Source: Thermoanaerobaculia bacterium
GTDB lineage: Bacteria; Acidobacteriota; Thermoanaerobaculia; Multivoradales; Multivoraceae
Length of the DNA stretch: 64,000 nt
Assembly (NCBI GenBank): GCA_965116145.1
Contig: OZ220482.1
Span: 1,800,850-1,864,849 of the forward strand
Direction: 5' to 3'
Position numbers and translations under genes: made by a program. The notes under the pieces were generated by a model. That model was not told the origin of the DNA. It was given only the letters and a program-made list of their open reading frames with translations, and ran no database searches. The stretch's first letter is position 1. Each line of letters starts with the position of its first letter. This document shows positions 1 through 64,000 of the stretch, one piece after another.

Positions 1-347
1 TGAACTCGGACGATGCGATCCGCAAGCTGCGACGACAACGGGAGAGCCCGGACGCCGCGGCGACGAAGGACCGGAACGAGGCGAAGAAGAAGCGGCAGGA
101 GCTCCGCGACAAGCTCCTCCTCTTCCTGTGCAGGGTGCCGCTCTTCATGTACCTGACCGACTTCCGCGAAGAGACGCTGTCCGACGTCATCCGCCGGGTC
201 GAGACGCCGCTCTTCATCAAGGTGACCGGGCTGCAGCTCGAGCACTTCGACCAGCTCTGCAAGATCGGCGTGTTCAACGAACGGGCGCTCAACGGATCGA
301 TCTACGCCTTCCGGCAGCAGGAGAAGGCGCACCTGATCGCACCGTGA
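1..347 (+). CDS. 3' end of a larger ORF entering from upstream of the window; function not recognised
   Basis: Frame 3 is open from nt 3 to the TGA at 345-347; track ORF 135..347 is its tail. GC-rich third codon positions and a K/R/E-rich stretch followed by an amphipathic tail look like real coding sequence. Convergent with cimA. Confidence 0.45.
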   Translation, partial: NSDDAIRKLRRQRESPDAAATKDRNEAKKKRQELRDKLLLFLCRVPLFMYLTDFREETLSDVIRRVETPLFIKVTGLQLEHFDQLCKIGVFNERALNGSIYAFRQQEKAHLIAP

Positions 348-393
348 GAGCCGTCCGGGGGCGCCGCCCTTGCGGGCAGCGGCCCTCAGGTCG

Positions 394-1980
394 TCAGTCC
401 GTCAGGCCGTATTCGATCGCGTCGGAGAGTGCTTCCCAGCTTGCCTCGATGATGTTCGTGCCGGCGCCGACGGTGGTCCAGCGTCTGCCGCAGGCGACGA
501 AGTCCACGAGCACGCGTGTGACGGCGGCCGTGCCTTGGGCGCTGTCGAGAATGCGGACCTTGTAGTCGGCCAGGCGCATGCCGGACAGTTGCGGGTAGTG
601 CGGCTCGAGCCCCTTGCGCAGCGCATGCGCCAGGGCATTGACGGGTCCGTTGCCCTCCGCCGCGGTATGCACGACGGCGCCGCCCGGAACCTCGACCTTG
701 ACCGTCGCTTCGGCGACCAGACCGCGGCCGTCGCGGTGTTCGACGACCGTCAGGAAGTCGATCAGGCGGAACGGCGCCTCGTAACCGGGCTCGGCCCGAC
801 GCAGCATGAGCTGGACGGACGCCTCGGCGGCCTCGAAGCTGTAGCCGCGGTTCTCCAGGTCCTTGACCTTGTGCAGCACTTCGCGTGCGTACGGCGTCTC
901 GGCCATCCCGGCGCCGGCGGCGAGATGGACGATGTTGCCGCGGCCGGAGAGTTCGGAGACCACGGCGCGCATCTCGTTGCCCACCCGTTCGGGCGCCAGA
1001 TGCTGATAGCTCGCCGGTTCCTTGAGCATCGCGGCGACGTGGACGCCGCCCTTGTGGGCGAAGGCGCTCCGGCCGACGTACGGCAGGTGGTCGTCGTGAG
1101 CGATGTTCGCGACTTCCGCAACGTAGCGCGACAGGGCGGTCAGCTCCCGAAGGCGCTCCTCGGGAACACAGAGGCAACCCATCTTGCACTGGAGGTCCGG
1201 CAGGATCGTCACCAGATTCGCGTTCGCGACCCGCTCGCCGTAGCCGTTGATCGTGCCCTGGACCATCGCCGCCCCGGCGCGCACGGCCGCAAGCGAATTG
1301 GCCACACCGCAGCCGCCGTCGTCGTGCGTGTGGATACCGACCCGCACTCCGGCGCCGAGTTCGGCCCGCACCGCCCTGACACCAGCCTCGATCTGCCACG
1401 GCAGCGAGCCGCCGTTCGTGTCGCAGAGGACGAGGACATCGGCGCCGGCCGACGCCGCAGCGCGCAGCGTGCCGAGGGCGCACTCCGGATTGGCGGCGAA
1501 GCCGTCGAAGAAGTGCTCGGCGTCGTAGATCACCTCGCGGCCCTTGTCCTTGAGATAGCCGACCGAGTCGCGGATCATCGCCTCGTTCTCGGTGAGATCC
1601 GTCTCCAGCACCTTCTCGACATGGAGATCCCAGCTCTTGCCGAAGATCGTCACCACCGGCGTTTCCGCCGCCACCAGCGCCTGGATGTTGCCGTCGCGGG
1701 CGCAGGCGCCGTGCTTGCGCCGCGTGCTCCCGAACGCGCAGATCCTCGTCTGCTCGAGTTCGACCTCGCGGATCGCGACGAAGAAGTCCGCGTCCTTGGG
1801 GTTCGAACCGGGCCAGCCGCACTCGATGTAGGGGATGCCGAAGGCGTCCAGCCGGCGGGCGATCGCCAGCTTGTCGGCAAGCGACAGGGAGATGTTCTCG
1901 CGCTGGGTCCCGTCGCGCAGCGTCGTGTCGTACAGATCGATCCTGACCCCGGACTCGGTCCCGGCTGTCATCGCCTGCAT
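394..1980 (-). CDS. cimA: (R)-citramalate synthase (long-form LeuA/HMGL-like family)
   Basis: Track ORF 394..2331 trimmed to the ATG at 1980-1978 (MQAMTAGTES), which is preceded by AGGAAG/GGAGG. IDLYDTTLRDGTQ, GIPYIECGWPGSNPKDADFF and HTHDDGGCGVANSLAAV match the citramalate-synthase branch (GTQ rather than the GEQ seen in leuA at 25535). A C-terminal LeuA-dimer-like domain is present. Confidence 0.85.
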   Translation of the reverse strand: MQAMTAGTESGVRIDLYDTTLRDGTQRENISLSLADKLAIARRLDAFGIPYIECGWPGSNPKDADFFVAIREVELEQTRICAFGSTRRKHGACARDGNIQALVAAETPVVTIFGKSWDLHVEKVLETDLTENEAMIRDSVGYLKDKGREVIYDAEHFFDGFAANPECALGTLRAAASAGADVLVLCDTNGGSLPWQIEAGVRAVRAELGAGVRVGIHTHDDGGCGVANSLAAVRAGAAMVQGTINGYGERVANANLVTILPDLQCKMGCLCVPEERLRELTALSRYVAEVANIAHDDHLPYVGRSAFAHKGGVHVAAMLKEPASYQHLAPERVGNEMRAVVSELSGRGNIVHLAAGAGMAETPYAREVLHKVKDLENRGYSFEAAEASVQLMLRRAEPGYEAPFRLIDFLTVVEHRDGRGLVAEATVKVEVPGGAVVHTAAEGNGPVNALAHALRKGLEPHYPQLSGMRLADYKVRILDSAQGTAAVTRVLVDFVACGRRWTTVGAGTNIIEASWEALSDAIEYGLTD

Positions 1981-1997
1981 GCCCTCCGTCTTCCTGC

Positions 1998-4937
1998 TCA
2001 CATCGGCTCTCCGAGACCCGGCCCCTGCAGCAGCTCGATCAGCTCCTGGCGCGAGAAGATCTTCTTGAGCCTGGGGTCGTCCTCCTGCACCACGCTCTCC
2101 ATGAGTCGTCGCTTGCGGGCGATCATCGCGGCGATGCGCTCCTCCAGCGTTTCCTCGGTGATCAGCTTGAACACGTGCACCGCGCGCTTCTGGCCGATCC
2201 GGTGCAGCCGGTCGGTCGCCTGATCCTCGCGCGCGGCATTCCACCAGCGGTCGTAGTGAATGACAACCGAGCCGCCGACGAGATCGATGCCGGTGCCGCC
2301 CGCCTTCAGGCTGCCCAGGAAGACACGGCATTCGTCGTCGTGGTTGAACCGATCGACCACCCTGCCGCGCTGGCGGGTCGAACCCGTCAGGGTGACGAAC
2401 TCGACGCCGAGCTTCTTCAGGTGGCGTTCCAGGATCCCGATCATGCCCAGGTACTGGCTGAAGACGACGACCTTCTGGCCGCTGTCTAAGCTCTCTTCAA
2501 GCAGTTCCTTGCACAGGTCCCACTTGCCCGATTCGTAGTTCTCGTAACGGTCGAGGTCGTTCACCGCCAGCGCGGGATGATCGCAGATCTGCTTCAGCAT
2601 GTTCAGCAGCGCGAAGACATGGATGTACGGCAGGGCGCCCTGCTCGCTCCGCAGCGCGTTCACCAGGGCCGCACCCTTCGTTTCGATCGTCTGTCGATAG
2701 AGACCGAACTGCTCGGCGCTCAGGCGGCAGGTGCGCACGTCCTCTATCTTCTCCGGCAGCTCGTCGAGCACCGCCGTCTTCACCCGGCGGAGCACGAAGG
2801 GGGCGGTCAACCGCCGCAGGTTCACCGCGTACCACGAGTCGGCATCGAGTTCGTTCGTCCCGACGAGATCGACACAGGTGTCGTCGTCGCCCAGGTAGCC
2901 CGGCAGCACAAGGTCGAACAGGCCCTTCAGCTCGGTGAGCGCGTTCTCGATCGGCGTGCCGGTCAACCCCAGCTTCATGCGCGCCCTGAGCGCCGCGGCG
3001 GCGCGGTAACCCTGGGTGCTCCGGTTCTTGATCTGCTGCACCTCGTCGAACACGACGAGTCCCCAGCGCCGCTCGCGGAAACGGTCGACGTCGTTGCGCA
3101 TGACGCCGTACGACGTGAGGATCACGTCGCCTTCGGCCAGGGACTCTTCGAGGTCGCGTTGCGGTCCGTGGTAGTGCGCCGGGCATAACCCGGGTGCGTA
3201 CTCCCGAAGCTTGTTGCGCCAGTGGCTAATGACCGTGCGGGGGCAAACGACCAGAATCGGCTCGTCAACTCCCAACTGCTCCCGCAGGATGACCATCAGC
3301 GCCATTGCCTGGTGGGTCTTGCCCAGACCCATGTCGTCGCACAGAAGACCGGCCAGGTCATTCTCGTACAGGAACTTCAGCCACTCGACACCGAGCCGCT
3401 GGTAGGGGCGCAGGACGCTGGCAAGACCGTCGGGATCGATCATCGGATCGGCCGGCCGGAGCTCCAGGAAGCGGCGCAGGAACTCCTGCCGACTGCCCTC
3501 CCCTTCGATCCGGATCGGCGCCGTGCTCGAGGCCTGAAGCCGCAGCAGTTCAGCAGACGACAGCCGAACGCCTGCGGAGCTGCCGTTGCCGCCGGAGTCC
3601 TCGACGCCGGCTTTCTCCCGGGCCGGCAGCGACCCGAGAGTCCGCAGCGCCGGCGCATTGAGGTCGATCCAGCCCGACGCTGTCTCGAGCCAGGGGAGGC
3701 CCGCGCTCTTCGCCGCCAGCAACTCCTCGAGGCTCACGTCGCCGTTGCCGAAGCCGTAGCGGATCGAAAGCGACTCGTCTTCTTCCGGCTCGATCTCGAT
3801 GTAGTCGAACTCGGTCAGGAGGCCGAAGGCGGCGAGCGGGTTCCGGGTCAGTTCCGAGACGGGCTCAGCCACCGGCGCCGCGATCCGAAGGATCGGAATC
3901 CGCGCCTGGTGGAGGTCGAGAGCCGCAGGCTCGGACCAGTCGACGGCGCTACGGGCCGAGCGCCGCACGAGCACCTGCAGCTCTTCGAGAAAGACCAGCT
4001 CGCCGTACCTGAAGCGTTCGCGCCGCTCCTGGTCGAGAGTCTCCTCGCCCTCCGCGGCAAGGCGCAGGACATCGAGCTCGTGCTCCGCCTCGATCCGCGT
4101 GTCCGGCCCGACGTAGAAGAGATCGGCAGTGGAGAGAGGGACTGCCGACGCCTGCCCCGTCTCCGTGAGGAAGTCCAGCGCCGCGGCTGCTCGCCGCCGC
4201 GGAACGGCCACCTGAAGCAGCGCCGGACCGCCCGAGACCGTGCGGACCGTCAGGAACAGAGTGCCGCTCGCAAGTTCGACTGCCGGCTCGAGCTGAACCG
4301 TGGCCGGGGCCGTCCCGGAACTGCCGCCCGGAATGTCGCCGTACTCTCGCAGCGCGTGGTACGCCACCCGGTACCAGAGACTGCCCTCGAAGAACTGCCG
4401 GTTCGTCTGCATGCCGGCCTTGTTCAGGTGCTGTTCCTCGGGCGTCCGCATGAAGGTCGAAAGCCGCTCCAGCAGACCCGACCGATCCCCGGTCGACACA
4501 CCGTCCGCCAACTTGCCGACCTGTTCAAGAAAGCGAAGCGCGGCCGGCGCCAGCTCCAGGTAGCGAAGCACCTCCACTCCGTCGGGTGAGAAGAGACGGA
4601 TCGGCTCCCTGGCCCCGTCCTGCAGCACCAGACATTCCGACGCCGCCGTCAGCCGTTCCTCGAACAGCGTCCGAGCCAGCCGGAACCAGCCGCTGCGAGC
4701 GAAGAGGTCGCCCCAACTGCATCCCGCAGCCTCGTGCAGCTCGCCGATCTGATCCTCGAGCTGCTTGAGGTGGCGACAGCCGCTGCGACGTCCCGTGGAG
4801 CAACTGCAGAACGTCAGCGGCCGCTTCGACCCGGCCACCCCGGCGAGATGAACCGCCGAACCGGGCTCCGGATCGTGGGGGTCGGGAAGCAGGCCAACGC
4901 CAGTGCGATGGAACTCGAGGCGTGGAAACAGCTTCAC
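1998..4937 (-). CDS. SNF2-family helicase with N-terminal SWIM zinc finger
   Basis: GTG start at 4937. SWIM signature C-x-C-x7-C-x-H (FCSCSTGRRSGCRH). SNF2 motif I LCDDMGLGKTHQ and motif II VFDEVQQIKN. Helicase-C block LKAGGTGIDL...DRWWNAAREDQATDRLHRIGQ. The stop at 1998-2000 is 17 nt upstream of the cimA start. Confidence 0.85.
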   Translation of the reverse strand: MKLFPRLEFHRTGVGLLPDPHDPEPGSAVHLAGVAGSKRPLTFCSCSTGRRSGCRHLKQLEDQIGELHEAAGCSWGDLFARSGWFRLARTLFEERLTAASECLVLQDGAREPIRLFSPDGVEVLRYLELAPAALRFLEQVGKLADGVSTGDRSGLLERLSTFMRTPEEQHLNKAGMQTNRQFFEGSLWYRVAYHALREYGDIPGGSSGTAPATVQLEPAVELASGTLFLTVRTVSGGPALLQVAVPRRRAAAALDFLTETGQASAVPLSTADLFYVGPDTRIEAEHELDVLRLAAEGEETLDQERRERFRYGELVFLEELQVLVRRSARSAVDWSEPAALDLHQARIPILRIAAPVAEPVSELTRNPLAAFGLLTEFDYIEIEPEEDESLSIRYGFGNGDVSLEELLAAKSAGLPWLETASGWIDLNAPALRTLGSLPAREKAGVEDSGGNGSSAGVRLSSAELLRLQASSTAPIRIEGEGSRQEFLRRFLELRPADPMIDPDGLASVLRPYQRLGVEWLKFLYENDLAGLLCDDMGLGKTHQAMALMVILREQLGVDEPILVVCPRTVISHWRNKLREYAPGLCPAHYHGPQRDLEESLAEGDVILTSYGVMRNDVDRFRERRWGLVVFDEVQQIKNRSTQGYRAAAALRARMKLGLTGTPIENALTELKGLFDLVLPGYLGDDDTCVDLVGTNELDADSWYAVNLRRLTAPFVLRRVKTAVLDELPEKIEDVRTCRLSAEQFGLYRQTIETKGAALVNALRSEQGALPYIHVFALLNMLKQICDHPALAVNDLDRYENYESGKWDLCKELLEESLDSGQKVVVFSQYLGMIGILERHLKKLGVEFVTLTGSTRQRGRVVDRFNHDDECRVFLGSLKAGGTGIDLVGGSVVIHYDRWWNAAREDQATDRLHRIGQKRAVHVFKLITEETLEERIAAMIARKRRLMESVVQEDDPRLKKIFSRQELIELLQGPGLGEPM

Positions 4938-5205
4938 GGCCGTCGTCGCAATGCACGCATAAACGCTCGACTATACCGCCGTTTCGCCGAGGCAGTGTCG
5001 GTCCTGACGCCGGATCTTCGGGGCACGAACGGCGGCGCGGCCCGACGGTCAGCGCAACGCGCCGCCCTCCGACTCCGCCCGAACAGCGGTCCGGCGCCCG
5101 TCGATGCAGGCCAGGCGCGGACTGCGGCGCTGGCGCGCCCGCCGCAGACCCGGGCGTGCAACGTCCGCTCTGCACGTCCGCAGGTATCCACCGGATCGCG
5201 CGACA

Positions 5206-5235
5206 TTGACGGCGCCGGTCTTCGTTCTGCATAGT
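5206..5235 (+). promoter_or_regulatory. Candidate sigma70-type promoter for the 5276-20531 operon
   Basis: TTGACG (5206-5211), an 18-nt spacer, then CATAGT (5230-5235), about 40 nt upstream of the ATG at 5276. Pattern match only. Confidence 0.25.
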
Positions 5236-5275
5236 GCCCGCGAGATGGACGGCACGAATGGAAGCGAGCGATTGA

Positions 5276-8200
5276 ATGGCTGAACATCCTCTTGCCGAGC
5301 ACATTGGTGATCACGTGTCCTTCGCCGGACACTTCGACACGCCCGTCGTGCTGGAGGATGTCCGCCCGCTGGGAGCGCACGGATCTTCTGGCTACGAGTG
5401 TCGAGTCCGTCTACCCGATGGCGCTCTCGAGGAGACGATCATCTCCCAGGACGAGGCGGCTGCGATTCTAGGAACGAAGTCGACCGCAGAGAAGGCCGCG
5501 CCACGGCCTGCGGACGCTGGAAGGCTGCGGCTTCTCGTCGAGTCCACCCGAATCCGACTGGCCTACGCCCACGACCGCCAGTTCGCGGTCAGCCTGTCCG
5601 GCATCCGCACCCTGCCCCATCAGATCGAAGCGGTCTACCTGAGGATGCTCCCCCAGCCCCGCCTGAGGTTTCTTCTCGCAGACGACCCTGGCGCCGGCAA
5701 GACAATCATGGCGGGTCTCCTGATCAAGGAGCTCAAGCTGCGTGAGGCCATCGAGCGCTGTCTGATCCTCGTTCCCGCCCCGCTGACCATCCAGTGGCAG
5801 GACGAACTGCTGCGTTTCTTCAACGAGCCGTTCCAGATCGTCCATTCCGCGAACGACCAGCAGCAGCTCCTGAACCTGTGGGAGCGGGAGCGGCAGATCA
5901 TCGCGTCCATCGACTACGCCAAACAGGACAACGTCCGCGAGCGCGTCTGGCAGCAACGGTGGGATCTCGTCATCATCGACGAAGCGCACAAATGCAGCGC
6001 CTACACGAAGCGATCTGCGAGTCGCGACGACGTCGAGCGAACCAGGCGCTACCAGCTCGCTGAACGGCTCTCGGAGCAGTGCGACAGCCTGTTGCTCCTG
6101 ACCGCCACACCGCACCACGGCGACGACGACCGCTTCGCCCACTTCATCCGTCTGCTGGACCGCGACGTGTTTCCCGAGCCGCACCGATTGCGCGAGGACG
6201 CCGGACGCATCCGCCGGGACGTTCTGAAACTCGGTGCTGACTGTCCCTGGTCACTGCGCCGTCTCAAGGAAGACCTGAAGGACATGCGCGGCGGGCGGCT
6301 GTTCCCGGATCGTCACGTCCGGACGGTCAGTTTCGCACTGGGCCCGGACGAATACACGATCTACAAGGCGGTCACTGCCTACATCAACGAGTTTTTGCCG
6401 CAGGTGACGGGACGACGCAAGAACAGCGTCGCGCTCGCCCGCACCGTGTTCCAGAGGCGCCTCGCGAGTTCCACCCGGGCGATCCACCAGTCGCTGATCC
6501 GACGACGCCAGAAGCTCGACGACCTCCTTCGCGAACTCGACAGCCTCTCACCTGCTCAGCGTGTTCACCGGCTCACCCAACTTCGAGGCCAGCTCTCCGA
6601 CGCCGAACAGGACGAGGAGGATCTGGACGAGGCAACGCGCGATGCGCTGATCGACGAGGCGACATCGGCAGTCGAGCTCGAGCAACTGGGCGCGGAGCTC
6701 ACAGAACTGGCGGACCTCGTGGCGCGGGTCGGGCGGGTTCGCGAGGCCGGACGCGACTCCAAGCTGGTCGCGCTGCGCGAGTGTCTCCAGCGCTCTGAGT
6801 TCGATGAACTGCAGGACGGTCGCGGCAAGCTGCTGGTCTTCACCGAACACCGGGATACGCTTGATCACCTGCGAGAACACCTTGAAGAGTGGGGCTATTC
6901 GACCTGCCGGATTCACGGCGGCATGAACCCACGCGAACGCAAGACAGCGCAGGAGGACTTCAGAACGAGCCGCCAGATCTGCGTGGCGACCGAAGCGGCG
7001 GGAGAGGGCATCAACCTCCAGTTCTGCCACCTGATGATCAACTACGACCTGCCATGGAACCCCACACGCCTCGAACAACGCCTGGGGCGTATTCACCGCA
7101 TCGGACAGACGCGCGACGTGTGTGCGTTCAACTTCGTGGCGACGGCATCGGAGGACGGTCAGCCGGTCATCGAGGGCCGGATTCTCGAACGGCTCCTGAG
7201 CAAACTCGACCTCATGCGGGATGCCCTTGGCGACCGGGTGTTCGACGTCGTCGGCGAAGTGCTCTCGCTGAACAAGGTCAACCTCCCCGACATGCTCCGC
7301 GAGGTTGCCTATGAGCCACGGCGGCTGGACGACTACCTCGACGCGATCGACCGCATCGACCCCGATGTCCTCGATCGCTATGAAGAAGCGACCGGGATCG
7401 CGTTGGCGCGCGGCCACGTGGACTTCTCGGCATTCGCCGAGGCCAATCTGGAAGCCGAGGAACGACGGCTCATGCCACGCTATGTCGAGTCGCACTTCGT
7501 GAACGCCGCCCGGGCGGTCGGCCTGCGCGTGGACGCCCGTGCGGATGGGCTCTGGAGGATCGAGCACGTGCGGGCGGATCTGCGCTCCGAGCGCCTCGCT
7601 GCCGTACGGCGCCTCGGCCCACCGGAACTCAGCTACCGCAAGCTGACCTTCTACAAGGAGCACCTGGAGCAGGACCAGCACCTTGATGCTGTTCTCCTCG
7701 GCCCGGGCCATCCGGTCTATGCCGCCGTGGACGAGACGCTGAACGAACTCCTGAAGGACATCGAGAGCCGAACGGGCGTCTACGTCGACCCGCAGGCTTC
7801 CGCGCCCTATCGCGTGCACTTCTTCGACATCGCGGTACGGGGCCAGACCACGAACGGGGAGGCGACAACCATTCTTGCCGAGCTCGTGGCCGTCCGCGAG
7901 GAAACGGCCGAAGCCGTCACTGCAACCGAGCGGTTCAGGCTCGTTCCTGCGGACCTCCTCATCGACCTTCCTGACCACCCGAATCCGCCCGACACGCTTC
8001 CGACGGCCGAGCATGGACCGGCCAGCGACTTCGTCAAGACAACGGTGCAGATGGACCGGCGCAACACCGCCAGCGACGAGCGCGGTCACTACGCGGACAT
8101 TGCCCACGATTACCTCCTGAGGTCCTTCGACGTTCGCGTGCGGGCGGCGCAGGACCGGGTAATGCGGTTGAAGGGCCGGGAAGCGAACGAGCCCGAGGTT

Positions 8201-8821
8201 GCCCTGGCGCGTCAGCGTGCAGAACGGGATCTGACCGACCTTCAGCGCACCCGGCAAGAGAGGCTTGCTGGCATGAAACGGCTTCGCGTGGCGCGGCATG
8301 GCCCGGCGCGCCACGTCGCAAGTTGCCTCGTGTTGCCGCCGGATAACGCCGGCGGCGGTCTCTCCGACCTCGCCGAAGAGCAAGATGCGGGGTTGAAGCG
8401 CCGCGTCGAGCTCGCAGCGGAGGACATTGTCGTCGCCTACGAAGAGGCCCGAGGTCGTTCGTGCGAGCGTGTAGGGCATCTGAAGATCGGTTTCGACATC
8501 CGCAGCCTGGCAGCACCGGATCCGCAGACTGGCTATCGAGATCCGGTCGACGGAGTGCGGCGTATCGAGGTCAAGGGTCGGCGGCGGGGTCAACCGATCC
8601 GACTGACCACGAACGAGTGGTACAAGGCGCAGCAGCTCGGCGACACCTACTGGCTCTACGTCGTGTGGGATCCGCTCGACAACGCGCACTCGGATCCCGT
8701 CCTGATCCAGAACCCCGCCAAGCATCTCGACTACGCCAAGAAGGAGGTCATCGCGGCGCGCTACTACGACATTCCGGCAGGCGCGATCGAACAGGCAGCG
8801 CAAACCGGAAACGCCCGATGA
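5276..8821 (+). CDS. SNF2/DEAD-like helicase with C-terminal DUF3883 (PD-(D/E)xK-like) domain
   Basis: Motif I LADDPGAGKTIMAG, motif II VIIDEAHK and TATPHHG. Helicase-C ATEAAGEGINLQ...YDLPWNPTRLEQRLGRIHRIGQ. C-terminal GFDIRS...RRIEVKGRR...LTTNEWYKA...YWLYVVW matches the DUF3883 restriction-endonuclease-fold module. Confidence 0.85.
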   Translation: MAEHPLAEHIGDHVSFAGHFDTPVVLEDVRPLGAHGSSGYECRVRLPDGALEETIISQDEAAAILGTKSTAEKAAPRPADAGRLRLLVESTRIRLAYAHDRQFAVSLSGIRTLPHQIEAVYLRMLPQPRLRFLLADDPGAGKTIMAGLLIKELKLREAIERCLILVPAPLTIQWQDELLRFFNEPFQIVHSANDQQQLLNLWERERQIIASIDYAKQDNVRERVWQQRWDLVIIDEAHKCSAYTKRSASRDDVERTRRYQLAERLSEQCDSLLLLTATPHHGDDDRFAHFIRLLDRDVFPEPHRLREDAGRIRRDVLKLGADCPWSLRRLKEDLKDMRGGRLFPDRHVRTVSFALGPDEYTIYKAVTAYINEFLPQVTGRRKNSVALARTVFQRRLASSTRAIHQSLIRRRQKLDDLLRELDSLSPAQRVHRLTQLRGQLSDAEQDEEDLDEATRDALIDEATSAVELEQLGAELTELADLVARVGRVREAGRDSKLVALRECLQRSEFDELQDGRGKLLVFTEHRDTLDHLREHLEEWGYSTCRIHGGMNPRERKTAQEDFRTSRQICVATEAAGEGINLQFCHLMINYDLPWNPTRLEQRLGRIHRIGQTRDVCAFNFVATASEDGQPVIEGRILERLLSKLDLMRDALGDRVFDVVGEVLSLNKVNLPDMLREVAYEPRRLDDYLDAIDRIDPDVLDRYEEATGIALARGHVDFSAFAEANLEAEERRLMPRYVESHFVNAARAVGLRVDARADGLWRIEHVRADLRSERLAAVRRLGPPELSYRKLTFYKEHLEQDQHLDAVLLGPGHPVYAAVDETLNELLKDIESRTGVYVDPQASAPYRVHFFDIAVRGQTTNGEATTILAELVAVREETAEAVTATERFRLVPADLLIDLPDHPNPPDTLPTAEHGPASDFVKTTVQMDRRNTASDERGHYADIAHDYLLRSFDVRVRAAQDRVMRLKGREANEPEVALARQRAERDLTDLQRTRQERLAGMKRLRVARHGPARHVASCLVLPPDNAGGGLSDLAEEQDAGLKRRVELAAEDIVVAYEEARGRSCERVGHLKIGFDIRSLAAPDPQTGYRDPVDGVRRIEVKGRRRGQPIRLTTNEWYKAQQLGDTYWLYVVWDPLDNAHSDPVLIQNPAKHLDYAKKEVIAARYYDIPAGAIEQAAQTGNAR

Positions 8822-8855
8822 CCCGGCCGCGCTACAGCGCCAGAGACTGCCCGAC

Positions 8856-10772
8856 ATGCGCATAGACCGCATCGAGATCAAGAACTTCCGGTCGATCCGG
8901 AATCTGACCGTCGACCTCGGCGACACGACCGTCTTCGTCGGCCCGAACAACGCTGGCAAGACAGCAATCCTCGAAGCCCTCCGCATCGCGCTCACGCGTC
9001 GCTGGGGCCAGCGCGGCACCGGCTTCAGCGAGTACGACATCCACATGGCCGACGAGGAAGCCGACCCCAGGACGTCGAGCGGCGTCAGCATCGAGCTGAC
9101 ATCGGAGGAACAGACCTCCGGCGAGTGGCCCGACGCCATCGTCGAGGACCTGGGCGACATCGTGCAGTTGGACCTGGACACCGGCCGGCGTTCCATCTCC
9201 CTGCGAGTACGGTACAGATGGGACGCGGACACGGACAGCTTCGAGCCGAGCTGGGAGTTCCTCACCGCCGACCGGAAGCCGATGATAGGCCACAGCGCTC
9301 GCCGGCTCAATCTAGAAGGGCTCTGGCGCTATCTGCCGGTGTTCTACCTCGGGGCGTTGCGCGACGCGGGGGACGAGTTCTCGGCGCGCTCGTCCCAGTT
9401 CTGGACCCGGTTGCTCAAGGACCTGAACATCCCACCGGAGATCGAGGCCCGAGCACTGCGGGTACTGGACCTGCTCAATCGACGACTCCTGAAGGCCGAC
9501 CCACGCCTGACTGAGATTGCAGAGACCCTGTCCGGCGCGACCAATGTCGCGGCCCGCGACCGGGAAGGCGGTCTCGACCTGAGGATGGTGCCGCTCAAGA
9601 CCTGGGACCTGATGTCGCGGGCCGAGATCATCCTGCGCAACGAGCAAGATGCACCGTGGCTCCCGCTGAGGCGCCAGGGGCAGGGAATCCAGAGCCTCTC
9701 GGTCATCTTCCTGTTCCGGGCGTTCGTGGACCACCTGCTTGCTGAGATCTATGGACAGGACAGCGAGCCGGTGCTGGCCCTGGAGGAACCGGAGACGCAT
9801 CTGCACCCGCAGGCCGTGCGCACACTCTGGCAGGAAGTCGACACCCTACCGGGCCAGAAGATCGTCACCACACACTCGCCGTACTTCGTTCAGCACGTTC
9901 CGTTCCGCGATCTGCGCCTGGTCCGCCTGACCGCGAACGGGACCGAAGTGTGCTCACTTCCGGCCAGCTTCTCCGAGCACTTCTCGCCGTCGGACGACCT
10001 TGACGCCGCAGTGGCGAACTCGAGCGGCCTGCTGACCTACGAGCGCGCATCGGAAACGCTGACGGTTCACGGCCTGCTGAAAGAAGATCTCTACCGGACG
10101 CTGCTCGAATGCCGTGTGCATGCCGAGAACCGTTCCGATCTCGAGTCGCGGCTTCGCGATCTGAAGGACCGCTCGTCCCTGTACGTGACCGATGAAGACC
10201 TGCAGGCTCTCGAAACCCAGGCCCGGAGGATGCGCGGGGAGATCTTCTTCGCGGAGCGTTGGCTGATCGTCGAAGGGCAGGCCGACTACCTGCTCGTGCA
10301 TGCCATCGCACATGCTCTGGACTACGACCTTGACCGCCACGGCGTCTCCGTCATCGACGCCCAGAACAACGGCAACCCAGCTACGTTCGCTGTGCTGGCG
10401 AGGGCGCTGGACATACCCTGGCTCGCAGTGTTCGACGGCGACGACGCAGGCACGAGGTTCATTCAGCGCATCGCGAAACGCGGCTTTCGCGGCGACAAAT
10501 CGGTCTCACGTTGTCGCCGCCACCCGGACGGCGACCTCGAGGCGCAGCTTGTTGCAGACGGCCTCGGACCGGAGCTGCGCGAGGTGTTGTCGGCGCTGGA
10601 CGTCCACGACGCGCATGAACTGGACGACGATCGCCTCGCCGCCTGTCTGCGGAAGAACAAGACGGCCTACGCGGCAGAACTCACAAGACGTCTTCGTGGC
10701 GACAGGGAGCTGGCCCAGCGAGCACCCGAGGCGTTCCGCACTGCGATCAACGACCTGCCGGGACTGGAGTGA
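8856..10772 (+). CDS. gajA: OLD-family ATP-dependent endonuclease (ABC-type ATPase + TOPRIM), GajA-like
   Basis: N-terminus MRIDRIEIKNFRSI...FVGPNNAGKTAILEAL (Walker A). LALEEPETHLHPQ (Walker B/D-loop). C-terminal TOPRIM WLIVEGQADY...VFDGDDAG. The stop overlaps the next start (TGATG). Confidence 0.8.
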   Translation: MRIDRIEIKNFRSIRNLTVDLGDTTVFVGPNNAGKTAILEALRIALTRRWGQRGTGFSEYDIHMADEEADPRTSSGVSIELTSEEQTSGEWPDAIVEDLGDIVQLDLDTGRRSISLRVRYRWDADTDSFEPSWEFLTADRKPMIGHSARRLNLEGLWRYLPVFYLGALRDAGDEFSARSSQFWTRLLKDLNIPPEIEARALRVLDLLNRRLLKADPRLTEIAETLSGATNVAARDREGGLDLRMVPLKTWDLMSRAEIILRNEQDAPWLPLRRQGQGIQSLSVIFLFRAFVDHLLAEIYGQDSEPVLALEEPETHLHPQAVRTLWQEVDTLPGQKIVTTHSPYFVQHVPFRDLRLVRLTANGTEVCSLPASFSEHFSPSDDLDAAVANSSGLLTYERASETLTVHGLLKEDLYRTLLECRVHAENRSDLESRLRDLKDRSSLYVTDEDLQALETQARRMRGEIFFAERWLIVEGQADYLLVHAIAHALDYDLDRHGVSVIDAQNNGNPATFAVLARALDIPWLAVFDGDDAGTRFIQRIAKRGFRGDKSVSRCRRHPDGDLEAQLVADGLGPELREVLSALDVHDAHELDDDRLAACLRKNKTAYAAELTRRLRGDRELAQRAPEAFRTAINDLPGLE

Positions 10773-12700
10773 TGGCGAACCCCCTGGAACGGACACTGCA
10801 AGGGCTCAGGTGCATGCAGAAGATAGCCGTCAGGTGGGACAAGGGGCCCCTTCTGGTGCTGGCCGGCCCGGGCGCGGGAAAGACGCGGGTGTTGACCCGA
10901 CGGATCGCTCGTTTGCTCCTGGAGTCCCCGGAACAGCGGTTCCGTGTACTCGGGTTGACGTTCACGAACAAGGCGGCTCACGAGATGAAGAACCGGGTTG
11001 CCGCGCTGGTTCCCGATGCCGTGGATCGAGCCGAGATCAACACGTTCCACGGGTTCTGCGCCCAGATTCTGCGCCAGCACGGAGTCCACATCGGAGTCAG
11101 ACCGGACTTCGAGATCTACTCGCGGACCGCCGACCGCAAGGCAGTACTGGCAGACGCCCTCCGGCGTGCCGGACGTCGTTTCGGTGATGACGACAGTCAG
11201 CTCCTGTGCGGCATCGACAGACTGAAGGACGCCTTGATCGGTCCGGAGCAGGCAAGACCGTACCTGCAGGACCGTGGCGACATGGCGCCCGAGGCTGTCG
11301 AGCGGATCGGACTTGCCTACCGTCTGTACGAAGAAGAACTACGTCGGGCCAACGCTCTGGATTTCCGTTCCCTGATTCGCTTGACAGTCGAGCTCACCGG
11401 TCACTCAGCACTTGCTCACCACCTCCGTACGATGTACCGGCACTGGCTGGTTGACGAGTTTCAGGACACGAACGGCGCTCAGTACGAGCTGCTCCGGCGC
11501 ATGGCAGGCGACAACTTCCGGCAGTTGTTCGCCGTCGCTGACGACGATCAGATCATCTACGAATGGAACGGTGCCAGCGTGCGCCGCATTCGTAGCCTGG
11601 TGGACGACTTCAAGTGCGAGGTCGTTCAGCTCACCGACAACTTCCGCTGTCCACCCAGCGTAGTGGAGGCCGCGAACCGTCTCGTCGTCTACAACGTTCG
11701 GCGGACCACCGCCAAGGCGGCCGCCGAGTCCGTCGCTGAACGATCAGAGGGCAACGAAGAGATCGACTACCGAGTGTTTCCCGACGATGAAGACGAGGTC
11801 GCGTGCACTGCGGCCGAGATTGCCGGCCTCGAAGCCTCGGAGCGCGAGGAGACGGCAGTGCTCGCACGAAGCCGCGCGCTTCTTGAGACTGTGCGGGCAG
11901 GATTGCAGGCGTTGAGTGTGCCCGCGGCGCTGCTGGCGCGGCGCGACGATTTCGCATCGCCACAGGTGCGCTGGCTCGTCGCCTTCCTGAAGCAGATCAA
12001 TCGGCCACTCGACCGACGCAACATGTCAACGCTGATCGGCGCCTTCTCGCGCTTCTCCGATGTCTCTCCAGAACCCGAGGAAGTGGCCGCGCGGTCGGAA
12101 ACGAACCAGATCACGCTGCTCGCCGCCTGGCTGGACGTGGTGCGGCTAGCGGCGCCCTCGACGCTGCCGGTGGTCGAAGCGGCGGCCTGCCTCACGACGG
12201 GGGCCGTTCGCCTGTCGGATGCTCTCAACAACGTCATGGCGTGCTTCAGTGAATGTGCGGACGACGATCTGAAGGACGACATGGCCGCCTGGCGCCGGAT
12301 CGAGAACGAGATACGGCGCGGCCAGCGCACGATGCCGCTCGATCGGTTCCTTCAGGAGATGGAGCTGCGCTCCAAGGAGCCGCCCTCGGCGCCGGGCGCA
12401 GTCTCCCTGAGCACGATTCACGGCGCCAAGGGTCTCGAATTCGACAGGGTCTATCTGATCGGTCTTGCCGAGGAAGTGCTGCCCTCCTGGCACAGCATCA
12501 CCGGCGGCAACGGAGGCGCCGCGATCGAGGAAGAGCGCCGCAGTTGCTTTGTCGCCATCACCCGAACCAGGCAACGGCTGGTCCTGTCGAGAGCGGAGCG
12601 GTACAAGGGGAGGCCGAAGACGCCGTCGCGCTTCCTCCGGGAAATGGGACTGACCGACAATCCCGTCTGCGACGTGCCGGGACGCGAGAGGTTGGCTTGA
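10772..12700 (+). CDS. gajB: UvrD/PcrA/Rep-type SF1 helicase, GajB-like (copy 1)
   Basis: ATG at 10772 (a GTG at 10769 is an alternative) overlaps the OLD stop. SF1 motifs: VLAGPGAGKTRV, LGLTFTNKAAHEM, WLVDEFQDTN, FAVADDDQIIYEWNGA, DNFRCPP, STIHGAKGLEFDRVYL and EEERRSCFVAITRTRQRL. Confidence 0.85.
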   Translation: MANPLERTLQGLRCMQKIAVRWDKGPLLVLAGPGAGKTRVLTRRIARLLLESPEQRFRVLGLTFTNKAAHEMKNRVAALVPDAVDRAEINTFHGFCAQILRQHGVHIGVRPDFEIYSRTADRKAVLADALRRAGRRFGDDDSQLLCGIDRLKDALIGPEQARPYLQDRGDMAPEAVERIGLAYRLYEEELRRANALDFRSLIRLTVELTGHSALAHHLRTMYRHWLVDEFQDTNGAQYELLRRMAGDNFRQLFAVADDDQIIYEWNGASVRRIRSLVDDFKCEVVQLTDNFRCPPSVVEAANRLVVYNVRRTTAKAAAESVAERSEGNEEIDYRVFPDDEDEVACTAAEIAGLEASEREETAVLARSRALLETVRAGLQALSVPAALLARRDDFASPQVRWLVAFLKQINRPLDRRNMSTLIGAFSRFSDVSPEPEEVAARSETNQITLLAAWLDVVRLAAPSTLPVVEAAACLTTGAVRLSDALNNVMACFSECADDDLKDDMAAWRRIENEIRRGQRTMPLDRFLQEMELRSKEPPSAPGAVSLSTIHGAKGLEFDRVYLIGLAEEVLPSWHSITGGNGGAAIEEERRSCFVAITRTRQRLVLSRAERYKGRPKTPSRFLREMGLTDNPVCDVPGRERLA

Positions 12701-15519
12701 TGGCGAACGACCGGCGCCTGATCGAGGACTACCTTCCCCTTGACGCCCTCAACGCCATCGCGTCCAAGGAAAAACTGCATCCCCGCCGCTACGTCGCACT
12801 GGTCCACTACTGGCCGGCACGCCGCCCCATCACGGCCTGCCGAGCGGCGATCTACGCGGCGCTTGTGCGGGCCCCTGATGCCGACGATGCACGCGCCGAG
12901 GCCGCAGCCTTCGTCACCAGGCTCGCATCCTACGCACCCGATCCCGAGGTGGTCGCGAAGGCAGCGGCGGAACTCAGGGATCTGCACGATGGGCGGGCTC
13001 CGAAAGTGCTCGATCTGTTCGCCGGCGGAGGGGCGATCCCGCTCGAAGCAGCTCGCCTCGGTTGCGAGAGCCATGCCGTGGAGTACAACCCCGTCGCGCA
13101 CCTGATCGAGCTTTGTACGCTCGTCTATCCGCAGACGTTCGGCCCGCAACTGGCGGATGAATATCAGCAGTGGAGCGAGCTGATTCTGGACCGCATGCGC
13201 GCCGACATCGGAGACCTCTACGAGCCGATCGAGGTTCCTCCGACAGAGGAAATAGGGCGCCAGGATGAGCTCTTCGGAACCATGACCGACGCGACCGGAA
13301 CTCATGCCGATCCGGTGTCCTGGATCTGGGTCCGCACGGTGCCTTGCCGTCGCCCCGGGTGCGGAGCGCCCGTCCCCCTGGTCAGACAGTCATGGTTGCG
13401 AAAGAAGAACGGCGCGATTGCTGCCGTTCCGAGACTCGAAGATGGCAACCGTCTGTGCTGGGACATCGTATCCGGAACCACTGCCCGTGAGATATCCGAG
13501 AACACGGGCCAGACCGGTTCGGGACAGGCAGTCTGCCTCGCCTGCAGCACTCCGGCGCCTGCGGGCCACGTCAAGGAGATGGCGGTTGCCGGGCGAATGG
13601 AGGAATCGCTCTCCGCAATCGTGGCCGCGCTGCCGCCGAAGAAAGCAGGAGGAAAGAAACAGAGAAAGGTGTATCTGAGCGCCAACCCGACCCTGCTACC
13701 AGACGAAGATGCGTGCCGCCATCGGCTTGAAGCGCTACTTGTTGACCATGCCCGGCTTGAACCTCTACACGAGACGATGAACACGGCTGACCCAACGACT
13801 GTGGCTGGACGTGGCTACGGGATCGAACAATGGCACGAGCTGTTTACGCCGAGGCAGCTGCTCGTCCTCTTCACGCTCGTCAACCACATCCGCTGCGCTC
13901 ACGGAGAGATGCTCGAGCAAGACGTACCGGAAGACCGCGCGCGAGCGTTGATGACTTTCTTCGGGATGGCGTTCGGCCGCCTAGTAATTTCGTTCAACAG
14001 CTTCGCTAGGTGGAGGCCAGGCACTCAGGCGACGGAGGGCATCTTTGATCGGCAAGCCCTGAAAATGATATACGACTACTCTGAGATCAACCCCTTGGCT
14101 GATACACAAGGGTGTTTGCAACATTCATTTGATCGAGAAACGTTTTGCATTCGCGAGCTCGCCAAGATCAGGAATCCCTGTATCGTCCATCGTGGCAACG
14201 CCGAAAAGCTCTTCTACGAGGACGAGACGTTCGATGCGGTCATTACCGATCCGCCGTACTACAGCAGCGTCTACTACGCCGATCTGTCGGCGTTCTTCTA
14301 CGTCTGGCTGAAGCGGATCCTCGGCGATCTCTACCCAGAGCACTTCGCCCTTGCTCACCCGCCCAAACGGCGGGAGGCCGTGGCGCAGCCAAGCGAGCAC
14401 GACGGGAACGCAGAAAAGGCCAAGGAGCACTACGAACGTCTGATGCGCAACTCGCTGGCCGAAGCGCGGCGCGTCCTGAAGCCCGGCGCCCCGCTGGTCT
14501 GCGTCTATGCCCACCGGACCACGGAGGGATGGACGACCCTGATTCGCGCACTCGTCGAAGCGGGTATGACGGTCACTGAGGCCTGGCCCATGCAGACGGA
14601 GTCGCGCGGACGCGTCAACGCTCTCGGCGCCGCGGCGCTTTCCGACAGCATCTTCTTCGTCGCGCGCCGCCGCGAACAGACCACTGTCGGCCAGTACGAG
14701 ACCGACGTGTCTCCCCTGCTTCAGAGGATCGCCCGAGAGCGCGTGAAGACCCTCTGGAACAACGGCAAGGGGATCGGAGGCGCCGACCTGCTGATGGCCG
14801 CCGTCGGGGCAGGACTCCGGGCCTACACCCAGTTCGCTCGGGTGAACTACGCGAATGGTGAACGTGTCTCCGCCGAGGACTACCTCCGCGATGTCGAAGG
14901 CGCGGTGCTGGAGGTGATGCTTGACGAGATCTTCGATCTGCGCGGAGCGGCAGTCGCCGTCGTAGACCAGGTCACGCGCTTCTACATCCTGTGGAGGTTC
15001 ACCTACCAGGAGACGGCCATCGCAGCCGGCGACGCCTACGTCTTCTGCTATCCGCAGGGCATCGAGATCGATGGCCCCGAGGGCTTGGCGGGCAATGCCC
15101 CGAAGCTCGTCGAGAAGACGGGCAGCAAGAAGACGGGTAGCAAGTTCCGCGTCCGCAGTTTCTCGGAACGCGGCGAAGATGAAGCTCTGGGGCTCACTGC
15201 GAACGGCAAGGCGGCGCCGCTCATCGACGTGCTCCACCGGCTCCTCTACCTGCTGGAGGAACGGCCCGCGGCTGCCGGCGAGTACCTGAAGAATGCAAAC
15301 CCGAATACCGAACAGCTTCGTCTCGTGGCGCAGGCGCTTGCCAAGCCGGTCCTCTCTGGAGCAAGCGCCCAGAACGGCTCCCCGACCGCTGAACTCGGCG
15401 CGCTGGCTCGGCTGAACGCCAACTGGCGGGCGATCGTCGAGGGCGCCGCGTATGCGCGGGAGATCGAGTCTCTTGCGACCGGTGAGAGAGACCTGTTCAG
15501 CGGAGACCGACATCCATGA
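12700..15519 (+). CDS. DUF1156-type DNA methyltransferase (N6-adenine/N4-cytosine class) with zinc-ribbon insert
   Basis: Track ORF 12253..15519 trimmed to the ATG at 12700 (MANDRRLIEDYLPLDALN), which overlaps the upstream stop (TGATG). DUF1156 N-terminal signature LPLDALN..SKEK...HYWPARRP. SAM motif I VLDLFAGGGAIPLEA. Cys4 insert (CRRPGC...CLAC). Catalytic motif IV ITDPPYY. Confidence 0.8.
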   Translation: MANDRRLIEDYLPLDALNAIASKEKLHPRRYVALVHYWPARRPITACRAAIYAALVRAPDADDARAEAAAFVTRLASYAPDPEVVAKAAAELRDLHDGRAPKVLDLFAGGGAIPLEAARLGCESHAVEYNPVAHLIELCTLVYPQTFGPQLADEYQQWSELILDRMRADIGDLYEPIEVPPTEEIGRQDELFGTMTDATGTHADPVSWIWVRTVPCRRPGCGAPVPLVRQSWLRKKNGAIAAVPRLEDGNRLCWDIVSGTTAREISENTGQTGSGQAVCLACSTPAPAGHVKEMAVAGRMEESLSAIVAALPPKKAGGKKQRKVYLSANPTLLPDEDACRHRLEALLVDHARLEPLHETMNTADPTTVAGRGYGIEQWHELFTPRQLLVLFTLVNHIRCAHGEMLEQDVPEDRARALMTFFGMAFGRLVISFNSFARWRPGTQATEGIFDRQALKMIYDYSEINPLADTQGCLQHSFDRETFCIRELAKIRNPCIVHRGNAEKLFYEDETFDAVITDPPYYSSVYYADLSAFFYVWLKRILGDLYPEHFALAHPPKRREAVAQPSEHDGNAEKAKEHYERLMRNSLAEARRVLKPGAPLVCVYAHRTTEGWTTLIRALVEAGMTVTEAWPMQTESRGRVNALGAAALSDSIFFVARRREQTTVGQYETDVSPLLQRIARERVKTLWNNGKGIGGADLLMAAVGAGLRAYTQFARVNYANGERVSAEDYLRDVEGAVLEVMLDEIFDLRGAAVAVVDQVTRFYILWRFTYQETAIAAGDAYVFCYPQGIEIDGPEGLAGNAPKLVEKTGSKKTGSKFRVRSFSERGEDEALGLTANGKAAPLIDVLHRLLYLLEERPAAAGEYLKNANPNTEQLRLVAQALAKPVLSGASAQNGSPTAELGALARLNANWRAIVEGAAYAREIESLATGERDLFSGDRHP

Positions 15520-18416
15520 CACCCGATTGCCGTCCCTGGCTGCAGTGCGTCGATCTGCATCCCGACGTCCTCTCCGACGGTTTCTCCGAGGACATCTTCG
15601 CGCTCGACCTGGGCCCTCTGGCCGACTATCTGACCGCCAGGGACCTCGGATTGACGAAAGCTGAAGCAACGCGAGTACCCGCGGTCTACCGGGACGCAGG
15701 CAGTTTCTTCGCCGCGTCGTACCTGACCAACGGCATCAGATCCCTCCTCGAAGACGTCCTTGGCCGCCTTGCCGGAGCACAAGGGAATCGGGTTCTCAGG
15801 CTCCAGACACCGTTCGGCGGCGGCAAGTCCCACACTCTTGCCGCCCTGCTGCACGCCGCCCGGTCGCGCGCCGCGCTTGACGCGTTGCCGGAGGCGACCG
15901 GACTTCCGCGGCCCGAAGGGGTGCGGGTGGCCGTGGTGGACGGGCAGTTCTTCGACTCGACGAGCGGGAAGCGGATCCCGGACGGGGAGATCTCTGCAAG
16001 GACGCTCTGGGGCTGGATCGCCTGGTCCCTCGGGGGACAGGCCGGCTACGAACTGGTGCGCGCGCAGGACGAAGCCCGGGTCGCACCGGGAGGTGACGTG
16101 CTCATCGAACTGCTCAAGGGCGGACCGAGTCTCATCCTGCTCGATGAATTGCTGCAGTACCTCATCAGCGCCGGCGGAATCCGCGTTGAAGAGACGACCC
16201 TCCGCGACGAGACGCTGCTGTTTCTTCAGCGGTTGACAGTTGCGGTCGGAAGCGTCGACAGCGCGGCGATCGTTCTTTCCCTTCAATCCAGCAAGCGCGA
16301 ATCCCTCGAGTACACGAGCCTGTTGCAGAAAGTCGAGCACCTTGCTGCTCGCAAGGATCAGCGACGAGAGCCGGTCGAAGGAAACGAAGTCCTCAACGTC
16401 ATCCAGCGCCGGCTGCTCGCCCGAAGGCCCGACGCGAGTGTCGCCGCAGCGGCGGCGGAAGCCTGTGGTCGGGTGTTCGCCCAGATGCGCCGCGCCTACG
16501 CGAACGGAGATGGAGAGCAGCGGCAAGCCGAGGAAGACGGACAGGCCCTGCGCAAGCGGATCATCGCGGCCTACCCATTCCATCCGGCGCTCGTCGACCT
16601 GATGCGCGAACGCTGGGCCGCCATCCCCGAGTTCCAGCGCACACGCGGTGCACTGCGCTTCCTAGCTTCGTGCCTGCGCACTGCCCACTCGGCAGGCTCC
16701 TCCCGCCCGCTGCTCGGACCGGGTGACGTTCCCATCCACGACGCCGCCGTCCGGCTCGCGTTCTTCAAGGAGGTCGGTCAGCGCGAGGACTTCCTGGCTT
16801 GCCTGGAACACGACTTCATCGGCGCCAACGCGCGAACGCGCCGCATCGACGACCGGCGCGCGCGCGAAGTGACGACGGAAGCAGGCAAGCAGCCGGCCAC
16901 CCGCCTCGCCACGGCGATGCTGCTCTATTCGTTCGGCGGCCTCCGGCGCGGTGAAGGTGACCAGGGCGAGCTCCTTCCACCAGGAATCGGCGAGCCGGAG
17001 CTGCTGGCCGCGAGCATAGGACCGGACCTTGACACGACCACCATTCAGGCGTGCCTCAAGGACCTCAGGGAACAGTGTCTGTACCTGCACTTCGACGGCG
17101 TGCGCTACTGCTTCAAGAAGGACCCCAACGTCACGCTGCTCGTCGAACAGGAGGCCGAAACGGTCGGTCGCGACGACGGCAGCATCACGGCTCGCATCCG
17201 ACAGATGATCGAGGAGCGGCTGGCCGGGCAGTCCGCCATCGTCTGGCCCACCAGACCGGGCGACGTGCCGGACCGGGAACCGCAGTTTCTCCTCGCGTAT
17301 CTGCCGCTCGAGTTCGCCGCTCAACCCGCCTCGACGCAGCAACGCAAGGCGCTGGCGATCTGCGAGCAGTACGGGAACCGTCAGCGCGAGTTCCGCAACG
17401 GCCTGGGGTTGGCTGTCCCATCGGCCGATCAGGTCGAGATCCTGCGTCGCGGTGTACGCTACCTCCTCGCCGTCGAGCGGATTCGGGCCAAGTGGCGCGA
17501 GCACAATCTGACGGATGCGCAACGAAGCCAGCTTCGGGAGCGTCTCTCCACCGAGAAGACGGCAACCGAGTCCGCCTTGCTCAAGCTCTACGGCGAGGTC
17601 CAGCTGCCCATCTCCCGCAACGGGAAGCTGACGCTGGATAAGGTCAGCATCGGCGGCCGCCCGCTCCAGACGACGCTCGACGGCAAGAAGCAGGCCCTTA
17701 TCCAGCAGCGTCTGACGGAGCTGCTAACCACGGTCCAGAAACGGGTCTTCGGATCGCTCGCTCCAGGCAAGATCGTCGAGCTGTTCGGGCTTGGCGATCC
17801 GGGAGAACATGCTGCCGGCGTCGCCACGGCCGATGTCCTGAAGGGCTTCTACGAGTTCCTCGGACTTCCCCGCCTGCTCTCGACCGAGGCCGTGCGCCGG
17901 GCGGTAGCGCGCGGAGTGGAAACGGGTCTCTTCGGCTACACAACCGGGCGGCCGCAACTCGGAGACGACGGGCGCTATCTGGTTGACCGGAGCCGCGTCA
18001 CATTCGAACGCCGCGTGGCTGAAGACGAGATCGACCTGGACACGGGTCTGCTGATTGCCCCTACGGCTGTTCCCGAAGAAGCACCGGCGACCGGCAACGA
18101 AATGAACCGCGAGGCTCAGGGCAAGGAGGACACAGGATACCTGGCAGAGGGCGGCGGCCCGGGCGAGTGCAGCTTCACCGAGGAAGGATCGCGCCTGGCG
18201 CCCTCCACCGGCGACCATCGCCGAATCGACGTTTCCTTCGTCGCAGACAAGGGGCGCTTCTACGAGGCCTGGAACGCGCTGGCCAATCTTGCGGAAGCCG
18301 CGGGCACCATTGCCATCAGTGCTTCGGCAACGGCCCCTGAGGGCTACAGCCAGGCCAAACTGGAGAACGGTGTGTTCGAGCCGCTGCGAGAGCTCGGGCT
18401 CCTCAAGGACGATTGA
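15516..18416 (+). CDS. DUF499-type P-loop ATPase
   Basis: The ATG at 15516 overlaps the methylase stop (ATGA). N-terminal CVDLHPDVL...IFALDL...YRDAGSFFAASYLTNG, P-loop TPFGGGKSHTL and Walker B LILLDELLQY match the ATPases that accompany DUF1156 methylases. Confidence 0.75.
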   Translation: MTPDCRPWLQCVDLHPDVLSDGFSEDIFALDLGPLADYLTARDLGLTKAEATRVPAVYRDAGSFFAASYLTNGIRSLLEDVLGRLAGAQGNRVLRLQTPFGGGKSHTLAALLHAARSRAALDALPEATGLPRPEGVRVAVVDGQFFDSTSGKRIPDGEISARTLWGWIAWSLGGQAGYELVRAQDEARVAPGGDVLIELLKGGPSLILLDELLQYLISAGGIRVEETTLRDETLLFLQRLTVAVGSVDSAAIVLSLQSSKRESLEYTSLLQKVEHLAARKDQRREPVEGNEVLNVIQRRLLARRPDASVAAAAAEACGRVFAQMRRAYANGDGEQRQAEEDGQALRKRIIAAYPFHPALVDLMRERWAAIPEFQRTRGALRFLASCLRTAHSAGSSRPLLGPGDVPIHDAAVRLAFFKEVGQREDFLACLEHDFIGANARTRRIDDRRAREVTTEAGKQPATRLATAMLLYSFGGLRRGEGDQGELLPPGIGEPELLAASIGPDLDTTTIQACLKDLREQCLYLHFDGVRYCFKKDPNVTLLVEQEAETVGRDDGSITARIRQMIEERLAGQSAIVWPTRPGDVPDREPQFLLAYLPLEFAAQPASTQQRKALAICEQYGNRQREFRNGLGLAVPSADQVEILRRGVRYLLAVERIRAKWREHNLTDAQRSQLRERLSTEKTATESALLKLYGEVQLPISRNGKLTLDKVSIGGRPLQTTLDGKKQALIQQRLTELLTTVQKRVFGSLAPGKIVELFGLGDPGEHAAGVATADVLKGFYEFLGLPRLLSTEAVRRAVARGVETGLFGYTTGRPQLGDDGRYLVDRSRVTFERRVAEDEIDLDTGLLIAPTAVPEEAPATGNEMNREAQGKEDTGYLAEGGGPGECSFTEEGSRLAPSTGDHRRIDVSFVADKGRFYEAWNALANLAEAAGTIAISASATAPEGYSQAKLENGVFEPLRELGLLKDD

Positions 18417-18599
18417 GCACCGGCAGGCGAGGGAGCACGCCCTCCCAAGGCCCTGTTCGGGTTCGACGAAGGAGTACGTCTTGCCCCTGACCGGAAGCAG
18501 TCCGCCACACCGGGAGCGTCTTCCGGTTCGGTATAGCCATACGACCTTGGCGCCAAGCGCGTGCGGGGCGTTCCGCGCCACCTTCAACCGGCGGCCGGC

Positions 18600-20531
18600 A
18601 TGACGACGCCTTACCTTGCAGCTGCGCTGCAGGAACTGACGGACAGGCAGCGGCAGGCCGTCGAGTGGGACGACGGACCGTTGCTGGTGATTGCCGGGCC
18701 GGGTTCGGGGAAGACGCGGGTGCTGACCTGCCGGGTGGCGCGGTTGCTTGAGGACTCGCCGAAGGAGCAGTTCCGTGTTCTCGGGTTGACCTTCACGAAC
18801 AAGGCGGCCGGCGAGATGAGGACAAGGATCGCCGCCATGGTTCCCGACGCCGTGGACCGCGCGGAGATCTGCACGTTCCACGGCTTCTGTTCCCGGTTCC
18901 TGCGCCAGCACGGCAGCCGTTGCGGCATCAGGCCGGACTTCAGGATCTACGCACGAAACTCCGACCGACGGCTGCTTCTGGGCGAAGCCCTGCAGCGCAA
19001 CGCTCTGGATCTCGAAGACGAGATCCAGCCCCTGCTGGCCTGCATCGACCGTCTGAAGAGCAGGCTCATCGACCAGGAAGACGCGGCGTCGCGGTTGCGC
19101 GAGCACCCCGGTCTGGCGTTCGAGCTTTCCGATCGTGTCGATATCGATCGGATCGAGCTTGCCTACCGGCTGTACGAAGACGAGCTGACCCGGACCAACG
19201 GCCTCGACTTCAACTCGCTGCTCCTTCGTGCATTCCAGCTACTGGATCGCCCGACGCTGTCCCGATACTGCAGGAGGACCTACCGATACTGGCTGGTCGA
19301 CGAGTTCCAGGACACGAACGACACGCAGTATCGGCTGCTTCGGCGCATGGCCGGAGACCACTTTCGGGAGTTGTTCGCCGTCGCGGACGAGGACCAGACG
19401 ATCTACGAATGGAACGGCGCGAGTGTCGAACGCATCGACACCCTGAAGACGGATTTCGACTGCGCCGTCCTGCAGTTGTCGGAGAACTTCCGCTGTCCGC
19501 CCCGGGTCGTGGAAGCGGCGAACCGGCTCGTCGCCAACAACCGTCACCGCGAGCAGTCCAAGGCGGCAGCCACGCCCGCAGGCCGGCACGCCCTGGGTGG
19601 TGCGGCGATCGAGTACGAGGTGTTCCCCGATGACTGGACGGAAGCCGAGAGGATCGCCAGGAAGATGACCGGCCTCAAGCGGGACGAGCGCCCGGAGACG
19701 GTGGTGCTCGCCAGGACCCACGCGCTGCTGGAGGCGGTTCAGACGGCCCTGGAAGAGCTGGGCGTGCCGACGGCGCTGCTGACGCGGCGCGAGGAGTTCT
19801 CGTCGCCGCAGATGCGGTGGTTCGCGGCCTGTCTGAAGCAGATCCATCAACCGAACGACCGGGGCAACCTGGCGGCGCTGACGGACGCTTTCCAGGACTT
19901 CGCCGGCGTTCGCCCAAGGCCGGAGAAGGTCATCGAGCGCTCGAAGAAGGACCGGGTCACGCCGCTGGCCGCCTGGCTCGACAAGGTTCGGCAGGCAGCC
20001 CCGGTGATGCTGCCGCTGGTCGAAGCGGTTCAGCGCCTGGAATCGGGAGATGTCCGCCTGACCGAGGCTGTCGCCAGCGCCGCCGAGTGCTTCGGGAGCG
20101 AGCAGGAAGACGGCGATCTGAAGGACGACATGATCGCCTGGCGTCGGATCGAACAGGAAGTGCGGCAAGCGAGGGGCGACGTGCCGCTCGAGGAGTTCCT
20201 CCAGGAGCTGGAACTGCGGTCCAAGGCGCCGCCGGCGGCGGCGGATGCGGTCGCACTGAGCACGGTTCACGCCGCGAAGGGTCTGGAATTCGACCGGGTC
20301 TACCTGATCGGCCTCGCGGACGGCGTGTTTCCTTCGTGGTACAGCGTCCAGAGGGGCGACGATAGCGCGGCGATCGAGGAAGAGCGCCGCAGTTGCTTCG
20401 TGGCGATCACCCGCACGAAGAAGAGGCTGCACCTGTCGCGGGCAAGGGAGTACAACGGCTGGGAGAAGACGCCGTCGCGGTTTCTCGCGGAGATCGGCCT
20501 GGAGAGGGAGGGTTCCCACAAGACCCGATAG
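18600..20531 (+). CDS. UvrD/PcrA/Rep-type SF1 helicase (copy 2, paralog of 10772..12700)
   Basis: ATG at 18600 (the track GTG at 18561 is possible). Same SF1 motif set: IAGPGSGKTRV, WLVDEFQDTN, FAVADEDQTIYEWNGA, ENFRCPP, STVHAAKGLEFDRVYL and EEERRSCFVAITRTKKRL. Confidence 0.85.
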   Translation: MTTPYLAAALQELTDRQRQAVEWDDGPLLVIAGPGSGKTRVLTCRVARLLEDSPKEQFRVLGLTFTNKAAGEMRTRIAAMVPDAVDRAEICTFHGFCSRFLRQHGSRCGIRPDFRIYARNSDRRLLLGEALQRNALDLEDEIQPLLACIDRLKSRLIDQEDAASRLREHPGLAFELSDRVDIDRIELAYRLYEDELTRTNGLDFNSLLLRAFQLLDRPTLSRYCRRTYRYWLVDEFQDTNDTQYRLLRRMAGDHFRELFAVADEDQTIYEWNGASVERIDTLKTDFDCAVLQLSENFRCPPRVVEAANRLVANNRHREQSKAAATPAGRHALGGAAIEYEVFPDDWTEAERIARKMTGLKRDERPETVVLARTHALLEAVQTALEELGVPTALLTRREEFSSPQMRWFAACLKQIHQPNDRGNLAALTDAFQDFAGVRPRPEKVIERSKKDRVTPLAAWLDKVRQAAPVMLPLVEAVQRLESGDVRLTEAVASAAECFGSEQEDGDLKDDMIAWRRIEQEVRQARGDVPLEEFLQELELRSKAPPAAADAVALSTVHAAKGLEFDRVYLIGLADGVFPSWYSVQRGDDSAAIEEERRSCFVAITRTKKRLHLSRAREYNGWEKTPSRFLAEIGLEREGSHKTR

Positions 20532-20665
20532 GACGAGCGCGAAGACTCACGAATGGCTCGACGGTCGCCTCCACCATCACAGCCGGCGCCGGGTCCGAGG
20601 GCCGCTCCTCGCGGCGCAAGGGCTTCCGAAGCCGCCCGGCGCCCCCGCAGACCCGGCCGCTCCAC

Positions 20666-20695
20666 TTGACAGCCGCTCCGGTCCTCTCCTACGCT
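20666..20695 (+). promoter_or_regulatory. Candidate sigma70-type promoter of the ilv-leu operon
   Basis: Perfect -35 TTGACA (20666-20671), an 18-nt spacer, then TACGCT (20690-20695). It lies about 75 nt upstream of the leader ORF and about 350 nt upstream of ilvE. Confidence 0.35.
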
Positions 20696-20766
20696 CCGAC
20701 CCACGATCTACCAGTCGGCAGGTCGACTGAACACCCCCACCGCAACAGGATTCATCGAACCGGCTG

Positions 20767-20943
20767 ATGACGCGCCCGGAAACAGTGCCGTATCTGCGGG
20801 GCGCTTCTTCGTCCCGGGCTGGCGTACGCAACGCTGGAGGCGGCCGCGCTCTCCGACGGGCGTTCCGGTTGCCGGCCCGCCAGGGTTCCGCCGGCGTCCT
20901 GCTGCTGCTTCTGGTTCTGATTCTTGCGACCACAGGGGGCTGA
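20767..20943 (+). CDS. Candidate ilv-leu leader peptide (58 codons from ATG 20767; a TTG at 20869 would give 24 codons)
   Basis: The open frame ends ...Q G S A G V L L L L L V L I L A T T G G stop. There are ten consecutive Leu/Val/Ile codons at 20896-20925, and four of them are T-ending codons that are rare in this GC-rich DNA. The stop lies about 30 nt upstream of an intrinsic terminator. No convincing SD sequence was seen, so the start is uncertain. Confidence 0.4.
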   Translation: MTRPETVPYLRGASSSRAGVRNAGGGRALRRAFRLPARQGSAGVLLLLLVLILATTGG

Positions 20944-20975
20944 CAGGCGCACCAATCGAATACCGAGCGACCTTG

Positions 20976-21005
20976 AGCCCCCAGCACCGCCTGGGGGCTT
21001 TTTTT
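20976..21005 (+). terminator. Rho-independent terminator (attenuator) upstream of ilvE
   Basis: AGCCCCCAG (20976-20984), loop CACCGC, CTGGGGGCT (20991-20999), running into T7 (20999-21005). The upstream GGGGGCT (20935-20941, overlapping the leader stop codon) can pair with AGCCCCC of the 5' arm as an antiterminator. Confidence 0.65.
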
Positions 21006-21041
21006 GGTTCGGCCGTCAGTGGAAGTCAGCGGAGCAACTGC

Positions 21042-22016
21042 ATGCCCATCGAACGATCGGAGTGGATCTGGATCGACGATCAGTGGACGCCCTGGAACGA
21101 GGCGACCGTCCACCTGACGACGCACGGCCTGCACTACGGCTCGTCGGTCTTCGAGGGCATCCGCGCCTACGACACCGGCGAGACGACGGCGATCTTCCGT
21201 CTCGGCGCCCACGTCCGACGCCTGTTCGACAGTTGCCGCATCATGCGGATGGATCCCGGCTACAGCCGGGAGCAGGTCGAGGAACTGTGCATCGAGGCGG
21301 TCGTCCGCAACCGCCTCGAGTCGTGCTACATCCGGCCGCTGATCTACCGGGGCGACGAGGAGATGGGCCTCAACCCGATGGACTGCAGCTCCAGACTCGC
21401 GATCTACGCGGTGCGCTGGGGGCGCTATCTCGGGGAGGAGGCGATCGAACAGGGCGTCGACGCCGCCATCAGCTCCTGGCGGCGTTTCAACTCGAACACG
21501 GCCGTGCCCCTGGGCAAGATCAGCGGGCAGTACGTCACCAACCAGTTCGTGTCCATCGAGGCGCGCGAGCACGGCTACGCAGAGGGCATCATGCTGGACG
21601 AACGCGGCCTGGTCTGCGAGGGCGCCGGCGAGAATCTCTTCCTGATCAAGGACGGCGTGATCACCACGCCGCCGCTCTACAGCTCGATCCTGGGCGGGAT
21701 CACCCGGGACTCGGTCATCGCGATCGCCCGCGACCTGCAGTACGAGGTCCGTTTCGAGCCGATCGCCCGGGAGGAGCTCTACCTCGCCGACGAGCTGTTC
21801 ATGACCGGTACGGCAGCCGAGGTCAGTCCGGTGCGTTCCGTCGACCGGATCCCGATCGGCAGCGGCACGCGCGGTGAGATCACGCACCGCCTTCAGGAGG
21901 AGTTCTTCGAGCTGGTCGAGGGTCGGCTCCCCGACCGGCACGGCTGGCTCACCCAGGTACCCGGCGCACGTGCAGCCGCTGCGCCCCGGGCGAACGAAGG
22001 AGGAGGTCAGGGATGA
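21042..22016 (+). CDS. ilvE: Branched-chain amino-acid aminotransferase
   Basis: ATG at 21042 (MPIERSEWIWID), with GGAG 7 nt upstream. HGLHYGSSVFEGIRAY, the fold-type IV PLP enzyme pattern and GGITRDSV are present. Confidence 0.9.
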   Translation: MPIERSEWIWIDDQWTPWNEATVHLTTHGLHYGSSVFEGIRAYDTGETTAIFRLGAHVRRLFDSCRIMRMDPGYSREQVEELCIEAVVRNRLESCYIRPLIYRGDEEMGLNPMDCSSRLAIYAVRWGRYLGEEAIEQGVDAAISSWRRFNSNTAVPLGKISGQYVTNQFVSIEAREHGYAEGIMLDERGLVCEGAGENLFLIKDGVITTPPLYSSILGGITRDSVIAIARDLQYEVRFEPIAREELYLADELFMTGTAAEVSPVRSVDRIPIGSGTRGEITHRLQEEFFELVEGRLPDRHGWLTQVPGARAAAAPRANEGGGQG

Positions 22017-23908
22017 GCAGCAACGGGTCGACACCGGACCGAACGAACCAGGAAGCGGGCATGAGCACGGACACCGTCGTGCTGACCGGCGCCGAGATCG
22101 TGTGCGAGTGCCTGCTGCGCGAGGAAGTCGACATCGTCTTCGGCTACCCGGGCGGGGCCATCCTGCCGACCTACGACGCCCTGACGAAGTACCCGCAGCT
22201 CCACCACGTGCTGACCCGGCACGAGCAGGGGGCCTCGCACATGGCCGACGGCTACGCCCGCGCCACCGGCAGGGTCGGCGTCGCGATGGCGACGAGCGGC
22301 CCCGGTGCGACGAACCTGGTGACCGGGATCGCGACCGCGATGATGGACTCTTCTCCCGTCGTCTGCATCACCGGTCAGGTGCCGACCGGCGCCATCGGCA
22401 GCGACGCCTTCCAGGAGACGGACGTCACCGGCATCACCCTTCCCATCACCAAGCACAACTACCTGGTGAGGAGCATCGAGGAGCTGCCCGAGGTGATGCG
22501 CGAGGCGTTCCATATCGCACGCACCGGCCGGCCGGGACCGGTGCTGGTCGATATCCCCAAGGATGTCCAGATCCAGACCGCCGAGTTCGTCTACCCGACT
22601 GAGCCGATCGAGCTTCGCGGCTACCGGCCGCCGCGGGCGGCGCGCGCCCGCCAGGTCGAAGCGGCGCTGGAGCTGATCCGGGAGTCCAGGCGGCCGATCA
22701 TCCTCGCCGGCCACGGCATTTCGATGGCCGGCGCCAACAGCGAACTCGCACAATTGGCGGAGAAGACCCGGATCCCGGTGGCCCTGACCCTGCTCGGCAA
22801 GGGCGCCCTCTCCGAACACCATCCGTTCTGCCTGGGGATGATGGGCATGCACGGCGGCGCCGAGGTGAACCACGCGATCCAGCAGGCCGATCTCCTGATC
22901 GCCCTGGGCATGCGCTTCGACGACCGGGTGACCGGCAACCTCGCGACCTACGCCAGGAACTCGCGCAAGATCCACATCGACATCGATCCCTCGGAGATCA
23001 ACAAGAACGTCACCGTGGATGTCGGCATCGTCGGCGACCTGGGCGAAGTGCTGGGGCAGTTGCTCGAGCGGGTCGAGCGGCAGCCGGACGAGACATGGCT
23101 CGACCGCATCGCCAAGTGGCGCGCGGACTCCGAGCTGCGGGAGATCGTCCGGCCGGCCGACGCGCCGCAGCACCCGGCGGCGCCGCAGGGCAAGCTGCTC
23201 GGCGCCCAGGTCATCCGCGACCTCTTCGAGTTCACCGGCGGCGGCGCCGTGACCGTCACCGACGTCGGCCAGCATCAGATGTGGGAAGCGCAGTACTACC
23301 CCCACGAACGCCCGCACAGCCTGATCACCAGCGGCGGACTGGGCACGATGGGCTTCGGCGTGCCGGCGGCGATCGGAGCGAAGATGGCGCGTCCCGACCA
23401 GGAAGTGTGGGCGATCGTCGGCGACGGCGGCTTCCAGATGACGTTGATGGAACTCGCCACGGCGGTTCAGGAAAAGGTCAACGTCCACATCGCGATCATC
23501 AACAACGGCTTCCTCGGCATGGTGCGCCAGTGGCAGGAGTTCTTCTACGACGAGCGCTACAACGCAACGCCCATGGTCAACCCGGACTTCTGCAAGCTTG
23601 CCGAGGCCTACGGCATCCCGGCCACCAGGGTCACCGAGCGGAGCGGCATCGAGGAGGCGGTCGGCGCGTCGCGCGCCCGCCGCGAAGGGCCGACCCTGAT
23701 CGAGTTCGTCGTCGAGAAGGAGGAGATCGTCTACCCCATGGTGCCGGCGGGCGCCGACCTCGACGACATGATCCGCCGGCCGACACCCGCCGAGTTCATG
23801 CGCCGGCGCCGCGAACCGGAGCCGGAAGCGCCGGCGCCCGAGGCGGTTGCGGCCGAGCCGGAGGCGCCGGCCGCCGCGGCTGCCCTGGGCTCGCGCTTCG
23901 GGGTGTGA
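22013..23908 (+). CDS. ilvB: Acetolactate synthase large subunit
   Basis: AGGAGG lies 6 nt upstream of the ATG at 22013, and the start overlaps the ilvE stop. ThDP-enzyme motifs: [23 protein letters not shown] and [17 protein letters not shown]...VGDGGFQM. A Pro/Glu/Ala-rich C-terminal tail is present. Confidence 0.9.
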
Positions 23909-23937
23909 CGCCGGACGGCAGCCGAGGAACCCGAGAG

Positions 23938-24483
23938 ATGGCGAAGCACATCCTGGCCACCCTGGTCGAAAACCGCCCTGGCGTCCTTGCCCGGGTGGCG
24001 AACCTGTTCAGACGGCGCAGCTTCAACATCGACAGCCTGTCCGTGGGGCGCACGCAGCGCGACGACATGTCCCGGATGACGATCGTCATGGAGTCGGACA
24101 GCGCGGAGGCGGATCGCCTGGTCAAGAACCTGTACAAGCTTGTCGATGTCGTCCACGTCGACCACCTGCACGATCAGCCCTCGGTGGCCAGGGAAATGGC
24201 CCTGGTCAAGATCAGCGCGAACTCCGCGAACCGGCGCGAGGTGATCCAGCTCTGCGACATCTTCCGGGCCCGGATCATCGATGTGGCCGCCGAGACCCTG
24301 GTGGTCGAGATCACCGGCGAGGAAGAGAAGATCGAGCACTTCACCGAACTCGTTCGGCCTTTCGGCATCGTCGAGATGGTGCGCACCGGCGTCATCGCAC
24401 TCGGCCGCGGCGGCCATACCCTGAAGGACGAGGGCTTCAGGCCCAACCGCAGGCGCGCCGCGGCGCGCCGCAACGTACTCTGA
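23938..24483 (+). CDS. ilvN: Acetolactate synthase small (regulatory) subunit
   Basis: ATG at 23938 ([37 protein letters not shown]), an ACT-domain signature. The longer track ORF 23095..24483 is an upstream artefact. Confidence 0.9.
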
Positions 24484-24530
24484 GCACCCTGAACCCAACG
24501 GCTGGAACCAGCAGAAGAGGACCCATCCAG

Positions 24531-25532
24531 ATGGCAAAGCTCTACTACGACGACGACGCGGATCTCACCCGGCTCGACGGCCGCACCGTCGCCGTCATCG
24601 GCTACGGCAGCCAGGGCCACGCCCATGCCCTGAACCTGCGCGACAGCGGCGTGGACGTCGTCGTCGGACTGCGCGAGGGCAGCGGCAGCCGGGTCCAGGC
24701 CGAGGCGGACGGACTAGAGGTGCTAGGCAACGCCGACGCTGCCGCCAAGGCGCAGATCGTCATGGTCCTGGCGCCCGACACGGTGCAGGCCGAGCTCTAC
24801 GAACAGGACCTCGCTCCCCATCTCGAGCCTGGGAACACCCTGATGTTCGCCCACGGCTTCAACGTCCGCTACGGCCAGATCGAGGCGTCCGAGGACGTAG
24901 ACGTGTCCCTGGTGGCGCCCAAGGCGCCCGGGCACAGGGTCCGGGAGGTGTTCACCGAGGGCGCGGGTACGCCGGGCCTGGTGGCCGTCGAGAACGACGC
25001 CAGCGGCGGCGCCCGCGACGACGCTCTCGCCTACGCGAAGGGCATCGGCTGCACCCGCGCCGGCGTCATCGAGACCACGTTCTCGGAGGAAACGGAAACC
25101 GATCTCTTCGGTGAGCAGATCGTCCTCTGCGGCGGCGCCTCGGCCCTGGTCCGCGCCGGCTTCGAGAAGCTGGTCGCCGCCGGCTACCAGCCCGAAGTCG
25201 CCTACTTCGAGTGCCTGCACGAGCTGAAGCTCATCGTCGACCTGATGTACGAGGGCGGGCTCGGCTACATGTGGTACAGCGTCTCCGACACGGCCGAGCA
25301 CGGCGGCTACCACGCGGGCGACCAGATGATCACGGCAGAGGTGCGGAAGGTGATGGACAAGGTGCTCACGGACATCCAGGACGGGACCTACGCCCGCGAC
25401 TGGATCGCCGAGAACCGGAACGGCCGCCCCCGCTTCACCCCGCGCCGGGCGCAGGAGCGAACCCACCCGATCGAGGAGGTCGGACGGGAACTGCGCCGGA
25501 TGATGCCGTTCCTGGACGCCAAGGAGGTCTGA
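24531..25532 (+). CDS. ilvC: Ketol-acid reductoisomerase (class I)
   Basis: ATG at 24531 ([40 protein letters not shown]). Internal to track ORF 23847..25532. Confidence 0.9.
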
Positions 25533-25534
25533 CA

Positions 25535-27163
25535 ATGACAGAGCAGGCCCCGGACGGAGACCACGTCCGGATCTTCGACACCACGTTGCGCGACGGCGAA
25601 CAGTCGCCGGGCGCCACGATGACGAGCGCCGAGAAGCTCGAGGTGGCGCGCCAGCTCGCCGTGCTGGGGGTCGACATCATCGAGGCCGGCTTCCCCGCCG
25701 CCAGTCCCGACGACCTGGAAGCTGTGCGGCGAATCGCCCGCGAGGTCGGGAAGGGCGACGGACCGGTCATCGCGGGGCTCGCCCGCTGCTGGCGCGAGGA
25801 CATCGACAAGGCCTGGCAAGGGGTGCGGGACGCCGCCAGGCCCCGCATCCACACGTTCATCGCCACATCCGACCTGCACATGGACCGCAAGCTGGGCATG
25901 ACCCGGGAGCAGGTCCTGAGCCAGGTCGGCCACATGGTGGCGCACGCGCGGTCCCTCTGCGACGACGTCGAGTTCAGTCCCGAGGACGGCAGCCGCTCCG
26001 ACCCGGCGTTCCTGGTCGAAGTGCTCTCGCTCGCCGTCAGGGAAGGCGCCACGACGCTGAACATCCCGGACACGGTCGGCTACGACATGCCGGCCGAGTA
26101 CGGCGACCTCTTCCGCTACCTGATGAAGCACACGGAGGGCGCTGCCGAGGTCATCTGGTCCGCCCACTGCCATGACGATCTCGGCTGCGCCACCGCCAAT
26201 ACCCTGGCGGCGATCGAGGCCGGCGCACGCCAGGCCGAGGTCACGATCAACGGAATCGGCGAGCGCGCCGGCAACACCTCGCTGGAGGAGATCGTCATGG
26301 CGCTCCACACGAGGCCCGCGATCCACGGCGTCGGCACCCGTCTCAACACGACGGAGCTGGTGCGCACCAGCCGCCTGGTCGCCCACTACACCGGCATCTC
26401 GGTGCCGCGCAACAAGGCGGTCGTCGGCGAGAACGCGTTCGCCCACGAGGCCGGCATCCACCAGCACGGCATGCTCCAGGATCAGCGCACCTACGAGATC
26501 ATGACCCCCCAGACGGTGGGCCTGACCCGGAGCCGGCTGGTGCTCGGCAAGCACTCCGGCAAGCATGCGCTGCGCCTGCGGCTGGAGGAACTCGGCTTCG
26601 AACTGAACCGGCAGGAGCTCGGCGAAGCCTTCCGCCGCTTCAAGCAACTGGCCGATCAGAAGAAGGACATCACGGACGCCGACCTGCAGGCTCTGGCGAA
26701 CCAGGAGATCCTGGCGCCGACGGAGATCTTCGCGCTGACCGAGCTGCAGATCTCCTGCGGCCGCCCGGGCATGCCGACCGCCACCGCCCGCCTGCGCGGT
26801 CCGAACGGCCGCGAGTACATCTCGCCCGGCGTCGGCACCGGCCCGGTCGATGCGACCTTCCGGGCCATCGACGCCGTGGTCGAGGCCGAGAACACGCTCA
26901 TCGAGTACAACGTCCACAGCGTCACCGAGGGCATCGACGCGATGGGCGAGGTCACGGTGCGGATCAAGAGCCCCGCTTCCGGCCGCGGCAAGGGGCGCGT
27001 CTTCGGCGGCTACGGCGCCGACATGGACATCATCGTCGCTTCCGCCAAGGCGTACCTGGCGGCGCTCAACCGGATGCTGACCGCGATCGGCACGAAGTAC
27101 ACGGCGGGCGAAGGAAGCCCCGCCACGTTGCAGGTCTCAGGCCCGCGGACGGTCGAGGCATGA
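25535..27163 (+). CDS. leuA: 2-isopropylmalate synthase
   Basis: ATG at 25535, 3 nt after the ilvC stop, with AGGAGG upstream. [31 protein letters not shown] and a C-terminal LeuA-dimer domain are present. Confidence 0.9.
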
Positions 27164-28581
27164 GCGCGCCGCAGACACTGTTCGAGAAGATCTGGCGGCG
27201 CCATCTGGTGACCGCGGAGGCCGACGGGTTGCCGGCGACCCTCTACATCGACCTGCACCTGGTGCACGAGGTGACCTCGCCGCAGGCGTTCACCGAACTG
27301 GCCGAACGGGGACTGCCGGTGCGGCGGCCCGAGCTGACCCTGGCGACGATGGACCACTCGACGCCGACCGATCCCTCGATCGACCCGCCGCGGCTGCGAG
27401 TGCTCGACCCGGAGGGCGCAGCCCAGCTCGACCGGCTGCAGGCGAACTGCGAACGGCACGGTATCCCGCTCTTGGCGATGGGCGACGAGCGCCGCGGCAT
27501 CGTCCACGTGATCGGGCCCGAGCTAGGCGCCACCCAGCCCGGAATGACGGTTGTCTGCGGCGACAGCCACACCAGCACCCACGGCGCGTTCGGCGCGCTC
27601 GCCTTCGGCATCGGCACCAGCGAAGTCGGCCATGTCCTCGCCACCCAGTGCCTGTTGCAGCACCGACCGAAGACCTGCGAGGTGCGGGTCGACGGACGCC
27701 TGCAGGAAGGCGTTGCCGCCAAGGACATCATCCTGGCGGTGATCGCCCGGATCGGCATCGGCGGCGGCACCGGCCATGTCTTCGAGTACACCGGCGAGGC
27801 GATCCGTGCGCTCGACATGGAGGGCAGGATGACGGTCTGCAACATGTCGATCGAGGGCGGCGCCCGCGCCGGCCTGATCGCCCCCGACGACGTCACCCTC
27901 GCGTACCTGGAGGGCCGCCCGATGGCGCCCGTCGGTGACGCCTGGGAGGCGGCGGTGAACGACTGGCGGTCGCTGCCGACGGACGACGGCGCTCACTACG
28001 ACCGGACCGCGACGCTCGACGGTTCGACGATCGAGCCGATGGTCACCTGGGGCACGAACCCCGGCATGGCCATCCCGATCGCGGGCACGATCCCGGAGGA
28101 CGACAGTGTCGAGCCCGAGAAGCGCGCCTCCTTCCGCAAGGCGCTCGACTACATGGCACTCGAACCCGGCCAGCCGCTCCGGGGCAAGCCGATCGACGTC
28201 GTCTTCGTCGGCAGTTGCACGAACTCCCGCTACAGCGACCTCGCGGCCGCCGCGAACGTGCTGCGCGGCCGCAAGGTGGCCGAAGGGCTGCGTGTCCTGG
28301 TCGTGCCCGGCTCGGACGCGGTCAAGCGGCAGGCGGAACGGGACGGACTCGCCCAGGTCTTCGTCGACGCCGGCGCCGAGTGGCGGGAAGCCGGCTGCTC
28401 CATGTGTCTGGCAATGAACGGCGACCAGCTCGCGCCCGGCCAGTACGCGGTCAGCACGTCGAACCGCAACTTCGAGGGCCGCCAGGGCGCCGGCGGGCGC
28501 ACCTTCCTGGCAAGCCCCCTGACCGCGGCGGCGTCCGCGATCACCGGCCGGGTCACCGATGTCCGCGAGGTGCTGTCGTGA
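27160..28581 (+). CDS. leuC: 3-isopropylmalate dehydratase large subunit
   Basis: The start overlaps the leuA stop. Aconitase-family motifs: [31 protein letters not shown] and CSMCLAMN. Confidence 0.9.
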
Positions 28582-29201
28582 CCGCCCGTTTCGACCGGTT
28601 CACCAGCAGTCTGGCGCCGCTGCCCATCGAGAACATCGACACCGACCAGATCATCCCGGCGTCGTACCTGAAGGTCACCGACCGCACCGGCCTCGCCGCC
28701 GGCCTGTTCTCCCGCTGGCGCTACCGCAACGGCGATCCGGCAGGCGACCCCGTCTCCGACTTCGTGCTGAACCGCGCCGAGCACCGGGACGCGAGGATCC
28801 TGCTCGCCGGCGACAATTTCGGCTGCGGCAGCTCCCGCGAGCACGCGCCCTGGGCGCTCGTCGGCTACGGCTTCCGAGCCGTCATCAGCACATCCTTCGC
28901 CGACATCTTCCGCAGCAACGCGCTGAAGAACGGCCTGCTCGTCGTGCCCGTGACCGACACCCTCGCCGCCGCTCTGTTCGACGCCGTCGCCGCCGATCCC
29001 GCAACCGAGGTCACGATCGACCTCGAAGCGCAGACGGTCCGACTGCCGGACGGCGTCGAGGCGAGCTTCGACGTCGACCCGTTCGCCCGCCGGTGCCTGC
29101 TCGACGGCACGAGCCAGCTCGGCTATCTGCTGAACCGGGAACCGTCCATCGCGGCGTTCGAAGCCGCCCACCCGGCACGGCTCGACACCCGATCGGGCTG
29201 A
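28578..29201 (+). CDS. leuD: 3-isopropylmalate dehydratase small subunit
   Basis: The GTG at 28578 overlaps the leuC stop (GTGA). [14 protein letters not shown] and [17 protein letters not shown] are present. Confidence 0.85.
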
Positions 29202-29216
29202 GCGAGGGGCTTTCCC

Positions 29217-30287
29217 GTGCAGGCGAAGATCGTCCTCCTTCCCGGCGACGGCGTCGGACCGGAAGTCACCGCGGAAGCGAAGCGCGTCCTGGCCGCCGCG
29301 GCCCGCCTCGGCAGCCACGACTTCGAGATCGATTCCCACCCGATGGGCGGCAACGCCATCGACGACTTCCGGAGTCCGCTGCCGCCGGCCACGCTGGCCG
29401 CATGCAAGGCCGCCGACGCCGTGCTTCTCGGCGCGGTCGGCGGGCCGAAGTGGTCCGACCCGACCGCTGAACTCCGACCCGAGCAGGGCCTGCTCGATCT
29501 GCGCGCCGAGCTCGGCCTGTTCGCCAACCTGCGGCCGGTGCCGGTATTCGAGTCCCTGGTGGAGTTCGCACCGCTAAAGCCGGAGCTGTTGCGCGGCGTC
29601 GACCTGCTGTTCGTCCGGGAGCTGACCGGCGGCATCTACTTCGGTCCCCGGCAGGAACAGGGCGACGGCGACACGGCGCACGACACGCTGGTCTACTCGA
29701 CGGCCGAGGTGGAGCGGGTCGCCCGGGTCGCTCTGCGCGCCGCACAGGGCCGGCGCCGGAAGGTCGCCTCGATCGACAAGGCGAACGTACTGGCCTCGAT
29801 GCGGCTCTGGCGGCGTTCCGTCTCCGAAGTCGCCAGCGCCTGGCCGGACGTCGATGTCAGCCACCACCTCGTCGACGCGTTCGCGATGCAGCTCATGCGC
29901 GCGCCCGCGGAGTACGACGTGATTCTCGCCGGCAACATGTTCGGCGACATCCTGAGCGACGAGGCGGCGATCCTCGCCGGTTCGCTCGGCATGCTGCCCT
30001 CCGCGTCCCTGGGCGAAGGCCGCCTGGGTCTGTACGAGCCGGTCCACGGATCGGCGCCCGACATCGCGGGCCGCGGCATCGCCAACCCCGTCGGCGCCAT
30101 CCTCAGCGCCGCGATGCTGCTCCGCCACAGCCTCGGTCTGGAAGCGGAGGCGGCACGGGTCGAAGCCGCGGTCGCCGCGGTTCTCGACGAGGGGCTGCGC
30201 ACTGCCGATCTGGCCCCGAGCGGGCATGCGGCCGTGTCCACGGCCGAGATGGGCAGGGCGATCGCCGCCAGGACAGGCGGCGCCTGA
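29217..30287 (+). CDS. leuB: 3-isopropylmalate dehydrogenase
   Basis: [24 protein letters not shown] and [26 protein letters not shown] are present. Confidence 0.9.
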
Positions 30288-30312
30288 CTGCGGCCGGCGA
30301 TCCCGGTGCGGC

Positions 30313-31188
30313 TCAGCCGGGCGCCGAGTCCCGGAACAGCACCAGCAGCACCGTGCCCAGCACCAGCCGGTAGCCGACGAAGACCTGCAGGCTGCGGCGC
30401 CTGAGCCAGCCGAGCAGGCCGCCGATCACCAGGTAGCCGACCACCGCCGACAGGGAGGCGACAAGCAGCAGGGCAGGCAACTCGGACCGCGGCAGCGCGC
30501 CGCTCAGCAGGTCCAGACCGTCCTTGCCGGCAACGAAGACACCGGCCGGCAGCGCCAGCAGAAAGGCGAACCGCGCCGACGACTCGCGGTCGAATCCCAG
30601 GAGCCGGCCGGCGCTGATCGTGACGCCCGCCCGCGAGGCGCCGGGGATGAGCGCCAGCGCCTGCGCCAGGCCGAACACGAAGGCGTTCCGCCAGGTCACC
30701 TGATCGAGCCGACGGGTCTGCCTTCCCCATCGGTCGGCAGCGCCCAGGACCAGGCCGAAGCCGATCGTCGCCCAGGCGATCACGCCCGGGCTGCGGGCAT
30801 CGCCGGCCACCCAGTCGGCCGCCGCGACCCCGGCCACGAGCACGGGCAGCGAGGCCAGGGCGAGGAGCGGGATCATCCGCCGCGCGGCGGGATCGACGCC
30901 GCCGCCTGCGGCCGGCAGCAGCGCGCGCGCGAAGCGGACCAGGTCCCGCCGGAAGTACACGACCACGGCGGCCAGCGTGCCCGTGTTCGCCGCCACATCC
31001 ACGGCCAGCCCCTGATCCGGCCAGCCGGACAGCCTCGGCAACAGGATCAGGTGCGCCGTCGAACTGATCGGCAGGTACTCGGTCAACCCCTGCACCAGCG
31101 CCACGAGGATCAACTGCAGAGGCTGCACGCCGCGAGGATAGCCAAGCGGGGCCTGGAAGCCTCCGGCTGCGGCTACAATGCGCGGCAT
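30313..31188 (-). CDS. uppP: Undecaprenyl-diphosphate phosphatase
   Basis: Track ORF trimmed to the ATG at 31188 (MPRIVAAAG). LVQGLTEYLPISSTAHL and PGASRAGVTI motifs. Polytopic membrane profile. Confidence 0.8.
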   Translation of the reverse strand: MPRIVAAAGGFQAPLGYPRGVQPLQLILVALVQGLTEYLPISSTAHLILLPRLSGWPDQGLAVDVAANTGTLAAVVVYFRRDLVRFARALLPAAGGGVDPAARRMIPLLALASLPVLVAGVAAADWVAGDARSPGVIAWATIGFGLVLGAADRWGRQTRRLDQVTWRNAFVFGLAQALALIPGASRAGVTISAGRLLGFDRESSARFAFLLALPAGVFVAGKDGLDLLSGALPRSELPALLLVASLSAVVGYLVIGGLLGWLRRRSLQVFVGYRLVLGTVLLVLFRDSAPG

Positions 31189-31918
31189 GAAGAAACCCCG
31201 CCTTGCCGTCGACCAGTTGAACGCCCTGTTCCTCGCGCTCGTCCTTGTCACGGCCGCCTGCACGCAGCAAGGCTCCACAACCGCAGCCGGAACCGAGGAG
31301 CAGCCGCCTCCGACCCTGGAAACCTGGGACGAGAAGGCCTCCTACGCGCTCGGGTTGAACATCGGCAGCAGCCTCGACCCCGGAGACCTCGACCTGGACC
31401 AGGAGCTGCTGCTCCGCGGCTTCGCGGACTCCCTGGAGGGCGCCGCGGCGCTCGACGAGGCCGAGATCCAGGACATCCTGGGAGAGCTGAACCAGAAGAT
31501 GCAGGCCCGGACGGACCGCGAGCGCCAGGAGGTGCTGCTCGAGAACATGGCCCGCGGCGCCGCCTTCCTCGCCGCCAAGGCCAACGAGGAGGGAATCGTC
31601 AAGACGGACTCGGGGCTCCTCTATCGGATCATCCAAGACGGCCAGGAGGCCGGCGACAGTCCGACGGCGGACCAGCGCGTGACCGTCAACTACCGCGGCG
31701 CCCTGATCGACGGTACGGAGTTCGACAGCGGCGAGTCCGCGACCTTCAGCGTGAACGGCGTCATCGACGGATGGTCCGAAGCCCTGCAACTCATGAAGCC
31801 GGGCGCCAGGTGGGAGATCTTCGTTCCCGCCGAGCTCGGCTACGGCACCGGATCCCGGCCAGGCATCCCGCCGGGCGCCACGCTGGTCTTCGAGGTCGAA
31901 CTGGTCGACGTCAAGTAG
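31178..31918 (+). CDS. FKBP-type peptidyl-prolyl cis-trans isomerase, probable lipoprotein
   Basis: Lipobox-like LVTAAC near the N-terminus. C-terminal VTVNYRGALIDGTEFDS...GVIDGWSEAL...IPAELGYG...IPPGATLVFEVELVDV. The start is ATG 31178 or ATG 31187. Confidence 0.85.
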   Translation: MRGMKKPRLAVDQLNALFLALVLVTAACTQQGSTTAAGTEEQPPPTLETWDEKASYALGLNIGSSLDPGDLDLDQELLLRGFADSLEGAAALDEAEIQDILGELNQKMQARTDRERQEVLLENMARGAAFLAAKANEEGIVKTDSGLLYRIIQDGQEAGDSPTADQRVTVNYRGALIDGTEFDSGESATFSVNGVIDGWSEALQLMKPGARWEIFVPAELGYGTGSRPGIPPGATLVFEVELVDVK

Positions 31919-31952
31919 AGCCGCCGGTCGCTCCGCGCTCCCGCGGCGTGTG

Positions 31953-32669
31953 TCAATCCGGCGCGGCGGTGAACCGGTAGCCGACGCCGCGGACGGTGTG
32001 GAAGTGGCGCGGCCGCTCCGGATCCGGTTCGAAGCGCTTGCGCAGGCGGAGAATGAAGTTGTCGATCGTCCGCGACGACGGGAAGGCCTCGTAGCCCCAG
32101 ACCCGCTCCAGCAGGTCCTCCCGCGACACGACCTCGCCTTCGCGCTCGGCCAGGACCTTCAGGATCATCGCCTCCTTCTGGGTCAGTTGCTGCGCCTGGC
32201 CGTCCCAGGAGGCGCCGGTGAAGGCCGAGAAGTCGAAGTGGTTGCCGCCGAAGCTCACGCCGGCCGCCGCGTCGCCCGGACGCCACGACCTGCGCCGGAG
32301 GATCGCCTGCACCCGCAGCAGCAGCTCGGTCAGGTGAAACGGCTTGGCAAGGTAGTCGTCGCCGCCGGCCTCGAGCCCCCGGATCCGGTCATCGACGCCG
32401 GCCCTGGCCGTCAGGAACAGGACCGGCGTGTCGACGCCGCGGCGCCGCGCCTCCTCGCACAGCGTGAACCCGTCGACGCCCGGCAGCATCACATCGAGGA
32501 TCAGGAGCTGATAGCGCGGATCCCGCACCGGTTCCAGCGCCTGCCGGCCGTCGCGGATCCAGTCGACGCCGAGCCCGTCCGTTTCCAGATTGAAGCGGAT
32601 GCCGGCGGCGAGGTTCTCCTCGTCCTCGACCAGCAGCACCCGCACCCGGTCTTCGACCGGCAAGCTCAA
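31953..32669 (-). CDS. OmpR-family response regulator
   Basis: Receiver domain VLLVEDEENL...LLILDVMLPGVDG. Winged-helix C-terminus HTVRGVGYRF. The TTG start overlaps the kinase stop. Confidence 0.85.
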   Translation of the reverse strand: MSLPVEDRVRVLLVEDEENLAAGIRFNLETDGLGVDWIRDGRQALEPVRDPRYQLLILDVMLPGVDGFTLCEEARRRGVDTPVLFLTARAGVDDRIRGLEAGGDDYLAKPFHLTELLLRVQAILRRRSWRPGDAAAGVSFGGNHFDFSAFTGASWDGQAQQLTQKEAMILKVLAEREGEVVSREDLLERVWGYEAFPSSRTIDNFILRLRKRFEPDPERPRHFHTVRGVGYRFTAAPD

Positions 32670-33805
32670 GACAATGCTCCCGGAGCCTGCTCCCGGATCG
32701 GCCAGGTGACACGGAACACCGCGCCGCGGCCGGGACCCTCGCTGCGGGCCTCCACGTCTCCTCCCTCGAGCGACACGAAGCTGCGCACCAGGTAGAGGCC
32801 CAGGCCGCTGCCCTTCTTGTCGCGCCGCAGTTCACTGCCCGGGCGGTAGAACTTCTCGAACAGACGGCCGCTCTCCGCCGGGTCGAAGCCGGCGCCGTCG
32901 TCCGCGACTTCGAGTTCGACCGCCGAGTCCTGCCGCCTGGCCGTCACCTCCACCCTGGTGCCGGCCGCCCGGGCGGATTCGACCGCATTGCCGATCAGGT
33001 TTCGCAGGACCGTGCCCAGTCCGACCGGATCCGCCCGCAGGTCCAGGCCGTCCTCGACGCGCACATCGATCTCGATGTCGTCGTCCTCGCCGCCGCTCCG
33101 GTGCCCGAGCTCCGCAAAGGCAAGAGACACTGCCTCCTCGAGATCGACCGGTTCGCGGCGGAGGGTCACCTTCGCCTGCTCCAGCCGGTTGGTCTCCAGC
33201 AGGTTGTCGATCATTCGCTCCAGCCGTCGCAGATCCTCCAGGTTGCGCTCGAGCAGCGAGTGCCCGTCGGCCGCCACCAGATCGCGCAGCAGCAGCGTTT
33301 CCGTGGTCAACCGCAGACTGGCCAGCGGACTCCGCAGCTCGTGCGACACGGCAGCGAGGAAGTTCTGCTGGCGAGCCAGGAGATCCGCCTCCCGCCGCAG
33401 CAGGCCCCACAGGAGAAGGACGCCGCCAGCGATCACCGCCAGGAAGAACCCTCCCTCCCAGCGGTACTGGTTCAGGTGGCTTCGGCGATCCCGCTCGATC
33501 GCCGCATGGGTCTCCGCGCGCACCTGCACCCCGTCGGCGCCGATCTCCAGGTGCGGATAGAGGGCGCCGAGTTCCTCGATCGACTGACCGGCCCTGAGCG
33601 ACGCCTCGGCCGCCGTTCGGTCCAGTTCGACCTCGGCGGCACGATCGGACGCGATGCGGTCGGCAAGTCCTGACTGGTCGACCAGCCACCACACGACCTG
33701 GACCGCCGTCAGCGCCAGCAGGAGCAGAAAGCCGATCTGCAGCCGCCACACCCGAACGCCCTCCTGCGAGCGACGGCGGCGCGGGCGCAGGCGCGGACCA
33801 GGCAT
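32666..33805 (-). CDS. Sensor histidine kinase
   Basis: Two TM segments. H-box SHELRSPLASL, N-box LIGNAVES, G-boxes DDGAGFDP and GSGLGLYLV. ATG at 33805 is preferred over the TTG at 33820. Confidence 0.8.
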   Translation of the reverse strand: MPGPRLRPRRRRSQEGVRVWRLQIGFLLLLALTAVQVVWWLVDQSGLADRIASDRAAEVELDRTAAEASLRAGQSIEELGALYPHLEIGADGVQVRAETHAAIERDRRSHLNQYRWEGGFFLAVIAGGVLLLWGLLRREADLLARQQNFLAAVSHELRSPLASLRLTTETLLLRDLVAADGHSLLERNLEDLRRLERMIDNLLETNRLEQAKVTLRREPVDLEEAVSLAFAELGHRSGGEDDDIEIDVRVEDGLDLRADPVGLGTVLRNLIGNAVESARAAGTRVEVTARRQDSAVELEVADDGAGFDPAESGRLFEKFYRPGSELRRDKKGSGLGLYLVRSFVSLEGGDVEARSEGPGRGAVFRVTWPIREQAPGALS

Positions 33806-33849
33806 CGGCCTATTCTGCAACGATGGCGGGCTGGTAGCTTCGCTGGCCG

Positions 33850-34704
33850 ATGCTTGAACCGGTCTCTGTCCAGCGTGCCGCGTCCACCGACGACGTCGAA
33901 GTCGCCGTCCACGACTTCGGCGGCGACGGCCCGGACCTGATTGTCGGCCACGCCACCGGCTTCCACGCGAGGGTCTACGACCCGATGCTCGAGCACCTCG
34001 GCGGCTTCCGCAGAGTCAGCGTCGACGTGCGGGGTCACGGCGACGCCACGGCGCCGGACGGACTCGACTATCGCTGGGAAGGCTGTGCGGAAGACCTGCT
34101 CGCGGCGATCGAGGCAAGTGGTCTCGGCGTCGACCGGCCGCTGTTCGGTTTCGGCCACTCGATGGGCGCGGCTTCCCTGCTGATGGCAGCGCCCTGGCGG
34201 CCCGGCCTCTTCGCCGGTCTGGTCTGCTACGAGCCGGTCGTCTACCCACCGGGTGTGACGAACGACGATTTCCGCATCGACGCCTGGGCAGAACGCACGA
34301 GGCGGCGCCGCAGCCGCTTTCCCTCGCACGAGGCGGCCGTCGCCAACTACGCGGTCAAGCCCGCCTACTCCGGAGTTCACCCGGAAGCCCTCGAGGCCTA
34401 CGTCCGTCATGGCTTCGCGCCCGGCGCGGACGGCGGGATCAGGATCAAGTGCCGGCCGGAGGTCGAGGCGCAGCTCTATCTGATGGGACCCCGGCACGGC
34501 GGCTGGGACACGCTGTGCCAGGTCGACTGTCCGGTCACCCTGCTGCGAGGCTCCGTCCTCAGCCCCGGGCCTGCGTACTGGGCCGAGGCGATCGTCGATG
34601 AGCTGCCGGACGTGCGCTTCCTCGAGGTCGAAGGGCTCGGTCACCTCGGTCCGCTGGAGGATCCGGCGCAGGTGGCGGCGCTGGTGACCTCGGCGTTCGC
34701 ATAG
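33850..34704 (+). CDS. Alpha/beta-fold hydrolase
   Basis: Nucleophile elbow GFGHSMGA and a C-terminal GLGHLGPLE histidine motif. Confidence 0.7.
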   Translation: MLEPVSVQRAASTDDVEVAVHDFGGDGPDLIVGHATGFHARVYDPMLEHLGGFRRVSVDVRGHGDATAPDGLDYRWEGCAEDLLAAIEASGLGVDRPLFGFGHSMGAASLLMAAPWRPGLFAGLVCYEPVVYPPGVTNDDFRIDAWAERTRRRRSRFPSHEAAVANYAVKPAYSGVHPEALEAYVRHGFAPGADGGIRIKCRPEVEAQLYLMGPRHGGWDTLCQVDCPVTLLRGSVLSPGPAYWAEAIVDELPDVRFLEVEGLGHLGPLEDPAQVAALVTSAFA

Positions 34705-34711
34705 CGACGCC

Positions 34712-37081
34712 TCAGCGGCGTCCAAGCAGTTCCTGTCCGCGGGCCAGCGCCTGCCGCTCCTCGGTCGGCCGCCCCAGCCGGTTCAGGATGTCGGCCAGCA
34801 CGAAGTAGCCCAGTGCTCCGTCCCGGCCGGTCGGCTCGCTCTGCAGGCCGCGGCGTACGAGCGTCTCCGCCTCCTTCAGGTCGCGGCCGTGATCCATCAG
34901 CGCCTTCGCCAGGTGGAAACGGCCGACCGCGAACTCGGGCGCCGCCGCGATGGCGGCTCGATAGGCCTCGATCTGCAGGTCGCTCCGGCCCTGCCGTCCA
35001 TGGAGGCGCCCGAGATTGAAGCGGGGGCGGTGGTCGCGGGGGCGCAGTTCTGCCGACCGCCGGTACGACGCGACCGCTTCCTCCATCCGCCCCGACTCGT
35101 CCAGCAGCACCGCAAGGTTGAAGTGGGCCTCGCCGAGGTCCGGATTCGCCTGGACGGCCTGCCGGAACAGCGCCTCGGCTTCGCCGCTCCGCCCCAGCAG
35201 GGCCATCACCTCGCCGTGCTTGCTGGTCACGACGGCCGGCGGCTCGCGGCCCTCGGCGGCGGCGGCCAGAACCCGTTCAGCCTCCGTCAGCTCGCCGCGG
35301 TCGACATGGATCCGCGCCAGCGCCATCGTCGCCTTGGCGTCCTGCCCGGCGATGTCCAGAAGCCGTCGGTAGCCGACCAGCGCATCCTCGACGCGTCCGA
35401 GCTCGTGGTAGGCGTTGGCGAGACCGAGCAGCGACTGCCGGTGCTCGCCGTCGAGGGCCAGTGCTCGCTGGAAGTGATCGATCGCCGGCTCCGGATCGCC
35501 GGCCAGCAGGGTGATCGTGCCCAGAAGCTGGTGCGCGTCGAGCAGTCCGTCGTCCTCGGCAAGCGCCGTGCGCAGTTCGGCCGCGGCGACGTCCTCGTCG
35601 CCGGCGCCGAAGGCGCTCTGCGCCCGCATGATCGCCCGGTGCAGGTGGGCCTTGTCCTTCGGATCGGCTCGCGGCCCCTCGACATTCCGCCGGGCGGCGG
35701 CGCCGCGGCCGGCGAGATAGCCCAGCGCCCGCAACTGCGCCAGGGCTTCGTCGTCGAGATCCGGTTCTGCCGAGCCGGCGTCAGGCGCCGCGCGGTCGAG
35801 TGCCGCCGCGAGATCGAGCGTCTCGATCCGCAGGCGGCGGGCAACATCGCGGCGCTCGAGCAGGAGGTTCTCCTGTTCGCCCGGATCGTCGAGCAGGTCG
35901 TAGAGCTCGGGGCCGGGCGCCTCGATGAACTTGTGCTCGGCCGTCCGCAGCGAACGAAGCGGCGCCCAGCCGTAGTGGTCGAGGGCGTAGAAGGACTCGG
36001 CGTAGACGCCGCGCTCGGCGTCGGGATGCGACCGCCCCTCCAGATCCGGGAGCAGACTCCGGCCCTGGAGCGCAGCGTCCCGGTCAAAACCGAGGAGCTC
36101 GATCAGGGTCGGCGCGATGTCGACGTGGCTGGCCGCCGCGCGGACGACCCGACCGGCCTCGACACCTCCGGGCAGGCGAACGATGAGCGGTACGTGCACT
36201 GTCGAGTCGTAGACGAAGAAGCCGTGGTAGCTCTCGCCGTGGTCGCCGAGCCCCTCGCCGTGGTCGGACGTCAGCACGACGACCGCCCGGTCGAACAGTC
36301 CGCGCTCTTCGAGAGCCGCCCGGAATTCGCCGATCAGCGAGTCGGTCCAGGCGACTTCGCCGTCGTAGGGCCGCCCCCGGTACTCGGACCGGAACGGCTC
36401 CGGGGGATCGTAGGGGTCATGGGGATCGAACAGGTGGAGCCACAAGAAGAAGGGAGCCTCCAGTGGCTCTTCCGACGCAGCGCCGTCGAGCCACTCCAGT
36501 GCGTTCGCGATCGCCTCCGGCCCGGCACGCTGGACCGAACCGAGGTTGGCGCCCGCCATTTCGTCGAGGTCGAAATCGTCGACGTAGGTGTCGAACCCGC
36601 GGGCGATCCCCCAGCGCGCATCCAGCACGAAGGCGCTGACGACGGCGCCGGTGCGGTAGCCGGCGCCCCGGAACCGCTCGGCGAGCGTCACCAGCTCCGG
36701 CGCCAGAACGTAGCCGACGTTCTCGCGGACGCCGTGCGACGGCGGATAGAGGCCGGTCATGATCGAGCTGTGCGCCGGCAAGGTGAACGGCACCGTCGAG
36801 GAGGCGTTGGTGAAGCGGATGCCCTCGGCGGCCAGGCGATCGATGTGCGGCGTGGCGACCCGGACCGAACCGTAGCTCGACAGGCGGTCGGCGCGGAGAG
36901 TGTCGATCGTGATCAGGATGACGGGAGGCGCCGCTCCCGACGCCTGCCCGAGCAGGTACGAAACGTCCGCCCGGACCGGAACCGGCGTCGGGTCCTCCGG
37001 CTCGGCCGTGCAGGCGGCGAGACCCGTCGCCAGCAGCGCCGCCGGCAGAAGCCGAACGCGCAAACCGCGAATCGGGTTCAT
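34712..37081 (-). CDS. Sulfatase-family (alkaline-phosphatase superfamily) lipoprotein fused to C-terminal TPR repeats
   Basis: Lipobox TGLAAC. ITIDTLRADRLSSYG and LTSDHGEGLGDHGE sulfatase motifs. The C-terminal half has repeated 34-residue A/L/G-patterned TPR units. Confidence 0.75.
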   Translation of the reverse strand: MNPIRGLRVRLLPAALLATGLAACTAEPEDPTPVPVRADVSYLLGQASGAAPPVILITIDTLRADRLSSYGSVRVATPHIDRLAAEGIRFTNASSTVPFTLPAHSSIMTGLYPPSHGVRENVGYVLAPELVTLAERFRGAGYRTGAVVSAFVLDARWGIARGFDTYVDDFDLDEMAGANLGSVQRAGPEAIANALEWLDGAASEEPLEAPFFLWLHLFDPHDPYDPPEPFRSEYRGRPYDGEVAWTDSLIGEFRAALEERGLFDRAVVVLTSDHGEGLGDHGESYHGFFVYDSTVHVPLIVRLPGGVEAGRVVRAAASHVDIAPTLIELLGFDRDAALQGRSLLPDLEGRSHPDAERGVYAESFYALDHYGWAPLRSLRTAEHKFIEAPGPELYDLLDDPGEQENLLLERRDVARRLRIETLDLAAALDRAAPDAGSAEPDLDDEALAQLRALGYLAGRGAAARRNVEGPRADPKDKAHLHRAIMRAQSAFGAGDEDVAAAELRTALAEDDGLLDAHQLLGTITLLAGDPEPAIDHFQRALALDGEHRQSLLGLANAYHELGRVEDALVGYRRLLDIAGQDAKATMALARIHVDRGELTEAERVLAAAAEGREPPAVVTSKHGEVMALLGRSGEAEALFRQAVQANPDLGEAHFNLAVLLDESGRMEEAVASYRRSAELRPRDHRPRFNLGRLHGRQGRSDLQIEAYRAAIAAAPEFAVGRFHLAKALMDHGRDLKEAETLVRRGLQSEPTGRDGALGYFVLADILNRLGRPTEERQALARGQELLGRR

Positions 37082-37094
37082 GGATCCGACGCCC

Positions 37095-38009
37095 TCAGCC
37101 AGCTTCGCGAAGCGCTCCCAGCGCCCGGATGTGATCGGGACCCAGTCCGCAGCAGCCGCCGACGATCCGAACGCCGGCCGCTACCCAGCCGCGGGCTTCG
37201 GCCAGCAGGTCGGCCGGGTCGATCACGTCGACGAAGTTCCAGTTCGGCATCGTGAAGTGGCCGGACTCCGGGTACACGCCGATCGGCCCCGGCCAGCGCG
37301 CCTGCACCATCGCCACCGCCTCCGGCACGGCCGCGATCTCGCTATGCATGACGTGCACGATCGACGGCCCGATCGGAATCAGCGTGTCGAGCAACCGCTC
37401 GAAGGACTCGTCAGGCCAGTTGAAGGGCGTGATCGCGCCGGTCTCGGGATCCTTGCGGGCGCTGACCCCGAGCCACACCGGCAGACCGGTCTCCTTGGCC
37501 GCCCGGAACGCAAGCGCCGCGCGTTCGCGGTCCTGCATCATCTCGAGCGCGATGACATCGACACCGGACCCTGCAAGGAGCCCGGCCTGCTCCCGATAGG
37601 CCGCCATCTGCTCGTCGAGCGGCGCGTAGCCGCTGCGACTGTTGTTCGCCGGCATCGTCGACATCGAGCCGGCCACCAGGACGCCCGGACACCCGGCTCG
37701 CTCCCGCGCCTCGAGCGCCGCCGCCACCGCCTGCCGCACGATCTGCTCGATCCGGCCGCCCAGACCCGCGGCCTCCAGCAACGGGCGGTGCGTGGCGAAC
37801 GTGTTGGTGATGACCGCGTCCGCTCCGGCCCGGATGTAGTCCTCGTGGAGGTCCCGGATCGCATCCTGGTGCTCCAGCGCCGCCGTCCCGCACCAGGCCG
37901 CCGAGTTCATCGGCACTCCGCGGCGCTCCAGTTCGGTCCCGGTGCCGCCGTCCAGAAGAAGGATCTCCCCCCGGTCCAGACAGTCATGCCACTGTTCGAC
38001 GATTCCCAT
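37095..38009 (-). CDS. mmuM: Homocysteine S-methyltransferase family protein
   Basis: Trimmed to the ATG at 38009 (MGIVEQWHD). LLLDGGTGTELERRG, ITNTFATH and the zinc-ligand motif GGCCGLGPDHI are present. Confidence 0.7.
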   Translation of the reverse strand: MGIVEQWHDCLDRGEILLLDGGTGTELERRGVPMNSAAWCGTAALEHQDAIRDLHEDYIRAGADAVITNTFATHRPLLEAAGLGGRIEQIVRQAVAAALEARERAGCPGVLVAGSMSTMPANNSRSGYAPLDEQMAAYREQAGLLAGSGVDVIALEMMQDRERAALAFRAAKETGLPVWLGVSARKDPETGAITPFNWPDESFERLLDTLIPIGPSIVHVMHSEIAAVPEAVAMVQARWPGPIGVYPESGHFTMPNWNFVDVIDPADLLAEARGWVAAGVRIVGGCCGLGPDHIRALGALREAG

Positions 38010-38190
38010 CCCTTCTCCCGTGAAGCTGGCCGGATGACATCGCGCCACTCTGCCACATCGGCGCGCTCGGAACCGGCTACACTCGCGGCCGGCGGTCGGC
38101 AGCGGATGCCGCGCCGCACCATGGCGGCCATGCAGCCCATGCCCCCACCAGACGGCCGGGCCGGGAGGACGCCGAACCGGAGGCAACCCG

Positions 38191-39513
38191 ATGAGCAGCG
38201 ACTGGTTCTACGAGTTCGACACCCTGTCCCTGCACGCCGGCCAGCGGCCGGACCCGGCGACCGGGGCCCGCGCCGTGCCGGTCTACAACTCGACGTCCTA
38301 CGTGTTCCGGGACACGGACCATGCCGCCGGTCTGTTCAACCTGGAGGAAGCGGGGCACATCTACTCGCGGATCTCGAACCCGACAGTGGCGGTGTTCGAG
38401 GAGCGCATCGCCGCCCTGGAAGGTGGCGTCGGCGCCGTGGCGACCGCGTCCGGGCAAGCGGCCTTCCACCTGGCCGCGGCGACGATCCTGTCCGCCGGCG
38501 ACCATGTCGTCTCCTCCGCCGCGATCTATGGCGGCACCCACAACCTGCTGAACCACACGCTGCGCCGGTTCGGGATCGAGACCACCTTCGTCGAACCGAC
38601 CGAGCCCGCAAACTTCCGCCGCGCCGCGCGGCCGAACACGAAGCTGTTCTTCGGCGAGACGATCGGCAATCCGCGAATCGACGTGCTGGACATTCCCGCC
38701 GTCGCCGAGCATGCCCACGAGGTCGGTGCGCCGCTCCTGATCGACAACACGTTCGGCACGCCGTACCTGTCGCGGCCGATCGACCTCGGCGCCGACATCG
38801 TGATGCACTCCGCAACCAAGTTCCTGGGCGGCCACGGCGTGACCCTGGGCGGCGTGCTGATCGACAGCGGCAAGTTCGACTGGGCCGCGTCCGGACGCTT
38901 CCCGATCATGACCGAGCCCTGCCCGGGCTACCACGGCATCTCCTTCGCCGAGCACTACGGGCCGCCGGCCTTTGTCCTGAAGGCCCGGCTCGAGGGGTTG
39001 CGCGACTTCGGCGCCTGCCTCAACCCGCAGGCAGCGTTCTACCTGCTGCAGGGGCTCGAGACCCTGCCGCTGCGGGTCGCCCGCCACGTCGAGAACGCCC
39101 GCGCGGTGGCCGAGTTCCTGGAGCAGCACGAGGCAGTCGAGTGGGTGAGCTATCCCGACCTGCCGAGCCACCGGCAGCACGATCTGGCAAGGAAGCTCCT
39201 GCCGAAGGGCAGCGGCGCCCTGCTCACCTTCGGCATCCGCGGTGGACGTGAGGCAGGGATCGCCTTCATCGAGAGCCTTGATCTCTGGTCGCATCTGGCG
39301 AACGTCGGCGACGCGAAGAGCCTGGTGATCCACCCCGCAAGCACAACGCACCAGCAGATGACCGCCGTGGAACTCGCCGAGTCGGGCGTCACCCAGGAAA
39401 TGGTGCGACTGTCGGTCGGTCTCGAGGCCCCCCGGGATCTCATGGCGGACCTCGATCGGGCGCTCAAGCGCTCGCAGAAACAGGCCCGACGACCTCGGGC
39501 CGTCGCCTCCTGA
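38191..39513 (+). CDS. metY: O-acetylhomoserine sulfhydrylase (Cys/Met-metabolism PLP enzyme)
   Basis: SLHAGQRPDP, NPTVAVFEERIAALEGG and the PLP-lysine motif HSATKFLGGHG are present. Confidence 0.85.
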   Translation: MSSDWFYEFDTLSLHAGQRPDPATGARAVPVYNSTSYVFRDTDHAAGLFNLEEAGHIYSRISNPTVAVFEERIAALEGGVGAVATASGQAAFHLAAATILSAGDHVVSSAAIYGGTHNLLNHTLRRFGIETTFVEPTEPANFRRAARPNTKLFFGETIGNPRIDVLDIPAVAEHAHEVGAPLLIDNTFGTPYLSRPIDLGADIVMHSATKFLGGHGVTLGGVLIDSGKFDWAASGRFPIMTEPCPGYHGISFAEHYGPPAFVLKARLEGLRDFGACLNPQAAFYLLQGLETLPLRVARHVENARAVAEFLEQHEAVEWVSYPDLPSHRQHDLARKLLPKGSGALLTFGIRGGREAGIAFIESLDLWSHLANVGDAKSLVIHPASTTHQQMTAVELAESGVTQEMVRLSVGLEAPRDLMADLDRALKRSQKQARRPRAVAS

Positions 39514-39530
39514 GCGGGAGTCTGCTCTTC

Positions 39531-40364
39531 ATGCCCGAATTCGAGATCCGCGGCCGCCGGGCCTGCTGCGGCGCCGGCGGCGCCGGCTGGCAGGAGAACC
39601 GGTCCCTGGCCCTGCTGCTCCACGGCGCCGGCAGCGACCACACGGTGTGGGCGCTGCAGGCCCGATCGCTGGCGCAGCACGGCTGGAACGTCGCCGCTCC
39701 CGACCTGCCGGGCCACGGCGCCTCCGAAGACCTGGACGGCATCTGCACGATCGCCGACTACGCCGCCTGGACCGTCGATTTCGCGGCGGAGGCGGCGGTC
39801 CATGCAGGCAGCGAAACGATCGCGATCGTCGGCCACTCGATGGGAGCCTGCATCGCGGTCGATGCGGCGGCGCGGCTCCACGACCGCGTGAGTCGGCTCG
39901 CCCTGCTCGGCGCCGGCGAAACGCTGCGGGTCAACCCCGGGTTGCTGGCCGACACCCTCAAGCGGCCGCTCGAGGCCCACCGGTTCATCGCCGCCTTCGG
40001 CCACGGCGCCGGCGCCCACTTCGGAGGCGCCGAGACACCCGGTCTGTGGATGCTCGGAGCGACGATGGCGCTGCTCGATCGCTGCGAGCCGGACGTGCTC
40101 CACCGCGACTTCGCGGCCTGCAACGAGTGGGAAGGAAGCGAGAGCGCGCCGGAGGTTGCCTGTCCAACTCTCGTCGTCGCCGGCTCAAGGGACCGGATGA
40201 CACCGCCAGGGGCCGGCCGCAGGCTCGCCGACCGCATCCGGGACGGCAACGGCGGCCGCACCAGCTTCGTGACCGTGGCGGACGCCGGCCACATGCTGAT
40301 GGCCGAGTCGCCCGGCGCCGTCACGCGCTCCCTGCGGGATTTTCTCGGCGCCGACTCGCCGTAG
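39531..40364 (+). CDS. Alpha/beta-fold hydrolase
   Basis: LLLHGAGSDHTVW, nucleophile elbow VGHSMGA and C-terminal DAGHMLMAE. Confidence 0.65.
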   Translation: MPEFEIRGRRACCGAGGAGWQENRSLALLLHGAGSDHTVWALQARSLAQHGWNVAAPDLPGHGASEDLDGICTIADYAAWTVDFAAEAAVHAGSETIAIVGHSMGACIAVDAAARLHDRVSRLALLGAGETLRVNPGLLADTLKRPLEAHRFIAAFGHGAGAHFGGAETPGLWMLGATMALLDRCEPDVLHRDFAACNEWEGSESAPEVACPTLVVAGSRDRMTPPGAGRRLADRIRDGNGGRTSFVTVADAGHMLMAESPGAVTRSLRDFLGADSP

Positions 40365-40456
40365 GCCTGGGCCTGCGCCGCCGAAGGCCGTTCGGCCGGA
40401 ACTGACCGGACCGCGAACTTCGCGGCGGGTCGGCTGCGGCCCCGCGGGCGACGACT

Positions 40457-42814
40457 TCAGGGCTGCTCGACTTCGGCCAGACTGCGGGCGAGACGCATCA
40501 GGGTCAGGGCCTCCCGGCGGTAGCCGAACCGGTCGTCGCCGAGGTTCGCTTCGGCGAGCGCGATGACGTCGGCCCAGGTCCAGCCGCGAGTGTAGACGCC
40601 GTTGCGAAGAAGCTGGCCGAAGCCGGCGATCGCCGCCGCGAACCGCTGATCGGAGCCAACCGTGCCGGTGTCGCGAGCGATCGGAAGTTCGATGAGCCTG
40701 CTCGTGTCCTCGCCCGGTTCCTTGTAGCGCAGCCTCAGGAAGGCGAGCTCCCGGGCGCCGGCCGCCCTGGCGGGCGGCTCGACCGCGGGTTCCGCATAGC
40801 GCAGGGCCTCGTGCATGACCGCCGGAGACCCGACCGGCGTGACCTCGTAGATCGCGGTGACCGAGTGGCCGGCGCCGATCTCGCCGGCATCGACCCGGTC
40901 GTTGCTGAAGTCCTCGCGGCGAAGCGCGCGCGTCTCGTAGCCGATCAGGCGGTACTCGGCGACCCTGGCCGGATTGAACTCGACCTGGATCTTCACGTCG
41001 TTCGCGATCGGAAACAGTGTGCCCACGAGCTGGTCGACCAGCACCTTCTGTGCCTCCGCGAGAGTGTCGACGTAGGCCGCCTGGCCGTTGCCGGCCTGGG
41101 CCAGCGCCTGCATCGTCGCGTCGTCCAGGTTGTCGCGGCCGAAGCCGAGCACCGACAGATAGACACCGCTCTCGCGGCGGCGGGCGATGAAGCTCTCGAG
41201 CTGCTCGGGATCCGCGATGCCGACGTTGAAGTCGCCATCCGTGGCCAGGATGACCCGCGTGACCTCGCCATCGGCGGCCATCTCCCCGGCCGTCCGGTAC
41301 GCCAACTGGATGCCGGCCGCGCCCGCCGTCGAGCCGGCAGCGAACAGCCGGTCGAGCGCGGTCAGGATCTCGCCGCGCTCGGTCGCGGGGGTGGCGTCCA
41401 GAACACGGCCGGCACTGCCGGCGTAGGTGACGATCGCCACCTCGTCCGCAGGATCGAGCTGGCCGATCATCAGTCGGAAGGACTGCACCAGGAGCGGCAG
41501 CTTGTTCGGCTCGTCCATCGATCCCGACGTGTCGATCAGGAAGACGAGGTTGAGCGGCGGACGGTCCTCCGTTGCCGGCAGACGCCCCTGGATGCCGATG
41601 TGCATCAGCAGCGTGTCCGCGTTCCAGGGCGTTTCCGAGACGGCCACTGTCGGCCGGAACGGCGCTCCGCGATCTCCGGGCGGCGGATACGCGTAGGGGA
41701 AGTAGTTCACGAGCTCCTCGATGCGCACGGACTCGGGCGCCGGCAGGTAGCCGTGCGTCAGGGACGAGCGGACGACGGAGTAGCTCGCGGTGTCGACATC
41801 GACGGAGAAGGTCGAGACGGGTTCCTCGCTGGCGCGCAACAGCGGACTGGCGGCCTCGTTGGCGAAGGTCTCGGTGCCGGACGGTCGAGCTGCCTGGGGG
41901 GCGGGGAGATATCCCGCCCGGCCGGTTGCCTCGAGAGCACGGTAGTCGGCGCCCTCGACAAGGACCGGGCTCACCAGTGATTCCGGCTGAGCCGACGTCG
42001 ACTCGGCTGTTCCCTGCAGCCGGGCCCGCAGCGGCGCCAGGAACCGTGCCCCCTCAGCCTGCGGGGCCGCCTCCGCCACCGGTACCCGACCGGCCCGGCC
42101 CGTGCTGCCCTGGCGGGAACCGGGCCGCTCCGCCTGCGAGGCCAGCTCTGCCGCCGCAACGGCCAAGGAGGAGTCGGGTGCGGCCGCGGCCGCTGACGAA
42201 TCGGGTGCGGCGGATGTCTTCGGCTCGTCCCGTATCGGCAGCGGCGATTCCGGGCTCGACGCCGCAAGAACGACATCCGACGGCGCACCCTCGGCGGCGC
42301 CCCGAGCGGGCGACGGCGACGGCAGTTCGTCTGCATCGGGAGGAGACGGTGCGGCAGCCGCCGGACCTGCCGGGTCCCGCCCGGCCCCGGATTCGTCAGG
42401 TTCGCCGAGCGGCAGGCCGGCCTCGCGACCGGCCGGTCCGGGTCCGTTCCGGTCGCTCCGGGACACCTCGGCAGACTCGGACGCGGCGCCGGCGTCCGCA
42501 ACGACGGCGTCCGGCCGGGGCGCCGGCTGCCGGTCCGCGATCAGGAAGAGAGCGGCAAGGCCGACGGCCGCCACCACGCCCACGGCGGCCAGAACCGGTC
42601 GGGAGATCAGTGCATTCAGCATGTGTCGTACTCCTTGTTCGAGGCCCGCCCGAATACCGGTGCGGGTATCCGTACGACGGCTCCCGGCCGCAGAACCTTG
42701 GGGCTGGTCGAAGAGCTCCTGCGCGCGGGCCAGGTTCGCCTCCCGCCTCGCGGCGTCCGGCGCCGGCGTGGTGCGCTCGAAGACGCGCTGCAGATCGTCC
42801 AGCGGATCGGTCAT
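40457..42814 (-). CDS. Membrane-anchored vWA-domain protein (YfbK-like), probable anti-sigma factor
   Basis: The start overlaps the ECF sigma stop (ATGA). One TM segment (VLAAVGVVAAVGLAALFLI). A long Ala/Pro/Ser/Gly low-complexity linker. vWA MIDAS motif LNLVFLIDTSGSM. A conserved C-terminal domain follows. Confidence 0.75.
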   Translation of the reverse strand: MTDPLDDLQRVFERTTPAPDAARREANLARAQELFDQPQGSAAGSRRTDTRTGIRAGLEQGVRHMLNALISRPVLAAVGVVAAVGLAALFLIADRQPAPRPDAVVADAGAASESAEVSRSDRNGPGPAGREAGLPLGEPDESGAGRDPAGPAAAAPSPPDADELPSPSPARGAAEGAPSDVVLAASSPESPLPIRDEPKTSAAPDSSAAAAAPDSSLAVAAAELASQAERPGSRQGSTGRAGRVPVAEAAPQAEGARFLAPLRARLQGTAESTSAQPESLVSPVLVEGADYRALEATGRAGYLPAPQAARPSGTETFANEAASPLLRASEEPVSTFSVDVDTASYSVVRSSLTHGYLPAPESVRIEELVNYFPYAYPPPGDRGAPFRPTVAVSETPWNADTLLMHIGIQGRLPATEDRPPLNLVFLIDTSGSMDEPNKLPLLVQSFRLMIGQLDPADEVAIVTYAGSAGRVLDATPATERGEILTALDRLFAAGSTAGAAGIQLAYRTAGEMAADGEVTRVILATDGDFNVGIADPEQLESFIARRRESGVYLSVLGFGRDNLDDATMQALAQAGNGQAAYVDTLAEAQKVLVDQLVGTLFPIANDVKIQVEFNPARVAEYRLIGYETRALRREDFSNDRVDAGEIGAGHSVTAIYEVTPVGSPAVMHEALRYAEPAVEPPARAAGARELAFLRLRYKEPGEDTSRLIELPIARDTGTVGSDQRFAAAIAGFGQLLRNGVYTRGWTWADVIALAEANLGDDRFGYRREALTLMRLARSLAEVEQP

Positions 42815-43368
42815 CGTCCTGTTCCCTCCTGCTCCTCGCGCCGCATCGCCCGCAGCCGCCGGCGCACCTCCGAAAGCCTCCAGCTCACGGTCCCCTCGGA
42901 CACGCCGAGCACTCGGGCAGCCTGCGCGTGGGTCATCTCGCCATCGACCGTCAGCGCGACGGTGTCGCGCAGGTCGGCCGGCAGCGCGTTCATCGAGCGG
43001 CGCAGCCAGTCGCGGTCGGCAGCCGCGGCGTCGGCGGCCGCCCGCCGGTTCGCTTCCCAGTCCCCCCAGCCCTCCGCCGCCTTCGTCCGGCTGGCGTCCC
43101 GTCGCCTGCGGTCATGGGCCGCATTCACGGCAATCCGGTAGAGCCAGCTCGTCAGCCGGGCCTGGCCCCGGAAGCTCTTCAGCTTCCCCGGCAGGGCCAG
43201 GCAGATGTCCTGCGTCAGGTCCTCCGCCGCCTCCCGACGGCCGGTCAGCCGGAAACAGAGCCGGAAGAGCCGGTCGTAGTGCAGGTCGAGAAGCTCCGCG
43301 AACGCCTCGCGGTCGCCATCCGCAGCAGCCTGCGCCAGGTCGCGGTCGGCCCAGGGCACGTCTCTCAC
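42811..43368 (-). CDS. ECF-type RNA polymerase sigma-70 factor
   Basis: Region 2 (FAELLDLHYDRLFRLCFRL...AEDLTQD) and region 4 (LPADLRDTVALTVDGEMTHAQAARVLGVSEGTVSWRLSEVR). The track ORF start at 43725 was rejected because it runs through repeat copy 1. GTG at 43368 or 43359 is proposed instead. Confidence 0.8.
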   Translation of the reverse strand: MRDVPWADRDLAQAAADGDREAFAELLDLHYDRLFRLCFRLTGRREAAEDLTQDICLALPGKLKSFRGQARLTSWLYRIAVNAAHDRRRRDASRTKAAEGWGDWEANRRAAADAAAADRDWLRRSMNALPADLRDTVALTVDGEMTHAQAARVLGVSEGTVSWRLSEVRRRLRAMRREEQEGTGR

Positions 43369-43391
43369 CCTACCGGACCACTCCCCGACCG

Positions 43392-43551
43392 GCAGCCCGT
43401 GGCAGAAGCGCGTGTCGCACCGAGAACGGTCAGGCGCCCGTCCGGCAAGGCGCGATGAGGGAGCATACTGGGGCATATGTGACCGAAGAGCACCGTAGCC
43501 GGACGGGATGCATGGCCGTTCGAATGCAGCGCGATTTCTGCCACGGGCTGC
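43392..43551. repeat. Interspersed ~160-nt palindromic repeat, copy 1
   Basis: Outer arms GCAGCCCGTGGCAG (43392-) and CTGCCACGGGCTGC (-43551) are perfectly complementary. The core GCGTGTCGCACCGAGAACGGTCAGGCGCCCGTCCGGCAAGGCGCGA is shared with the other copies. An internal CCCGTCCGGC/GCCGGACGGG pairing is possible. Confidence 0.8.
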
Positions 43552-43836
43552 TCGACTCTCTTCGCTCCTGGCGACCGCCTGTACCGCGCCTGACATCCTC
43601 GTTCGAAGGTAGGACGCGCGAGGATCGCCGATCCTTGGCGCCAATCGACGACAGAGGGACCGATCCTCTGCCCTCCCGAGGCCGCGGGCAGGTATCGCCG
43701 GCCGCTCTCGTGACGCCGCCGGCACACCGACAGCGCCTTCCCGACGCGCTGGGCCACTGAGGAGATCCGGGGCGAGTCCGGCAGACCGCGGCGCCCCGAC
43801 CCGCCAGGCCGCCGGGGCCGCCGCGCTGCGGGCCTG

Positions 43837-44001
43837 CTAGCAGTCCGTGGCAGAAGTGCGTGTCGCACCGAGAGCGGTCAGGCGCCCGTCCGGCAAGGCG
43901 CGATAGTTACGCATATCGGGAATATGTGAGCGAAGAGCAACGCAGCCAGGCGGGATGCATGGCCGTTCGAATGCAGCGCGACTTCTGCCACGGACTGCTA
44001 G
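43837..44001. repeat. Interspersed ~160-nt palindromic repeat, copy 2
   Basis: Outer arms CTAGCAGTCCGTGGCAGAAG and CTTCTGCCACGGACTGCTAG. Same core as copy 1. Relative to copy 1, one stem position carries a compensatory C->T / G->A change. Confidence 0.8.
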
Positions 44002-44030
44002 TTTCGGCGGCAACCGGGAGGTCCACGACG

Positions 44031-44918
44031 ATGCACCTGTCGATGCACAACTGGATGCGTGCGGAGCCGCTGGAGAAGACGCTCGCGCGGCTCAGGGAGT
44101 TCGGCTACGAGTCGATCGAGATCAGCGGCGAGCCCGAGCTCCACGACACGGCGCAGGTGCGCGGCCTGCTCCGGCGGTACGGCATTCGCTGCTGGGGTTC
44201 GGTCACCCTGATGATGGACGGACGCAGCCTGATCGCCAGGGACGAGGGGGAGCGCGCCAGCTCCATCCGGTACGTCAAGGACTGCATCACCATGGTCAAG
44301 GAACTCGACGGCCACGAGATCTCGATTGTCCCGGGCACCGTGGGCAAGGTCGACCCCGACTCGACGCCCGGGAACGAGTGGCAATGGGCGGTCGAGAGCA
44401 TGCGCGAGATCCGGGAACATGGCCAGGCCGCCGGCGTCCGGCTCGCGATCGAACCGATCAACCGCTTCGAGACGTACTTCATCAACCGCGGCGAGCAGGC
44501 GCTGGCACTGGCCGAAGCGACCGGGCCGGACTGCGGCGTCTGCCTCGACACATTCCACATGAACATGGAGGACGACGACCTCCTGGAGTCGATCCGCCAG
44601 GCCGGCAGCCGGCTCGTCGATGTCCACGTCGCGGACAGCAACCGGATGGCCCCCGGCATGGGAGCGCTCGACTGGCGGGCAATCGTCGAGACGCTGCAGG
44701 AGGTCGGCTACGACGGCGCCCTGACCGTCGAGTTCGTCGCGCCGATCGACCGCACGCCCGCCAACCGCTATCCCGAGGCCGTCGAGACCGAGCCGACCGA
44801 CATCACGCCGGAGCAGAAGAAGTTCATCGAGGACCACGGCAGCAATCTGCTGAGCGACGCCTTCTACACGATGCTGACCCGGCGCTCGGCAGCGACGCTT
44901 CTGCCCCTGATCCGCTGA
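44031..44918 (+). CDS. Sugar-phosphate isomerase/epimerase (xylose-isomerase-like TIM barrel)
   Basis: Trimmed to the ATG at 44031 (MHLSMHNW); the upstream part of the track ORF is repeat copy 2. FGYESIEISGE, LAIEPINRFE, CLDTFHMNMED and HVADSNR...G..DW are present. Confidence 0.75.
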   Translation: MHLSMHNWMRAEPLEKTLARLREFGYESIEISGEPELHDTAQVRGLLRRYGIRCWGSVTLMMDGRSLIARDEGERASSIRYVKDCITMVKELDGHEISIVPGTVGKVDPDSTPGNEWQWAVESMREIREHGQAAGVRLAIEPINRFETYFINRGEQALALAEATGPDCGVCLDTFHMNMEDDDLLESIRQAGSRLVDVHVADSNRMAPGMGALDWRAIVETLQEVGYDGALTVEFVAPIDRTPANRYPEAVETEPTDITPEQKKFIEDHGSNLLSDAFYTMLTRRSAATLLPLIR

Positions 44919-44936
44919 CGAAGAAGAGCGGCCCGG

Positions 44937-45325
44937 TCAGCGGACGGACTTGATGGTCAGCCCCAGGCGGAGCTGCTGCCAGGCGCGGTCGGCGGTCACG
45001 ACCGATTCGCCCCCTCGATTGCCAGGGCGAGGCACGCGCGGTCGCCGAGCGAGAGCCCGAGTTCGCGGGTCCCCGGCCGCAGCTCGCCGGTCTTCTCGGC
45101 TTGTTCCGCCGAGAAGTCCACCAGGCGGAGCCCGAGAGCGCAGAGTTCGTGACGCAGGTCCGACGCCGCCGCGTCGCTGCCATTCGCCGGCGGGAGCTTC
45201 GCTGCGACCTCGGCCCAGTTCACCGTGGACATCACGGCGTCGCGAAGAGCATCGGCCACTACGCCAGCTCCCGGCTCTCCCTGGATAAGAGCCAGGACGG
45301 CAGAGGCGTCAAGTACGACAGTCAG
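44937..45325 (-). pseudogene. vapC: PIN-domain toxin (VapC-like) with a non-canonical CTG start and a 1-nt frameshift
   Basis: Minus-strand reading LTVVLDASAVLALIQGE...NWAEV...LSLGDRACLALAIEG then ANRS-stop. A -1 shift in the G5 run (45010-45014) continues as GESVVTADRAWQQLRLGLTIKSVR-stop (44937). That continuation restores the conserved C-terminal acidic residue. The only in-frame start after the upstream stop is the CTG at 45325, which overlaps the antitoxin TGA. Confidence 0.7.
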
Positions 45326-45585
45326 TCGCTCTCGTCCTCCTGAACGGCTTCACGGCGCCGCTCGGCGATGAGCTCCTCCACGAGGTCGCGGCCGGGCATA
45401 CCGAACCGCTCCGGCAGACGCCGCACCACCGACTCCCGGCTCTCCACCACCAGCCGGCCGCCCTGCACGCGAACGACGAGGGGGTCGCCGGCCCTGAAAC
45501 CCAGGGCCTCGCGTATCGGTCCCGGCACGACCAGGCGACCCTGGGCGCCGAATCGAACACTGACAGGTGAATGTAGATCAAGCAT
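45322..45585 (-). CDS. vapB: AbrB/MazE/SpoVT-fold antitoxin (VapB-like)
   Basis: VSVRFGAQGRLVVPGPIREALGFRAGDPLVV swapped-hairpin motif. Acidic C-terminus. Immediately upstream of the PIN gene. Confidence 0.75.
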   Translation of the reverse strand: MLDLHSPVSVRFGAQGRLVVPGPIREALGFRAGDPLVVRVQGGRLVVESRESVVRRLPERFGMPGRDLVEELIAERRREAVQEDESD

Positions 45586-45616
45586 CGTTCGTGAAGTATG
45601 TCACGACTTGGCATCG

Positions 45617-46192
45617 ATGCCAGATCGATATCACGATGTCTCGGCCGAGTCTCTCTCGGCGCGCCGACTCCGGTCCGATGGCGATAGCATCTGCGGCGTG
45701 GTCAGGGTGCTCCGGATCCAGCACGCGACGGTCGTGGTCGACGACCTGGAGAAGGCCTGCGCCTTCTACCAGCACGAGCTCGGGCTCGAACCGCTGCCGA
45801 CGTTCGACCTCGACTTTCCTGCCCAGTTCTTCAGGATCAACGAAGAACAGCAGCTCCACGTCACCGAGTGGGAAGACCGGACCTCCTTCCGGGGCCACCT
45901 CTGCCTGCAGGTCGACGATTTCGACTCGATCTTCTTCCGCATGCGCGACCTTGGCGCAATCGACACGTCGCCATGGGGCAAGGTGCGGCGACTGCCCGAC
46001 GGCGCAATGCAGATGTTCATCCGCGACCCGGCCGGCAACCTGATCGAGATCTCCTGCCCGAGCGACGTAACGGTCGACGAGTCGGTCTTCGAGGATGACC
46101 TGGTCGACGCGGAAGGCGGCCTCTACCGATCGAACCGCGACGACCCGCGCGGGCTGCACACGGACGAGGCGACGCTCTACCACGGGCGGTAG
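45617..46192 (+). CDS. VOC (glyoxalase/bleomycin-resistance/dioxygenase) family protein
   Basis: IQHATVVVDDLEKACAFYQHELGLE...HLCLQVDD...FIRDPAGNLIEI. The start is uncertain (ATG 45617 or a GTG near 45700). The track start at 45368 was rejected because it overlaps vapB on the opposite strand. Confidence 0.65.
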   Translation: MPDRYHDVSAESLSARRLRSDGDSICGVVRVLRIQHATVVVDDLEKACAFYQHELGLEPLPTFDLDFPAQFFRINEEQQLHVTEWEDRTSFRGHLCLQVDDFDSIFFRMRDLGAIDTSPWGKVRRLPDGAMQMFIRDPAGNLIEISCPSDVTVDESVFEDDLVDAEGGLYRSNRDDPRGLHTDEATLYHGR

Positions 46193-46320
46193 CAGGAACC
46201 GGCAAGTTCCACCAGCGGTCCGGACGGGCCAGGACGGGCCGGATCCGACCGCGCCCGCAACCGGAGGCGCCCTCCAGGCGAGGATCGTGTCCGGGTCGAC
46301 CGACGACCGTGCAGCTCTTC

Positions 46321-47634
46321 TCAGGCGGCAGCGGCGGTGCCCATGCGCCGCAGGACCAGGTCTCGGAGGACGGCCTGGTGCTCCCGGAGCGGCCCGGCAA
46401 TGTCGAGCGTTGCCACGACGAGGCTCTCCTTCGCGCCCGGCGCCCCGATCGAGTACTGCTGCAGGACCGGCTCGGGCGGCAGGCCGGCGTGATGGGGAAA
46501 GAGCAGCACGACCTGCGGACAGTCGTACAGCCGACCGTAGGCCATGAGCTGGTAGATGTCGGCCTGGCTCACGCCCCGCTTCGGGTCCTCGACACGCGGC
46601 GAGATGCGCTTCCACTTCGTGTCGATGACGAGAAGCGGATCGCGGTCAGCGCGTCTGCCCCGCCGGACGATCAGGTCGGGCCGGGTCCGGAAGCGACCTG
46701 TCTTCCCCTCGAACAGGCAGTCGCGGTGGCCGCCCTGGGCTGCAACACTCAGGTCGACGCCGGCCAGTGCGCGGACCAGCAGTCTCGCCACGTAGGCCTC
46801 GAACAGGGCGTTCATCTCGAACAGGAGCGCATGGCCGTCGACCGAGCCGACGCTCGTCCGCTGGTGGCGGTCACCCAGGAAGCGGCGCGCCAGCGACAGC
46901 AGCTCGCGCCATCGCGTGTTCGTCCGGTCGAGCACGATCAGGTCCCAACGCAGGGCGCCTGCCGGCACGTCCGAAACGTCCGCGAAGGCCTGGGCCAGCT
47001 CCCGCAATGTGCGGCGATTGTCGGGCGCCCGGGCAAGGCGGGAGAGCTTGCCGACGACCGCCCGCATGACCTGGTTGAGCGGAGTGTCGGGTGACAGCTC
47101 GTCGAACCGGCAGGCGAGCTTCTGCGGTGAGACAGCGAGCGCAGAGAACTGCCGCGTCACATCGAGACGCCCGCGCAGGGCCGGGAGATCGGCTTCCTGA
47201 TCGCTGTACTGCCGCGGCATGCCCTGGCGCACAGCGCCGGCAAGCTTGCTGCAGAAGAGGCGGATCAGCAGTTCCAGGATCGTGTCGCGCTGCCAGCCGA
47301 GCCGGGTGACGGCGCCGACATCGACGCGCACGTTCCACACCATGGCGAGCATGTGGATCAGCCGGTGGCGCAGCGCGGCGTTGTCCACGCCGCCGCGTTC
47401 TCCCGCGCCTTCGATCTTGGGCAGGATCTCGAGCTGGCAGTCGGGCGTGGCGATCACCCCGACCGTGCCGCGGGCGCGCAGGGCCTCCCGGCCGTGTTCG
47501 AGCGCGCCCTCGCCGTCCGTCCCCGACGACGCCCGCGCGATCGCCGCGATCCGATCCGCGTGCCGGGCCGGAATCGTGGCGTCGTCCGTGCCGTAGCCGA
47601 TCCGCTCCCATTCGCGGATCGTGCGGAGGATCAT
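46321..47634 (-). CDS. mcrC: McrC-like restriction endonuclease subunit
   Basis: The ATG at 47634 overlaps the mcrB stop (ATGA). C-terminal PD-(D/E)xK pattern RPDLIV...LLVIDTKWK...DIYQLMAY. Confidence 0.8.
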   Translation of the reverse strand: MILRTIREWERIGYGTDDATIPARHADRIAAIARASSGTDGEGALEHGREALRARGTVGVIATPDCQLEILPKIEGAGERGGVDNAALRHRLIHMLAMVWNVRVDVGAVTRLGWQRDTILELLIRLFCSKLAGAVRQGMPRQYSDQEADLPALRGRLDVTRQFSALAVSPQKLACRFDELSPDTPLNQVMRAVVGKLSRLARAPDNRRTLRELAQAFADVSDVPAGALRWDLIVLDRTNTRWRELLSLARRFLGDRHQRTSVGSVDGHALLFEMNALFEAYVARLLVRALAGVDLSVAAQGGHRDCLFEGKTGRFRTRPDLIVRRGRRADRDPLLVIDTKWKRISPRVEDPKRGVSQADIYQLMAYGRLYDCPQVVLLFPHHAGLPPEPVLQQYSIGAPGAKESLVVATLDIAGPLREHQAVLRDLVLRRMGTAAAA

Positions 47635-49397
47635 GCCCCGATCAGCCGCGAGTAGTCGAAACCGTCGTCCTCGGAACGGAGCTCCCAGCTCCACCGGGGC
47701 TGGCCATCGCCGTTGTCGAGACCGGGCGGCGTCTCGAGCGGCAAGCGGTCCAGGAACCCGCCCCGTTCGCTACGCTCCGCGTCCCCGGGCACGGCGTCCC
47801 CCAGCACGGCGGCGACCTTCTCCCGGTCCTCGAAGAAGTACTCGGCCAGCAACGGAATGACCCGGTTTCGCATGACCTCGTCCACATCGGCTCGCGACGT
47901 GCACTCCATGAAGTAGGCGTGTCCGATCTGATGTTCGCGGTCGTGGAGATACTCGATCCGCCTGTTCATCGTGCGGAGGATCTCGGGCAGGGGGAGTCCG
48001 CATCTCCCGGCCGCTTCGTCCAGCAGGCCTGGCTCCGGCATCATCTCGCGGAAGGAGAAGCGCCGGCGCAGGGCGGTATCGAGCAAGGCGATCGACCGGT
48101 CCGCCGTGTTCATCGTGCCCAGGATGTGCAGGTTCGAGGGCACACCGAACTCGTCGCGGGAATACGGCAGACGAACCGTGAGCGCGTTCCGCTGACCGAG
48201 ACGCTTGTCCGGTTCGAGCAAAGTGATCAGCTCTCCGAACACCTTCGAGATGTTCGCACGGTTGATCTCGTCGATGATCAGGACGAACTGCTCCGGCGCT
48301 GCCGGACCGTCCGCACTCTCGCCGGTCGACCGGTCCCGGCTCGCCTCGGCGCGCTCAGCGATCAGCCGAAAGATGCCCGGAACGGTCTCCAGCCTGAAGC
48401 CCGTGGACGAAGCGTCCCCGTCGTCGCCCGATCCGGTCGTCGGCTGCCGGCCCTCCACGAACTCCTCGTACGACATCGACTGGTGAAACGTGACGAACTC
48501 GATCCGCCGTGCCGCGACCAGCCGCCGGTAGGTCCGCTCCAGACCCTGCCGATCCTCGGGCACGGCCTCGCCGCAGAGCCGGACCGCCTCCTCGGTCGTG
48601 CGGTACGTCTTGCCGGTGCCCGGCGGTCCATGGAGGATCAGATTCTCGGGGGCTACCGCCATTGGCTTCTCCCGGTTCGTGCCAGCACTTGACGAAGCGT
48701 CCGCCGCGGCCGACGCCGAGTTCCACCTGTCATGGGAGATCCAGAGGAATCCCTGGACGTCGAACCAGTCCTGCGGCTGCCACTGCCATTCGTCGCGCAG
48801 AATGCCGAACAGCTCGGAGAAGACGACAGCGAACCGGCGGTAGTCCGGCGCCATGTCGGAGGCGCCGGGCACGAACAGCTTCTCTCCCGTCAGACGCTCC
48901 CAGGTCTCGTTGATCCAGCCGATCTTGAGGGGAGCCGCCTCGCCAGGACGCACCATGGCCAGCGCCGAGAACAGGATGTTGAGGCGTACGCCATCGCTCA
49001 GGGCCTTCGCGCCCCGTTCCTTCAAGGCCTCGAACGCACGAGAGGCCTGCGCCAGAGCGTCCCCTGCCGGCAGATCCGATCGCACCAGCCGCCCGAGAAC
49101 CGAACGGAACTCACCGAGCAGCTCGGGCTGCTGGCTGGTGATCTTTCCCTCCGTCCGCCAGTGCACCAGGGAACCGTGCTTCTTGAGAATCTCGAAGACC
49201 TCCCTGCCAAGCGTCTCGTCGTCCTGGCCGTCCGCAACCGCCGTCTGCACCTCCCGCGCAGCAGCCACCTTGAACTCCCGCTCACGCGCAACCTGCCCCG
49301 TGCCCGGCTCGGCAAAGCTCCTGAAGTCCGGACGGCCAGCAAGGAACCGATCCCGCAACTCGTCGAGAACCGACCTGTCGACGCGAACTCCTGTCAT
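47631..49397 (-). CDS. mcrB: McrB-like AAA+ GTPase with unrecognised ~250-aa N-terminal domain
   Basis: LILHGPPGTGKTY, LIIDEINRANISKVFGELITLLE and the McrB signature GTMNTADRSIALLDTALRRRF. Confidence 0.85.
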   Translation of the reverse strand: MTGVRVDRSVLDELRDRFLAGRPDFRSFAEPGTGQVAREREFKVAAAREVQTAVADGQDDETLGREVFEILKKHGSLVHWRTEGKITSQQPELLGEFRSVLGRLVRSDLPAGDALAQASRAFEALKERGAKALSDGVRLNILFSALAMVRPGEAAPLKIGWINETWERLTGEKLFVPGASDMAPDYRRFAVVFSELFGILRDEWQWQPQDWFDVQGFLWISHDRWNSASAAADASSSAGTNREKPMAVAPENLILHGPPGTGKTYRTTEEAVRLCGEAVPEDRQGLERTYRRLVAARRIEFVTFHQSMSYEEFVEGRQPTTGSGDDGDASSTGFRLETVPGIFRLIAERAEASRDRSTGESADGPAAPEQFVLIIDEINRANISKVFGELITLLEPDKRLGQRNALTVRLPYSRDEFGVPSNLHILGTMNTADRSIALLDTALRRRFSFREMMPEPGLLDEAAGRCGLPLPEILRTMNRRIEYLHDREHQIGHAYFMECTSRADVDEVMRNRVIPLLAEYFFEDREKVAAVLGDAVPGDAERSERGGFLDRLPLETPPGLDNGDGQPRWSWELRSEDDGFDYSRLIGA

Positions 49398-49433
49398 GGC
49401 CTCGGACTCGGTGCACCGTTCCGGACGAGCTAC

Positions 49434-49591
49434 CAGCCCACGGTGAACGTGAGTGTCGCACCGAGAGCGGCCAGGCGCCCGTCCGGCAGGGCGCGAAGAT
49501 CACTCGCATCGAGAAGACGAGACCGAAGAGCAGCACAGCCAGGCGGGAGGCACGGCTGAAACGAACGTAGCGCGACCCTTGCCACGGGCTG
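49434..49591. repeat. Interspersed palindromic repeat, copy 3 (more diverged)
   Basis: Core GAGTGTCGCACCGAGAGCGGCCAGGCGCCCGTCCGGCAGGGCGCGA. The outer arms CAGCCC...GGGCTG are retained and the rest of the stem is degraded. Confidence 0.7.
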
Positions 49592-49596
49592 CCAGC

Positions 49597-52374
49597 CTAG
49601 AACTCGATCCCCAGGCGGAGTATGACGCGCCGGGGGTACAGGTAGCCGCTCGGGACGTACTGCTCGTCCGGGGCGACGGTCAGTTCCTCCCACCAGTCAT
49701 GCGTGTCTTCGTTGAAGACGTTCAGGAGCTGGACATCGAGCTTGAGCTGGGCCCGGCCGGCGTCGAAGCGGCGGCCCAATGAGACATCAAGGTTGTTCTG
49801 ATCCGGCAGGCGGACGTCGTCGCTGGCGGGAACGGCGATCACTGTCTGGCCGCCCTGTGCGAGAGGAGAAGCGGATTTCTCCAGACCGACGGTCAGTTGG
49901 CGGTTGTACGGTCTGCCGGTCATGAAGCTGTAGGTCGCCGTGCCGACGAGCTTCCAAGGGAGCTCGAAGCTGCCCTGGAACTGGAGCATGTGCTCGCGGT
50001 CGTTCTGCAGGGCCTGGTCGGCGTTGATCCAGTTGTTCGGGTCGCGGCCGTCGGTATCGGTGTAGAACGCGGCGCCCTGGGACTGCAGCAGCGGACGAGG
50101 AATGAAGCCGGACGAGTCGGACCAGGTCCAGGACGACTGGAAGCTCCAGCCATCGCGGTAGCGCCTGTTGAAGGTGAAGACCACACCTTCGTACTGCTGG
50201 TGGTAGCTCCTTCCCGGCGCCGCCGAACCCGGGCCCGGCCCGTTGCCCTTGCGCGTCGTCGGCTGCTCGATGATGCTGATCAACTGTACAGTCTCGCCCG
50301 TGAAGGGATTCGTCCAGGGCACAAGTTCCGTGACCCCGTCGTCCAGGATTTCCCAGCCGATCAGGTTCTTCGTTTCCTTGTACACCCCCTGGATGCCGAA
50401 CGTGTAGTTGTCGCCGAACCGGCGCTCCCAGCCCAGCGTGAACTGGTCGGTCTCCGGCGCCTTCAGATCGGGATGGAACAGGTTGCCGTGGTATTCGAAA
50501 TTGTAGGAGTAGGTCCACGGGCCGTCCAGCGAGGGCCCGGTCTCATAGATGTATTCGGGCGGATCGGGCGGCGGTGCGTACCAGTTGCCGGTCACGTCGG
50601 CGTCGTAGAACCTGCCGTAGAAGGCGCGGAAGACCTGGGTTTCGCCGATCTGCCAGGCCATGCCGACACGGGGCGAGACCAGTGACCAGTCGATCACGTC
50701 CTCGACTCCCGGGATGATCTCCGAGGTCGGACTCCAGTCCTGGTTCAGCTTCGGAAAGTCCGGGATCGAGCCGTTGTGCCGGTCGTAGCGCACTCCGACG
50801 TTCAGCGTCAGATTCGGGCTGACCTGCCAGGAGTCGTCGACGAACGCCGACACCGTCGTCGTGTCGGCGCCGTAGTGGAACGGCCGCGCCGTGACCCGGT
50901 AGTAGTAGGGGTAGCCCGGGGAGTACTCGTAGCGGTAGAAGTAGACGCCGTTCGGACCGCCGCCGGTGCGCGTGTCGCCGGTGCCGGCGCCGTATGAGAT
51001 GCCGAACTTGAGGTCGTGATCGCCTCCCAGCAGGTCGTCGGCGTGGTGCGAGAGCTTGGCGTCCAACTGGTCGCGGCCAAGCGTCCACCGGTACTGGTAG
51101 CCCGGACTGCCGCTGTACTGCGTAGGGCCGCCGTCCGCCGGCGAGCGGTCGGAGTAGGGCGGCGCATCGCTGCCCGTCGCCGAAAGCAGGTTGTCCTTGC
51201 CGGTGTAGCCTGAGTACCCGACCTCCAGGTAGTCGTTCGCTGTCAGGACGGACTGGAACTTGAGCCCCCAGGCCGGATTCGTCCCGAACTGGTTGCCTAC
51301 GGCGTCAGGCGTGGTGTTCGCCGCGGCAAAGACGAAGCTGAAGTCCTCGTAGTGGTACTTCGCCTCCATCAGGTTGCTGTCGTTGAACGCGGCATTGATC
51401 TTCAGGTCGTAGCGGTCGGAGGGGTACGACTCGGGAAAGCTCGGGTCGACGCCCGCTTCGGTGTACGCGTCGCGCGCAAACTGCACCGAGCCGAAGAACC
51501 AGGCCTTGTCGCGCACGAACGGACCGCCGAGGGTTCCCGTGATGTCATCGAACTCGTCGCGATGGAAGGGAATGCCGTCGATGTCGGCGTTCTCCTCTGT
51601 CAGACTGTCCGACTGGTGGTACCAGTCGACCGTGCCGCTGAAGTCGTTCGAGCCGGACTTGGTCACCACGTTGAAGGCCGCTCCGGACATGCTGCCGTAC
51701 TCCGCCGGCGCGCCGAGTCCCAGCACCTGGACCTCCTCGATGATCGCGGCGTTCATCCACCAGTACGAGGTGCCGGTGTCCGACGACGTCGTGTCCAGGC
51801 CGTCGATCCGCCAGGAGTTCGACGCCGTGCTCGAACCGAAGGCGGACATCGCCGTGCTGGCCTCGGAGCCCGCGCTGATGCCGGGCGACACCGCGATCAT
51901 GTCCCAGAAGTTGCGGTCGGTGGGCAGGTCGTCGATGAAGTCCGCCGTGTAGCTGGCGCCCACGCTGGAACTCGTCACGTCGAGGATCGGGGATGCGGTC
52001 ACCGTGACTTCTTCCTCGACCGCCTCGAGGGCGAGCTCGATCTCCAGATTGACCGTGCTGCTGATGCCCACCCGCACCCCTTCGATCCGGTGCTCCCGGA
52101 AACCGTCGAGCGCCGCGGTCACGGTGTAGTCGTCGACCTGAAGCGACGACATGACGAACCGTCCGCCGGCGCCGGTGATCGTGGTCCGCGACACGCCGCG
52201 GTCCTCGATCGTCGCGGTGACCATGACGCCGGGCAGGCCGTCACCGTTCGCATCGCGCACCTCGCCGCGGATGTCGCCCGTGGTCTGCGCGGATACCCCC
52301 CCCCCTCCACCGACAAACGCCGCCGTGGACAGGGCAAACGCCAGGAATCGACCGAGCTTCTCGTGTCTGGACAT
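49597..52374 (-). CDS. TonB-dependent outer-membrane receptor with N-terminal carboxypeptidase-regulatory-like domain
   Basis: Signal peptide ...AFVGGGGGVSAQ. Ig-like domain GEVRDANGDGLPGVMVTA...GGRFVMSSLQVDDYTVTA. Long beta-barrel rich in alternating aromatics. C-terminal ...LRLGIEF with terminal Phe. Confidence 0.85.
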   Translation of the reverse strand: MSRHEKLGRFLAFALSTAAFVGGGGGVSAQTTGDIRGEVRDANGDGLPGVMVTATIEDRGVSRTTITGAGGRFVMSSLQVDDYTVTAALDGFREHRIEGVRVGISSTVNLEIELALEAVEEEVTVTASPILDVTSSSVGASYTADFIDDLPTDRNFWDMIAVSPGISAGSEASTAMSAFGSSTASNSWRIDGLDTTSSDTGTSYWWMNAAIIEEVQVLGLGAPAEYGSMSGAAFNVVTKSGSNDFSGTVDWYHQSDSLTEENADIDGIPFHRDEFDDITGTLGGPFVRDKAWFFGSVQFARDAYTEAGVDPSFPESYPSDRYDLKINAAFNDSNLMEAKYHYEDFSFVFAAANTTPDAVGNQFGTNPAWGLKFQSVLTANDYLEVGYSGYTGKDNLLSATGSDAPPYSDRSPADGGPTQYSGSPGYQYRWTLGRDQLDAKLSHHADDLLGGDHDLKFGISYGAGTGDTRTGGGPNGVYFYRYEYSPGYPYYYRVTARPFHYGADTTTVSAFVDDSWQVSPNLTLNVGVRYDRHNGSIPDFPKLNQDWSPTSEIIPGVEDVIDWSLVSPRVGMAWQIGETQVFRAFYGRFYDADVTGNWYAPPPDPPEYIYETGPSLDGPWTYSYNFEYHGNLFHPDLKAPETDQFTLGWERRFGDNYTFGIQGVYKETKNLIGWEILDDGVTELVPWTNPFTGETVQLISIIEQPTTRKGNGPGPGSAAPGRSYHQQYEGVVFTFNRRYRDGWSFQSSWTWSDSSGFIPRPLLQSQGAAFYTDTDGRDPNNWINADQALQNDREHMLQFQGSFELPWKLVGTATYSFMTGRPYNRQLTVGLEKSASPLAQGGQTVIAVPASDDVRLPDQNNLDVSLGRRFDAGRAQLKLDVQLLNVFNEDTHDWWEELTVAPDEQYVPSGYLYPRRVILRLGIEF
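52296..52305 (-). repeat. Homopolymeric tract: C10 on the + strand, G10 on the coding strand
   Basis: Ten consecutive C at 52296-52305. They lie inside the codons GGA GGG GGG GGG GTA of the receptor signal peptide. Confidence 0.9.
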
Positions 52375-52623
52375 CGTGAATCTCCTTGCCGGGTCTTCAG
52401 CCCCCTCAGGCCTCAGGCTCCCGACTTGTTACTGGGACCGAGCATGGATACTACCCGCAACGGCGCCGACCCCCCACCGCCCGACCCTGGCAGCGCCCGA
52501 ACCCGGAAACACTCCCGGCCGCTGCAACGCCCCGAAGCGCCGCGCGGGGGGCCATATGCGTCGATCAGAGCCCCGACCAGCCGATAGAATGCGTCTTCAC
52601 CGACTACTTGCGCAGGAGCAACG

Positions 52624-52896
52624 ATGACGCGTATCCACTTCGTCGTTTCCGATGCAGAGAAGGCTGGCTACCAGAGTCAGGCGCAACTCGAAGGGAAATC
52701 ACTGGGCGCCTGGATGCGGGAAGCCGCCCGGGAGAAGCTGGCGTCAGCCCGATCCCCCGGCCGTTTCTCTCTTGAAGACCTCGAAGCGTTCAACAAGGAG
52801 TGCGACGCCGCGGAAGCCGGGCGCCGGGAACCGGACTGGCCGGAACAGAAGCGGCTCATCGTCGAGTCGAAGACGCGGGGCCTGACGATCACATGA
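52624..52896 (+). CDS. Ribbon-helix-helix antitoxin (VapB/CopG-like)
   Basis: The N-terminal beta-strand plus helices RIHFVVSDAEKAGYQSQAQLEGKSLGAWMREAAREKL fit an RHH fold. The stop overlaps the ATG of a PIN remnant (ATGA at 52893-52896). Confidence 0.6.
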   Translation: MTRIHFVVSDAEKAGYQSQAQLEGKSLGAWMREAAREKLASARSPGRFSLEDLEAFNKECDAAEAGRREPDWPEQKRLIVESKTRGLTIT

Positions 52897-52954
52897 TCTT
52901 TGTCGATACGAATGTCGTCATGTTCCACGTCGGCGGCGAACACCCGCTCTCCGC
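52893..52954 (+). pseudogene. vapC: 5' remnant (~20 codons) of a PIN-domain toxin gene
   Basis: MIFVDTNVVMFHVGGEHPL is a typical VapC N-terminus containing the first catalytic Asp. Similarity stops where the convergent transporter gene ends (52955). Confidence 0.55.
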
Positions 52955-55297
52955 TCAGAACGGGAAGATCAGCGGCGCCATCCAGACGATCACGCCCAGC
53001 AGCACTACCGTCAGCGGCGTGCCGACCCGCAGGTAGTCCACGCTGCGATAGCCGCCGGCGCCCATCACCAGCAGGTTCGCCTTGTGGCTGAACGGCGTCA
53101 TGAACGCCGCCGATGCCGCAAGCGCGACGCCCATCATCAGCGGATACGGCGACAGGTCGAGACCCGAGGCCGCCTGGAGCACGACCGGCGTCAACAGGAC
53201 CACTGCCGGCGCGCCGTCCAGGCACTGGCTGAGCAGGCTGGAGAGAACGACCAGCGCCGCCAGTACTGCGTACGGTCCGGCCGGACCGGCCAGATCCACC
53301 ACGCTGCTCGCCAGCAGCGCCGCGGTGCCGCTGCTCTCCATCGCCGCCCCCACCGGCAGGATCGCCGCAACCAGGAAGATCGCCCGCCACTCGATCGCCC
53401 GGTAGGCCTCCTCCATGGTCAGCGCGCCGCACAGCACGATCAGGCTCGCGCTCGCGAACGCGGCGACCTGAATGGGGACAGTTCCCGTCACCACCAGAGC
53501 GATCATCAAGGCGAGGCATCCGAGGGCGAACGGCGCCTTCTTCAGGCGGCGCGGCTCCTCCGCCACATCCGACAGGACAACCAGATCCCGTTCCCGGGAG
53601 AGCAGGCCCAGGCGGCCCCGCCGCCCCTGCAGCAGCAGAGCGTCGCCGACCCGCAGCGCGAGCTGGGCCAGGCCGCTGCGAATCGGCTGCCCCTCGCGCC
53701 AGATCGCAAGCACCTGCACTCCGTAGCGATCGCGGAACGCGATCTCCTCGATGCTCTGCCCGGCGAGTGCGGAACGGGGCGCCAGCGTGGCCTCGGCCAT
53801 GCCCACCTCCTCCGACTCGAAGGTCGGCGCGGACACGCCCGCAGTCAGCTCGACGCCGCCCATCCGCAGCAGAGCGCGCAGCCTGCGTTCCCTGCCCTTC
53901 ACGAACAGTTGATCTCCGGCCTCGAAACGCACCTCGGGGCCGGGCGCCCAGAACACCTCGTCGCCCCGCTCGACCGCAACCACGGTCAGCTCCATCAGCC
54001 GACCCATCCACTCGACGCCGGCGCCGCTGGCCAGGAGCGCCGAATTGTCCGGAACGCGAATCACCAGCAGGGGCTGATCCTCGAGACGGTCGAGGGCCGC
54101 GGGGCCGGTCTCTTCGATCTCCAGGACATCGGCGGCAAGATCCGACGCATCGCCGACGAACAGGCCGTAGAGCAGATCATCCTTCTGCAGCGGCAGATCG
54201 CCCAGCCGGTCGACGCGCACTTCCCCGTCGCGCTCCACCGCGATCACGAACACCCGCCAACGCTCACGGAAGCGCGTCGCCGCAAGAGTGTTGCCCACCA
54301 GGGGCGAATCGGCGGTCACCCGCGCCCTGAGCGCGGTCACTCCGGCGTCCGGCGCGCCGATCTCTCCCGTCGTGGCCGTGCCCAACGTCGTGGCCGTGCC
54401 GAGATCGACTCCCTGGAGGCGCAGAATCTGCTGCACTTCCTCGGCGTCGCCCTGAACGACCAGTTCGTCGCCTGCCAGGAGCTGCATCTCGCCGCCGGGC
54501 GCCAGTTGCCAATCCTCGCCGCGGGCAACGCCCAGGAGCTGGACGCCCAGCGTGGTGCCGAGCCGCGTCTCGCGCAACGTCGCACCGTCGAGCTCCGACC
54601 CGGAAGGGATCCGGATCGAGAAGAGACCCTCGTGCAGGCCGTAGAGGTCCGCCAGCTCCGATTCACGGCCGGCGGGCGCGGCCCTGCGTCCCGGCAGCAG
54701 ACGGCGGCCCAACGTCAGCATGAAGATGATGCCGCCGCCGAGCAGCACCAGACCGAAGGGCGTGAAGTCGAACAGATCGAACGGCTCGAGCCCGCGATCC
54801 CGCAGCATCGCCGCCGCGAGGATGTTCGGCGGCGTCCCGACCAGGGTTGCGGTGCCGCCGAGGATGGCTCCGAACGCCAGCGGCAGGAACAGGCGGGACG
54901 GCGGCAGATGCGCACGCCGGCCGAGACTCGCCACCGCCGGCATCAGCACCGCGGTCGCCGCGATGTTGTTCATGAACATCGAGAGCACGCCGGCTACCAG
55001 CATCACGGCGGCCATCAGCGGCGTTTCGCGGCTGCCGACGAAGCGATGAATGGCGCCGCCGATCAGATCCGCCACGCCGGTCTGCATCAATCCCGCGCTG
55101 ACGATGAAGATCGACAGCATCGTGATGACCGCCGACGAGGCGAAGCCTGTGAACGCCTGATCGACGTCAACGTAGCCCGCGAAGATCAGCAGGGTCAGAC
55201 CCAGAAAGGCGGTGAGATCGATCGGCAGCTTCTCGGTGAGAAACAGAACGACCATGGCCGCCAGGACGACCAGCAGGAAGGCGATGTCCAGGGTCAT
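52955..55297 (-). CDS. SLC13/DASS-type permease with internal TrkA-C (RCK_C)-like domains
   Basis: Two polytopic membrane halves (N- and C-terminal) flank a soluble region. That region has four repeated units of the pattern L..GD.L.V.G (LLAGDELVVQGD, LQKDDLLYGL, EAGDQLFVKGRE, RVGDALLLQGRR). Confidence 0.75.
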   Translation of the reverse strand: MTLDIAFLLVVLAAMVVLFLTEKLPIDLTAFLGLTLLIFAGYVDVDQAFTGFASSAVITMLSIFIVSAGLMQTGVADLIGGAIHRFVGSRETPLMAAVMLVAGVLSMFMNNIAATAVLMPAVASLGRRAHLPPSRLFLPLAFGAILGGTATLVGTPPNILAAAMLRDRGLEPFDLFDFTPFGLVLLGGGIIFMLTLGRRLLPGRRAAPAGRESELADLYGLHEGLFSIRIPSGSELDGATLRETRLGTTLGVQLLGVARGEDWQLAPGGEMQLLAGDELVVQGDAEEVQQILRLQGVDLGTATTLGTATTGEIGAPDAGVTALRARVTADSPLVGNTLAATRFRERWRVFVIAVERDGEVRVDRLGDLPLQKDDLLYGLFVGDASDLAADVLEIEETGPAALDRLEDQPLLVIRVPDNSALLASGAGVEWMGRLMELTVVAVERGDEVFWAPGPEVRFEAGDQLFVKGRERRLRALLRMGGVELTAGVSAPTFESEEVGMAEATLAPRSALAGQSIEEIAFRDRYGVQVLAIWREGQPIRSGLAQLALRVGDALLLQGRRGRLGLLSRERDLVVLSDVAEEPRRLKKAPFALGCLALMIALVVTGTVPIQVAAFASASLIVLCGALTMEEAYRAIEWRAIFLVAAILPVGAAMESSGTAALLASSVVDLAGPAGPYAVLAALVVLSSLLSQCLDGAPAVVLLTPVVLQAASGLDLSPYPLMMGVALAASAAFMTPFSHKANLLVMGAGGYRSVDYLRVGTPLTVVLLGVIVWMAPLIFPF

Positions 55298-55339
55298 CGT
55301 GACGGAGATCGGTCGGCCAGCGCCGCGACTCGAAGATGG

Positions 55340-55445
55340 ACCGGATGAACGGTCCGGCCGCCGTCGACGAGCAGAACTCGGCCGGTGACGACCGCTGTCG
55401 TTCCGTCGACTCGGAGGATGCTGTGGGCGACGTTCATCGCGGCGC
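55340..55445 (-). pseudogene. Possible C-terminal relic of a second SDR gene
   Basis: The minus-strand translation NVAHSILRVDGTTAVVTGRVLLVDGGRTV resembles the SDR C-terminal consensus (..A..V.FL.S....Y.TG..L.VDGG.T.). It lies just downstream of the intact SDR and has no N-terminal part. Confidence 0.3.
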
Positions 55446-55483
55446 CGAGTCTACGCGCCCGCACCCCGATCCGGTGGCCCGCT

Positions 55484-56263
55484 TCAGGCCGGCGGATCGA
55501 ACCGGCCGTCGATCGCGGTCCAGCCGCCGTCGACAAACAGGACCGCGCCGGTCATGTAGCTCGACGCCTCGGAGACCAGGAAGGCAGCCGCGTTGCCGAT
55601 CTCGTCCGGGCGGCCCCAGCGGCCCAGGGCCGTCTTGCCGGCGTACGCGCGGTTCCAGGCCCGGTCCTGCTGGATCGGCCGGGTCAGGGGCGTGTCGACG
55701 ACACCCGGCGCCAGCGCGTTGACCCGGACCCCGGCAGACCCGAGTTCCGCGGCAGCAGTGCGCGCGAGCTGGACGATGCCTGCCTTGGTCGCAGCGTAGA
55801 CCCCCTGCCCCGGTTCGACGACCTGGGAACGGATCGAGGAAAGGAGAACGATGCTGCCGCCGCCAGCGGCCGACAGCAAGCCCCCGGCGACCTGAAGCAC
55901 GTACATCGCGCCGCGGAGGTTGAGGCTGACGACCCGGTCGAACTCGTCGGGCTGGTAGTCGAGCAGGCGCTTGCGGACATTGACTCCCGGCGTCGCCACG
56001 ACGCCCCGCAGGCCGCGCAGCGACTCCAGGACCGCCTTCATCGCTTCGGGATCGAGAAGATCGAGCTCGGCCGCCTCCGCCTGGCCGCCAGCCGAGGCGA
56101 TCCGGTCCGCGGTCGCCCGGGCGGCGGCCAGGTTCACGTCGAGGCAGGCGACGTGCGCGCCCAGACCGGCGCAGGCCTCGGCTGCACCCGCACCGATCCC
56201 CGAACCGGCGCCGATGACGGCGACCGTGCGGCCGTCGAGGCAGAAGGGGTTTCGTGACTCCAT
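55484..56263 (-). CDS. Short-chain dehydrogenase/reductase (SDR)
   Basis: Trimmed to the ATG at 56263 (MESRNPF). VIGAGSGIGAG cofactor motif, catalytic YAATKAG and C-terminal YMTGAVLFVDGGWT. Confidence 0.85.
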   Translation of the reverse strand: MESRNPFCLDGRTVAVIGAGSGIGAGAAEACAGLGAHVACLDVNLAAARATADRIASAGGQAEAAELDLLDPEAMKAVLESLRGLRGVVATPGVNVRKRLLDYQPDEFDRVVSLNLRGAMYVLQVAGGLLSAAGGGSIVLLSSIRSQVVEPGQGVYAATKAGIVQLARTAAAELGSAGVRVNALAPGVVDTPLTRPIQQDRAWNRAYAGKTALGRWGRPDEIGNAAAFLVSEASSYMTGAVLFVDGGWTAIDGRFDPPA

Positions 56264-56273
56264 CGCAAGCACC

Positions 56274-57449
56274 TCAGGGAAGATCGCGGACGGCCGGAAT
56301 GCCGGGGAGCGACTCGGCATGCCGCACACTGTTGAGTACAGCATCGGCGAGCGCTTCGGCGGCGAGCGCGCCGATGCGGCTGACATCGGCCGGACCCTCC
56401 CGGGTCCCGGTGGCGAGCGCGAACACGCTGTCGCCGTCGGCGGGGGTATGGGACGGCACGATCGCGCGGGCAAGACCGTCGTGGGCCATCTGCGCCACGC
56501 GGGTCGCCTCGGCCTGGGTCAGGGCCGCGTTCGTCGCGACGACGGCAATCGTCGTGTTCTCCCGGCTCTCCGCCTCGTGCCGGCTGGTGCGGCGATCCCG
56601 GCCGCGGCCGCTTCGCAGCAGCTTGCGAGCGTCGAGCAGTTCGTCGTTCGGACCGCGCACACCGGCCACGACCTGGCCGGTCGCCGGGTCGATGACGTCG
56701 CCGACCGCGTTCACCGCGACCAGCGCCGCCACCACGAGTCCCGACGCCGGCCCTTCTTCCAGCCTGATCGAGGCGCTGCCGAGACCGCCCTTCATCCGCG
56801 ATCCGCGGCCGCCCATCTTGCCCACCGTGGCGCCGGCGCCAGCGCCCACGTTGCCCTGGGCCACCGGACCGGTGCCGGCCGCGGCCGCGGCACGGTAGCC
56901 GCAGCCTGCATCCGGGCGCGGCTTGCTGCTGCCGCCCACGCCGAGATCCATCAGCGACGCGGCAACGACGATCGGCACGACGCCGGCACCCACCGGGTAG
57001 CCGACCTCCTGCTCCTCGAGATAGCGCATCACCCCGCCCGACGCGTCGAGACCGTACGCGCTGCCGCCGGTGAGGACCACGGCATGGAGTTCCTGGATCA
57101 TGTTGTGGGGACGCAGCAGGTCCGTCTCGCGAGTCGCCGGAGCACCGCCGCGGACATCCACGCCGCCAACCGCACCATCCAGCGCCAGCACCACGGTGCA
57201 GCCGGTGGGCCGCTCTTCGTACGTGAATTGACCGACCTTGAGCCCCTTGACCGCCGTCAACCCGGGATCGCCCGCGGCCTCTTCAGCCACACCGGGGCTC
57301 CAGGCCGGAAGCACGAGAACCGCCAGCGCAGCGAACCCGCCACGGCGCAGAAGCGGCAACGGCAGCCGCGCCGACACATCTGCCGTCCGGGCAACGGCGT
57401 GCGGGCTTCGTTGCACACGACCCGCCCTGACCCCTATGATCCTTGCCAT
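56274..57449 (-). CDS. P1/S58 (DmpA-type) aminopeptidase family protein
   Basis: GLKVGQFTYEERPTGCTVV...GGAPATRETDLL...AVVLTGGSAYGLDA...ATNA pattern. The stop is 10 nt upstream of the SDR start. Confidence 0.75.
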   Translation of the reverse strand: MARIIGVRAGRVQRSPHAVARTADVSARLPLPLLRRGGFAALAVLVLPAWSPGVAEEAAGDPGLTAVKGLKVGQFTYEERPTGCTVVLALDGAVGGVDVRGGAPATRETDLLRPHNMIQELHAVVLTGGSAYGLDASGGVMRYLEEQEVGYPVGAGVVPIVVAASLMDLGVGGSSKPRPDAGCGYRAAAAAGTGPVAQGNVGAGAGATVGKMGGRGSRMKGGLGSASIRLEEGPASGLVVAALVAVNAVGDVIDPATGQVVAGVRGPNDELLDARKLLRSGRGRDRRTSRHEAESRENTTIAVVATNAALTQAEATRVAQMAHDGLARAIVPSHTPADGDSVFALATGTREGPADVSRIGALAAEALADAVLNSVRHAESLPGIPAVRDLP

Positions 57450-57620
57450 ACGACATCTCCTGCCACCAAGGGTTCGTCATCGGTCGACCGTGTCGCGTTG
57501 CGGCGCCGCAACAGCGCGACGCCCCTGAACCCGAAGACCGACGCAGGCGACGATCTCTATTGTGGCAAGAGTCGAACCCGCCCGCAAAGCGAACAGCCGA
57601 CAGCGACACTCAATCGCTTC

Positions 57621-58937
57621 ATGACTTCCACCGGCAGCGGCCGCGCGCGGCCGTGCGACGAAGTGCAGGACCGCGTACTGTCCGAGGCAGCGGCCTGCGC
57701 CGAGGAAACGGCACGGTTCGCGGCCGAGCTGATCCGCATTCCGACCGTCAATCCCCCGGGCGACGCCTACCGGGAATGCGCCGAGCTGCTCGGTGTGCGG
57801 CTCGAGGCGGACGGCTTCGAGACCGAGTATCTGCAGGGGCCCGGTGACGACCCGCAGCGCCCGAAGATCAACGTCCTGGGCCGACGGCGCGGCCGTATGG
57901 AGCGACCGGCGCTCCACCTGAACGGTCACATCGATGTCGTGCCTCCGGGCGATGGCTGGACCGTCGACCCGTTCGGCGGCGAGAGCCGGGACGGCTACCT
58001 GTACGGCCGCGGCGCGGCCGACATGAAGGCGGGCCTGGCGGCGGCCGTGTTCGCCGTCGAGGCAGTGCGTCGCGCCGGTATCGCACTGCGAGGGACGGTC
58101 GAGATCAGCGGCACGGTGGACGAAGAGAGCGGCGGGCTGGCCGGTGCCGCGCACCTCGCCGCGACCGGCCGGGTGACCAGCCGCACGACGGACTACGTGA
58201 TCATTCCGGAGCCGTTCGGCCCGACCCGGATCTGCATCGGCCACCGCGGCGTTCTCTGGTTCCGGATAACGGCCCGCGGCCGCATCGCGCACGGCTCGAT
58301 GCCCTTCCTCGGCGCCTCCGCAATCGATGCGGCAGCCGAGGCGGCGCTCGCGCTCAGAGAGGCGGTCGGCGACCTGACCACCGAACTGCCGGTGGTGCCG
58401 GACGAAGCGCGCCGGCCGACGATCAACGTGAACTCGATCGCCGGCGGCCAGGTCATCGAGGGGCTCGATTCCTCGGCCGCCCTGGACGGACACGGGCAGG
58501 GGCTGCCGTCGCCCTGCGTCGCCGACCGATGCGAGCTTGTCGTCGACCGCCGCTACCTGCTGGAGGAGGGAGCGGACAGCGTGCGCGCTGAAGTGAGGAC
58601 GGTGCTCGACGGAGTCGAAGCCAGGCGGCCCGGCGTCCAGTTCGAGGTCGAGGAGCTGCTGAGCGTCCTGCCCGTCAGTACACCGAGCGACTGCGCCCTG
58701 ACCGCGTCGCTCTCCCGCGCGATCGAGACCGCGACCGGAACCGCGGCCGATCTCGTGGCCAGCCCCGGCACGTACGATCACAAGCACTTCCAGCGCATCG
58801 GCGGCATCGGGCAGTGCGTTGCCTACGGGCCGGGCGAACTCGAGCAGGCCCACCAGCCGGACGAACGCTGCCGGCTCTCCGACATCACCCGGTCCATCCA
58901 GGTGATGGCGCTCACCATCGTCGACCTCCTGGGCTGA
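57621..58937 (+). CDS. M20-family metallopeptidase (ArgE/DapE/acetylornithine deacetylase-like)
   Basis: ATG at 57621 within track ORF 55971..58937. LHLNGHIDVVPPG, YGRGAADMKAG and GTVDEESGG metal-ligand motifs. Confidence 0.8.
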   Translation: MTSTGSGRARPCDEVQDRVLSEAAACAEETARFAAELIRIPTVNPPGDAYRECAELLGVRLEADGFETEYLQGPGDDPQRPKINVLGRRRGRMERPALHLNGHIDVVPPGDGWTVDPFGGESRDGYLYGRGAADMKAGLAAAVFAVEAVRRAGIALRGTVEISGTVDEESGGLAGAAHLAATGRVTSRTTDYVIIPEPFGPTRICIGHRGVLWFRITARGRIAHGSMPFLGASAIDAAAEAALALREAVGDLTTELPVVPDEARRPTINVNSIAGGQVIEGLDSSAALDGHGQGLPSPCVADRCELVVDRRYLLEEGADSVRAEVRTVLDGVEARRPGVQFEVEELLSVLPVSTPSDCALTASLSRAIETATGTAADLVASPGTYDHKHFQRIGGIGQCVAYGPGELEQAHQPDERCRLSDITRSIQVMALTIVDLLG

Positions 58938-59004
58938 GGCCAAGGCCAGCAACCTGTGGCAGACTGACAGGCCGGATCGAACACCAGCAGTCCGGGGCGG
59001 CCGC

Positions 59005-59150
59005 TGTGCAGCCGGCCGGTTGGCGCTGCACGTTCGTTCGGCCATGCATCCCGTCCGGCTGCGTTGTGCTTCGCGGACATGCACCCCGGTGCTCCCCTCA
59101 TCGCGCCTTACCGGCCGGGCGCCTGACCGCTCTCGGTGCGACACGCAGTC
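59005..59150 (-). repeat. Interspersed palindromic repeat, copy 4 (inverted orientation, outer stem lost)
   Basis: The reverse complement of 59100-59146 reads GCGTGTCGCACCGAGAGCGGTCAGGCGCCCGGCCGGTAAGGCGCGA. The far half retains GGGATGCATGGCCGAACGAACGTGCAGCGCC and GCAGCC. Confidence 0.7.
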
Positions 59151-59327
59151 CGCAACGCGCTGTCAGCGCTATCAGCCGCCATCCAACGACCGACCTCAGC
59201 CCCGAAGAAGTTGCTACGCTGCGCTCCGCGGCGCAAGCTCCTGGCATTCCGGCGGGGTCTTGCGCCCAGGGCTCTGTGTGGCCCAACGACAAACGGCTCC
59301 CCGCTGAGCCCCTGAGGAACTGCAACC

Positions 59328-60710
59328 ATGACCGTGGCACTTGACGTCGCGCCCCCCGTTCGATCGCGCCTCCCGGAGCTGCCGCCGTGCAGCCATCGGC
59401 CGGCACCCTACCTGGGGCCGAGCCGCGACGAGATCCTGGAGCTGCGCCGGCAGCACGTGAACCCTGCCCTGTTCACCCTCTACAGCGAACCCGTGATGCT
59501 GGTCGAGGGCCGCGGCCAGTACGTCTGGGATGACAGCGGCAGGCGCTATCTCGACCTGTTCGCCGGCATCTGCACCGTGGCGTGCGGTCATTCCCACCCG
59601 AAGATCGTCGCCGCCGTCCAGCAGCAGATGGCGCTGCTGGCCCACGGCTCGACCGCCTTCCTGCATCCGAACATGCCGCGCTTCGCCCAGGCGCTGCTGT
59701 CCAGACTGCCGTCCGAGCTGAACCGGATCTACTTCGTGAACAGCGGCAGCGAAGCGAACGATCTCGCCATCCAGATGGCCCGCCTGCAGACCGGGAACGC
59801 CGATGTCATCGGCATCCGCAACGCGTATCACGGCGGCAGCGCGCCGACCGGGGCGCTGACCGGCATGCACACCTGGAAGTCCGGGGTCCAGCGCGGCGGG
59901 CCGGTGCACCACGCGATCAACCCGGACCCGTACCGCAATCCGTTCCCGGGCACGCCCGAACAGATCGCCAGCCGTTGCGCCGAGGATGTGGCCGAGATCA
60001 TCCGCTATTCGACTCCGGGTCAGGTCGCCGCCTTCGTCTCGGAACCGATCCAGGGCGCCGGCGGCGTGACGATGGGCGCTCCGAACTACCTTCCCGAGGT
60101 CTACGACATCGTGCGCGCCCACGGCGGCGTGTGCATCGCCGACGAGGTGCAGACCGGATTCGGCCGCACCGGCGACCACTTCTGGGGCTTCCAGCGTTCC
60201 GGCGTCGTCCCCGAGATCGTCACCATGGCCAAGGCCATCGGCAACGGCCTGCCGCTGGCCGCCGTCGCCACGACCTCCGAGATCGCCGCCACTCTCGCCC
60301 AACGGCTCCACATCAACACGTTCGGTGGCAATCCCCTGGTGTCGGCAGCCGGCCTGGCCGTCCTCGAAGTGATCGAGGAGGAGGGCCTTCAGCAGAACGC
60401 CCAGGTTCAGGGCAACCGCCTTCTCGACGGCCTCCGATCCCTCGCCGAACACCACGAGAGCATCGGCGATGTCCGCGGCCAGGGCCTGATGATCGGCGTC
60501 GAACTGGTCGCGGACCGCGCCTCCCGGACACCGGGAACCGCCCTGACCGGCCGCGTCCTCGACGAACTCAAGGACCTCGGCGCCCTCGTCGGCAAGGGCG
60601 GCCTCCACGGCAACGTCCTCCGGATCAAGCCGCCGCTCGTCCTCACCGCCGCCGACGTCGAGTTCGCCCTGGCAGCAATCGACGAAGCCCTGACCCGCGC
60701 AGCAACCTGA
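59328..60710 (+). CDS. Class-III (omega-type) PLP aminotransferase
   Basis: NSGSEANDLAI, ADEVQTGFGRTG and PLP-lysine context VTMAKAIGNGLPL. Confidence 0.85.
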   Translation: MTVALDVAPPVRSRLPELPPCSHRPAPYLGPSRDEILELRRQHVNPALFTLYSEPVMLVEGRGQYVWDDSGRRYLDLFAGICTVACGHSHPKIVAAVQQQMALLAHGSTAFLHPNMPRFAQALLSRLPSELNRIYFVNSGSEANDLAIQMARLQTGNADVIGIRNAYHGGSAPTGALTGMHTWKSGVQRGGPVHHAINPDPYRNPFPGTPEQIASRCAEDVAEIIRYSTPGQVAAFVSEPIQGAGGVTMGAPNYLPEVYDIVRAHGGVCIADEVQTGFGRTGDHFWGFQRSGVVPEIVTMAKAIGNGLPLAAVATTSEIAATLAQRLHINTFGGNPLVSAAGLAVLEVIEEEGLQQNAQVQGNRLLDGLRSLAEHHESIGDVRGQGLMIGVELVADRASRTPGTALTGRVLDELKDLGALVGKGGLHGNVLRIKPPLVLTAADVEFALAAIDEALTRAAT

Positions 60711-60746
60711 GCCGGCGACGCGGGAAACCTGCCCCACCGCAACGCG

Positions 60747-63332
60747 CTACAAGGCGCCCCCGACTCTCGGCCTCACCGCCAGACGCTGACGGATCTCGGT
60801 GTACACCGGTACCGCTTCGCCAGCTTCGACCGTAACCGCCAGACCGTAGGGAACGGAGTCCGGAAGGCCGCCGGCAGGCGAGGAACCGGACACGGAGAAG
60901 CACAGATGGCCGTCCTCCAGGAAGGACACGGCCTTGTCGCCCTCGAAGCGGACGTGAAGCAGCGAGCCCCTCCTGACCGAATCGTGCGACGGCTGCGACT
61001 TCACGCGGTCAACGAAGCCATCGTCATGGCTGAGCATCGACCCGGACGCAAGGTCGAGCTTGGCCCGGCGATACATCCGGTGTCGAACATTCGAGGGCGA
61101 GAACCAGGCCAACGTGCAGGTGACTGCGCGCGGCTCCGTGGTCCGCTCCAAGCTCCGCGGAAGCGGTACACGGTACTCGTGTGCAGCCCTGTCGTCGCCG
61201 TCCACGGAGATCTCGCCATGGCCGATCAACGTGGCACGGTTCGACGCACAGGTCAGCGCCGCCTCGATGCTCGGGCGGCCGTAGCCGATCAGACGCGCAA
61301 TGGCGTCCTTCTTCCCTACGTGTCCTCCAGCATCTGAAGCGAGCAGTCCCTCGAGAACTCCGGCTTCGGAGCCCCAACGGGCGCTGTGGACCAGGAGTGC
61401 CTTGACCACCGGGCCGTAGAAGGCCGAGTCCACATCGGCAAGCAAGCCGCCATTCGCCTCGTCCATCAGCGCATCGAACAGGCCGCACGCGGCGCGTGTA
61501 GCCAAGGCCGCGGCTGCGCTCGTTCCCGCCGAGAGTGCCTCCCGTCTCAGGTAGCCATCGTCGCTCGGTGCTGCCGCGCGAAGTCCGAAGTAGCGCCCAG
61601 ATTGCACAGCCTGTATCTCCAGCGCGTCGCCGAACCGGGTCACTCGCACCAGTTCCCGGCCGCCTGGCATCAGGATCTCCGGCTTGATGGCCTTGCGGTA
61701 GCCGAGTCCCACCGCCGACGTGATGTTGGGGCCGGTGCCGTCCCCCAGCGGATCCAGAGGGCCGTGGGTTTGCTGCGGGGACTCGGAGTGAGCGTCTTCG
61801 TGCCAGGCGCCGATCGTAAGGACGTTCATCGCTTCACCTGGCGAGAGCAGCGTGCGGCGTGCCGACTCGTGACTCAGTGACCGAAGAGTCAGCTCGCGCC
61901 GCTGTGGCACCGCCGCCTCCTCGAAGCCGCACACTGTGTCCGCCGTGGACAAGGAGAGCGCCGCGCCGACATTCCCGGCACTCACCAGGAACAGAATGCC
62001 GTACTTTGCGGCTAGGTGATCCAGAAGCCGCGCCCACGCGCTGATCGGCCCGGCGAACGGCCGCCGGCGGTCCCCGAGCGACAGGTTCACGAGGAACACG
62101 GACGGAGCAGTAGCGTCGCCGTCATTGTCGCCCTCCTTCATTCTCCGCACGGCACGGTAGATCGTGTCGACCAGGAGACGGCCCGGCGGGAACTCTTCGC
62201 GACTCCCGTCGGCCGTCGGCAGCAGAACCGGTCGCACGTAGAGCAACCGGTCAAGCGGCTCTTCCTGCCCATTGCGGTCGCCATGGAGGATCAGCGAGGC
62301 CATCGCGGTGCCATGTTGGCGTCTTGCAGCAACGCTCCGCTCATCGAGTCCATCGGGATCATCGACCAACAGTCGGCCGTCAAGCAGCGCGTGCCGCTGC
62401 ACGGGTACACCGTCGAAGAGAGCGGCCACGGGAACATCGAGATCCTCCGGCGGCAGCGTCGGCGGCGCGTCGACCTGAGTTTCCTTGACTGCTATCGGGA
62501 AGCTGACGCTGGACTGTGGCCTCACCAGCATCACGTCATCGCACAGGGCAATCACGTCCTGGCGTCCCACCAGCGCTTCGACTCCCTCCGACGGAAGGTC
62601 CACCAGAGCGGCTTCGTAGGCCACCTCCGGTATCGAAGACCTGTGAACGAGTTTCCCGCCGGCTTGCTGCAGGACGCCGAGGAACATACGGCCTGCCTTC
62701 TCCCGCCTCTCCCTCGCCGCGTAGCTCCACAGCTCGATCTCGACGCGATGATCGGCATCCGGTTCGTCCCTGAGTCTCTGCCGAATGAAGTCGACCGTGT
62801 CCTCGGGGACTCGGTCTTCCGGACCCCAAGCACGAAGCTCCCGAAGGCGCTTGAAGACGTGCCACCAGGGAGCGAATCCCCGCGGAGCGTCATCACCAGC
62901 CTCGTATCTCCCCCAGAGCGACAGGATCTCCTCAAGCGCGCGGATGTCCGGCATCGCCAGGTAGAGGCGACCGCCTACCAGCTTGTCGTCCCGGTCCTTT
63001 CCCTCCCGACCCTTCCGGGTATCGATGACGGCGAAGTCCCCGTCGGCAGGCGATTCCGTGTCTTCGTCGCCCAGAAGCTCAAGACCGCCAACCTTGGCGA
63101 CAGCGTGGCGGAACCCGGTCACCGAACCAGCGATCTCGAAAACGAGGGCGCGCTCCGGTGCGATACCACCGGGGTCCTCGCCGAAGGTCAGCGGATGATC
63201 AGGATCCAGCGCATCGCGAAGGCGCTGGAAGACCGGTCCAAGGCGCTCAACCTGCCGTTGCCTGTCGGGCAGACGGGGCTTGTGCCCGCCCCAGCCCCGG
63301 GGATTGACCTTCCGATTCGCAGGCGCGGGCAT
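60747..63332 (-). CDS. S8 (subtilisin-like) serine peptidase with ~330-aa unrecognised N-terminal region, IetS-like
   Basis: Trimmed to the ATG at 63332 (MPAPANRK). Catalytic-triad contexts AALFDGV (Asp), HGTAMASLILHG (His), LVNLSLG (oxyanion Asn) and SAGTSAAAALATR (Ser). It lies 44 nt downstream of an AAA+ ATPase gene. Confidence 0.8.
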   Translation of the reverse strand: MPAPANRKVNPRGWGGHKPRLPDRQRQVERLGPVFQRLRDALDPDHPLTFGEDPGGIAPERALVFEIAGSVTGFRHAVAKVGGLELLGDEDTESPADGDFAVIDTRKGREGKDRDDKLVGGRLYLAMPDIRALEEILSLWGRYEAGDDAPRGFAPWWHVFKRLRELRAWGPEDRVPEDTVDFIRQRLRDEPDADHRVEIELWSYAARERREKAGRMFLGVLQQAGGKLVHRSSIPEVAYEAALVDLPSEGVEALVGRQDVIALCDDVMLVRPQSSVSFPIAVKETQVDAPPTLPPEDLDVPVAALFDGVPVQRHALLDGRLLVDDPDGLDERSVAARRQHGTAMASLILHGDRNGQEEPLDRLLYVRPVLLPTADGSREEFPPGRLLVDTIYRAVRRMKEGDNDGDATAPSVFLVNLSLGDRRRPFAGPISAWARLLDHLAAKYGILFLVSAGNVGAALSLSTADTVCGFEEAAVPQRRELTLRSLSHESARRTLLSPGEAMNVLTIGAWHEDAHSESPQQTHGPLDPLGDGTGPNITSAVGLGYRKAIKPEILMPGGRELVRVTRFGDALEIQAVQSGRYFGLRAAAPSDDGYLRREALSAGTSAAAALATRAACGLFDALMDEANGGLLADVDSAFYGPVVKALLVHSARWGSEAGVLEGLLASDAGGHVGKKDAIARLIGYGRPSIEAALTCASNRATLIGHGEISVDGDDRAAHEYRVPLPRSLERTTEPRAVTCTLAWFSPSNVRHRMYRRAKLDLASGSMLSHDDGFVDRVKSQPSHDSVRRGSLLHVRFEGDKAVSFLEDGHLCFSVSGSSPAGGLPDSVPYGLAVTVEAGEAVPVYTEIRQRLAVRPRVGGAL

Positions 63333-63376
63333 CGGCAGCAGCGGATAGTCGGCCACGCCGCGACGCCCTCGATGAC

Positions 63377-64000
63377 CTAAGCGCTGGCACGTCGGCGCCA
63401 GGCTGCAAGACGCTCCACGACGATCTCGCGCACGGGAACCTCGCCCATGGCGAGCACCTGACGGCGACGCACGTCGCGGCAGAACTCCTCGGCTTCCGCA
63501 AAGCTGAGGCCGCCGAGTCCCTGGGCCACCGACTCGGGGCAATGGCCAAGAGGTTCGTCCAGGGAGCGCGCAAACCGCTCGATGTACTCGGCAAGGACCT
63601 GAGGCGTGGGCGGCTCCAGGGCAAGCCGGAGCTGAAAGCGCCGCCAGACGGCGCGGTCCAGCAGTTCCGCGTGGTTCGAAGCCGCCACGACGACCGTGTA
63701 GCTCGGCAACTCGTCGGTCTGCATCAGCAGGGAGGACACGACCCTCTTGATCTCTCCGGTCTCGTGCGTGTCCCCTCGTTCCTTGCCCAGCGCATCGAAC
63801 TCGTCGAAGAAGAGGACGCAGGGCGTCGTCCTGGCGGCATCGAAGACGCGCTTCAGCCGAGCAGCCGTTTCCCCGAGGAAACTACCGATCAGTCCCTCGT
63901 AACGAACGACCAGGAACGGCACGGCCAAGGCTTCGGCAATGGCTTCGGCGAGCGTGGTCTTGCCGTTCCCCGGCGGTCCAACGAGCAGCACCCGGTGACG
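63377..64000 (-). CDS. AAA+ ATPase (classic CDC48/FtsH-type clade), 5'-truncated by the window edge, IetA-like
   Basis: Walker A LLVGPPGNGKT, Walker B VLFFDEFD and second region of homology VVVAASNHAELLDRAVWRRF. The reading frame stays open to nt 64000. Confidence 0.8.
   Translation of the reverse strand, partial: RHRVLLVGPPGNGKTTLAEAIAEALAVPFLVVRYEGLIGSFLGETAARLKRVFDAARTTPCVLFFDEFDALGKERGDTHETGEIKRVVSSLLMQTDELPSYTVVVAASNHAELLDRAVWRRFQLRLALEPPTPQVLAEYIERFARSLDEPLGHCPESVAQGLGGLSFAEAEEFCRDVRRRQVLAMGEVPVREIVVERLAAWRRRASA

Follow-up and report, generated by a model that had tools for sequence, protein, structure and literature searches.

Positions 5276-20531 of the window, which is the whole stretch of 64,000 nucleotides analysed, hold six intact open reading frames on the + strand, each open to a single stop (Table 1). 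The locus is a real, tightly packed anti-phage cluster with a two-gene Gabija placed within a three-gene Hma (helicase, methylase, ATPase) and followed by a second gajB. The hmaA stop (8821) and the gajA start (8856) are separated by 34 nt. The junctions gajA/gajB (10770-10774) and gajB/hmaB (12698-12702) are TGATG overlaps, hmaB/hmaC is an ATGA overlap (15516-15519), and 183 nt lie between the hmaC stop at 18416 and the gajB2 ATG at 18600. All six frames and five junctions given in a preliminary description of this DNA were confirmed in the frames and the sequence. A mechanical ORF list begins hmaB at 12253 and gajB2 at 18561, both upstream of the starts chosen in that description, which are backed by family alignments and DNA homology boundaries. 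Terminator-like sites on the + strand inside the cluster are weak and at shuffle expectation (9 versus 9.1), so the statement that there is no convincing internal terminator stands. The promoter consensus scan gave 2 sites versus 1.1 expected.

Table 1. Features of the Hma-Gabija locus with their positions in the window.
Feature	Position	Strand	Description	Basis
promoter	5206..5235	+	candidate sigma-70-type promoter TTGACG-18-CATAGT, 41 nt upstream of hmaA	consensus scan only
hmaA	5276..8821	+	SNF2 helicase with C-terminal NOV_C/DUF3883 PD-(D/E)xK nuclease, 1181 aa	Pfam, PADLOC, motifs
gajA	8856..10772	+	class-2 OLD-family nuclease, ABC ATPase and TOPRIM, 638 aa	Pfam, PADLOC, motifs, PDB matches
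gajB (copy 1)	10772..12700	+	UvrD/PcrA/Rep-like SF1 helicase, gajA partner, 642 aa	Pfam, PADLOC
hmaB	12700..15519	+	DUF1156 N6-adenine/N4-cytosine-type DNA methyltransferase, 939 aa	Pfam, PADLOC, motifs
hmaC	15516..18416	+	DUF499 STAND/ORC-like ATPase, 966 aa	Pfam, PADLOC, motifs
gajA remnant	18536..18603	+	probable 3' remnant of a lost second gajA; TGA overlaps the gajB2 ATG (ATGA)	nucleotide profile match
gajB2	18600..20531	+	orphan UvrD-like GajB paralogue outside the conserved block, 643 aa	PADLOC, Pfam

Pfam and PADLOC profile HMMs support the earlier domain calls for all six proteins. In HmaA, the predicted effector of Hma, the Pfam domains Helicase_C, SNF2-rel_dom, ResIII and NOV_C were found, and the PADLOC HmaA model (PDLC00659) matches end to end with 628 bits. 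Its motifs comprise GAGKT at 139, DEAH at 235 and a C-terminal FDIRS...IEVKG, a D...ExK pattern; identity to the composite relatives described below is 74-88%. HmaB carries DUF1156 and N6_N4_Mtase (PADLOC HmaB, 353 bits) with FAGGG at 107 and DPPY at 517, a large insert separating motif I from motif IV. Variability among relatives is greatest at residues 301-400, which fits the nested TRD of BR systems (PMC12839542), and two allelic classes of hmaB occur among them. HmaC, predicted to be the sensor or assembly factor of Hma, exhibits DUF499 (PADLOC HmaC, 321 bits), Walker A GGGKS at 101-105 and Walker B LILLDE. These scores bear out the Hma label assigned previously. The suggested link to MADS could not be upheld: mad2 reaches no more than 47 bits, and MAD3, at 63 bits, stays below its cut-off of 420.

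The Gabija, or class-2 OLD-UvrD, pair goes back to Doron 2018 and Schiltz 2019. It has been reviewed (PMC10568477) and structures are available (PMC10781630, PMC10822852). GajA of the present locus contains AAA_15, DUF2813 and OLD-like_TOPRIM (Pfam) and matches PADLOC GajA (PDLC00062) with 803 bits over residues 1-635 of 639. Walker A GPNNAGKT at 29, LEEPETHLHPQ, TOPRIM VEGQAD at 472 and DGD at 527 are present, and among PDB structures Ts OLD (6p74) and Bp class-2 OLD (6nk8) match best. GajB copy 1, with UvrD-helicase and UvrD_C, scores 698 bits against PADLOC GajB (PDLC00114), and its helicase motifs are visible in the alignment with GajB2. The earlier reading of a Gabija-type pair between the Hma helicase and its methylase and ATPase is in accordance with these matches.

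A GajA-anchored scan of species-representative genomes returned about 22 species-level genomes with the order hmaA-gajA-gajB-hmaB-hmaC, which by record titles belong to at least six phyla (Pseudomonadales, Binatia, Vicinamibacterales, Spirochaetia, Gemmatimonadota, Longimicrobiales, Rhodothermales and others); recurrence in unrelated taxa, which the preliminary description had left to be looked for, was thereby found. Block relatives show 72-82% nucleotide identity, and DNA homology to the composite relatives spans exactly 5271-18416, ending at the hmaC stop. Junction overlaps of -1 or -4 are kept in 13 intact composite loci, in agreement with the view that start/stop overlaps tie the genes together. 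A conserved flanking gene, sought around the block loci, was not found. Since five of the six genes recur elsewhere as one block, the clustering goes far beyond chance, and the same order with overlapping junctions across at least six phyla shows that the block spreads horizontally as a unit. Distance matrices correlate strongly within modules (HmaA-HmaC r = 0.91, GajA-GajB r = 0.79) and less between modules (r = 0.55-0.66; all Mantel p < 0.0005).

Both modules are also found apart. Gabija of the same clade occurs alone in about 50 loci, one of them on a Methylocystis plasmid; homology there begins at the gajA start codon, and most of these loci adjoin housekeeping genes. In at least seven of these loci (L003, L017, L022, L026, L040, L059, L068), stubs of hmaA or hmaB remain next to the intact Gabija. 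Hma of the same clade with hmaB directly following hmaA was observed in L082, L083, L087 and L088 (63-69% HmaA identity), and other Hma relatives carry DarTG, Septu PtuA, Old or PDC-M48B-like cargo at the hmaA|hmaB junction.

We consider it likely that the locus represents two separable anti-phage systems joined as a composite on one probable transcript. Gene content, catalytic motifs, recurrence, separability and block boundaries were established from the sequences; for the co-transcription and all biochemical steps we infer the following. The outer system, Hma, also named type-1 DUF499-centred BREX-related system, would act in a restriction-modification-like manner. HmaB, whose nested recognition domain would set the target site, would mark host DNA by methylation; scanning for foreign DNA, or its recognition, would fall to HmaC, and its damage to HmaA, which combines an SNF2 translocase with a PD-(D/E)xK nickase. 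HmaA alone protects against T4 via its nickase domain (PMC11232893). Overexpression of HmaB in Halomonas left T4 sensitivity unchanged (PMC11232893), so that the restriction-modification-like logic of Hma is itself putative. The Gabija cassette occupies the hmaA-hmaB junction, a known hotspot for cargo. Judging from its Bacillus counterpart, a GajA:GajB complex may form that nicks DNA and burns (d)ATP/(d)GTP, triggered by a fall in nucleotides or by DNA ends exposed by phage proteins (10.1101/2023.05.02.539174, PMC10781630, PMC10822852, PMC12407980), and could thus provide a second, abortive layer of defence. Nesting would result in co-expression through the conserved stop/start overlaps and in co-transfer, and would need no contact between Hma and Gabija.

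The preliminary description had favoured one integrated system rather than two neighbours, in which methylation by HmaB and the HmaC ATPase could control the GajA TOPRIM as well as the HmaA PD-(D/E)xK, together with up to three helicases; in the form weighed here, all three helicases would be obligate parts. Six co-oriented genes with overlapping junctions and the five-gene order in many phyla argue for such a machine, and translational coupling across gajB-hmaB together with cross-phylum conservation would be equally expected of a functionally coupled system. However, each module stands alone in close relatives, Gabija outlasts decayed Hma genes, and the insertion site holds unrelated cargo elsewhere. 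Additionally, hmaB alleles have been swapped independently of the remaining genes, and the third helicase, gajB2, is unique to this genome. The comparative sequence data hence do not favour a functional fusion, and we regard the integrated machine as highly improbable. A looser, guard-type coupling appears somewhat less improbable, but still unlikely. Gabija would then be silent while Hma works and fire once a phage anti-restriction protein disables Hma, similar to PrrC in EcoprrI or to the PARIS/Gabija backup proposed in BREX; the systems would be genetically separable and synergistic here. The conserved composite block, its translationally coupled gajB-hmaB boundary, its spread as a unit and the largely co-inherited modules are consistent with this coupling. 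It has already been proposed for embedded OLD-ABC modules (10.1101/2024.01.29.577857, discussion; PMC12839542), and Gabija is reported to be triggered by phage proteins of the Ocr type and by those that antagonise RecBCD (10.1101/2024.01.29.577857; PMC12407980). Yet Gabija of this clade is kept intact in the stand-alone loci, where Hma is missing and the neighbours are often housekeeping genes, so its retention does not require a guard role.

The sixth gene lies outside the composite of two separable systems. GajB2 matches PADLOC GajB (PDLC00114) with 701 bits and Pfam UvrD-helicase/UvrD_C, shares 59% identity with GajB copy 1 and has its top match, at 63% identity in a database of 5.8 billion proteins, in the GajB of the L002 Gabija. 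Its GC3 is 0.85 compared to 0.78-0.82 in the five-gene block. The gene was sought in all 80 GajA-anchored loci and in the Hma loci and is absent from all, no related locus having it 3' of hmaC. Upstream of it, a profile of 77 family gajA 3' ends matches 18536-18588 (about 55 nt) at profile positions 167-219 of 236, with E = 2.5e-4 when the target is 300 nt and E = 0.1 across the entire window. The alignment is readable by eye; comparison at the protein level gave a match without significance. This stretch is a probable, not proven, 3' end of a lost second gajA, and since it precedes gajB2, the latter most likely survives from a second Gabija system. gajB2 would have been left over from another cassette at this site, its gajA being deleted, probably when the five-gene block arrived. 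A second UvrD closing the operon by design, as previously supposed, is at odds with the remnant, the absence from related loci and the lack of any relative above 63% identity.

That gajB2 is a retained, working helicase and not a dead relic is possible, though we lean against it. The 643-codon frame is intact despite loss of the presumed gajA, the set of SF1 helicase motifs is complete, 164 of the 173 residues conserved in the family are retained, the GajB model and UvrD/PcrA are both matched strongly and end to end, and the remnant frame still closes in the ATGA overlap with the gajB2 start. Besides its isolation among the related loci scanned and among known proteins, mismatches at nine conserved residues (H>R, R>Q and R>G among them), the joint second-highest number among 72 sequences and exceeded in only 1 of the 71 others, speak against a working gene, as does the untranslated 183-nt gap upstream, which is without a recognised ribosome-binding pattern. 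If working, GajB2 could be an alternative GajA partner (wider trigger range or anti-Gabija resistance) or a helicase recruited by Hma.

Compared to known Gabija, the catalytic motifs are intact and both proteins match the PADLOC subfamily models over their full length. GajA is, however, very distant from Bacillus cereus GajA, the only well-studied one (phmmer match limited to residues 1-67), so that what is known of site-specific nicking and of nucleotide sensing may not carry over. Its biochemistry may be closer to that of Burkholderia/Xanthomonas class-2 OLDs; the behaviour of the Burkholderia enzyme differs (PMC10568477). GajB, with about 640 aa, can be aligned over its whole length with E. 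coli UvrD, and the B. cereus GajB chain was not found among its PDB matches at E <= 1e-20.

PrrC in the EcoprrI type I R-M locus, the textbook precedent for an embedded gene with a guard function (cited in 10.1101/2024.01.29.577857), is likewise an ABC-ATPase-based abortive effector nested in a modification-based system. It is an anticodon nuclease physically masked by EcoprrI, whereas this Gabija clade also lives by itself. With type-1 DUF499-centred BR systems (PMC12839542) the locus shares the DUF499 ATPase, the nested-TRD N6-MTase, the helicase-REase, the lack of PglZ and an OLD-family ABC-TOPRIM module in the core locus; inside BREX and BR loci, such modules are described as backup effectors (PMC12839542, NAR 2026). 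In contrast, the N-terminal HEPN present in over half of type-1 BR systems (Rx4-6H motif) was sought in HmaC and not found, and the OLD module belongs to the fused GajA type and is paired with a UvrD, whereas that paper emphasises the split PARIS type.

The closest resemblance is to Hma with an embedded system (Payne et al. 2021, PMC8565338; Payne et al. 2024, 10.1101/2024.01.29.577857; Liu et al. 2024, PMC11232893). Shared features are the three core genes and their order, two same-strand embedded genes at hmaA/hmaB (within the PADLOC limit of three per junction) and ABC-ATPase-based cargo, the commonest class reported. Embedded genes occur in 62.7% of Hma systems and 96.7% of them are co-oriented with the host system (10.1101/2024.01.29.577857); the hotspot lies between hmaA and hmaBC (PMC11232893). 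Reported archetype cargo is Septu, also PARIS, Ppl and GmrSD-like, whereas a class-2 OLD/UvrD Gabija is present here. An explicit catalogue entry for Gabija in Hma could not be confirmed in the text of the Hma papers; the discussion names Gabija as an embedded system. The orphan gajB 3' of hmaC is outside any described pattern, and the composite forms a conserved clade crossing phyla. As the embedding architecture has already been described (10.1101/2024.01.29.577857, PMC11232893, PMC12839542), the nested Gabija-in-Hma layout matches the published hotspot for defence systems embedded in Hma and is a new example, not a new kind.

All six plus-strand reading frames of the preliminary description are present, each running to one single stop, and the junctions reported there are exact: a 34-nt gap (8821/8856), TGATG overlaps at 10770-10774 and 12698-12702, an ATGA overlap at 15516-15519 and a 183-nt gap (18416/18600). 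Its domain calls are borne out for all six genes by concordant Pfam and PADLOC matches. Within the cluster, terminator-like sites are weak and occur at the frequency of shuffled sequence (9 found, 9.1 expected), in accordance with the proposed lack of an internal terminator. A promoter-like site was found upstream of hmaA at 5206-5235.

Features of the defence gene cluster and of the downstream leader region
Feature	Position	Strand	Description or basis
hmaA	5276-8821	+	SNF2 helicase + NOV_C/DUF3883 nuclease (predicted)
gajA	8856-10772	+	OLD-family ABC ATPase + TOPRIM
gajB	10772-12700	+	UvrD-like helicase
hmaB	12700-15519	+	DUF1156 methyltransferase
hmaC	15516-18416	+	DUF499 ATPase
gajB2	18600-20531	+	second GajB
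Predicted branched-chain leader-peptide attenuator region of the ilvE-ilvB-leuA operon	20666-21043		sequence features

HmaA carries the Pfam domains SNF2-rel_dom, Helicase_C and NOV_C and matches the PADLOC HmaA model with 628 bits over residues 36-1149. GAGKT and DEAH motifs are found together with a C-terminal D...EVK pattern, and the C-terminal NOV_C/DUF3883 domain is predicted to be a nuclease of the PD-(D/E)xK type. HmaB is recognized by PF06634 and PF01555 as well as by PADLOC HmaB (353 bits). Its FAGGG motif at 107 and its DPPY motif at 517 are separated by about 400 residues that form the most variable part among relatives; judged by this arrangement, the recognition domain is predicted to be nested within the methyltransferase core, as expected for Hma. 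HmaC is matched by PF04465 with 104 bits and by PADLOC HmaC with 321 bits and contains both Walker A and Walker B motifs; a HEPN motif was looked for in this protein and none was seen. Against NCBIfam DUF499_antiphage, a model of the PLD-helicase type, HmaC reaches 168 bits, which is below the cut-off of 1200, as would fit another subtype. None of the six proteins reaches an NCBIfam equivalog cut-off. The order is hmaA-(gajA-gajB)-hmaB-hmaC, all on the plus strand, with one copy of each Hma gene and two embedded genes; the PADLOC Hma rule, as quoted in 10.1101/2024.01.29.577857, demands three genes on the same strand and allows up to three embedded genes per junction. At the gene level, HmaA, HmaB and HmaC are classified by sequence as an Hma system, in the newer nomenclature a type-1, DUF499-centred BREX-related (BR) system.

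Assignment to related systems was considered and rejected. The suspected link to MADS was given up, with HmaB reaching 47 bits against PADLOC mad2 and GajA 63 bits against NCBIfam MAD3 (cut-off 420), the latter over the P-loop residues 3-43 only, and with no further mad genes within the cluster. DISARM is defined by DrmD at the equivalog cut-off with a drmA/B/C set, and BREX proper by PglZ with BrxC. HmaA scores 338 bits against NCBIfam DISARM_DrmD (cut-off 610), and PglZ, DrmB (DUF1998) and PLD domains are absent from all six proteins according to Pfam.

The embedded genes constitute a Gabija pair. GajA shows the Pfam domains AAA_15, DUF2813 and OLD-like_TOPRIM, matches PADLOC GajA end to end with 803 bits and contains the motifs GPNNAGKT (Walker A), VEGQAD and DGD. 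It aligns to Ts OLD (6p74) in three segments. A helical insert in the TOPRIM domain separates class 2 from class 1 OLD proteins. The GajA length of 638 aa, compared to 528 for Ts OLD, and the match to the Bp class-2 TOPRIM structure 6nk8 (E = 1.4e-6) are compatible with such an insert. Sequence similarity places GajA closer to Thermus OLD (6p74) and to the class-2 OLD TOPRIM from Burkholderia (6nk8) than to GajA of Bacillus cereus, for which the match is restricted to residues 1-67. The co-oriented gajB, whose start overlaps the gajA stop, encodes a protein with UvrD-helicase and UvrD_C domains (PADLOC GajB, 698 bits), and the pairing is retained in 76 of 80 related loci. The 4:4 GajA:GajB complex, nucleotide-inhibited site-specific nicking and hydrolysis of (d)A/(d)GTP by GajB are known only for the B. 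cereus Gabija (PMC10781630, PMC10822852, 10.1101/2023.05.02.539174). DNA homology to many relatives breaks and then resumes at 12025-12260 (residues ~418-496 of GajB1, the first copy). Similar breaks in gajB2 lie at about 18981-19280 and 19871-20109, and rapid evolution of surface segments of the helicase may account for them.

One genome per species was scanned with GajA, yielding 80 loci (L001-L080) that were then analyzed by tblastn with the six proteins. The order hmaA-gajA-gajB-hmaB-hmaC was found in about 22 of them, in distant phyla. By record title the carriers belong to Pseudomonadales, other Gammaproteobacteria, Binatia, Vicinamibacterales, Spirochaetia, Gemmatimonadota/Longimicrobiales and Rhodothermales. 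DNA identity of these composites to the window is 72-82% and extends exactly over 5271-18416, beginning at the start of hmaA and ending at the stop of hmaC. No conserved neighbours such as an integrase were found around the block among the composite loci. The flanks at 4938-5275, 18417-18545 and 20532-21010 show no homology to 160 related loci, so that neither an attachment site nor an insertion scar can be defined. Thirteen intact composites share the junctions: a short gap follows hmaA, and gajA/gajB as well as gajB/hmaB overlap by 1 or 4 nt; twelve of the thirteen have such an overlap at hmaB/hmaC, too. Correlations of pairwise distances are higher inside a module (HmaA-HmaC r = 0.91, GajA-GajB r = 0.79) than from one module to the other (r = 0.55-0.66), and all are significant by permutation, which indicates that the block was mostly co-inherited with some exchange between modules. 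Judged by this distribution, the five genes are a conserved, mobile unit. Relatives of GajA were not found in a viral contig collection, where carriage by phages or prophages was sought, and a lookup of the exact GajA protein for genomic contexts returned no record. GajA proteins of the 80 loci are 60-80% identical even between phyla that are far apart. Among the carriers are many metagenome-assembled genomes with names pointing to sponge or marine symbionts (Poriferihabitaceae, Candidatus Multivorans, RHO/IRC/SB bins), and these record titles hint at an intense exchange of the clade within one habitat.

The hmaB alleles fall into two classes of about 43% and about 70% identity, compared with 73-88% throughout for HmaA and HmaC. 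This pattern suggests that the nested target-recognition domain, and with it the methylation specificity, has been swapped. The allele classes were seen for 12738-14230 (HmaB residues ~13-510) in L001, L007, L008 and L024, and residues 301-400 are the most variable, even inside one class.

Both modules also occur apart. In about 50 of the 80 loci gajA-gajB is found without closely related Hma genes, and in four loci (L009, L011, L059 and L065) DNA homology begins at the gajA start codon. The flanks of 50 such stand-alone pairs contain mainly housekeeping genes, besides three HsdM-type methylases and three integrases; on plasmid p1 of Methylocystis bryophila the pair lies between type IV secretion genes and ParB genes. 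In seven loci (L003, L017, L022, L026, L040, L059 and L068) an intact gajAB is bordered by stubs of the hmaA 3' and/or hmaB 5' end, pointing to several cases in which Hma was deleted around a surviving Gabija. These stubs lie just upstream of gajA (locus position 10001) and/or right after gajB. In a neighbour-joining tree of GajA, which serves as a rough guide, stand-alone loci are basal, and full, partial and Hma-free loci are intermingled in a crown clade. This topology agrees with a single embedding, after which spread and repeated losses took place. Decaying composites were observed as well: hmaC or hmaB is broken by insertions of 1.2-2 kb in L008, L025, L029 and L072, most of hmaA is deleted in L034, L042 and L066, and gajA and gajB are frameshifted in L078.

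Hma without Gabija was found in a metagenome scan with HmaA as query. In L082, L083, L087 and L088, HmaA is 63-69% identical and hmaB begins within about 15-35 nt of hmaA. Other loci carry different cargo at the hmaA/hmaB junction, namely DarT-DarG (L084, 3758-5503), a PDC-M48B/LmuA-like gene (L092, 2217-3868), Septu PtuA with a second gene (L102, 6319-8441), a lone Old nuclease (L129, 5511-7358) and SIR2/pAgo-associated-like genes (L101, 13081-15009, and L104). For several reading frames in junction gaps, e.g. L089 3535-4449 and L092 2217-2954, no PADLOC model matched. These loci reproduce the published picture of systems embedded in Hma: a hotspot was described between hmaA and hmaBC (PMC11232893), embedded genes occur in 62.7% of Hma systems, 96.7% of these genes share the orientation of the host system, and among known cargo Septu is met with most often (10.1101/2024.01.29.577857).

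Beyond gene content, motifs, order, coupling, recurrence and separability, which we regard as established, we infer a division of labour from the literature. Hma would act as a restriction-modification-like first line in which self DNA carries the mark of HmaB, HmaC serves as sensor or assembly factor, and HmaA is the translocating and nicking component; by itself, HmaA is protective against T4 in E. coli via its nickase domain (PMC11232893). Gabija would form a second, abortive line, a 4:4 GajA:GajB complex in which falling nucleotides release nicking by GajA, and GajB senses DNA ends and hydrolyses (d)ATP/(d)GTP. Phage proteins antagonising RecBCD are reported to sensitise phages to Gabija (PMC12407980). 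Nesting would provide co-expression and co-transfer.

A tighter relation was weighed against this reading of two co-transferred layers. The preliminary description had interpreted the genes as one integrated system, and its gene identities, nesting and coupling stand. A single fused Hma-Gabija machine is nevertheless very improbable, both modules being separable. It is somewhat less doubtful, though still unlikely, that a real functional dependency has kept the block conserved across phyla, including its fused gajB stop and hmaB start, as a two-layer unit under selection. Gabija could for instance be a guard firing when phage anti-restriction proteins silence Hma, or methylation by HmaB could shield host DNA from nicking by GajA, and the orphan GajB2 could serve as alternative helicase partner. 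The stand-alone Gabija pairs and the Hma loci free of Gabija speak for separable modules.

The sixth gene is set apart from the block. No GajB-like gene was found downstream of hmaC in related loci of the GajA- and HmaA-anchored sets. Among 5.8 billion proteins the best match of GajB2, with 63% identity, comes from an ordinary Gabija pair (GajB of L002). GajB2 scores 701 bits against the PADLOC GajB model of the same subfamily as the first copy, is 59% identical to GajB1 and aligns with E. coli UvrD end to end. It belongs to the same GajB clade, but it did not arise recently by copying of gajB1, nor is it part of a "post-hmaC" family. All helicase motifs are kept, as are 164 of 173 family-conserved residues; the nine mismatches are the tied second-highest number among 72 sequences. 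With a GC3 of 0.85, gajB2 is closer to host genes (0.85-0.93) than to the block (0.78-0.82).

The 55 nt preceding the gajB2 start (18536-18588) can be aligned to gajA 3' ends of the family. A DNA profile built from 77 such ends matches this stretch at the correct profile position (E = 2.5e-4 on a 300-nt target), and the reading frame closes with a TGA overlapping the gajB2 ATG. When the whole window was searched on both strands, a single unrelated match scored higher, which makes a chance match in the 183-nt gap unlikely, at roughly 1 in 1000. By tblastn no gajA remnant was found in 18417-18599, the spacer frame gave no significant local protein alignment with GajA C-termini (17 of 200 shuffles reach the score), and in an ungapped nucleotide register test the match to gajA was confined to the last 15 nt. 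Since the signal comes from the gapped DNA profile and alignment, we rate a remnant of the gajA 3' end as probable only. A Gabija pair would have pre-existed at the site and lost its gajA, probably on arrival of the block.

The cluster lies between a divergent SNF2 helicase gene (1998-4937, minus strand) and ilvE-ilvB-leuA-leuC-leuB. The helicase was rejected as a seventh component due to its divergent orientation and its position outside the conserved block. It is most like SCO1167-family helicases, and its ZorD/DpdE matches span the helicase core only. The protein has 979 aa, the first 500 residues being without a Pfam family. The overlap of about 330 nt between this frame and a LeuA-like one (394-2331, minus strand; HMGL-like and LeuA_dimer) means that one start codon or both must lie further downstream than listed. 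On the other side, a promoter-like TTGACA-18-TACGCT (20666-20695) precedes a small leader frame that ends at 20943 in an uninterrupted run of ten Leu/Val/Ile codons (VLLLLLVLIL); a GC-rich hairpin of 10 bp with T7 follows at 20975-21007, 36 nt ahead of the likely ilvE ATG at 21043. By these features the region is a branched-chain amino acid leader-peptide attenuator, and the strong terminator at 20975 was rejected as the end of the defence operon, being part of this attenuator of the downstream ilv-leu operon. No Rfam family matched in 4000-26000, attenuator included, and no tRNA genes were found in the window.

Nested defence systems are a recently recognized organizing principle of prokaryotic immunity, and cross-talk between host and embedded systems is almost uncharted. 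The block represents a natural experiment, offering a conserved, widely transferred composite, intact stand-alone modules, decayed intermediates and independently swapped hmaB alleles. It lends itself to testing whether a restriction-modification-like system and an abortive OLD/UvrD system work in synergy or independently. The annotation itself is ordinary, with another known cargo in an architecture already described: OLD-ABC/TOPRIM "backup effectors" were described inside BREX and DUF499-centred BR loci (PMC12839542), and the locus is an Hma (type-1 BR) system with an embedded system, here with Gabija as cargo and a unique orphan gajB.
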